Assembly: GCF_020745735.1 (NCBI RefSeq)
Contig: NC_083409.1
Location: 11,286,820-11,335,620, forward strand
DNA length: 48,801 bases
Direction: 5' to 3'
DNA from: Hemiscyllium ocellatum
Taxonomy: Eukaryota
In this document: one piece after another, positions 1-48,801 of the stretch
Numbering within the stretch: position 1 is the first letter of the stretch
Layout: each line of letters starts with the position of its first letter
Notes under the pieces: generated by a model
What the model saw: only the letters and a program-made list of their open reading frames with translations
Databases searched by the model: none
Told to the model about the DNA's origin: nothing
Position numbers and translations under genes: made by a program

Positions 1-420
1 AACCTATGCCTTCTAGTTTTCAACAGCCCCACTCTGGAGAAAAGATCTTCTCTATTCACCCTATCTATGCCCCTCATGATTTTATGAACCATTATATTGT
101 CACCCCTCAGCCTCCAAAGTTGCAGGGACAATAGCCTCAGCCTATTCAGCCTTTCCAGATAGCTCAAACCCTCCGACCCTGGCAACATCTTTGTAAATCT
201 TTTCTGAAGCATTTTAAGATTCACAACATTATTCCTGTAGCAGGGAGACCAGAATTGCACACAGTATTCCAAAAGTGCCCTAACCAATGTCCTGTACAGC
301 CGCAACAGCTCCCAACTCCAATACTCAATGCACTGCCCAATAAAGGAAAGCATACTGAACAACATCTTCACCACACTATCGACCTGCAACTCCACTTTGA
401 AGGAACTATACTTTTTTTTT
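1..420 (-). mobile_element. CR1/HER1-like LINE 3' fragment
   Basis: Resembles the 3' part of the CR1 copy at ~45700-46050 (accctatctatgcccctcatgattt, cctgtacagccgcaac, ctcaatgcactg); no intact ORF. Confidence 0.55.
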
Positions 421-2353
421 GAATGAACTGTGAATCCTTCAGTTGTGAAAGATGCCATTCCATGTCACCATTGGAGGAAGAGCAGGCAGTTCCCCCAGTG
501 CCCTGGTTAATACTTATACCCCAATCAAAATCAATAAAAATCTATTTCCCTGCTAATTATCATAATGTGTTTGGGATCTTACTGTGCACACTCTGCTGGA
601 AAGAGCCATTGGGGCATCCTGAGTTGGGGACAGGTGCCACACAAATTCAAGTCTTTCTTTAAAGTTGGAGCTTCCTGATCCTGACCCTCACCCATTGTCC
701 GTGCACTCTCACCTTCCAGGGGTCATTGAGTCATTAGGAGAAGTGACCTTGTCTGACCCTGGGGCAGTGAGAATCTTTGTAGCCTCACCCTTGACCTCAG
801 CCCATTGGTGTGCAGCAAGGTTTGAAATGTAATCTGGAACCTTCCACATGGACACCCAATGAAGTGTGTGGATCCAAGTCTGCTCCAATGTTCTCAGATA
901 AAGTTCTCCTGATCTGTGGGTGATAGCAGGTTTGTTAAAGATGTATTGAGCTCCATCCTACTTTCCAGCTTTTCTCCATAGCTCTGGAGGTTTCGCTGTT
1001 TCAAGTGAATATTCAAGTGTTTTTTCAATGTGATGATGGTTTTGGCCTCTCCCACCCTTTCAGTCAGCAAGTCCCAGATCTCACCAGCCTCTGGGTGGAA
1101 ACAGTTACTCCTCAACTCCCCTCAAACCCTGCCCCAATTCATTTCAATCTCTCCCCATGGCTATTGCTTCTCTGCTGATGGAAATCAGTCCTTCCTACCC
1201 ACTCTGTCCAGGGCCCTTATCATTTTACACATCTCGAATGCTCCACCCTTCAATACAATCACAGCCGATCATCCAACACAATCCCCTGTTCCTCCTTTCT
1301 CCCCACATTCTTTGATCCCTTTAATCCTAAGAACAATATTTAATTCCTTCTTGAACACATACCACATCTAATTCCCTCATACTGGAAGAATGGATGAGAA
1401 TTATTGGGTTGTTATTTTTTGACCAGTATGGACACAATGGGCTGATGGGCCTTTTGGGTCTCTATGATTCTATGATTGTATATTATGAATAACTGGGTAC
1501 CAAGGACTGACCCCTGTAGTATGACAATTGGTAACTACCTGCCATTCAGAAAAAGACTTGTTGTTTCTGTCCTGTCTGCCGACCAGTTCCCAATCCATGT
1601 CAGTACATGACCTCAATCCTCTTGTTCGTTGGGATTTTCCTGATTCAGTTGGACATATTTCATCCTGTCAGTTCTTTGCCTTCCTCAGGTCCTGTTCAAT
1701 GTCACCCCTGCATTTTCTATCCTCCTCTCAGCTTTCTGCAGGTTTGATCTCCAGATAACCAACATCACCATCCCTGTTTGGTCTTCCCTACTCTGCTGCC
1801 TTTTGACATTCCAGGCTGAGAGTCTATATTTGGGAGTCTCACCCTTACTCATTGTGGGAACAGATTCTGAACAATCTCTGTCTCATCCTTCGAGGTCTCC
1901 TGCTGCCCTGACACTGATTTTTCATCATGTACTTGATTTCAGTCCACTTTGCTAAATCACCGCACAGTTTAGTAAAATAGTTCATTCCCAAATGAAAACT
2001 TTTACACTTGCTCCATTGTTCTCCATTTCCATCCGTACACTCAATCTGAGTTCTGATCACTGTCACTGAAATGCTCCCCCATTGATAGCCCTTCCAGCTG
2101 CCCACATTCATTCCCTAAATGATGGTCTAAAACTATCCCTTCTCTTTCAGGGGCAATTAGGGATGGGCAATAAATGCTGGTCCTGGCAGTGACCCTCATA
2201 TCCCATGAAGCAATTTAAACAATACCTGTTCTTTTGTCGGGTCTATTCTGTATTGACTATAAATGTTCAATATGATTGTATTGCCAGTGAATATACTGAG
2301 AGTCAAAATCCATTTGCTTTGCAGGTATTAAAATTGTTTCTCTTGTCTTTCAG

Positions 2354-2660
2354 GCCGTGAGAACTCTCAGCCCAAGCTGACCCTGCTGCCCCCCTCCCCG
2401 GAGCAGGTCAATGCCAAGGGCACTGCCACCCTGGTGTGCCTTGCCAATCACTTCTATCCTGATGAACTGGAGGTGCAGTGGAAGAAGGACGGTGCAGTCA
2501 TTTCGGACGGGGTTCAGACCAGCAACCACCTGCGAGCTTCGGACAGCACCTACAGTGTCAGCAGCCTGCTGACCCTCTCTGGGTCTGACTGGGAGTCGAA
2601 CACTCGCTTCTCCTCCCCTCTCCCCTCAGCAAGAGCATCAGGAGATCAGAATGTGTGTAG
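2354..2660 (+). pseudogene. Immunoglobulin light-chain constant exon, kappa/NS4-like, damaged
   Basis: Pyrimidine tract and AG at 2352-2353, then RENSQPKLTLLPPSPEQVNAKGTATLVCLANHFYPDELEVQWKKDG...YSVSSLLTLSGSDWESNTRFS (C1-set motifs LVCL, FYP, W, YSVSSLL). The second Cys is missing. The canonical tail PLSKSIRRSECV-TAG (stop 2658-2660) is in a different frame. Confidence 0.93.
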
Positions 2661-3182
2661 AGTGTTTGAGACAGTCCACAGAGGAGACACAACTTTAAAT
2701 AGAACAGGGCTGAGCTGGCAGGACAAAGGTCATTGTCAGCACTGAATTTCAACTCTCTTCCTTCTCAGGACTGGCTCAGAGATACATCTGAGGTTTGGAT
2801 GTTGAAGTCGGTCACTGCGACAGTATCAAGAGACTTTGCGCTATGTCAAAGCTCATGTTGTCCTTGTCTGGGGAGTGTTTGATTGGGAAGTGTTGACTGT
2901 ATGCCAAGTAAAATCTCTTGAAGTTGCTGAAGACTGTCAGCTGTACAAAACAATGTGAACCTCAGAAGTCTCTGCTTCAGTAAACCAGATCTTCTTCCTG
3001 CTCCGCTGTCAGTTCCAATTTAAGGTTTTATCACTGTTTAAAGGGACAGGACTCTCATGTTATTGAGCAAATCTTCACAAGTGTTTTCCTCAAACGCCAT
3101 TGTGGCTGTGAATTTGAGCAGCTTCCTCTGTCTGGGCTGTTAGTTGCAGTTTTTTTTCTGTCAATGTGAACGTGGAAAAGGG

Positions 3183-3188
3183 AATAAA
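3183..3188 (+). terminator. Possible polyadenylation signal for the C exon
   Basis: First AATAAA I found downstream of the C-exon stop (~520 nt); position only. Confidence 0.3.
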
Positions 3189-3518
3189 GATGAAGATTCA
3201 ATCTCTGTTTCCGTGTGCTTTGGAAATAGATGACCGCCTCCCCCTCCCCAGTTGATTGGCTGCATTTCAGCAGGTCATTGTCACAATTGGTTGCTTGGCC
3301 TGTCAATCAATTACAATCATCTATCATTAATCATTTTCAAATGATCCCTTTGGTCAGGAATTTATGAAGGTTACAAGATTCCAAAAGGAACAGAAACTCA
3401 ATAAGTACAACCCGACGCATTACTTCCAGGCCCAGCTGATGGGATTGCACTGTGCAATCTCTGTGGCATGTTGGGTAGCCCCTGAAACAATCTTCAGCCA
3501 TTCACAGACATTGTCGGC

Positions 3519-3870
3519 TGTGTCTCTCTCAGTGTGTGTGTTACTTAGTGCAGCCTGTAGGTGTCTTTCTCAGTGCGAGTGTGTTACTCTGTGCTGCCTG
3601 TAGGTGTCTCTCTCAGTGCGAGTGTGTTACTCTGTGCTGCCTGTAGGTGTCTCTCTCAGTGCGAGTGTGTTACTCTGTGCTGCCTGTAGGTGTCTCTCTC
3701 AGTGCGAGTGTGTTACTCTGTGCTGCCTGTAGGTGTCTCTCTCAGTGCGAGTGTGTTACTCTGTGCTGCCTGTAGGTGTCTCTCTCAGTGCGAGTGTGTT
3801 ACTCTGTGCTGCCTGTAGGTGTCTCTCTCAGTGCGAGTGTGTTACTCTGTGCTGCCTGTAGGTGTCTCTC
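3519..3870. repeat. 43-bp minisatellite, ~8 copies
   Basis: Unit gtctctctcagtgcgagtgtgttactctgtgctgcctgtaggt (taggtg at 3601 and 3644); inner copies identical, first copy diverged. Confidence 0.95.
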
Positions 3871-4659
3871 TGAGGTCTGTGTCTCCGAGCGATGGATTGA
3901 GAATGGGCTTTGTGCTGGGGATTGAAGATCAGGCTTTCATCTTCTCAAATCATGAATGAAAAACAGTTCTGCTGATTCAGTCTGAGATAGCAGTTCATTC
4001 AGATGGCCAAAGTTAAAAAGCACACAAAACCAGGTTTGAGTCAAACAGGTTTATTTGGAAGTAGAAGTGCTCGGTGCGCTGTTCCTTCATCAAGTAGCTG
4101 GAGGGGCAGGATCACAGGACACAGAGTTTATAGTGTTTCATATGGCAGCTGAGAGTGTATTCTCGGTAAAGGAGGGATTTCAGAGGCAGTGGGCACTGTG
4201 CTCCCTAATGTGTTGCCCAATTACAAGGGGATTTTCTGGATACAGGTTCAGAGCAGTAGTGGCTGCCTGCCCAGCCAATGCTGGCTCACCATAGTTGTAT
4301 TTCAGTTGTCAATTAGCCCGAAATTAGGAGCAGCAATATTACCTTCCAGGGAGGGGAGCTGTCTGAGGGAGGGAGGTTGAATTCTTGCAGCTCCAAGAGA
4401 GGTTGCCGTGGATTAATGACAGGTATGACCACCATGAAGGTGCCAAGTTCTCTCCTCCTGTCCCAGCTGTGATGCCCCTCAGGTTAAAAACGTAACTGTG
4501 CTCCTTTAGGATGATGACCATGTTCCTGGATGAGGTAGGAAGGGAAGGTCAGCCTCTCCCAAAGGCAGCACAAGCTGGATCAAAGGGGCATTAAGAGTAA
4601 GCATGGGGAGATTGAGGGTGACAGAAGGAGGGGGTTGGTTCGCAGGTTGTTATTCAGTC

Positions 4660-4770
4660 AGGTCGCAGAGTCCTGCTCCTTGGATGCTGCCTGACCTGCT
4701 GCACTTTTTCAGCACCACATTTTCAGCTCTGATCTCCAGCATCTGCAGTCCTCCCTTTCTCCTATCAATA
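4660..4770 (+). mobile_element. Penelope-like pseudo-LTR 3' tail fragment
   Basis: ctgctccttggatgctgcctgacctgctgc...ttttcagctctgatctccagcatctgcagtcctc, the same tail as at ~20370-20461 and ~36305-36408. Confidence 0.7.
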
Positions 4771-4867
4771 CTTCTGACAGTCCCCATTTATTTTTCTTAG
4801 CACCTCTGACACTCCTGTTTATTTTTTTTTCTATTGCCCTACTCTACTGCCTAACAGTGGTCTTGCT

Positions 4868-5585
4868 TATTTTTTCCCCAGCACCCATGTTGTGTGTGTG
4901 CAGGTGTGAGACACAGTGAGAGACACAAGGTGTCCGAAACTTGATTCAGTTTCCACCACCAGGAAGAAAGGAAACACCCGAGTGGCTTGTGACAAGCAGT
5001 GCCCTTCACATCAAAGGGCAATGCTGTGTGATCAAACAGTGAAGGGGAGGGCAGGGATTAAATCAAAATAGAGTTGGAGGGGGATATAATGCCTTCCACT
5101 CCCTGTGGCGCCCCCCTTTCCTTGAACAACTCCAGGGTGTTGCCGGACACCGCGTGCTCCCTCTCCAAGGACACCCGGGTTCTAACGTAACCAGGGAAGA
5201 GGAGCAGGCAGTCCGCCCTCACGACCCCTCCACGGCCCGCTGCCTGGATCTGTTCATGGCCAGTTTGGCCAGGCCCAGGAACAGACCCACGAGCAGGTCT
5301 TCAGACATGCCCTCCCTCCTCCGTACCAGGTGCCCGAAGATCAGGAGCGTGGGACTGAAGTGCAACCAAAAACAGAGGAGGAGGTTTTTAAGAAAATCAA
5401 GAAGGAAGTGCAAATGCCCACACCCAATGTACACGTGGTCCATGGACTCCACAGCACCACAGAACAAGCAGTTGTGCTGGGAGTCTGTGAACCACCGCAA
5501 TCTGCGGTTGCAGGGGACCGCTGCATGCAGCACCCTCCACCCCAGATCCCTGAGAGAAATGGGGAGGACTCCCACTTAGAGAGCC
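4868..5585 (-). mobile_element. Tx1/L1-clade retrotransposon 3' fragment (ORF2 C-terminal CCHC zinc knuckle)
   Basis: ORF 5219-5575(-): CLFCGAVESMDHVYIGC...LGLAKLAMNRSRQRAVEG, typical of the Tx1 ORF2 C-terminus; A-rich 3' end near 4868. Confidence 0.8.
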
Positions 5586-5589
5586 CTCC

Positions 5590-8045
5590 ACCGGGGATCC
5601 CTCACCTGACCTCGAGCTCTCTGAGGCTAAAACGTCTGTCCTCAGGAAAAGGCTCACAGTCAGTCCCGCCCAACCCCACCTCAACAAAACGCGCACCCGC
5701 CACGAGCGGAGCTCTTCTTCCGCTGCCTCTACCTCCGTGTCTTTTTCTTTAACAAAAACTCCCAACCTCCCTCTGAGGACCCCTCGTCCCACCTCCAACA
5801 TTCCTCCTTCACTTGGTCACCCCCCCAATCCCCCACCACCAGCTGTGTACACATCCTAGACCTCTTCAGTGCTGACCACTGAGGTGACATTAGCAGCCTC
5901 ATTTTCTCCATGTCCTCCCGCAACCCCGTCACCCTCTCCAACCATCCCTACTCTGATTGAGGACTCCACTTTCTCTGCACCAACCCCTGGTTCACTATCA
6001 AGCCCACTGACAAAGGTGGGGTGGTGGTAGTCTGGAGAACAGACCTAAATGTCACATAGGGCGAATGCCAATTCTCCAACACCATGCCCTAAATTTCCCT
6101 TGCCCATGACCCCGCGGTGACCCATCAGGCCAAAATCACTTACATTATCAGTGTCCCCATTGCCTCCAGTGATCTCCCCTCCATTGCCTCCAATCTCATA
6201 TACCCCCAGCCCCACAATGCCCAGTTCTATCTGCTCCTCAAGATCCACAAGTCCAACTACCCCGGCTGACCCATTGTCTCAGCATGCTCCTGCTCTACCG
6301 AACTCCTCTCATCCTACCTCAACTCTCCTCCTTGTTTCAGGCACTTCCCACCTACATCCGCTACACCAACCACACTCTCCATCTCTTCAGTAACGTCCAG
6401 ATCCCCAGCCCTGAGCACTTTATCTCCACTATGGATGTGCAATCCTTATATATGTCCATACCCAATAAGGATGGCCTCCAGACCCTCCACCTTTTCCTCT
6501 GCAACAGACCCATCCAGTCCCCCTCCACCAATACCCTCCTCCGCCTTGCTGAACTAGTCCTCACCCTCAACAACGTTTACTTTAACTCTTCCCATTTCCT
6601 CCAAATCCAGAGAGTGGCCATGGGCACCCAGATGGGCCCCAGCTACGCTTGCTTCTTTATCGACTATGTTGTACAGTCCCTCTTCAGTATCTATTCAGGC
6701 ACTGTGCCCCAACTCTTCCGCCATTACATCAATGACTGCATCAGTGCAGTGACCTGCACACAGGCTGAACTGGAGCAGTTCATCGGCTTTGCCCACAACT
6801 TCCACCCCGTCCTCAAATTCCCTTGGTCCATCTCGGACACCTCCCTCCCCTTTTTTGACCTCTCCATTTCCAATTCTGGTGATAATCTACAGACAGACAT
6901 TTACTACAAACCCACAGACTCCTATATCTAACTGGACTACACCTCCTCTCACCCAGTATCCTGTAAGAACTCCATTTCATTCTCCCAATTCCTCTGCCTC
7001 TGCCCCATCTGCTCAGATGAGGAGACATTCCACTGATCACAGATGTCCAACTGTTACGAACAATGTGCTTTTCCTCCTTCTGCCATCCACTGCACCAGGT
7101 CTATTTCCTGTTCCACTGCTCTAAACCCACCCCCCTCTAAATACAATAAAGGCAGAATCCCTATTGTTGTCACTAATCACCCCAGCAATCTCTGAATCCA
7201 ACGCATCATTCTTGAACACTTCCATCAACTCTAACTAGACAACACCACCAAATACATCTTCCTCTCCCCACCCCTGGCTGCCTTCCACAAGGACCATTCC
7301 CTTCGATAATTCTTGATCTGTGCCACTCGCACTGCAACCATCCCGAACCCCTCGGTACCTTCTCCTGCAACCTGAAAACATGCAAAGCCTGCTGGTACAT
7401 CAATCCCACACCTCCATCCAGGGCCCCAAACAGTCCTTCCAGGTAAGACAGAGGTTCACCTGCTTCTCCTCCAACCTAGTTTACTGCATCAGGTGTTCCC
7501 CATGTGGTCTTCTCTACATCGGGAAGAGCAAACGTAAACTGAGGAACATTTCACCGAACATCTCAGCCGGACCCACAGGGGCTGAGCAGTCCTACCAGTC
7601 AGCACCCATTTTAATTCCCCTTCCCACTCCATTTTTGACATGACCATCATTGGCGTCCTCCATTGCCACAATGAACCAAACCACATATTGGAGGAACAAC
7701 ATCTCATCTTCCTTCTGGCAGCATACAGCCCAGATGACTCAACATTGAGTTCTCCAATTTCAAATCACCTCCCTTCCCATCCCCTGACTCCCTTCCCAGC
7801 ACCTCTCCCTCCCTTCCACTACTCCCTTACACCTACCAGATTCATTCCTCCCACTGACCAACCAGGTCACACCCTCCACCTGTCATCACCTATCCCCACT
7901 TCATCATCCTGTCCCCCGCCACCTCTTTATCTGCAGCTCTCCCTACACCCACTCCATTCCTGAAGAAGGGTTCCACCTGAAACATCAGCTTCTCCACTGC
8001 CTGATGCTGCCTGACTTGCTGTGTTCTTCCAGCCTCCTGCCTGTC
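5590..8045 (+). mobile_element. Degenerate Penelope-like element (RT + GIY-YIG endonuclease + pLTR)
   Basis: LSEAKTSVLRKRL-like N-terminus; RT motifs MDVQSLYMSIP, VAMGTQMGPSYAC, RHYINDC, PFFDLSI, TDIYYKPTDS; GIY-YIG-like VYCIRCSPCGLLYIG; pLTR with a decayed hammerhead core at 7960-7985; multiple frameshifts. Confidence 0.88.
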
Positions 8046-8089
8046 ATTGAATGGAACCAGCAGGAAAGGGTCAGACAATCAAGGGTGAG

Positions 8090-8500
8090 GCTCACAAACA
8101 AATGGGAATGGGACGTGCTACAGACAGATGCATTGAGCCAGTCAATCACAAAGAGAAGACCAAACTGGAAATGCAACGCTAATACACAGTGGATGGAATT
8201 TAATATCAGAAAGTGTGAGACCATGAACTTGGGCCAGAATAATCTAAAGGCTGACTATTATTTAAATAGTGAGAGATTCCAACAAAGTGCAGTACAGAGT
8301 GATCAGGGTAGTATTGTGCACGGGACACTGAAAGTTAGTGCAGGTACAGCGAATAATTGAGAAGGTGAATGGAATTTTCACCTTTATTGCTGGGGGTTGG
8401 AATTTAAAAGCAGAGAAGTCTTGTTAAAACTGTACAGGATATTAGTGAGGCTGCATCTGGGGTATTGTATGCAATTTTGGTCTCTGTATTTAAGAAAGGA
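8090..8500 (+). mobile_element. CR1 LINE ORF2 C-terminal fragments
   Basis: WQMEFN-like and KSREVLLKLYRILVRLHLGYCMQFWS motifs (CR1 post-RT region). Confidence 0.7.
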
Positions 8501-8814
8501 TGGACAGCCGTTGGAGTCTTCCTCCAACTCCTATTTCCCATGTCCTTGTGTGCTCCAGTGTCCTTCCCTCACAGCAGAGCTGGTTGCAGCCTGCCTGCAG
8601 TAGCAGCCTCCAGTCTCTGGGTGGTGCTACTAAACGATCTGCATTGCCCAGGCTGTCACAGTTCCCACATTACGGTAATGTCTGGTTTTTGAAAGCATTC
8701 CATTGGCTGTAAAATATTTTCGAACATCCTAAGTTCAAGAATGATGTAACAAAAATATAATTCTCCCTCCTTTTATATTTTATCTCTATGCCTTCCCACT
8801 TGTCTCCTAAAAAC

Positions 8815-10590
8815 ATCACAGACTTGTGTAAAATCCAGAATGAATCATGAATCTCTGGGAGAACTTACTCTGTGACAACACGGGGATTAATGACCACCTC
8901 CTCAGTGGGCTTTGAGGGTGAAGGTCAATAGCACTCTCATTGGGACTTGATCTGAATTGTCTCCAGTTAGTCAGTGCTATTGTTCTGGGTCCAGACAGTA
9001 CTGACCAACCCCGTGTTCTGATTGAGATGAAGGGTGAGCTGTGCTGGGCTTTCACACGTGGCTTACACACACATAGTGAAGCAGGGATTACCCATTTCAT
9101 GAAAGTAAATGAAACTAACAAAATGGGTGGATGTGACACACCCAAACTCTCCCTAAGATAGTGGGGATAGAAACAGTAATATTCTCAGATAGAAAGGATG
9201 ATAGAAATGGTACCCCACAGACAGGGGTGGGACAGGAAAAGCGACGCTATTGAAAGACAGGGGACAGAAACTGTCTGTTCCCTACTTTCTTGTTGTGACA
9301 TATGTCCTTGGGAAATTGGTTTGGTTTATATTTTCTCAGTTGTATTTAGGTTTGATGAGGTGATTCGGGAACAAGGATTCCAATTCCATATTTCCTGTCA
9401 CAGTAGATCCACTGAAGGTCATCCTTTCATTTGGAGCTTGCCCAGGTTTCTGTCCAGGCTGATGCAGCATGGTCTACCAGTGCTGCTCCTATTGGGCTAA
9501 ACCATCACACACGAGGGAATCTGATGAACACTTTCTGTTTGTGCTGGCAAATGGAGAGATTTGCTTTCACTGAAATGGCGGCCAAAGAAATGAGTCAGTG
9601 GATGTATTTCTAGCTGAGCACAATGTTCTGATGTTCATGATGGGATTAACCTTGACAGTTCCCACTTGCCTTTACACCGACAGTGGAACAGGAAATCACC
9701 ACGCAGTGGTCTCCTGGCTCACACTGAGAAATCGTGTTGATGGTATAACTGCAGAGAGCAAGGCAATGGCTTGGACTCACCGAACAACCAGAGGCTTTGG
9801 CCAGCAACTGGATCACAGGCAAATGGCGTGTTGTATAAACTCTCAGTATCTCAGGGAACAAACACAACTACTGAGCTACAAAACTGAACAGGATATTTTT
9901 ATGAAAATCGGCATTCCGAAAATGAAATCCAAACACAATATGTATAAAACCTGGGTACAATCTAATTTCAGAGAGTACAGCATTTTCTTTGAAAGCTGGA
10001 CAATAATGAGATGGGAATTCAGCCACCCACTCCGTCACACGGTGTTGAAGTTGCGCTGTCCTCAGCATAACACGGTTCAAAGCCTTTTAATAACACGAAA
10101 GGGGAGAGGAACATTGCAAACTGTATTACCACGAGTGAGGATCCATTAAAAACTAAGACCATGATGTTAAATGCTCCCAGCCATAAACAACACTGAAGGA
10201 TTCCCATCATTAGTTTGTTAAACGATGTTAAAAGTCTGCCAAACACTTTCATGAAGACAGAGTATTTTAAATCTCAAGATGCATTGATGTTGTTTTTCAG
10301 TACAATAGCAAGGAAGCAGCAGCTGACACACTTTTCTTGAGAGAAAACAATCAACAGCAGAGATCTGTCCAGTGCTGGGAACACTTTAGACAAGACAGTT
10401 TGTTGCCAGCAAGTTACTGCAGCTTGAAAACTCCAGTACAGTCAGAAAGAGAAAAAGGACAATGTGCAGATTGTTGAACAGGCCCCTACACCTGGGCCTG
10501 AGGCAGCAGCCCAAGCTCCAACACACTGGCCTCACTTCACACCAACCTTCACACAGTGCGGGGTCATGAACTCCGGCAATCAATCCCTCT
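8815..10590 (-). repeat. Inverted segmental duplication, arm A (paralog of ~19369-21900)
   Basis: The reverse complement aligns colinearly with arm B (paired ORFs 9646-9867(-)/20909-21106(+), 10019-10252(-)/20541-20744(+)). Arm B lacks ~190 bp present at ~10245-10430 and carries a 1-kb insertion. Confidence 0.92.
9270..9735 (-). pseudogene. Highly decayed Ig V-segment-like relic (arm A) with 12-RSS-like end
   Basis: On the minus strand, in order: octamer-like ATTTGCCT (9817-9824), ACGATTTCTCAG start-like, NIVLS* (DIVLTQ-like), Cys, QKPGQAP (9432-9452), FSGS, then cacaaca-12nt-acagacagt (9297-9270). Stops and frameshifts throughout. Confidence 0.4.
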
Positions 10591-10904
10591 GGGACCGGGA
10601 TGGAGTGAGGGAACAGGGACAATTGTAGAGGAGTCAATAAGGAGTAAAGCAAGATGGAGAGGGTGTATTGGAAAGGGGTTAGAGGAGGAAATATACTTTG
10701 TGCCCCTCGATACTGATATTGTCCATTTGTATCACAGAAAGAACAAAACAGCACACTGTGAAGATAATCACAAGTTACACCAAAGTACTTTTCTTATCAC
10801 AGGGGACATTTTCATTGTGGTACGATAAGTACCCTGCTTCTGAAGCTGGACACACTCTCTGCATCTTTGCAGTTTATGTTTTACTGATCAGGGACAGTGA
10901 AGCA

Positions 10905-10920
10905 GCTGCCCTCTAGTGGC
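10905..10920 (-). promoter_or_regulatory. CTCF-motif match
   Basis: gctgccctctagtggc; reverse complement GCCACTAGAGGGCAGC matches the vertebrate CTCF core consensus. Motif only. Confidence 0.55.
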
Positions 10921-13539
10921 GAGAGAGAGCGCTTGCCCTGCTGCTGAGGATTATGGGTAAAGTCCCGTTCCATTCGCGCCCACACAAACCAGCAGCCACT
11001 TCAGCTGCTTTATTGAAAATCACAAGCTTTCAGGGGGCTGCTCTTTCAACGGTGGAACTGGACTTAATACATCAGTTGAGGCCAAACCAACTTGTCATAT
11101 AGCTGAGCATATCTTCCTGGCTTTTAGAGACACACAATTATACGAATTAGGGACAGATGAAGGAGATTCATCCTCTTGATCCTGTTCCACATGGCGGATC
11201 TGATTATTCCACATTCTTGCCTAACTCTGATAGATTACTGATAAGCAAGGGATGAAAGGCTGTCTAATTCTTCATTACAACTATTCAGAGATTTCAGTTG
11301 ACTATTTGAAAAAGAGTTTCAAAGACCTATGACTGTATACAAGACAAAGAATTCTGCTTTTCTCATTCTTAAAAGTGGGAACTTATTTTAGTTTTGTATT
11401 ACCTCTGAAAACGTAACATTTTTTTCACATCCAGACTGTATTCTATGCTAATGTTGATATGGCATCTGCTTTATCAGCTGCTCTCTCATGAAAACAGCTG
11501 CCTGTACAGACACCTTCAGTGACTAATGCACATAAGCATCCAGGTCCTTCTGCCCCTACAGCTATCCATATTTGGATCCTTTAGTTTGATTTGTCTCACC
11601 ACATTTTCCATCCAAAATAAATCACCGACATCTCTTTCCATTAAATTGTATCTGCAATCATCTGCTCATTCAATTATCTTACCGACATCCTTTTTGAAGT
11701 TCGACACTATCTTCTTCATAAGCCGCAATACTTCAAAGTTTTATATCATCAGAAAACTTTGAAATTATGCCTTGTACACTCAGGTTAACATAGATTTATT
11801 GTTAACATTTATTTTAAATAAATTATCATCTGTTTTGACCAAATTCCCCAGTCAGTTCGGCCATGGCTAACCTGGAACACATTCCCCCTTAGTTCTGTAA
11901 ACCTTACTGTCCTGAGCGAATGAACATCGAATCCTGGCCTTGACAGCTTTTCCAATTGCGAGTACCGGATTTTCACACTTTTTCAGAAGGAGTTTTTCCT
12001 GAAATCATCCTAATTTTAATTTTAACAACCTTCTTGTTCTGAACTCTGGCACTGGAGAAAACAGTTTACATCAACACTGTTAATCATTTCCAGAGGAAAA
12101 GCCTCACTTATGCAACCTGTTTGTTCTCATTAACAGTTTCAGGTCTTAAGGTGACATGACAGGCTGGATACTGAGAAGATGGTTCCTGTTGTAGGGCAGA
12201 CAAGAACTAGAGGGTCAATTTAACTCAAAGCAGTCTCCCGTTTAAAACCAGGAAGTTTTGTTTTGATGGCTGAGAGTTGACAGTCTGTGGAATTCTCTTC
12301 TCTACATGGGAATGGAGGTTGGGTCATTGAGTTTACTCAAGGTTGAGGTAGACAGATTTTTGATGAACATGGCAGTTAAGTGTAATGGGAGAATTGGGGG
12401 AAGCAGAAAGTGCAGCTGAGACCACACCCAGATGAGCAGTGATCTTCTTCATTGGCACAGCAGCTCCCAAAAGGCCTGCTCCTGCTCCTGGGCCCTATGT
12501 TCTGGCAGAGGCTGCAGCAATCCTGGACCCCCATCTTTCCTTTGTCACTCACTGACACAAATATAATTTCAAAACAAACATTATTTTCTTTAACAAACCC
12601 AACTCAACTCTCGTTACATTATTTTTCTCAGCTGTCTTCTTATCGCCACACGGTTTTGGAAACATACGTTTTGTCTTCAGTTGGAAGGGAGGCAGACAGA
12701 GACAGAGCGAGGCCTCAGAGAACACAGAGAGCTCTCACTCTGCACAGCAAAGCTTTTTTGGGTGGGGGTGAAGAGGAGAGAATCACGGGGAAAAGAGAAC
12801 TTAGAGTTCAAAATAAAAGCTCTTCACTTAATGAATTAATGTGAGAGGATTGGAGACCCAGAACAATGAGAGTGTGGTGCCTCAGAGGCTAAAAGGCAGA
12901 CATTATTCTTTCTGAGGGCATGAATGCCAGTGATAAGCCTCAAATGTATTGCCCATCTCCAGCTGCTCGGACTGAGTTCTTTGCTGAACCAGATCATGGA
13001 GCCGTTAAGAATTTATTGAGTCAGTGTGAGACTGGAGTCACAAGACTGGGTGATGACTGGGTTCCCTTGCCCAAAGAACATTCATGAACATGACGTTAAG
13101 TTTCATGGCATTTTTTGTTCAGATCCCAATGATGATGTAGACCCCCGTGCAGGACCCCTCGATCTCATGATCGGTCAAAAGAATCACTAGGATTACGGTC
13201 TGGTTAAAGCAAGGTTACTAGTTTAATAAATTAAGGCACCCTGCGCAGATTTGTCCAGCAACACAGAGGTTGAAAGCTTCTGTGTTCCATGGACAAATGG
13301 CACAATTATATGCAAAAATTACACATTATTTATATGTTTTTTAAGAGATAGGACAGCCTTAAGTACAAGCAAAGACCAATCACATATAATAAGTTGACAT
13401 GATTTACAGCAGGTTAATCCAATGATATTTCCTGGGAAAGGGTTCTTAATTACAAGAAAAGTTCGATCAACCATAATAAAGTGATATGATTGCCATCAGG
13501 CCAGTCCAATGATATTCCCTGGGAAACAGATTGTTATAT

Positions 13540-14351
13540 TCAAAGTTTGTGAGAAGTTTTGTAGCTCGGGTGCTCGTTGTTGTGGTTCTGTTCGCCGAGC
13601 TGGGAGTTTTTGTTGCAAACATTTCGTCCCCTTTCTAGGTGACATCTTCAGTGCTTGGGAGCCTCCTGTGAAGCGCTTCTGTGCTGATTCCTCTGGCATT
13701 TATAGTGGTTTGAATATGCCGCTTTTGGTTGTCAGTTGCTGTTCGCTGCAGTGGCCGGCCAAAGGACTGGCCACACTACCATACATCAGGAGCATTTCTG
13801 AACTGACAGCCAGACTGCTGCGACCACTAGGACTCATAACAGCACACAAACCAACAGCCACTCTCAGACAACAACTCACCAGGACAAAGGACCCGATACC
13901 CAGTAGGAGCAAAACCAATGTAGTGTACAAAATCCCATGCAAGGACTGCACAAAACACTACATAGGACAAACAGGAAGACAGCTAACAACCCGCATCCAT
14001 GAACACCAACTAGCCATGAAACGACACGACCAGCTATCCCTAGTCGCCATACTGGGACAACACCACTATTATAGGGCAGGCCAAACAGAGAGCAGCCAGG
14101 GAATTCCTAGAGGCATGGCACTCATCCACAAATTCTATCAACAGACACATCAAACTAGACCCTATATACCGGCCACTGCAGCGGACAGCGACTGACAACT
14201 GGAAGCGGCAGATTCAAACCAGTATAAATGCCGGAGGAATCAGCACAGAAGCGCTTCACAGGAGGCTCCCAAGCACTGAAGATGTCACCTAGAAAGGGGA
14301 CGAAACGTTTGCAACAAAAACTCCCAGCTCGGCGAACAGAACCACAACAAC
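13540..14351 (+). mobile_element. 5'-truncated Penelope (Poseidon-like) element with inverted pLTRs
   Basis: GIY-YIG segment NVVYKIPCKDCTKHYIGQTGRQLTTRIHEH; ~183-bp inverted arms 13576-13758 and 14169-14351; flanking direct repeat aacagattgttatat at 13525-13539 and 14349-14363. Confidence 0.9.
14273..14312 (+). ncRNA. Minimal type I hammerhead ribozyme motif in a Penelope pLTR
   Basis: gca-CTGAAGA-t-GTCacctagaaagggGAC-GAAAC-GTT-tgc: conserved core boxes, stem II, palindromic ACGT stem III, 3-bp stem I. Antisense copy at 13615-13654. Confidence 0.7.
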
Positions 14352-14649
14352 AGATTGTTATATGCACAGAATTACCCCAGGTTTGCTAGTTCAGGATTAG
14401 TTCAAATACCAAATCACTGTCTTATAATTCCTATTCTGAAAAATCCATTGTATTCTCTGAACTTGTATTTAGCTTAACCCAGCAAAGCAGCAGCACAAGC
14501 TCACAAGAGTCAAATCATTACTTTCAGCCATGCTGTTGTGTTATTATAAATTGAAAATCCGTTTTGTTGTTAGTATAAATCTACATATACTTGTTGCTTC
14601 TGACAACAACCTGAATTCAAATTTTAGATCCTCATTCCCCCCTTTGTCA

Positions 14650-16480
14650 TTCTATGACCACACCATAAAGGCATGGATCAAATTAATCCAATCCAATGGC
14701 AGCGAAAGACTGCAATATTTTCTCTTCCTCCGAAGATGAATCAGGGGCGGGCGATGACGCTTCTCATCATCATCTAAGTGGAGAAGAAACGTTCTCTGGG
14801 TGGAGTCAATGTTGTCAATAGAAATTAATATTTTAGCAAGAATACTCTTAACAATAGCAATACCAACAAAAAGACCAACTAAAACAATAGCAGCATACAT
14901 AGCCATATTAATTAGCCAGTTGTACCATGAGCCAAAACCCCAATCTCCCAATCCTGCACCTTCATTCATTTGGTTGACAAAAGTGTGGATGCTATCTATA
15001 TGCCTAGTAATGCTTTTGATGGTCAAAGTGACCACCATGATACACTTTCCTTTGACTATGGTTCAAACTCCACCTTCCTTCACAAGTATGTAATCAAAAG
15101 CATAGTGATTTAGTTGGGTAAAGAGGCACAATTCTGAAAGCATGTCCCTAATTTCTATTAGGGAAGCAGTTGTCTCATTTCATGAAATCATGAGTCCACA
15201 AATGAGATAATTATGGTTTTGATGACTAATAACGCCTGAAGACCCTCCTACAGAAAGAACACTAAGAGCTGCATATGCCAATGAGCGAGTTTATTTTTTG
15301 ATAGAACCCTTGCATCCTTCCATTCAGCACAAAAGTCAGGAGAAACTGAATGTTTAATCAGGGAATTTGAGTCTTGTTGCCAGGTAATTGGACAGGGAAC
15401 AGTAGTTGGAAATAGTGTTTCTACAGCTACATCATGATGTGTACCTGCTCTGTTCAGGACAAGGTAGGTATGCGCCTTATTGTGACCGAAAAAATACTAT
15501 CCAGGTTTAGTATAGATAGTGGAGGGAACTTCCCAATAAGAATCGGGCCTATCTTTCTAACTTCCTGGAGTACCTGTGTAATTCATGATTACATCATTTG
15601 GCCCTGAATGTAAAGGCTGAAAATTATTTAGTTGAATGAGGTGGGTTTCTTGATAAGTGATGTGGTCGATATCCCAGAATAGTTCTACCCATCCAATAAT
15701 TGGGAAAATATTGGTGCCATTAGGGGTATCATAACGAAGGTGGGTGTTGTTACCCACCTTACAAAGGGTTTGAATACCAGTGGTAATAGAGACACATTTC
15801 TCCTTAAGGCATACACATGAGATGCAAGGTCCTTCAAGGAAGCAGTGATGACTGATACATTTAATCATAGTACAGGGGATAATTTTAGGCACTTTTACAT
15901 AAGTGCATCCTCCTCATCCCTGGAAGAATAAAAGGGGTCAAGGAGTCTCTTGCTGAAGTAAGGGCATAACAAACTACTTCATCCTCTCCAAATATTTTAT
16001 TATGGGTTGTTAGAAACATATTGCTAGTGAAGGATAACATCCCCCCTTTGTCTATTTTAACATGATCTATCCCAAAGGGGGCAAGGCTTACCAGGGATGC
16101 CCATTGTACAAATGTAATCAACTGGCACACAACACCTTTACAGGGTAAAGACCATTTAGACTTGTTCTGTAAATTTACTGTTCAATCTTTTTGATGCAGT
16201 TGACAACTGCAATGGTCATTCTTGGTAACATTCACCTTCTCGGCACACAAGGACATCTTCCTGGCGTCATTGGTACACAGTCTCAGTTTGCTCAGGATCA
16301 CACAGGTAAACTGTCCCTTCTTATGCACCAATGCTGGCAATGGCAAGTCCACACAGCAGGTCAAGTTTGATCTTTATCATCTCCCTCTTGCAAGGTAGGA
16401 GGCCGCGGAGTGTCCATTGTAATAAAATATAAACCGTTTCCTCCTTGTATATACAATATACACATAATCAATTAAAATAG
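14650..16480 (-). pseudogene. env: Retroviral env pseudogene (SU + TM)
   Basis: TM heptad and ISD-like ETTASLIEIRDMLSELCLFTQLNHYAFDYILVKEGGV*TIVKGKC (~15040-15190), then W-rich MPER and membrane span (GDWGFGSWYNWLINMAMYAAIVLVGLFVGIAIV); Cys-rich SU fragments in ORFs 15557-16364(-); stops and frameshifts; 5' limit approximate. Confidence 0.85.
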
Positions 16481-16539
16481 GCAGCAGCAAAGAAGGAACA
16501 CAAACTCATCTCGTAAGAGTCACCCATATTCTGGTTTGA

Positions 16540-17700
16540 GTATTGAGGGAGTACCCTATTTGAGGCCATAATTTGTGCTCTTCAGCAGGCTAAGAGCAAT
16601 TTTGAAATAAAAAATTCTCAAATTAATCAAGTTCAAATAGCCCACTTGAGTAAATATATTGCCCACACTGGCAAAAGGCTCGTTCATTTTAAACTCTGCA
16701 CTCGAGATTCCTTTCCTACCCATTATTTTCTTACTTTATACGGAGGAGCCCAGGCATGGGTGAATTAAGCAAACCTATTTTTTATAAATCCAGCTTTGCT
16801 AGGATGTAATACTCCTCAAAGTTTTGCTACTAAAAACATCAATATTACCTAAAATTTAGATTAGTACTTCAATATGTTGTATTCTCTAAAAAAAATCATA
16901 CATTAACCTTTAGCCCAATCAAATGGCCTGAGCTACAGCTGTAGTTGACAGTATTTAGAATTAAGTGCAGAAACCAGATGGGGATTTTGAGCAGAGAAGT
17001 TGGTGATGAATATTGCATGGAGGGCAATGCTGCCCCCAAATTACGGTAACATGACACAAAGCTTTCAATCCAAACTGACATTTTCTAATATTGAGCTAAC
17101 CCTAAAATTTAGACATTGGTACTGTCTTAAAATTATAAACCATCACTGTTCAGTATCAAATAGTTAAGTGAAGATAATAGCTCAGCCAGACACTCTTTCT
17201 TAGATCTAACAGCCCAATCCAAAGATAAATCAAATTAACCACTGTGCATTCTTATAAGCTCCATACACAAAGCGAAGACATTTAGGCTTAGTGTCTACGT
17301 ATGAAACTAAATCACTTGATAATTCAGTCAGTAGTACCTTGTAATATAAAGTACCTGTAATTATTGCAGAAATGGAAATTTGCAAATTACTTCCAAATTT
17401 CTAAACAATATGGAAAGCAATTCAAACATTGGGAGTTCCATCTGCTATATCTCTATCCCTCAATCACATGCAGAATTTCTTCAACTAACCAGGAAGGTAG
17501 CTTTCCATTCTTTAATTAACAATGAAATAATGCAGCCATGTTTTAAATTAACCATGAGGCAATGGGACAGGTCACTGACAATGTGTAAAGGGATAAAAAC
17601 AAGCGACCCCACCAAATAATTTTGATTTGGGCTAATATAATTGATTATTATAAATATTATAACATATTATTATAAAATAATAAATAAAATAATCATTATC
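16540..17700 (-). mobile_element. Ancient L1-clade LINE remnant (EN/RT traces)
   Basis: Colinear decayed motifs on the minus strand: NYISPN (NVYAPN-like) and GGD-like at ~17600-17660, RP-I-like at ~16925, LHPSKAGFIKNR at ~16780-16815, AFD-x-VEW-like at ~16670. Confidence 0.5.
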
Positions 17701-19459
17701 TGTAATTCAGGGTGGGAACCCAACAAGTGACTAAGATATTTTAAAAACTGTACTCTGTTGCTTTATTCTTCTTATTGAATCATTCTCTTCCCTTTGTACT
17801 TGATATCCTTGCCTCTAGTTTCATTTTAATCTTATTTAACCAATTTATGTTTGTCTAACTTTAAAGCCTGTTCCTAACAATACATTTTGGAATCTTGATT
17901 GTCATAATCTGAAAGTTAGTTTTAGGATTTGAATTTTCAGCTAATCAAAAATTGCAAGAGGAGAATAATTAAATAGGTGATTTGTCTCATTCACTTGTTC
18001 TGGTCACTGTATCATATGGCTGTGAATTGTGGAGCCCGCGAACACCATGGCAATGGGGCAGTGATGCTACAAAAGAAACAGTGATTGATTTACCACCCTG
18101 TTCCTCGATATGTTTGGCTATCCCTATTGTCCAAAGGGTGCAATGCTGGGTGTCAGCAGTGCCTGCTTAAGTCAGCAGGCCTCCTTTTTCATTTGTTAGG
18201 GACACCTAATGATATGGATAGAATTCAGTTTGGATATTGTTTTTGGCGAGAGCACTGAGTGGAGTGGTACCAAGCATACTTTACGCATTACTGAGTGGGG
18301 ATCCAGCTGAAGAAGAGTCCAGAAAAGAAGTTTTCATTTATTTTGTGAACATTGGAGGCTCAACAGAGCTTAGTTCTCTTTGTCTTGTTTTGAGAGCAGA
18401 TCTCCTCTGTGGTGATGGTCATTAGTTTTACAAGATATATCTGAATAACATCCAACATTTTATTTTGGAAATTCATTTATTCAGTATTTAATATTGAAAA
18501 TGCAAAATGTAAACGGTTCCCAACTTTGAAATCCACTATAATTATCTGGCTTTAGTCCCTTAATTTAAATCCAAGATGAGGATTCTTAAGTGGTCCTGAC
18601 CAGTCATTGCCCATTTACAGTACAAAGGTCATGACACAACTGGAGCTGCCTTTAAATGTCTTGTATATTCAAATGAAAAAGAAACTCCCAATGCACGAAT
18701 AATGGCCAAATCCAAAGACACAGATATTAACCATAGGATATTAATTTTGTTAGATGATTTATCACAAGCTAATGTTAAACTGAAACTTCAATTGTCATTG
18801 AGGGAGGGGACTCCCTCAATAAGACTACAACGGTCCTTACCAATAATCACCATTAAAACACAGCAATCTTAAAATTAAGTGGAAATAAATGAGTCTGAAA
18901 CAAAAATAAACCTTATAATGTTGTTTTCCTCCATATTAAACTGATTTGAAATTGAATAAGGTTGTCTTTCATGTCAGGTTAAAAGAGATTGGTTAGAAAC
19001 TGACAGTAGGGCAGTCATGACCTGTTAAAAGAACAGGTGTTAACATTTTATTTCATAACAACTGAAGGGTCCTTAAACTTAAAAGAAATCATGTTAAATT
19101 TCCAAAATGCAAATCAGATTCAAAACAGTCCTGGATCTTGAACTCCAGGGAACAAAGGACAAACATTCAATCACCAACAAACAAATGTGTATTCAAACCG
19201 AATCACAAAGGGTTAATCGTTGTATGAGTTTTAGGGCTTTCTCTGCCTCTCTCTCTACCTCTGTCTCTCACACAGACACACGCACACCATATCTCAGTCT
19301 TTAGTACAGTAGGGCAGTCATGACCTGTAAAAAGAACAGGAGTTAATATTTTATTTCATAATCACTGAGGAATTGATGGCCGGAGTTCATGACCCCGCAC
19401 TGTGTGAAGGTTGGTGTGAAGTGAGGCCAGTGTGTTGGAGCTTGGGCTCCTGCCTCAGG

Positions 19460-20461
19460 ATGGACTGGGGGGAGGGGCGTTGGAAATGCGATAGGTGAAA
19501 GGAGGTCAAGGTGAGGGTGATAGGCGAGAGTGGGGATGGGGGCGGAGAGGTCAGGAAGAAGATTGCAGGTTAGGAAAGCGGTGCTGAGTTCGAGGGATTT
19601 GACTGAGATATATTTCCCTCCCCTCTCTTATCAGCGTTCCGAAAAGACCTCTCCCTCTGTGACTCCCTCGTCAGGTCCACACTCCCCATCAACCCAACCT
19701 CCACTCCCGGGACCTTCTCCTGCAACCACAAGAAATGCAAAACTTGCGCCCACACCTCCCCCCTTTACTTCCCTCCAAGGATCCAAGGGATCCTTCCATA
19801 TCCGCCACAAATTCACCTGCACCTCCACACACATCATTTACTGCATCCGCTGCACCCAATGTGGCCTCCTCTATATAGGGGAGACAGGCCGCCTAATTGC
19901 GGAACGTTTCAGGGAACACCTCTAGGACACCCGGACCAACCAACGCAACCACCCCATGGCTCAACACTTCAACTCCGCCTCCCACTCCACCAAGGACATG
20001 CAGGTCCTTGGACTCCTCCATCGCCAGACCATAGCAACACGACTGTTGGAGGAAGAGCGCCTTCCGCCTAGGAACCCTCCAACCACAAGGGATGAACCTA
20101 GATTTCTCCAGTTTCCTAATTTCTCCTCCCCCCACCTTGTCTCAGTCAAATCCCTCAAACTCAGCACCGCCTTCCTAACCTGCAATCTTCTTCCTGACCT
20201 CTCCGTCCCCACCCCCACTCCCACTCTGGCCTATCACCCTCACCTTGCCCTCCTTCCACCTATCGCATTTCCAACGCTCCTCCCCCAAGTCCCTCCTCCC
20301 TACTTTTTATCTTAGCCTGCTGGACACACTTTCCTCATTCCTGAAAAAGAGCTCATGCCCGAAACGTCGATTCTCCTGCTCCTTAGATTCTGCCTGACCT
20401 GCTGCGCTTTTCCAGCAACACATTTTCAGCTCTGATCTCCAGCATCTGCAGTCCTCACTTC
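19460..20461 (+). mobile_element. 5'-truncated Penelope-like insertion with 13-bp TSD and inverted 5' segment
   Basis: TSD ctcctgcctcagg at 19447-19459 and 20462-20474; GIY-YIG HIIYCIRCTQCGLLYIGETGRLIAERFREHL; 19461-19608 is the reverse complement of 20140-20292; decayed hammerhead at 20341-20368. Confidence 0.92.
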
Positions 20462-21040
20462 CTCCTGCCTCAGGCTCAGGTGTAGGGGCCTGTACAACAA
20501 TCTGCATTTTGTCCTTTTTTTCTTTCTGATCACAGACTTTTTGATATTGTTTAACAAGCTAATGACATACATGCATCAGTGTTGTCTATGGCTGGAAAAA
20601 TTTAACATCATTGTAATCGTTTTTAATGGACACGTTCTCATGATAATACTGTTTTCAATATTTTTCTCTCATGTGTTATCGAGACATTTGCAAATGAGGA
20701 CAGTGCGTCTTCAACACAGAGTGAAGGGCTGGGTGGGTGTTTGAATTCTCATCTCACTATCGTCTAGCATTCAAAGAAAAGGCTGTAGCATTTGCAGCTA
20801 TATTCAAAATGAGATTGCACCCAGGTTTTATAAATGTTATGTTTCAAATTGATTTTTGGAATGCTAATCGGCAATAAAAATATCCTGTTCAGTTTTGTAG
20901 CTCAGTAGTTGTGTTTGTTCCCTGAGATACTGAGAGTTTATACAACACGCCATTTGCCTATGACCCAGTTGTTGGCTGAAGCCTCTGGTTGTTCGGTGAA
21001 TCCAAGCCATTGCCTTGCTCTCTACAGTTATACCATCAAC

Positions 21041-21500
21041 TTGATTTCTCAGTGTGAGCCAGGAGACCACTGCGTGGTGACTTCCTGTTCCACTGTCGGT
21101 GTTTAAAGCAAATGGGAACTGTCGAGGTTAATCCCTTCATGAACATCAGAACATGATATTCAGCTGGAACTACCTCCACTGACTTATTTCTTTGGCCACC
21201 ATCGCAGTAAAGGCAAATCTCTCCCTTTGCCAGCACAAAGAGAAAGTGCCCGTCAGATTCCCTCATGTGTGATGGTTTAGCCCAATAGGAGCAGCACTGG
21301 TAGATCATGCTGTATCAGCCTGGACAGAAACCTGGGCAAGCTCCAAATGAAAGGATGACCTTCAATGGATCTGCTGTGATAGGAAATATGGAATTGGAAT
21401 ACTTGTTAGTGAATCACCTCATCTACTGTGAAAATATAAAACAATCTAATTTCCCAGAAACATACATCACAGCACAGCGAGAAAGTGGGGAACAAGCAAT
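21041..21500 (+). pseudogene. Highly decayed Ig V-segment-like relic (arm B)
   Basis: Octamer-like ATTTGCCT (20952-20959), TTGATTTCTCAG start-like (21041), DIQL-x-x-PP, Cys, QKPGQAP (21325-21345), FNGS, IYC (21421-21429), then an RSS-like signal. Frameshifted; the FR3 match is poor. Confidence 0.45.
21473..21500 (+). promoter_or_regulatory. 12-bp-spacer recombination signal sequence-like element
   Basis: CACAGCG + 12 nt (agaaagtgggga) + ACAAGCAAT against consensus CACAGTG-12-ACAAAAACC; the paralog keeps the 12-nt spacing. Confidence 0.45.
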
Positions 21501-21911
21501 TCCTGATCTCCCCACCCTGAGGAGTGTCACTGTTCCTGTCCCCTCTCTCTCTTTGGGGAGCATCGCAGTTACAGTCCCCTTTCCCTCCCCAGGCGGTCTC
21601 GCTGTTACTGTCTCCTCTCCCGCATTGGGGAGCATTGCTGTTGCTGTTCCCACTCTTTGAGGGGTCTCCCTTTTAATGCTCTCTCTCCCTTGCTGGGAGT
21701 ATCCTTTCTGTCTGAGGATGTTATTGCTTCTCCCTCCCCTCTCAGTTTGGTCAGGCCTGTCTGGGCCCAGAACCAAAGCACAAACTAACTGGAGACAACC
21801 CAGATCAAGTCACAATGAGAGTGTCATTGACCTTCACACTCAATGTTGCCAAAGAGGACATTCTCCCAGAGATTAATGATTCATTCTAGATTTCAAACAA
21901 GAGACTGAGAT

Positions 21912-22476
21912 TGTGAGGGGTGTGGTGGAAAGAATATCCACTACACTAAGAAAATTACCAGGAGATGCAGAAAATTCTTTATGAAGTTAAACTTTTATTT
22001 GCAAATACAAGCTGTGGCAATCAAAAACTATATGTCCTGTCTGCCCACCCTCCTCCTGAAGTCTCTCCAGTTTATACTGTCCTAGTTTCTACACTAATCT
22101 GATCGCATTAGCATAACCAATCATACTAGCTTGCTTTGTCTCTCTAAACTAATCATCATCTGACACACTGGTCTACCGCTTACACTTAACCTATCACATT
22201 GCACCACCATCGTCTTTAGCATAGCTCATCTATCGTGCGATTTAACTAGCCTATCAGAGTGTGCTACCATTATCTGTTACCTGAGCCCTGTAACATGACA
22301 CTATGCATGCATTACTCCACTAAATTAATGACATAACTGCCAAATTAACTTCCATATATTCCATACTAGTTACTTTATTTCCTAGACTAGCAGCCCCAAG
22401 TTTGCACCACTGCATTTATAGTATCTATGAGCTCCTCCAAACAAACGATTGTGCCGGCATATGCATTGTTGCAACA
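21912..22476 (-). mobile_element. Possible solo LTR
   Basis: TG...CA ends, AATAAA on the minus strand (ttttattt ~21995), begins where the duplication match stops; no TSD identified. Confidence 0.3.
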
Positions 22477-22789
22477 AATAGTTTATTCATGTCTTTAATG
22501 GATGGAAACCTGATGTTCTCACCTACTCTGACTTAAAGTGGTTCAGATTCCTTTCTACATCGGTCATCCTTGATTCTGTCAGCAATATCTAATTTGCTAG
22601 ATTCCCGCCCCCCACCCCCCAAAAAAAACCCAAATTCTTTGTTTACCAACAAGAAGGAAACATGGAAAGGTGTTTCATGTTTGATGCTGTTCTGGTGCCT
22701 TCTTTGTGATGAGTTCATGGTTTTTGCATTTGCTAACCTATTTCTACTGTTATTCAGATGGAATTATTCTTCTGGTGGCTGATTCATTT

Positions 22790-23430
22790 AAAATAAATTC
22801 ATATAAATGGAGAGGCTGAGCTCAGCAGGTAATAGTGAAGGCAAAGTGCTGTTGGTCTTTATTTCAAAGGGAGCAGTGTGTATAAATAGAGAGGTCTTGC
22901 TAAAATTATACCTAAAATCAAACCTAAAGTACCATGAAGAGTTTGATCCCCTTATCTGAGGAAAAATATACTGGTATTTGAGATAATCCAGTAAAAGTTC
23001 ACTGTTAATTCTGTGGATGGAGGGATTTTCTTATGACAGGTTGAATAAGTTAGTCTCGTATTGATTGGAGTTTAAAAGAATGAGAGGGAACCTGATTGAA
23101 ACATAAGGAATTTTTAAAAGACTTGACAATGTAGATGCTGAGAGAATGTTTCACCTTTGTGATAAAGTCTAGGGCCAGAGGGCATAAACTCAGAGTAAGG
23201 GGTCGCTCATTTGAAACCAGTTAGGAGGAGTTCCTTCTCAGGGTAGTGAATCTGTGGAATTCTTTACCACAAGATTGTCAGGGCTGGGAAGCTAAACATA
23301 TTCAAAGCTAAAATTAATTTTTGTTCAGTAAGAAAATAGAAGGTAATGTGAATAGGCAGGAAAGTGGAGTTGCAGATTATCAGATAACCCATAAGCTTAC
23401 TGAAAGGTGAAGTGAACTTGGGCTGAATGG
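22790..23430 (+). mobile_element. Decayed CR1 LINE 3' fragment
   Basis: Characteristic CR1 3' sequence (agaatgagagggaacctgattgaaacata, gtagtgaatctgtggaattctttaccac). Confidence 0.6.
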
Positions 23431-23437
23431 TCTGTTT

Positions 23438-23973
23438 CAGAGGTGGGGAACCTTTTCATGTTGGAAGGCCACATGATGTTAGTTGTAATCTAATAAGGCC
23501 TCATCCAAGAGACTTCCATTGTATAAATGGTGATACTGTTAAACTGTGTAACTATTCTCAAATTTCACTTCAAATGGAAAGCCACGTGCACTGTTGTCAT
23601 CAGTTGATAAAACTGGTGTACTGGATACACACAGGCTCTCGCCAACCAGCGTCAGGCAGAAGTGGCTCCAGTCAGGCAGGGAAGATAACATACATTCTAG
23701 AGTCACATTATAACTAAATCATGAGCATAGCAGGTGTCGAAATAGCCCTTATTACTTACCAATTTTTTAATTGTGGCGTTCAGTTTGTGAGGTTTATTTT
23801 GCTGAATTTTCTTTTACTCTCTGGTATTTTAAATACATTCATGTTAAAATTAAAATAAAATAATAAAGGATGAAAAAAAATGATAAAAACATAAAAGGTT
23901 TGTTCTGCAAAATTTGGATTCATTCAAAAGGCCACGCACAATGGCCTGGAAGGCCGCAGATTCCCCACCCCTG
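23438..23973. mobile_element. hAT-superfamily non-autonomous element (MITE)
   Basis: TIRs cagaggtggggaac / attccccacccctg; perfect 8-bp TSD gtctgttt at 23430-23437 and 23974-23981. Confidence 0.88.
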
Positions 23974-25039
23974 GTCTGTTTATTCTATGTCTTATTATCT
24001 TTTGGTCATTCATGACACAAGTATCGCAAGCGTAGCAGCATGTATAGTGTTTCGTAATGTGGTGAGTTTTGAATTGCAGTCAGAGTGAACTTTGCAGATG
24101 TTTGACCCAGTGACAGTGAAGGAATGTCTTTATAATTCCAAGTTTCGATGGTATACGGTTTGGAGGGAAGCTCCAATATACTTGTTATCTTTGCTTTCAT
24201 AGGTGGAGGTCAGGAGTTTAGATAGTGTTGAGACACAAGCCTTGATAGGTTACTGAACTGCTGGCATTGTGCAACAGTGACTGAGGAATATTAAAGGCTG
24301 TATATTAGTTGCCATTCACCCTGGCTACATTGTCCTTGATTTCAACTTCTTGAAATGTTTTTTGTAATAATTCCTGTTTTTCTGCAGGCAATACATCTCA
24401 AAAACAATCACATTTGTTTCAACAAAATGGAGTAGACAATATATTCTGGTCCAAGGAAGGATTGGACTTATTGGCAATGATCTGAATTTGTATCTGGAAT
24501 TTTAATGGATTCGTTTTTTAAGAATATTGTGTGTTTTACTTATTTGTGGAAGTTTTCAGCAAGTGCATTGCACATTATCAAAATGTGAGCAGAGTTTTCA
24601 GAGCAGATTGTAGGATGTGGGTTGGACTGAAGCTTTCTCAGTGAGAGGAAAGTATTAATAGAAAAACTATTTTTTTCAGTTTTCAAACAAACAGGGGAAA
24701 ACCTCAAAGAAGGGCTATGTAATTGGAAGAGCATTGAGTTGCCAGTGTGGCAGAGGATTTACTGTACTCAGTGCCTTTTTCCTCAAGCTGCATTCATCCA
24801 GACATCCTGATGTGTAAACAAAACAGAAATTTCTTAAACTCTAGCAGGTCTGGCAGCATCTGTGGAGAGAAAGCAGAGTTAATCCCTTCTGAAGCATCCT
24901 GACTTGTACTTTTTGCATCAGACTTCGCCAAGTCAGGAGGTAAATTACTTCACGCAGAGTTTCCAGCCTCTGATGTTATCCTGTAAACTTTGTTTATTTG
25001 GCTAATCCAGTTCCATTTCTGGTAAATGGTGACATCCTC

Positions 25040-26200
25040 CAGGATAGTGTTAGTGGGATTCAATTATGTAATGTTGTGAATGATGAGGGGAGATGACTGG
25101 ATCCTCTGTTTTGGTCAGTGTCTGGCACTGTTTGTCACCAATGATATTTCCAACCTATCAGCCCAAGACTTCTCGAATGTTGTTCAGGTTTTACTGATAG
25201 TGACTCGGAATACAGCTGAGGAATTATGAATGGGATTCAACAGTGTGAGTCATGAAGCATCCTCATTTCTGACCTTATGGAGAAAAGGACTCTGAAGATG
25301 ATTGGATCTTGGACAATGCCCTGGGACTGAGGTGTTTGAACCTGTAACAGACGCAACTATTTCCTAATTCCATTGGCTTCAATTTTTCTAACACTCTTTG
25401 ATACAATACTTCATCAAAAGCTCCCTTAAAGTCAGCCCAATTATTGGATGTAATGAGGATTGGAGCTGAATGGTTCTGACAGAAGCCAAACTGGGCATCA
25501 GTCAGCGTTTTATTGAGGAATGTATTTCTTAATTGCATTGTTAATGATGACCAACCATTTTGCTGAAGATTAAGCAGAGACAGATGGAGCAACGTTTGAA
25601 TAGTTTGGACATTCCTCCATTTTGAGGGCAGGATTTACCTGGGTAAATTTACACATTGTTAGTAGTTGTCAGTGTTGTTGCTGCATTTAAACATATTGCC
25701 AAGAGATATGACTGGTTCTGGAGCACAAGCCACCAATCCTATAGTTAATATGTTTTCAAGCCTTATTGCAATTGCTGTGTCCTCTTATCCCTTCATAAGT
25801 ATCAGAGAAGGATGGAGTTAAGTGGTTATTTTCCCATTGGTTTTGGTACTACCTGCTGCAGATCAAGTCTACCAAATTTGCCCTTTAGGATTGCACCAAC
25901 CTGGCCATTAGTGCTGCTATGAATGTATATTTGGTGATGAAAATTGAAGTCATGCACTTAGAGTACATTCTGAGCCCTTGCCACCCTCACTACTTCCTCA
26001 AAGTGGCTTTCAACATGGAATACTGATTCACCAGTTAGGGGGTGGCGGGAATCAGCAGGAAGTTGTCCATGGTTGACCAGATGCCCTCAGACTTTATAGA
26101 ATCTGAAGTCAATATTGAAGTCTCCCAGAGCAACTCACTCCCAATTGTATGATACTGCCACTACCTCTGCTGAGTCTATCCTGCTAAGGAGGAGTGTGCA
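25040..26200 (-). mobile_element. Decayed CR1 LINE (EN and RT fragments)
   Basis: ORF 25275-25592(-) with QFGFCQNHSAP and DFKGAFDEV; LGDFN EN motif near 26110-26130(-). Confidence 0.7.
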
Positions 26201-26782
26201 ACATTGTCTGTAAATTGGGTGTGACTATGTCAGGCTGAAATTTGAGTGTTCTGTGGGGCAATTAGACACAATCCCTGACTATGAGTAAGGAGAACTTTGC
26301 AGAGTCATCAGGGCTGGATATATTGCTGTTAATTCTGGTTCCTTGATTATTATTAGATTAGATTACAGTATGGAAACAGGCCCTTTGGCCAAACAAGTCC
26401 ACACCGACCCGCAGAAGCGAAACCCACCCATACCCCGACCCCTACATTTACCCCTTACCTAGCACTACGGGCAATTTAGCATGGCCAATTCACCTGACCC
26501 GCACATCTTTGGACTGTGGGAGGAAACTGGAGCACCCGGAGGAAACCCACGCAGACACGGGGAGAACGTGCAAACTCCACACAGTCAGTCGCCTGAGTCG
26601 GGAATTGAACCCGGGTCTCAGGCGCTGTGAGGCAGCAGTGCTAACCACTGTGCCACCGTGCCGCCCACGTACCCTTAGCAGGGTAGACTCAGCAGAGGTA
26701 GTGGCAGTATCATACAATTGGGAGTGAGTTGCTCTGGGAGACTTCAATATTGACTTCAGATTCCATAAAGTCTGAGGGCATC
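26080..26782. repeat. 110-bp inverted repeat bracketing the SINE (26080-26189 / 26673-26782)
   Basis: The arms differ at 2 positions by my comparison. Confidence 0.9.
26354..26666 (-). mobile_element. HE1-type V-SINE, near full length
   Basis: tRNA-derived head gggcggcacggtggcacagtggttagc...ggttcaattcccg, V-domain core (gtgtggagtttgcacgttctccccgtgtctgcgtggg), tail ending in (tctaa)n. Confidence 0.88.
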
Positions 26783-27531
26783 AGGTTATCACATGGTGTG
26801 TTTGGTTTTATTATTTACCTTCCCCAGCAGTTTATGGAAGAACTAGGTGGCTTACTTGGCTACTTCAGACTGAAGAGCCAACCATGTTGTTGTGGGCTTG
26901 GAGACATATGGAGACCAGAACGGGTGGGGAAGACAGATGTTCTTACATAAGGGATGGCAGAGTTTTCAAAGTGGTGGCCCTGGGAAAGTGCTTGGTATTG
27001 CCAGGGGCATATGGGTGTTTTTAGTATTCATGGGATACCTTTTGGAAAATTTATTATTTCCTGTCTGTTTTCTGGAATGTTTTCAGTGTTGCTGGGGTGT
27101 CAGCATTTTAAAAATGTCCCTGAGAATGTGTTGGTATTTGGTATTTACATGGGCTCTCATGGAGGGTTTCAGCATTTATTGAGGCTCCCTGGCAGCGTGC
27201 TTTTAGAATCTTCATCCATGTGTTTGAATGTTTATTCAAATAGATGGGAATAACTATTTGTAAAAATGGAATCATAGCAGATGAAAGAAATTTAAAATTC
27301 TCCATGACATTTTTCATTTTCCCAAACTATATTTGTTCACTTTGCATTGAATCAACACTCTTGTGTAAATTAGATCAAGATTCTTTTAAGCGATGTTTAT
27401 TTCAGATATTTCTGGAAGTTTCCAAAGATGTCATCTTTGTTCCTAGACTTGAGTAAGGGTTGTGGTTTTTGTCCTAGTACCTAGTAGAATTTATGATAGT
27501 GGAGGTGCTGGTGTTGCACTGGGGTGGACAA

Positions 27532-27759
27532 AGTTAAAAATCACACAACACCAGGTTGGAGTCCAGCAGGTTTACTTGGAAGTACTGTACTAGCTTTCAG
27601 AGTGCTTCTCCTTCATCAGGTGGTTGTCAAGCAGGATCATAAAACAAAGGATGTTATGATCCTGGTCCACAGCTACCTGATGAAGGAGCAGCACTCTGAA
27701 AACTAGTGCTTCCAAATAAACCTTTTGGACTATAACCTGGTGTTGTGTGTTTTTTAACT
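27532..27759. mobile_element. Fold-back Penelope-derived non-autonomous element with two antiparallel hammerhead motifs
   Basis: Arms ~27532-27625 and ~27670-27759; inner IR caggatcataa/ttatgatcctg; cores CTGATGA-a-GGAG..CTCT-GAAA at 27591-27620(-) and 27677-27706(+). Confidence 0.8.
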
Positions 27760-28881
27760 CTGTAGAATTTCAGCAATGTTTGGAGAGGAGTATCTGTTGG
27801 TTGTAGTGTACTGATGGTGTTTCGCCTCTGGTTTTCTTCAGTTTCTTCCTGTCAACTGATGTAAATTTCAGTCTCAGCAGTCTACTGGTTTCCTCATTCT
27901 GTTGCAGTATTTAGAGTTCTCAGACATGTGCAGTTTTGGCGCGGTTTCACTTAACAGGCAATCATCCCGATAACATGAGCCACCTTTTTGAACAGCAGTG
28001 GGCCTTGTAATGGTGGTAGGTGATTTGAGATTAAATAGAGCTACCAGTGATGAAGGAGCAAGTCAGAAAGCGTGTGTGGAGGTGATGTGCCTAAGGTGCT
28101 GACTCATTTGTAGTGTCAGAAGTATCTTCGAAGTTTTCAAGTTGGCAGGGTTAGTGTTTGAAAATGTCAGACGGTATCTGAACCCAGAAGTATCTAGAAA
28201 ATGAAATGTGCCATCATAACCTTTTTAATGTAGAAAGATGATTATTCCTGTAAGGTGTTGACCCTGACCTCAATTTCTTTTTCTTGGAATGGAAATTTAT
28301 TTTCTCAATTTTCTTCCCTGTTCTCCCTATTCTGACTGAGAATTTGGCCAAGTAATCACTTTCTTTTTCTGAACCTTTATCATGTGTTGCCTGGCAAATT
28401 AGAGAAGGAATCAGAGGGCTGATCCATCCCACATGAGTGCACTTGGCAAAGGGGAATCACTGGATGGATTTTCTTCCCTTTTCTGCCGAAGTTGAAGCCG
28501 TTCCCTACAGCTTGGAGATTGATCAGTTGCAGAACACTTCAGCTCGGTGGTGTGTAATCGTATAATCGTATAACAGGGCCTGTGTCTGTTGTCTGGTATT
28601 GATCTGTGCAACTTCAGAAAAGAAAAGAAAACTTGTTTTAAATGGCACCGTTTACAATCATGGAAATTTCTTTATGTGACTTACAACCAGTGAACACTTT
28701 GTAGTTTATGAAATAGCAAATACAAAATACAATTTGAGCATATTAGGTTCATCAAAATAGCAAATTGTTGAATAGGATAGTCTGTTGAAATAAACATTGA
28801 CCAGAATGCTGAGGTCTTCTGCATCCGTCTCATCTGAAGGACACCATCAGTAAAATAGTGCAGTACACCCTCAGTACAGTA

Positions 28882-29101
28882 CAGGTCATTCTGCTATAAC
28901 TTGTATTTCGTTAACACAAATTTGCTATAACACGATCGACAAATTGGGGACATTGTTTCTAAAGCACGAACTCTGAAAACGTGTGTTGGCTGTAACCTGA
29001 TTACATCGCGAAGACTTTAAGTGCTGTTTCTAAAATGTGATTTTCCGATATCATGGGGGTTGGACAGCAATGCAACCATTATGTTATAGAAGAACTACCT
29101 G
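28882..29101. mobile_element. Tc1/mariner-pogo-like MITE
   Basis: TIRs caggtcattctgctataac / gttatagaagaactacctg (15/19 match); TA on the left flank. Confidence 0.65.
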
Positions 29102-29499
29102 GAGTGAAATGTCTGCCTGAGAGATCTGCTCAAATCTCTGGTGGGATTTGAACCGACAATCTGCTGTCTCAGGCTACACAACTGCTATCTGGTCAGTGAC
29201 GGACCTTTCCTGCTCTTAAAATAAGTGGCACAGTTGTGATGAAATACCCTTTTGGTGTGGTGTGCACATTATATCATATTGCTCCCATTCTGATCCTCTT
29301 TATTTGTCTAAATCAATAGAGAACCAACTAATTTCCTGAATTATCAACCCTTCCACATATTCTCATGTCAATAACTTTTATTCATTGCCCTGAAGGCCTC
29401 AATTGAAAGAGAACAGCGAAAGACCAAGCAGATGATCAGACTTTATTGTTTAAAATATTAAATCTCTTTGATTTATAGGATATTTGATTAAGCTACATG

Positions 29500-29659
29500 C
29501 AGAAGAGCCTCGATTATCTGGCATTCGATTATCTGAATTTCGGATTATCCAAAGTAGATCGTAAGATCCCGATGCTTGGCTAAACTGTATTACCCAGCAT
29601 TCAATTATCCAAACAAAACACTCCTTACCCATGTCGCTCGGGTAATCGAGGTTCCTCTG
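29500..29659. mobile_element. Tigger/pogo-like MITE
   Basis: TIRs cagaagagcctcgattatc / ggtaatcgaggttcctctg; TA on the right flank; internal gattatc repeats. Confidence 0.7.
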
Positions 29660-31609
29660 TAAATTGTTCCATTGTTTTAATGTTGTGCTTCCTTGTGAAT
29701 CTACATTATTACCTGAAAAGCACATGGCTGTTCTGGGTTGTGTTTAATTGTTTGCAGTGAACAGTACGTTCACAACAACATCAAGTGTCCCAAACTAATC
29801 GTCATCAAATTGATTTACCTTTCTCCCTCAGTTATTTTTTTAAAAATTGGAACTACCATTAAACCTTCAGAGTAGTCACAGCATATAACCGTGTGTCAGC
29901 TCTTTTCCAGTTCCTGATGAGAAACATCTCTGCCATGACACTAGCCAACCTCTAACTTTACAGTCACTTTCAAATAAATGTTTGTTCGAACCATTCTTTG
30001 TTTCTGTATCAAAGGCATTTGCTGTAACAGGCAATAATATTTGAAGTGCTCATTTATCCACCATTTTCCAAGGGTGGGTGGTGGAGGCTTTCCTTGGCTA
30101 ATTCTCTTTATTTTCACCATATAAGGGAAGTTGACCTGCCAGACACAAATTGGGCATTTGTGTCTGAGCATAAGTTGGACTTTCTCTGCAGATTGCAGCT
30201 GCAGTAAAATATCCCTATTGTGACCTTTTACCAACTGCTGTAGTTGCTTTATCAAACTCCCTGTTTGGTTATGTATATCTCATGTTCGGAAAAGGTTTCC
30301 ATGCTGTGGCTGTCTGTGACTATTGGACTCTTTGTGACACTTTGTGACAATCTATTTCTCTCTGTGACTCTCTGTGACTCTGTCTCAATCAGAATGACAA
30401 ATGTTACAATGTATTTATTGCACATTTCTGATAAATAATTTGTCTTGTGGAAAGGGAAGATGCATTTAACGTGAGGTGAACTGATAGAGTTGTGAAAAGA
30501 GGTCTGTAATGTAAGAAAAAAATGTCAATCACGGTTTAATTTTACTAATGTCAGTAAATGACTATTAACCATTAATTTACAGAAATGGAACATTTACATT
30601 GCGAGAAGGAAGAGAGGCGAGATAATGTAGGGACCAGGAAATGGGACTTGGCCAGATTAGCAGTTGTTTAATGAATGGTAGAGTCTCAGAAAAACAACCA
30701 AATATTTGCAGGGGCCAATATTTGGCCAAAGGACTGTTATAAAGAAAGAAATACTTACATCTAAATAGTGAGTTTTGTGGTTCTGGGGCATCTCAAAATA
30801 GCTCTCTGCCAATGAACTACTTTTTGAATTCTGGTCATTGTTCCAAGGGAGGTATTATGATGTCATAGTTCCAATTGTTCTGGCATAATAGCCACTTGGT
30901 GATCATGATAATCTGGATAATCAGATTCCCAGCAAAAACTTGGTTGAATATACAGCACAGACACCAAAAGAGCTGCTGGAAATCTGAAACAAAAGCAGAA
31001 ATTGCTAGAAAAGCTCAGCAGGTCTGGCAGCATCTTTGGATAGAAATCCGTGAACATTTCTGATTCAGTGACCTTTGTGGTTATGGGACATCTCAAAATG
31101 GCTCTCTGTGAATGAGGTATTTTTTGAATTCTGGTCATTGTTCCAAGGTAGGTATTATGATGCCATGGCTCAAATTGTTATGGCAAAATAACCGGGGAAC
31201 AAGGGCTTGGGCTTCTGCTGATGGTTACTGACATTATTTGATTTTGGTTCTGGTGTATACACATACAGATGCTCCTAGTTTGAACCTACTACTTACTACT
31301 TGCACATTCTTCACTGAAGCTACATTATCTCTCAGGACTGGAGAACATCCCACACTGGTGAGGGATTTGATGCTCGATGTTGGTATACCAAGCAGAATTC
31401 AATTGTTTATACAAAATGCTGTATTTTATTATCATTAAATAATGTCTACTTAATTTTACTTTTTTTGACCAAATGTCGTAATGCAAATAAACATTGAAAA
31501 TCCAAATCCAAAATAAATATTTGAGTTTCTGATTGCAAGCTTGGAATGTAATCTAAGCTGAATCTGAAAATCTGTGTTGTTGATTATCTTTGCTTTGCTT
31601 TTGTTTTAG

Positions 31610-31695
31610 GTGAGCTGACAAGATGTGGAGTAGAACATCTAACAAGTCAGTCCTACTAAATCAGAGACTGAAAAAGAGTCGAAGTACGAGGCAAG
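31610..31695 (+). CDS. CEP350: CEP350 first coding exon, copy 1 (ATG at 31623; MWSRTSNKSVLLNQRLKKSRSTRQ, ends phase 1)
   Basis: tttttag acceptor, 13-nt UTR, 73 coding nt, G|gtacag donor; assigned by position and size upstream of the clear CEP350 exons. Confidence 0.65.
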
Positions 31696-32692
31696 GTACA
31701 GTGGTGCTGATTTGCAAACTACTCCAGTTAGTTGTAGTGCCTTCAATCACTGTTGTGGTGACTATTGGGTTCAGTCATCAATACTATGTGGCAGATTAGA
31801 GATAATTTGATCCTATCGCCAAAGGACCGTTATAAAGAAAGAAATATTTACATTTAAATTGGGAGTTTTGTGGTTATGGGACATCTCAAAATGGCTCTCT
31901 GCCAATGAAGTATTTTTTGAATTCTGGTCATTGTTACAAGGGAGGTATTATGATGTCGGGCTCCGATTGTTATGACATAATAACCAGTTGATGTTAGTAC
32001 TGGATAATCAGATCCCCAGCAAAACCTTGATTGAATATACAGCACAAAAACCAAAAGAACTGCTGGAAATCTGAAACAAAAAAAAAATTGCTGGAAAGCT
32101 CAGTAGGTCTGGCAGCATCTGTGAAGAGAAATCCTTTAACATTTCTGGTTCAGTGATCTTTGTTATTATGGGACAGCACAAAATGGCTCTCTACGAGTGA
32201 GGTATTTTTTAAAATTCTGGTCATTGTTCCAAAGGAGTATTATGATGTTGCGTGTTGTGGCTCCAATTGTTATGTAATAAAAGCCAGGAGAACACGGGCT
32301 TGGGCTTCTGTTGATGCTTACTGACATTATTTGATTGTGGTTCTGGTGTATACACACACAGATGCTCTAGTTTGAACTTACTACATAATTCTTTTACATT
32401 CCTCACTGAAGCTAATTTATCGCTCAGGACTGGAGAACGTCCCACACTGGTGAAGGATTTGATTGTGCTGTAAGGCTCAACATTGGTATACAAAGCAGAT
32501 TTCAATTGTTTATTCAAAATGTTGTATTTCATTATCATTAAATAATGTCGACTTAATATTGCTGCTTTTGACCAAATTGAAAATCCAAATCCAAAATAAG
32601 TATTCGAGTTTCTGATTGCAAGCTTGTAATGTAGTCTAATCTGAATCTGAAAATCTGTGTTGTTGATTATCTTTGCTTTGCTTTTGTTTTAG

Positions 32693-32778
32693 GTGAGCTG
32701 ACAAGTTGTGGAGTCAAACATCTAACAAGTCAGTCCTACTAAATCAGAGACTGATAAAGATTCAAAATACGAGGCAAG
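32693..32778 (+). pseudogene. CEP350: CEP350 first coding exon, copy 2 (ATG changed to TTG at 32706)
   Basis: Same splice sites as copy 1; start codon lost. Confidence 0.65.
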
Positions 32779-34421
32779 GTACAGTGGTGCTGATTTGCAA
32801 ACCATTCCAGTTAGTTGTAGTGCCTTCAATCACTGTTGTGGTGACTATTGGGTCGAGTCATCAATGCTGTGTGGCGGATTAGAGATCATTTGATCCTAAG
32901 GCCAATGGACTGTCATAGAGAAAGAAATATTTACATTTAAATCGGGAGTTTTGTGGTTATGGGACATCTCAAAATGGCTCTCTACCAATGAAGTATTTTT
33001 TGAATTCTGGTCATTGTTACAAGGAAGGTATTATGATGTCGGGCTCCGATTGTTATGACATAATAACCAGTTGATGTTAGTACTGGATAATCAGATCCCC
33101 AGCAAAACCTTGATTGAATATACAGCACAAAAATCAAAAGAACTGCTGGAAATCTGAAACAAAAAAAAAATTGCTGGAAAGGGTCAGAAGGTCTGGCAGC
33201 ATCTATGGAGAGAAATCCGTAATCATTTATGGTTCAGCGATCCTTCCTCTGAACACTGCAACAATAACTCTTATTTCTCTCCATGTTGTGAGGAAGAGTC
33301 ACTGCTCCTGAAATGTTAACTGATTTCTCTCTACAGATGCTGCCAGACCTACTAAGCCTTTCCCGCCATGTCTGTTTGAAGATACAGTAAATGTTTTATT
33401 AACTGTCACCAATGGGACCAGGAGTGCTGGTTGATCAAATATTCCAGTGTCAAACAGACTGACATAATCAATGCTTAGTAATAGAAACCTAATGCAGGGG
33501 TATACACATCACTTTATTTGTCGTATAACTCACTGAAACAAGCATGCACATTTGCCTTAAATAAAACTTAATGGCAGAGTGCCTTCTCACTTGCAGCCTC
33601 AACTGACGACTCTGACACCATGAAAATGCGGTGACCTTCGAGTATTTCAGGTGTATAATTTTTGTTGGTTTATTAAGAGCAACAGTTCATAAAGTGCTGT
33701 CCCATGATTGTTTTTGGCTGCCTGGTTGAATTACTAGCACATATTGCAGTTCACCATCTACATTGCACAATTCAGTAGTGTGATGGAATACTTTCAACTT
33801 GCCTGGATGAGTGCAGATCTAGTAATACTGAAGAAGCTTGACACTATTTGGGACAGAACAGCTGAGGGCTAACACCACATGCACAAACCTGCACTTCCTC
33901 CACCTTCAACACTCAGCACCAATCTGTACCATTTGCTTAATACACTTACAGAAGCTCTCTAAGACTGACAGGGTGGCACCTACCAAAACCATTCCAAAAC
34001 GTTAATTCCATGCTGTACATTTCTACACATTCTATCTTCTGCATCATCGCCCTGCTCGCTTATCACCCTCTTGTTACTTAATTTCATTCTCTGCCTTAAC
34101 CCAGTCCTTCAGTTTCAAAGTTCCTATGGACAGATTTGTTTGTGGCTCCCGTTTACTTTTCCAACTCTTTTCTGCCCTGCCCTCCTCCATATCTCAGGTC
34201 ATTCTGTCTGCTGAACATTTTAGCTCCATACTTCCCAGTCTCACCCTGACATTTCCTGCTTCTTAGCTTCCAGTTTCCCTCAAAATATATGTTTGACACC
34301 CTGCATGTTTTCTAGTTCCCCTTTGATTCCTGCCTGGCTCTATCCTAAGAGTTTTTACTGCAGGAAACATACTATTTTAACTTGCATTGTGTTTGATTCA
34401 TTATTTTTCTTTCATCCCAAG

Positions 34422-34536
34422 TTGCGGCACATAGAAAACAGGCTTGAAGCTGTACCCACCACTACTGCAGTGACAGACACAGTGATGGATACTAAGAAAG
34501 CTTTGAGCAGTGCTACCCGAAAAATTAGCGGACTGG
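34422..34536 (+). CDS. CEP350: CEP350 exon LRHIENRLEAVPTTTAVTDTVMDTKKALSSATRKISGL (phase 0 to 1)
   Basis: Matches recalled human LRHIENKLEVAPTSTAVCDSVMDTKK; AG/GTAAGT boundaries. Confidence 0.9.
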
Positions 34537-35063
34537 GTAAGTGGAAGGAATACAAAATGAATTGTTCATGGGAATTAGATCAACAGTTACTCTTGACCTC
34601 AGGCTGGCCATTGTTAATCAGATAAAAGTAATAACCCTGGTGAAATTAAGTTAAGTGGTCGAGGGTCATGCACTGACATTTTGCAGTGTTTTGAAAGCAT
34701 TTGCAACAGAGACTGAGCCTATGGAATCTTTTCCTTCTCTCTAATTTATGGAGCTTCATTGGTAAGGCTTAGCAGGCAAAGTCAACCCTCCATTCCCTTC
34801 CTGAAGTGGTCATCTCCCGCTTCCATCTGTGTCAACACCTGTTGCCCATTGCAGATTCCCCCCAAATGTCTGGTTTATCACTTTGTGCTGGTCCACAGAA
34901 TTTGAGGGGGTGGGCGAGAAGAATTACCTTACCTTCTATCTCTTCTATATTCTGACAGCAACAGTTTAAGAGAAACTTGTGCTTACTAACCAATCCCATT
35001 GATTGTGATAATGGAATGCATGCTCCTTTTTTACTTCTTAAACTTTGTTTCTATTTCTATCAG

Positions 35064-35235
35064 ATGGAAGGTATCTGGAGGATTCTGTAGCCAGTGCTAC
35101 ATCTGTCAAGTCCAGTAGTCGCAGCAAATCACGGAAGGTCAACACCTCCCGTAGTCCCTTGCGATCTACCACCCTGGAAAGTAATATTATGAAGAGCAGT
35201 CGAGATGAATTCAGAGATCCATTAACTGTATATAG
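35064..35235 (+). CDS. CEP350: CEP350 exon DGRYLEDS...SRSPLRSTTLESN...EFRDPLTVY (phase 1 to 2)
   Basis: Matches recalled DGRYLDDS / SRSPLRATTLESN / EFREPL; canonical splice sites. Confidence 0.92.
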
Positions 35236-36222
35236 GTATGACCAGACGTATGTACCTTCTGTCGGTCACTTTCTGTTATCAATTCCTGAAGTTCTGCATA
35301 TATTAGAAACAACCAATACCTACTTGACAGCTTATAGTTGCACTCTTCTGACACTCAAATCACAACAGAGTCAACAGTGGCAGGATAGATACATAGAGGA
35401 TCCCAGGCTTCAGAATGCTTGTTCTTTCACACGTAATCTCATCCGAGGGTGTAATTTTAAAGATCTTGCACGCAAACATTTTCTGTGCTTATGACTTTTT
35501 ACAGTGTGTTCCAACTTGTGTACAAATTGACTTGCAGATGCACTCTAGAACAGAAACCATTTGTAAACTGGGGTCTGCCAGTAACCTGAAACATGGGCAC
35601 AATTTCAAATATGGAATAATAATAATAAAACGTGGTTACAAGAATCCTTTGCCGTGTAGCCCACCTTAGTTGATTCTATTTGGTTTTTATTCAATGCTCA
35701 CTGCTCTGTGAAACCAACTATTAATGGAGATACGTTAGTGAAGCTCAGTCTTGTGCAGTATTTAGATCATCATCAGTTCATCAGAGCCATTAAGCTTTTA
35801 TAAATTGGGACTGGAGTACAAAAATGAATGATGTTAAACCATCACAAATCACTGGTTAAGCTACAGTTAGAATGTTGTCCCCAGTATTGGGAACCCTAAT
35901 TCAGGAAGGACTTCAAGGCTGTGCACAGGAACCAGAAAGTGTTAACTTGACATTCGCTGATTATAGTAATCAAGAGAGATTCGATAAGTTGCTGATCATT
36001 CTGATTGAATAGTGGTTCAGAGGAGACCTCAAACCTGGTCAGGATGTTGGAAGAACTGCTTCTCCTGGTGGAAGAGACAGTAAGTAGATGGAAAATACAA
36101 AGTAAAGTTATGGAAGTCACCAAATTAATAAAGTTACAGTTTCATTTCAAGGGGAGGCGATGGCCGAGTGGTATTAGTGCCACGTAAATAATCCAGATAC
36201 TCAGTACATTTTAGTAAGCCTA

Positions 36223-36418
36223 CACTGGATAGGTCAGGCAGCATCAAAGGAGCAGGAGAATTGACATTTCCAGCATTAGCCCTTCTTCAGATTTATCCCC
36301 GAAACGTCAATTCTCCTGCTCCTTTGATGCTGCCTGACCTGCTGTGCTTTTCCAGCAACACATTTTGCAGCTCTGATCTCCAGCATCTGCAGTCCTCACT
36401 TTCTCCTGCACTGGATAG
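36223..36418 (+). mobile_element. Short Penelope pLTR-derived insertion with fold-back 5' end and 10-bp TSD
   Basis: TSD cactggatag at 36223-36232 and 36409-36418; 40-bp arms 36231-36270 / 36301-36340 with one mismatch; decayed hammerhead core on the minus strand at 36263-36290. Confidence 0.85.
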
Positions 36419-37168
36419 TCCAACATATGTTGAGCTGGGGTGAATTCTCCTTGCTGCTCATAGAAATTGGGTTCTTGGCATTTTTGGACTTCATCAAGGG
36501 GAAATTGTCATCAGTGAGCGTTTGCTTTATGTGGTGTATGTGATATTGGAAATCTTTAGCTCTTGTATAATTGTGTGCTGTCTGTTGATGTGCATGTGAT
36601 GTCGTTGTCCTTTATTTTTCCTCTGGCATCCCAGAGAGCTACCAGCCATACGGTGGCTAGTGTGATGGTAGTCACTGATGAATCCTCTTGATGACTCAAA
36701 TGGACTGGTAAACCCAAAGGACCTTTTAGGCCTTGGCGAGTATGTTGCGAAGCTGTTGTCTGGGTTGTCAGGTTTGGCAGGTTCATCAGCCTTTAGGCTG
36801 CTGTGTCCAGTCAGTACATTGTTGTTTAAATTTAAGAGTGGGAATGGTATTGTAGAAGATTGACTTTTGGGAATAGTAGAGGGAACATGGGCCCATCCAG
36901 TAAGGATGGCTGTTTATCCTCATGAAGGGCTTGTGCCGGAATCATGGAGTGTCCTCTTTGGATGCTGCCTGACATGCTGTGCTTTTCCAGTGCCACACTT
37001 TTTGACTCTGTTTATCCCTAATGCCAACTAAATCCTACAGATTGTTTAAAGCAGAGCTTCAGCAAACAGATACTTGATGGCATGAAATCTGCAGTGTTAA
37101 ATGGTTTAAGTGATGTCTCATTTTGGCAGTTGTCAACATTTGTGATTGTGTAAATTTTGTGCTTTCAG

Positions 37169-37377
37169 TGCTCACGGGAAGTCATCAAAGAAAAGCACAA
37201 GCTCTTCATTGTTCCATTCCACTGTGAGTTCCATGTCTCAGAGCCCTTTTCAGAATGACGCAGTGATAACATCCAGAGAGGGGACAAGGCAGCTGCGTGC
37301 TACTACCTCCACACCTTCACCTTCCCTAGTCGACATCAGTGTTACTGCAGCCAGGCCCTCCACATCCTCTGCTGCAG
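37169..37377 (+). CDS. CEP350: CEP350 Ser/Thr-rich central exon (phase 2 to 1)
   Basis: Open frame between tttcag and G|gttgga; position and phases fit the exon preceding the YLDAVEES exon; sequence similarity is low-complexity. Confidence 0.7.
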
Positions 37378-38277
37378 GTTGGAACTCTCGGAATCATGTT
37401 TTCTGTAACTATCATTTGTTTGGCCTAACCGGCCCCATTGGAGTAGTTTTTAAAAAAAATAAAACCCTGAGTAAGTAGACAACCAAGGTGAAGTGACAGG
37501 CATCGGGATGATTGGAAGAAATGGTGAGGTGCCACGTGACGTGGAAGCAGGTGCTTTTCCATTCAAGTGGTCGGATCCTGTCTGAGGAACATTAAGCAGA
37601 AGTAGGCTATTCAGCCTGTTGAGCCAGCCCCTGTCATTCAGTACAATCATGGCTGATCAGTGCTTCAGTATCGTTTTAGCCACCCTGTTCCCATCACCCT
37701 GTACACTATTGGAAATCAAATCCGTCAATTTTTACATAAAACATAATTGATGACTATGCTTTCACAACTCTCTGTGGCAGTGAACTCCAAAAGATTCATG
37801 ACCCTGAAGTAACAACAGAATTATCATCAGCTCAGACTTATGACATGGTCTCACTTATAAGTTGTCCCGCCAGTCCTAGACTCCCCAACGGGGGAAACGT
37901 TACCTACATCTACCCTTTAAGTATTTTGTAGATTTCAATGAAATCAATTCAAAATGCTGGAGAATGCAGGTCCAGTTTTCCCAATCTCTCTCCATGAGAA
38001 TGTCCTAGAAACAAGTCTGATGAACCTTTGTTGCATTCCTGATCATTCACCAGGACCCAAATACAATGATTGGGTTTGGATTTTCTGCACGCTTTGCTAT
38101 TTGTTTTATCCTGTGAATCTCATGAAAATTTCAATGTCTTGTCCCTTGTCGTTTTTTTACGCAGTTCCCGAACTTGTTTTGAATCCTGGAGAGGTGTGCA
38201 GTTAACCCTATGATCCCAATGCATTATTGAACGAATTGTAAAAGTTGGAATTACACTTTTCACTTTGGTTATTGCAG

Positions 38278-38441
38278 CCTCGATGCTCAGCTCCCCACCA
38301 AGTATCCAACACCACATGACTGCTCAACACACTTACTTGGATGCTGTGGAAGAGTCCATCCATCAGCTATCGGAGATAGACATGACCCGGGGAATAGCCT
38401 TTGCTCAACAAGAGACTGTGTCGTTGGCTCAGATCCTAAAG
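38278..38441 (+). CDS. CEP350: CEP350 exon ...HHMTAQHTYLDAVEESIHQLSEIDMTRGIAFAQQETVSLAQILK (phase 1 to 0)
   Basis: Matches recalled YLNAIEESVRQLSDVERVRGISLAQQESVSLAQIIK. Confidence 0.92.
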
Positions 38442-38983
38442 GTACAGGTCTATGCCTTGTGCTCTTTCAGAAATGCTTTTGTGAAATTGTCTTAAGTGAT
38501 AATGGCTGCGCTCGTTTTCCAAACCAAGCAACATTCTGAGCAACGTTCTTCAGTTAAATCAGGCAAAACGAAGATTATTCCAAAACTAGAGATTAAATTT
38601 ACTTACCCTTGGGTTGTGATTTAGGACAATGCCTAATCTTAAATGTGCAGATATTAGCATCGAACCTGTGCATGACTGCACTTTACAAGTTGACTGATAG
38701 AAGCAGGGCAAACTTGCCAAGTTTTCAAGAAATTTCAGCTTTCTAAAATTTGAGCCATTATGATGAGATTTGTGAGAAAATGTTTTTTTATTTATAAAGT
38801 TGCAATATTAAAATTAATTGATTAAAATCTTGTCATTTGTTACTCTTAAGATTTTGATGCCTTTGCATTTCAATTGTTACTCTCTCTCTCTCTGGACACT
38901 GCAAATTTAAATACCAGTTTTTCACAGAGCAGAGCAGTGGAATGTAGGGAGATGCTTCTTATTTAATCTTTGTTTGTGTCCAG

Positions 38984-39094
38984 GCCCAACAGCTGAGACA
39001 TGAGCACGACATAGCCCTGCTGAAACTGAAGGCCGAGCAGGAAGCTGCTGCAAGTCAGAGGCAGCTAGAGGAGGCCAGACAGAAAGCTGTACAG
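38984..39094 (+). CDS. CEP350: CEP350 exon AQQLRHEHDIALLKLKAEQEAAASQRQLEEARQKAVQ
   Basis: Matches recalled RHERDLALLKLKAEQEALESQRQLEETRNKAAQ; 111 nt, phase 0 to 0. Confidence 0.93.
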
Positions 39095-41938
39095 GTACTT
39101 GAACATGTAACAGGTGTCTGGAAATGCAAACAATTCAGTGTTGACTGCTTCTCACCGTGCAATAAGAATAAACAAATTATAATTATAAAGTGCCTTTAAC
39201 ATTGAAGGCAAACCTCTCCCCACCCCTGCCCTGTTCTGTTCCACCGGTAAACTGCCCCACTCAACAAAAGCACATTATGAAGATGTCATCATGAAAATCA
39301 ATGACAGGCCCAGACCATGGGGACAGTAGAAGGCACAGTTTTAGAAGCAAAAACATAGTTTGCTGGTGACACTCAGCAGCATCTGTGAGAAAAAAGAAGA
39401 GTTAACATTTCAGAGATTCTTTAGAAAACCTGGACAGATTGTAAGACCTTAAGGAGTGAATTCTAAAGACTGAGACACACAACTTGATGGAGTGGGATTG
39501 AACAAGATGACATCAGGAATGTAGATGATGAGGGAGGTTATAGGGCTGGAGCAGGTTACAGGAATGGGACAAAGGGAGGTCATGCTGACTTTGATTTGGG
39601 TGAGTAAGTTTGGAAGGTTGCAGGTTCCTGTGTTTTTACCTCTTGGAATTCTGTATCTTAAGAGTCAGAAAGCTTAATCAATATAATCCTTGCTATTGTT
39701 CTTAGTTACTTGCGCAAGCTTGCTCCTGTGTTTTAATGCCTGAATGACAAGTCGTGAATTTGCATTCTGTAATTCTGGTGATCTTGAGGTGGGCCATAAA
39801 GGCCGGCTTGCTGGCATAGCCCTCAACCCAAGAACAATTCAAAAAAAGGCTGCAGTCTATTTTAGTGTCTGATTGACAGTGGCTCCTTCAACTATTGACC
39901 ATCCAGGCACTGACATTTGTTTACTGAACCTGAATGTGTCTCTGCCTTTCTTCAAGAAGCTCCTTAAAAACTATGTTTTATCTGAGCACTTCTTATGTGG
40001 TTACTTGCCATATTCTGTAATCATGTTCCTGTCAACGTCCATGGGATGTTATAGTATAAAGGTGTGATACAAATGTCAGTTTATCTCATTGTGAATGCAG
40101 CTGCCTCTGAATGAAAACATTTTTGTTTCAAGCCCCATGCTTCGACTTGAATGGAAGCCGACCATACGCACTCAATCTAGAGCAGGACTGCTGCATTCTT
40201 AGAGATGACACGTTTCAGGCAAGACGTTAAAGCAAGTTCCCATCTTCTATTCCAGTGGATAGAGAAGATCCGTTTTAATACTTGAAGAAGTCTAAGGGGG
40301 TTCTCCTGTTATCCTGCTCAATATGAATTCCTCACTATTGTAGATGCTGCCTTTTTAGGAGCTTGTCAAAAGGCCCTTCTTGGAGAGCGTGACTATATTT
40401 TGAAAGAACTCCATTGGCTGAGAAGGACTTTGCAATGACCTGAAGATGTCAATGACACCGTGAAAACTTTAGCTTCTTTAAACGGCAGTTTTTGCTTCAG
40501 ATTGTCCCCATCTGAGGAACACAGCGCAGAACTGCCTCTGATGCCATATTTGCGATTTGTTTGGTAGAACCCACACAGAGAGAGTAGAACCATGAAAATA
40601 AGGAGTATCCACTTGACCAATAAAGATCATGGCAATAAAAATAGACTGCAGCTTTTTTTGAATTGTTCTTCAGTTGAGGACTATGCTAGCAAGCAATGGC
40701 CGACCGAGAGATCACCAGAATTGTGGAATGCATATTCACAACTTGTCATTGGGATATAGGAACAAGAGTAGAACAATCAGCCTCTTAATTCTCTTATGCA
40801 ACTGAGTTTAAATTTGTTTATGGCGAAAAGCCCTTTCGCTTTTCAACAGCCTTATCCCTCAAAACACATGCAAAATAAAAGTATCATCTCATCATAGCAA
40901 TTTGCTGGAAAAAAAGCATTTAAAATAATAAAGTATCTCAAAATATTTCAAAAAAGCATCAAATGGAAAAGTTTATGCTAAGTCATGCAAGATATTCAAA
41001 ATTTTGGTGAAGTTGGCTTTTAAGGAGTGTTTAAAGGAGGAAATGGAGCTGAGAGATGAACAGGTCTAGGAAAGCATTATGATGGAATACTCCCCACTTA
41101 CCTGGAGGAGTGCAATTCTGGTGACACTCAGGAAGCTCAACATCATCCATTACAAAACATCAGCATGATTTGAATCATGTCCACCACCTTAAGTGCCTAT
41201 TCCCTCTGTCATCAGTATACTGTACAACAAGGTGCACCATCTATAAGACGCTCTGCAATACCTCATTGAAGGCTCCTTTGACAGACCTAGACTCATGACC
41301 TATTCTGTCTGGAAGAACAGGGCGGTAAATGCCTGGGAATGCCGCATATAATTATGACTTTAAAATATATTGCTCTTCCTTTGCTGCCTACAATGGTCTG
41401 ACATACATTGGGAGTACCTTGCAGCCACATGGGTTGCCGTGGTTTAAGAAGATCACTAACTTTCACCTTTTAATGCCAGTTGTGGTTGGACAGTCAGTGT
41501 CAGGGATTTCTACATCCTGAGAATGAATTAAATAATTAATTCTTGATTTTTCGGTTCTGAATGATCTGGTTTTTAGTTTTAAGGTTGAATACATCTCCCC
41601 ATCATGGAAACAATCTCGCAATACCATGACCAGGTTAAATAAAAAAAAACCAAAGAACTGCAAATACTGGAAATCAAAAAAACAAAATCACACGATGACT
41701 AGGTTACTGTGCTTATATGTGACATTAGAGGAGAGGGAAAGGCTTTAAAGCTTGATTGTAAAACAGAAGCCGTGTCAGTGAGCTTATGTTGCATGATGAA
41801 ACATGATGCAAGTTGAATGCAGTGTGCTTACTGGATCATAAGTCAATTTCACATTGCATTTTAATAGTGCTCTGTCTTTTTTTTAAAGTATCTGAATTAT
41901 CAATTGCTGGACATGAAAACCTCTCTTTGTGTTCTCAG

Positions 41939-42070
41939 GCATGTGCAGAAAGTCTGCAGCAGTTTGTACAGGTTCGCCAAGAGATGCTGCAAGAGTCTAC
42001 AACTAAAATGATCACTCAGCAGGTGAAACTTGCAAGGCTGATGGCTGATACAGCACGTCAGGTTACAGAG
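41939..42070 (+). CDS. CEP350: CEP350 exon ACAESLQQFVQVRQEMLQESTTKMITQQVKLARLMADTARQVTE
   Basis: Matches recalled HAESLQQVVQ...ARLTTDAARQICE; 132 nt, phase 0 to 0. Confidence 0.9.
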
Positions 42071-42794
42071 GTACTTTCTTCTAGTGTACTTGGCAAGGTG
42101 GCCCTTTCCCCCAGTCATGCTGAAGAGCCAGTACTTTCTGGAGTTTTGAAGGAATTTCTCTCATACAATTGCTGCATTGAGTTAATTGTCACTGCAGTTT
42201 GAAATTATTTCATTCCTCGAATGTAGTAAACTGTCAAGGAAGAGCAGGGCAAAGCTTAACAGCATACCATATGATATTAAGAAAGATGACCAACTGCTTG
42301 GTCAAAGAAATAGGTGAGATAGAATGTTGGAAAGGAAGAAAATGTTACTATTTGAACTGCGTTAGGACAGAATTGCATAGCTGATGACTATGCAGCTGAA
42401 AGCTTCAGTGCTGAGCTGGGGTGGATGAGCTCTGTAGTAGGTTTCCTTTATTCATGGAGGGAATTGCCTTTGTATTCATGACTGCATAGCTGTGATTGAT
42501 TGATAAATGCCATCGGAATCAATACATAAACACCCCATTTTCGCTCCTTTTCACAACGTCTGAGATCTTTTAACACATTGTATCATGCTCCCCTTTGGAG
42601 AAAAGAAAGCATGAAATGGAGCCTCAAGGAATCAGAGCAGGAGTAGGGATTCGTTCCCTTGAGCTTGCTCCCCCATTCTATCAGATCATGGCTGGGCCAA
42701 ACCAGGCCTCAACTTATCTTTTCTGCTTGATCCTCATAGCCCTCAACTGCTTAATATTTCAAAAATCTATCTACCCTCTTTTAAAGTAATTTGA

Positions 42795-42900
42795 TATAGA
42801 ATCATAGAATCCCCACTGTGTGGAAACAGGCCCTTCGGCTGAGCAAGTCCACACCCACCTTCCGAAGAGTAACCCACCAAACCCATTCCCCTACCCCATT
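42795..42900 (-). mobile_element. HE1/HER1-type 3' tail fragment
   Basis: atagaatcatagaatccccactgtgtggaaacaggcccttcgg, the same tail family as 26354 and ~45150. Confidence 0.7.
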
Positions 42901-43019
42901 TAGCTGTCACAATTTTTTGGGCGAGAGAATTCCAGCCATTCACTGAGAGAGAAAAAAAAATCTTTATTTTTTTTAAAATTGAATGTTCCCTTCTGTAATG
43001 TCCCCTGGGTTGAGACTTC

Positions 43020-44340
43020 ACTGGTACTCGAACATCTAGTCAACATCAACCCCTGTCAAGCTCCTCAGAACATTGTTTCCATAAGATCACCCGTTATTTG
43101 TCCAGACTCTATTGAATAATGACCTAACCTATTCTTGACAGACCAACCTTTTCATCCTTGAAGCAACTAAATGAATCTTTTTTTGAGTGGCCTCCAATGC
43201 TAGTTTATCCTTTCTTAAATATGAGAGCAAACATTGTATACAGTACTCCAAGTGAGGTCTCAGCAACAGCCATTGTGGTTAACCAATCCTCAGTCCATGC
43301 TAATACATGACCCCCGATGCCGTGAGCTCCTATCTTGTGCAGTTAACTTTTATATAGCACCTTATCAAATGCATTTTTAAAATACAAATACAGAACATCA
43401 TCAGATTCTCCTTTATCAGCCCTACTTCTTATCTCCTTAATGAACTCTAGCAAATATGTCAAATATAGTTCCCTTTCACAAAATCCAGTCTACCATGTTT
43501 AATGATAAGCTTTTCCAAATGTCCTGCTATTTCTTCCTTTAATAATCAACTCTGCTGTTCTGCCAAAACAGATATTAAACTAACTTTCCTGATTTCTGTC
43601 TCCCTCCCTTCTTGAACAGGCGCATCAATCCACTGGAAGCTCCCTGTATCCACTGATTCGGGAATAATTCAATTGATGCCTTGAATATCTCTGCAGCCAG
43701 TTTCCTCCAAAAATGTTTGATACAGGCCATTAGGTCCTGTCTGCCTTTAATCCTATTAGTTTGTCATTACTTTGTCCCTTGTGACAAAGACTGTTGTAGC
43801 ATTTTTCCTCCCACAAATACCTTGCCTTTTGCTATCTTTGGGATGATAACGGTATTCTCCTCCATGAAGACCAATGTAAAATATTGATTTAAATTATCTG
43901 CTGTTTTCCCTGTACACATTATCAATTCCCGAATCAGAATCTCCAAGGGTTTGATGCTCACTTTAGCTACTCACTTTTTACATACCTGTAGAAACTTTTG
44001 CCATTCGTTTTTGTATCTTGTCAATTTAATTTCATGATCATTTTTTTTCCTTTTTCATCCTCTGCTGCCGTGTCGTTCTTTTCCTTGTGGGTACTGTCCT
44101 TGACTGCCTTTGTTACCCACGGGTGGTTCACCTTTCTCTTAGAGTTCTCCTTTCTGCCTCAAATAAAATTTTGCTCAGCGTTATGAAAAAAGCCCATCAT
44201 ATCCCAGTGACGGAGCATGTGAATTTTTTAACACTGGATGCTTCAATTTTAATGATGTTCTCATTGGTTTTTGCTGTTTCACAGAAGAGCTGGGAGCATC
44301 TGGAAAGGAGGTGGCAGCTGATTCAGGATTAGTTCCAGAA
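43020..44340 (-). mobile_element. Decayed CR1 LINE
   Basis: ADNLNQYFTLVF-like ORF2 motif (43767-43961) and CR1 RT-region remnants. Confidence 0.6.
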
Positions 44341-44522
44341 TTAATTTGAATACTTGCAAAAATAAATTCCTTGCAACATTGTGAGAGCAGGGGTCTAGCC
44401 AAATAGCTATTCCAAAGAGGCGGCACACATGCGATGGGTTGAGTAGGGGCCTCTGATTTCAAAAGCAAGATGTGATCCAAGTTGTCTTCTAACCTGTGCT
44501 GTGCTAATTCTTGCTGGTTTAG

Positions 44523-44683
44523 ATGACTGAGTTGGCATGTGCGCAGGTTGCAGCAGGATCTCTGACTGCCACAAACCCACCTCATGGAACAGCTCCTGTG
44601 CCAGTGACAGTGCTGCTGGACCAACAGAGGCAGCAACATTCAGACTTCATGAACCAACTTCGAACCAGAACTGAACCTGACAG
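44523..44683 (+). CDS. CEP350: CEP350 exon MTELACAQ...LLDQQRQQHSDFMNQLRTRTEPDR (phase 0 to 2)
   Basis: Matches recalled MAEL...DHQRQHLPDFVKQLRTRTETDR; ttag / AG|gtaag boundaries. Confidence 0.9.
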
Positions 44684-44844
44684 GTAAGATTTTTACACTG
44701 CCCCAAACCTGATCAATAATATTCAGCTTCTTGGCTTAATAACCTAAGGCTTGTTGCTTGATGCGATGCACAGTTTTTGATGTTTTCGCTATTATCTGTG
44801 ATCAGGAGAGGCAGGATCAATGCACTCAGTCTTTTAGGAAAAAG

Positions 44845-45195
44845 GAGGTGGCTCAGTGTTTAACACTGCTGCCTCACAGCGCCATGCACCCAGGTGACTC
44901 CAGCCTCAGATGACTGTCCGTGTGGAGTTTGCACATTCTCCCGTGTCTGCATGGGTTTCCTCTGAGTGCTCTGGTTTTCTCCCACCATCCAAAGATGTGC
45001 AGGTGAGGTGAATTGGCCGTGTTAAATTGCCCATAGTGTTCAGGGATGTGCAGGTTTGGTGCATTAGTCAGGGGTAAATGTTGAGTAATAGTGTTAAGGG
45101 ATAGGTTTGGTTGGGATACTCTTCAGAGGGTTGATGTGGATTTGTTGGGCCGAAGGGCCTGTTTTCCACACTGTAGGAATTCTATTCTATTCTAT
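44845..45195 (+). mobile_element. HE1-type V-SINE
   Basis: tRNA-like head, V-core gtgtggagtttgcacattctcccgtgtctgc, tail ending in (attct)n. Confidence 0.85.
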
Positions 45196-45461
45196 GATCA
45201 GAGTAATTTTGGGGGTCTGACAGAATCCTGGTATTCAGAAGGCACTCTGTTAGTTAAAATAGTATTGTGCACTCTTACCTTCTGCAGCAATTTGAGGTAG
45301 ACTGCTCTGTACAGTTTCTTCAAACATTTTGTTCTTGAACCAGTCAGGGACTTGGTAATATGATTGATTAATGAGTTCAAAATTAAAGACCCTTTGGTAA
45401 GATTCAATGCAGCACAATAGAATTTAGCTTTAGGCGAAGGAATTTGGTTCTTGAACTAGTA

Positions 45462-48395
45462 TAGAACATAGAAAAATACAGGCCCTTCGGCCCTCGATGT
45501 TGCGCCGACCAAAGTCTACCTAACCTACACTAGCCTAATAACCTCCATATGCTTATCCAATGCCCGCTTAAATGACCATAAAGAGGGGAGAGTTCACCAC
45601 TGCTACTGGCAGGGCATTCCATGAACTCACTACCTGCTGCGTAAAGAATCTACCCCTAACATCTGTCCTATACCTACCACCCCTTAATTTAAAACTGTGT
45701 CCACTAGTAACAGCTAACTCCATTAACAGAAAAAGGTTCTCAGTGTCTACCCTATCTAAACCCCCTAATCATCTTGTACACCTCGATCAAATCTCCCCTA
45801 AACCTTCTTTTCTCCGATGAGAACAGCCCCAAGTGCCTCAGCCTTTCCTCATACGATCTTCCTACCATGCCAGGCAACATCCTGGTAAACCTCCTCTGCA
45901 CTCGTTCCAATGCCTCCACATCCTTCCTATAGTATGGTGACTAAAACTGCACACAATACTCCAGATGAGGCCGCACCAGAGTCTTATACAACTGCAACAT
46001 GACCTCAGCACTCTGGAACTCAATTATCTACCAATAAAGCCCAGTACACCATATGCCTTCTTCACAGCTCTATTTACCTGGGTGGCAACTTTCAGAGATC
46101 TGTGTACATGGACACCAAGATCCCTCTGCTCATCACACTACCAAGTAGCCTACCATTAGCCCAGTAATCCATCTTCTTGTTACTCCTACCAAAGTGAATG
46201 ACTTCACACTTAGCTACATTGAACTCCATTTGCCACCTTTCTGCCCAGCTCTGCAACTCATCTATATCCCGCTGTAACCTGCCACATCCTTCTTCGCTGT
46301 CCACAACTCCACCGACTTTCGTGTCATCGCAAACTTGCTCACCCAGCTTTCAAGCCCTCCTCTAGATCATTTATAAAGATGACAAACAGCAATGGTCCCA
46401 AAACAGATCCTTGTGGAACACCGCTAGTAACTGCACTCCAAGATGAACCTATTCCATCAACTACTACCCTCTGTCTCCTTCCAGCCAGCCAATTCCTAAT
46501 CCAACCTCTAATGCACCCTCAATGCCATACCTTCGTAGTTTTTGCATTAGCCTACCATGTGGTACTTTATCGAACGCCTTGCTAAAATCCATATACACCA
46601 CATCTACAGCTTTACCCTCATCCACCTCCTTAGTCACCTTCTCAAAGAACTCAATAAGGTTTGTGAGGCACGACCTGCCCTTCACAAAACCATGCTGACT
46701 ATCCTTGATCACATTATTCCTATCCAGTTGTTCATAAATCCTATCCCTTACAATTCTCTCTAAGACTTTGCCACAACAGAAGTGAGACTCACTGGCCTAT
46801 AGTTACTCGGGCTATCCCTACTCCCCTTCTTGAACAAGGGGACCACATTCGCTATCCTCCAGTCTTCTGGCACTATTCCCGTAGACAATGACGACATAAA
46901 AATCAAGGCCAATGGCTCTGCTATCTCCTCCCTAGCTTCCCAGAGGATCCTAGGATAAATGCCATCAGGCCCAGGGGACTTCTCTATTTTCATCCTTTCC
47001 AGTATTCCCCAGACCTCTTCCCTACATACCTCAAGGCCATCCATTCTAATCGCTTGTGACTCAATATTCACATCAGCAATAGTGTCCTGTTCCTGAGTGA
47101 ATACTGACGAAAAGTATTGATTTAGTGTCTCTCCAACCTCCTCCGCCTCCACGCACAACTTCCACTACTATCCTTGACTGAACCGATACCTACCCTAGTC
47201 ATCCTTTTATTCCTGACATACCTATAGAAAGCCTTTGGGTTTTCCCTAATCCTACCAACTAAGGACTTTTCATGTCCCCTTCTCGCTGCTCTTAGCTCTC
47301 TCTTTAGATCCTTCCTGGCTACCTTATAACTCTCAATCGCCCCAACTGAACATTCACACCTCATCTTTACATAGGCCGCCCTCTTCCCTTTCACAAGGGA
47401 TTCCAATTCCTTATTAAACCACGGCTCCCTCACAAGACCTTTACTCCCTGCCTGACTGGTACATACTTATCAAGGACACCCAATAGCTGTTCCTTGAACA
47501 ATCTCCACATATCATTTGTGTTCTTCCCTTGAAGCCTATTTTTCCAATCCACGCATCCTAAGTCATGCCTCACCACATCATAATTTCCCTGCCCCCAGCT
47601 ATAACTCTTGCCCTGCAGTGCACACTTATCCCTCTCCATCACTAAAGTAAAAGTCACCGAGTTGTGGTCACTGTCCCCGAAGTGTTCACCTACCTCCAGT
47701 CTAACACCTGGCCTGGTTCATTACCTAGAACCAAATCCAGTATAGCTTCACCTCTTGTTGGCCTGTCTACATATTGTGTCAGGAAACCCTCCTGCACATA
47801 TTGGACAAACACCGACCCATCTAACGAACTCGAGCTATAGCTTTCCCAGTCAATATCTGGGAAGTTAAAGTCCCCCATAACAACCACCCTGCTACTTTCA
47901 CTCTTCTCCTGAATCATCCTCGCAATACTTTCCTCTACTTCTCTCAGACTATTGGGAGGCCTGTAGAAAACTCCTAACAGGGTGACCTCACCTTTCCTAT
48001 TTCTAACCTCAGCCCAAACTACCTCACATGGCAAGTCTTCCTCCATCGTCCTTTCCACCCCTGTAATACTATCCTTGACAAGCAATGCCACACTACCCCC
48101 TCTTTTACCCCCATCTCTGACCCTGCTAAAACATTTAAACCCTGGAACCTGCAACAGCCATTCCTGCCCCTGTTCTACCCACGTCTCTGTAATGGCCACA
48201 ACATCGAAGTCCCAGGTACCAACCCACGCTGCAAGTTCACCTACCTTATTTCTTATACTTCTGGCATTGAAGTATACACACTTCAAGCCACCTTTCTGTT
48301 TACAGGCACCTCCTTCGAGATCGATGCCTTGTTCCTAACCTCCTACACTCAAGGTCCTGCACCATAAAGCTACAGTCCAGGTTCCCATGCCCCTG
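45462..48395 (-). mobile_element. CR1/HER1-like LINE, ORF2 (APE endonuclease + RT), frameshifted
   Basis: EN: YFNARSIRNK, ITETW, GVFYRPPN, VMGDFNFP, LDLVLGN; RT: NYRPVSLTS, QHGFVKGRSCLTNL, DFSKAFDKV; catalytic FADD frameshifted (tttgcgatgacac ~46325); tagaacatag tail. Confidence 0.93.
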
Positions 48396-48728
48396 CGCGC
48401 TTATATAAGAAAAATAACCTTCCCAGGTAACCTAGCGCGACACCAGCTTCCGGGTCTGCTAGGCGCTTAAAAAAAAAACTATAAATTTTAACTGTTAAAA
48501 AACACTAACTGGACTATACCCGCGACTTCAAAAAACGCCACCAGACAGCCGTTACTGCTCCGCGAGAGAGTCTAAAGTTAAAGGCACAGTCACAAGGGTC
48601 TAAGTAATAGTGAGCTAAATGGGAATGGGACGAGAGGTTAGAATGTTTAAAACAGAAGAACCTATCAGTTATTTCATAATTCTCAACAATGTACATTTAT
48701 TTATAAAAGAAAATACACGATGAAAAGG

Positions 48729-48747
48729 TGCCAACAGGGGGGCAGAG
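48729..48747 (+). promoter_or_regulatory. CTCF-motif match
   Basis: tgCCAACAGGGGGCAGagc resembles CCACCAGGGGGCGC. Motif only. Confidence 0.5.
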
Positions 48748-48801
48748 CTAAAGGAATTGTGGGTGACAGCAAATTGAAAGAAAAGATATACAAAACTGCA
48801 A

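Follow-up and report, generated by a model that had tools for sequence, protein, structure and literature searches.

CEP350 (CAP350) is a centrosome and microtubule-anchoring gene. In the epaulette shark Hemiscyllium ocellatum, a series of exons resembling part of this gene lies in a neighbourhood that also contains an immunoglobulin exon. Seven of these exons can be joined into an open reading frame. The locus raises the question of whether this short copy of CEP350 is a working gene or a duplicated fragment that has merely stayed open. The window that was analysed is the whole stretch of 48,801 nucleotides (NCBI RefSeq assembly GCF_020745735.1, contig NC_083409.1, positions 11,286,820 to 11,335,620 of the forward strand), and all positions given here are counted from its first letter. 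A search for literature linking CEP350 with shark genomes or with immunoglobulin loci found none.

The seven exons (E1 to E7, Table 1), spanning 34422-44683, are spliced into 1,064 nt with zero stops, or 354 codons. The splice sites are canonical in 14 of 14 cases, with AG acceptors and GT donors. Within each exon, the sole open frame is the one used in the join. E2 ends in phase 2, E3 starts in phase 2, and 1,933 bp lie between them. The exon ends, the translation and the window sequence bear out what the first-pass annotation had described in these respects. Only two indels are present in E1 to E7, of 6 and 18 nt, and both are multiples of three. The window contains no ambiguous bases (N). 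A GT donor follows E7 at 44684, and the next exon is past the 3' end of the window. The open frame leaves the window at this end, so the seven exons are not the whole gene.

Table 1. Features of the short CEP350 copy and its surroundings (positions in the window)
Feature	Positions	Strand	Description
Immunoglobulin light-chain-type constant (C1-set) exon	2434-2742	+	Pfam C1-set E = 4e-14
Tandem repeat	30725-33245	+	Unit ~1,085-1,093 bp, 2.3 units, 88-94% identical; contains two copies of the first coding exon
First coding exon, copy A	31610-31695	+	AG acceptor, ATG at 31623, 24 codons + 1 nt (phase 1), GT donor
First coding exon, copy B	32693-32778	+	Splice sites as in copy A; start ATG changed to TTG
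E1	34422-34536	+	Parental residues 40-77; 32/36 aligned residues identical
E2	35064-35235	+	Parental residues 78-134; 51/56 identical; ends in phase 2
Intron between E2 and E3	35236-37168	+	1,933 bp; replaces parental residues 135-1229
E3	37169-37377	+	Parental residues 1230-1306; 56/69 identical; two deletions (2 and 6 codons) that keep the frame
E4	38278-38441	+	Parental residues 1307-1361; central coiled coil begins here
E5	38984-39094	+	Parental residues 1362-1398; 35/37 identical
E6	41939-42070	+	Parental residues 1399-1442; 36/44 identical
E7	44523-44683	+	Parental residues 1443-1495; 52/53 identical to the H. ocellatum parent

The exons were mapped by tblastn and pairwise alignment, with the full-length CEP350 of Hemiscyllium ocellatum (3,288 aa) as the reference. 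E1 and E2 correspond to shark CEP350 residues 40-134, and E3 to E7 correspond to residues 1230-1495. Neighbouring exons are contiguous in parental coordinates except at the E2/E3 junction. Because all other consecutive exons abut exactly, 1,095 parental residues can be counted as absent at this junction (35235/37169). The first-pass annotation had put the gap at roughly 1,100 residues, and the measured value agrees with it. Identity to the parent is ~86% over the seven joined exons and 88-89% over E1 and E2, in which the conserved N-terminal segment (LRHIEN...DGRYLEDS...EFRDPL) is present. The copy does not encode a contiguous CEP350 protein of ~3,000-3,300 residues that includes region 135-1229. 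When whole parental proteins were used in tblastn, no coding remnants of residues 135-1229 were found in 35236-37168 or in the rest of the window. No CAP-Gly domain (PF01302) block was found within the window; the corresponding region would lie past its 3' end.

The intron that replaces the missing block was explored through a repeat search. It contains a fold-back repeat at 36231-36340 and a partial relative at 36954-37010. The fold-back repeat was considered as a hammerhead ribozyme and this was rejected, as it gave no Rfam match at the gathering threshold and weak generic hairpin matches only. An extension of the parental exon past 35235, to which tblastn adds 8-9 residues (a VPS match), was also rejected because the similarity is far below the 86% of the genuine exons. 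A match to protein P0002 was disregarded as a false match to a repeat protein.

Upstream of E1, the first coding exon of CEP350 is found twice within a tandem repeat. In the repeat search, families D1 to D8 are spaced 1083-1103 bp, and by self-BLAST 30725-32158 is 87.8% identical to 31818-33242. Copy A matches parental residues 1-24 with 62-67% identity (tblastn), and copy B differs from copy A at 7 of 86 nt. Neither permissive tblastn nor two degenerate DNA patterns at 3 mismatches recovered the 44-nt second coding exon, which encodes parental residues 25-39. A BLOSUM sliding-window scan of both strands of 22000-34421 also gave no match to it. Because this exon is missing, the ancestral ATG is no longer in frame with E1. 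Translation of the first coding exon joined to E1 would end 8 codons on, at the stop codon 34445-34447, and no in-frame route leads from the ancestral start codon into E1 to E7. Insertion of copy B between copy A and E1 would restore the phase (1 + 86 nt), but when the sequence is read by eye this frame meets a TAA inside copy B, and such a rescue was rejected.

The lost exon shifts the frame read from the ancestral ATG and may be a disabling lesion, but no stop interrupts the 354 codons of E1 to E7, and translation could begin at Met61. The first-pass annotation had singled out an in-frame ATG in good context at 34485. Its context is indeed good, with G at -3 and +4, and it is the sole ATG in E1. 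It is not a new start codon, being the conserved codon for parental Met61. A short upstream ORF stops 38 nt before it, and the arrangement of the sequence makes reinitiation at ATG 34485 possible.

The intact CEP350 that was to be sought elsewhere does exist. Full-length proteins of 3,242-3,321 aa are annotated in Hemiscyllium ocellatum and in its relatives Chiloscyllium punctatum, Chiloscyllium plagiosum, Stegostoma (zebra shark), and Rhincodon (whale shark). The hemiscylliid parents are XP_060686055.1 (H. ocellatum), XP_072429495.1 (C. punctatum), and XP_043555873.1 (C. plagiosum). The CEP350 gene of C. punctatum covers 130 kb, and for 10 kb to its left and right there are no further called genes. 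Block 135-1229 is present in the CEP350 of every shark, ray and chimaera examined, including the three hemiscylliid species. Nine exons of the short copy were found to be homologous to those of parental CEP350 exon for exon, with equal phases where these can be inferred. The copy differs from parental CEP350 in the absence of residues 25-39 and 135-1229, in having an immunoglobulin exon as a neighbour, and in evolving threefold faster.

The short copy carries residues that are otherwise found only in hemiscylliids. In the tree, it is the sister to the H. ocellatum and C. punctatum parents, with supports of 99/98 and 93/92. Its branch length is 0.13 versus ~0.04 in the parents, or approximately three times as long. 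The copy thus branches on the hemiscylliid stem. It predates the split of Hemiscyllium and Chiloscyllium and is not very young. The only annotated relative of the copy that the protein searches turned up is a 124-aa model from C. plagiosum, "centrosome-associated protein 350-like" (XP_043540234.1/XP_043540235.1), on a 1.5-kb contig. It is 89% identical over E4 and E5. Two of its exons are known, E4 joined to E5, beyond which the model continues into intron sequence. It has six derived substitutions in common with the short copy when both are compared to all parental CEP350s, and three more sites are altered in both to different residues. Because of the shared derived substitutions, it is placed in the same family as the short copy.

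The constraint on the copy was explored at the protein level. Residues unchanged across 13 cartilaginous fishes were taken as invariant sites. The copy has changes at 18 of 175 invariant sites versus 21 of 158 variable sites (Fisher p = 0.40), a negative outcome for purifying selection on CEP350-invariant residues. The copy is without CEP350-type site constraint and no longer evolves like CEP350. E4 is an example: of its 54 residues, 10 have changed, and six of these changes hit positions that are invariant in all 14 parents. Across the ten shark parents compared, the equivalent exon varies little or not at all. Divergence is heterogeneous across the exons (chi-square p = 0.03), E7 having 1 change in 53 residues versus 10 in 54 for E4 (p = 0.008). 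This unevenness is not predicted by uniform decay and may be due to gene conversion. As a protein-level proxy, the comparison of invariant and variable sites agrees with neutrality.

The odds of an open frame were estimated as well. In a neutral simulation, the probability of no stop was ~0.13 at the observed protein divergence. The neighbouring tandem repeat has one indel per 10-18 substitutions, none of them a multiple of three. At this rate, ~60 neutral substitutions give 3-6 expected frameshifts, with fewer expected in exons, which are without homopolymer runs. The rough joint neutral probability for stops and indels is 0.01-0.05, a post hoc value for a locus that was chosen for its openness. 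By this rough measure, the frame is somewhat better kept than under neutral expectation, and its openness is mildly surprising only, not compelling.

The short copy is probably a duplicated, internally deleted, non-processed passenger pseudogene in which the frame is not yet broken, with a rough probability of 0.6. A DNA-level partial duplicate of CEP350, with its introns kept, arose on the bamboo and epaulette shark stem. The exons for residues 135-1229 would have been lost as one block, in frame by chance (phase 2 to phase 2), and the 44-nt second coding exon would have been lost too. The copy now lies 29 kb downstream of the immunoglobulin light-chain constant exon, and the antibody-gene neighbourhood has probably carried it along as a passenger. 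It has since changed about three times faster than the working gene, regardless of the residues that CEP350 needs. The copy probably makes no useful protein.

Several features are common to the short copy and to non-processed pseudogenes in segmental or tandem amplifications. These are the introns, the partial content, the internal deletion, the relaxed constraint, and the broken start link. Introns are retained around all seven exons and the two first-exon copies, all GT-AG, and an intact parent is present. Unlike typical non-processed pseudogenes, the seven joined exons have no stop or frameshift. The first-pass annotation had weighed a young deleted duplicate against a short paralog kept open. 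A deleted duplicate is what the copy appears to be; it is not very young, since it predates the split of Hemiscyllium and Chiloscyllium and has a relative in C. plagiosum. The paralog proposal was right that the copy is lineage-specific and that it connects the N-terminal tip with the central coiled coil. Its further claim, that the frame is maintained in a functional paralogue, is not shown, as the invariant sites are ignored, the second coding exon is lost, and the neutral probability of no stop is ~0.13.

The next best explanation is a working, lineage-specific short CEP350-like gene, which is possible and on balance unlikely. It would be transcribed, and translated from Met61 (ATG 34485) or after reinitiation, into a product in which the N-terminal tip is fused to the central coiled coil. 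The frame would be under selection, with most residue changes tolerated, as in coiled-coil or disordered proteins, or even favoured. The 354-codon open frame, the intact splice sites, and the exclusively in-frame indels are consistent with this, as is the rough neutral probability of 0.01-0.05. The context of ATG 34485 is strong and there is no second ATG in E1. In addition, the C. plagiosum RefSeq model splices together the E4 and E5 exons of a sister copy. However, changes are not depleted at residues invariant in the 13 cartilaginous fishes, and the branch is threefold longer than those of the parents. The missing exon has put the ancestral start into another frame, and one of the duplicated first exons is without an ATG. 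Moreover, no annotated protein from a hemiscylliid had this architecture among the best 8,000 candidates scored in each of three size ranges (152-483, 571-1818, and 1430-4550 aa), which together cover 152-4550 aa apart from 484-570 aa. If the frame were truly maintained, a huge centrosomal scaffold protein would here have been reduced to a short coiled-coil gene and multiplied beside immune genes, which would be rare. Nothing in the present measurements requires a maintained frame.

The antibody-gene neighbourhood allows a further reading. The C1-set exon is on the same strand as the short copy and precedes its first exon by 29 kb, and the spread of the copy may be tied to amplification of antibody-gene clusters. 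It is improbable that a frame-preserved family of such short CEP350 genes has multiplied with light-chain clusters in bamboo and epaulette sharks and is expressed as short coiled-coil proteins. Such proteins would be without the microtubule-binding middle, and selection would be on the frame and not on CEP350 residues. As a product, a new factor linked to B cells or interfering with the centrosome would be conceivable. If the copy is instead a passenger pseudogene, as is preferred here, it marks how shark antibody-gene neighbourhoods acquire and multiply nearby gene pieces. It would also be a warning to annotators that "CEP350-like" open frames in such genomes do not equal a working gene.

An assembly artefact is very unlikely. 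A collapse or misjoin in 35236-37168 would mean that a normal CEP350 locus had lost ~100 kb, and the interspersed repeats in this interval could mislead an assembler. However, 46-47 of 354 aligned residues differ from the parental proteins of the same family, which indicates that this is not the parental locus. The window is also free of N, the 5' end is independently rearranged, and a copy that shares derived substitutions with this one is present in a separate assembly, that of C. plagiosum. The weakest explanation, a genuine CEP350 orthologue in a lineage that naturally lacks the block, can be dismissed, since full-length CEP350 with the block is found in three hemiscylliid species and in all sharks, rays and chimaera examined.

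The CEP350 sequence in this window appears to be a lineage-specific, intron-containing, internally deleted duplicate that lies beside an antibody gene and is decaying without CEP350-type constraint (probability about 0.6). The 54 residues of its fourth exon, E4, were compared with 1.84 billion representative proteins and matched full-length CEP350 at approximately residues 1250-1390 of ~3,000-3,300. The source records name these proteins as CEP350 (ray, lungfish, and gar). When these CEP350s and then shark CEP350 were searched against the whole window by tblastn, the only matches were seven exons, E1-E7, and two upstream pieces. The exons were rebuilt from positions 34300-48801 of the window and mapped on the parental Hemiscyllium ocellatum CEP350 (3,288 aa).

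Coding features of the window, with parental residues numbered as in H. ocellatum CEP350
Feature	Position	Strand	Remarks
Immunoglobulin light-chain-type C1-set constant exon	2434-2742	+	Pfam E = 4e-14
First coding exon, copy A	31610-31695		ATG 31623 kept
First coding exon, copy B	32693-32778		TTG in place of ATG
E1	34422-34536	+	AG acceptor, GT donor; E1-E2 = residues 40-134
E2	35064-35235	+	AG acceptor, GT donor
E3	37169-37377	+	AG acceptor, GT donor; residues 1230-1306
E4	38278-38441	+	AG acceptor, GT donor; residues 1307-1361
E5	38984-39094	+	AG acceptor, GT donor; residues 1362-1398
E6	41939-42070	+	AG acceptor, GT donor; residues 1399-1442
E7	44523-44683	+	AG acceptor, GT donor; residues 1443-1495

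Joined, E1-E7 give 1,064 nt and 354 residues with zero stops, and in each exon the used frame is the sole open one. The seven-exon, stop-free GT-AG frame of the first-pass annotation is thus borne out. Consecutive exons abut exactly in parental coordinates; therefore, 1,095 parental residues are absent between 35235 and 37169, and the ~1,100 aa given for this gap in the first-pass annotation was correct. The 1,933-bp E2/E3 interval and the rest of the window have no detectable trace of these residues.

Substitutions that set the copy apart from both hemiscylliid parents were counted. Of 175 positions that do not vary among 13 elasmobranch parents (sharks and rays), 18 are substituted in this way, and of 158 variable positions, 21 (Fisher p = 0.40). 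Among the ten shark parents compared, E4 shows little or no variation. The E4 of the copy has 10 changes in 54 residues, and six of these hit residues invariant in all 14 parents. Since changes are equally frequent at invariant sites and E4 is heavily changed, CEP350-type purifying selection is gone from the copy. The exons diverge unevenly (chi-square p = 0.03), with 1 of 53 residues changed in E7 versus 10 of 54 in E4 (p = 0.008, post hoc). E7 agrees with H. ocellatum CEP350 at 52/53 residues, one of them specific to H. ocellatum. This mosaic can possibly be attributed to gene conversion from the parent, and the likeness of E7 hints at a Hemiscyllium-like source genome.

It is also conceivable, though rather unlikely, that a short coiled-coil protein is translated under frame-only or novel selection. 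Neutral decay was simulated by mutating the CDS randomly, with a transition bias of 2, until the observed 38-48 residue changes were reached. No stop arose in ~13% of trials, and all 28 splice-site bases would be expected intact in ~20%. Relative to the parent, the exons have just two indels, of 6 and 18 nt, and E3 contains both. In the adjacent non-coding tandem repeat, 112 substitutions were counted against 11 indels, and 74 against 4, with no indel a multiple of three. At this ratio, 3-6 frameshifts would be expected per ~60 substitutions, and fewer in the exons because these lack homopolymer runs. The rough joint probability of an unbroken frame under neutrality, 0.01-0.05, is suggestive and not decisive, since the locus was picked for being open and much of the divergence is common to a sister copy. 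No hemiscylliid protein joining the N-terminal tip to the central coiled coil was found among the best 8,000 candidates per size range searched (152-483, 571-1818, and 1430-4550 residues). The proteins returned were parental CEP350s, as well as fragments, of many vertebrates. This weak negative fits loci that are not called protein-coding. A literature search turned up no paper about shark copies of CEP350.

The first coding exon (parental residues 1-24) is doubled within a tandem repeat at 30725-33245 (unit ~1.09 kb, 2.3 units, 88-94% identity). Between copies A and B, 7 of 86 nt are different, which is close to the flank divergence. Both end in phase 1 and E1 starts in phase 0; the parental bridge is a small 44-nt exon (residues 25-39). 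No match to this small exon came from tblastn with the E cut-off raised to 1000, from BLOSUM scanning of 22000-34421 on both strands, or from degenerate DNA patterns allowing three mismatches across the whole window. Copy A joined to E1 can be read for eight codons before a stop at 34445-34447. Splicing by way of copy B would correct the phase, but a TAA lies inside that exon (read by eye). The ATG at 34485, pointed out in the first-pass annotation, is present in frame and is the sole ATG in E1. It is the conserved parental Met61 codon and not a new start. It sits 38 nt past the stop, so reinitiation there might conceivably occur.

An assembly artefact is very improbable; the window contains no N. 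A genuine orthologue naturally lacking the block is excluded, as full-length CEP350 is annotated in H. ocellatum and in all sharks, rays, and chimaera examined. These normal proteins have 3,242-3,321 residues in H. ocellatum, Chiloscyllium punctatum, C. plagiosum, zebra shark, and whale shark, and the C. punctatum gene is 130 kb long. The CEP350 of the window is an extra copy.

The duplicate is ~86% identical to hemiscylliid parents over the seven exons and has residues exclusive to hemiscylliid CEP350. Maximum-likelihood analysis places it as sister to the H. ocellatum and C. punctatum parents (supports 99/98 for the clade and 93/92 for the parents together), on a branch of 0.13; for a parent, the branch covering this period is ~0.04. 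At a few sites, older states lost in both hemiscylliid parents are kept (the Val of EAVPT, the Ile of HDIALL, and some of the first exon), which fits a copy that arose early on the hemiscylliid stem. For C. plagiosum, RefSeq has a 124-residue model, "centrosome-associated protein 350-like", with 89% identity to E4-E5. Six derived changes absent from all parents are common to this model and the copy, and at three other sites both have changed, each in its own way. A second genome assembly thus contains one sister copy or more, and ~60% of the E4-E5 divergence arose before the two copies split. This sister is the sole independent confirmation here of a CEP350-copy family.

The immunoglobulin exon shares the strand of the CEP350 copy and lies 29 kb upstream of its first exon, separated from it by retroelement remnants and an inverted duplication. 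The remnants, at 5219-6931 and 19530-19925, weakly match reverse transcriptase, zf-RVT, and GIY-YIG; a GIY-YIG match is typical of Penelope-like elements. The inverted duplication (~900 bp, 84% identity) is at 9354-10238 and 20533-21423. A fold-back interspersed repeat around the motif GGTCTGGCAGCATC occurs at 36231-36340, with related pieces at 36954-37010, 33162-33377, 30993-31072, and 32095-32156. One copy in the E2/E3 intron forms a near-perfect hairpin, with 40-nt arms that are 98% complementary and a loop of 30 nt. At gathering score, Rfam assigned this repeat neither to the hammerheads nor to any other family, and gave only weak generic hairpin matches. Directly downstream of the immunoglobulin exon is a short tandem repeat (3520-3871, period ~41-43 bp, copies 97% identical). 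Strongly C-rich blocks are present at 6-8 kb and 46-48 kb (GC skew -0.47 and -0.42).
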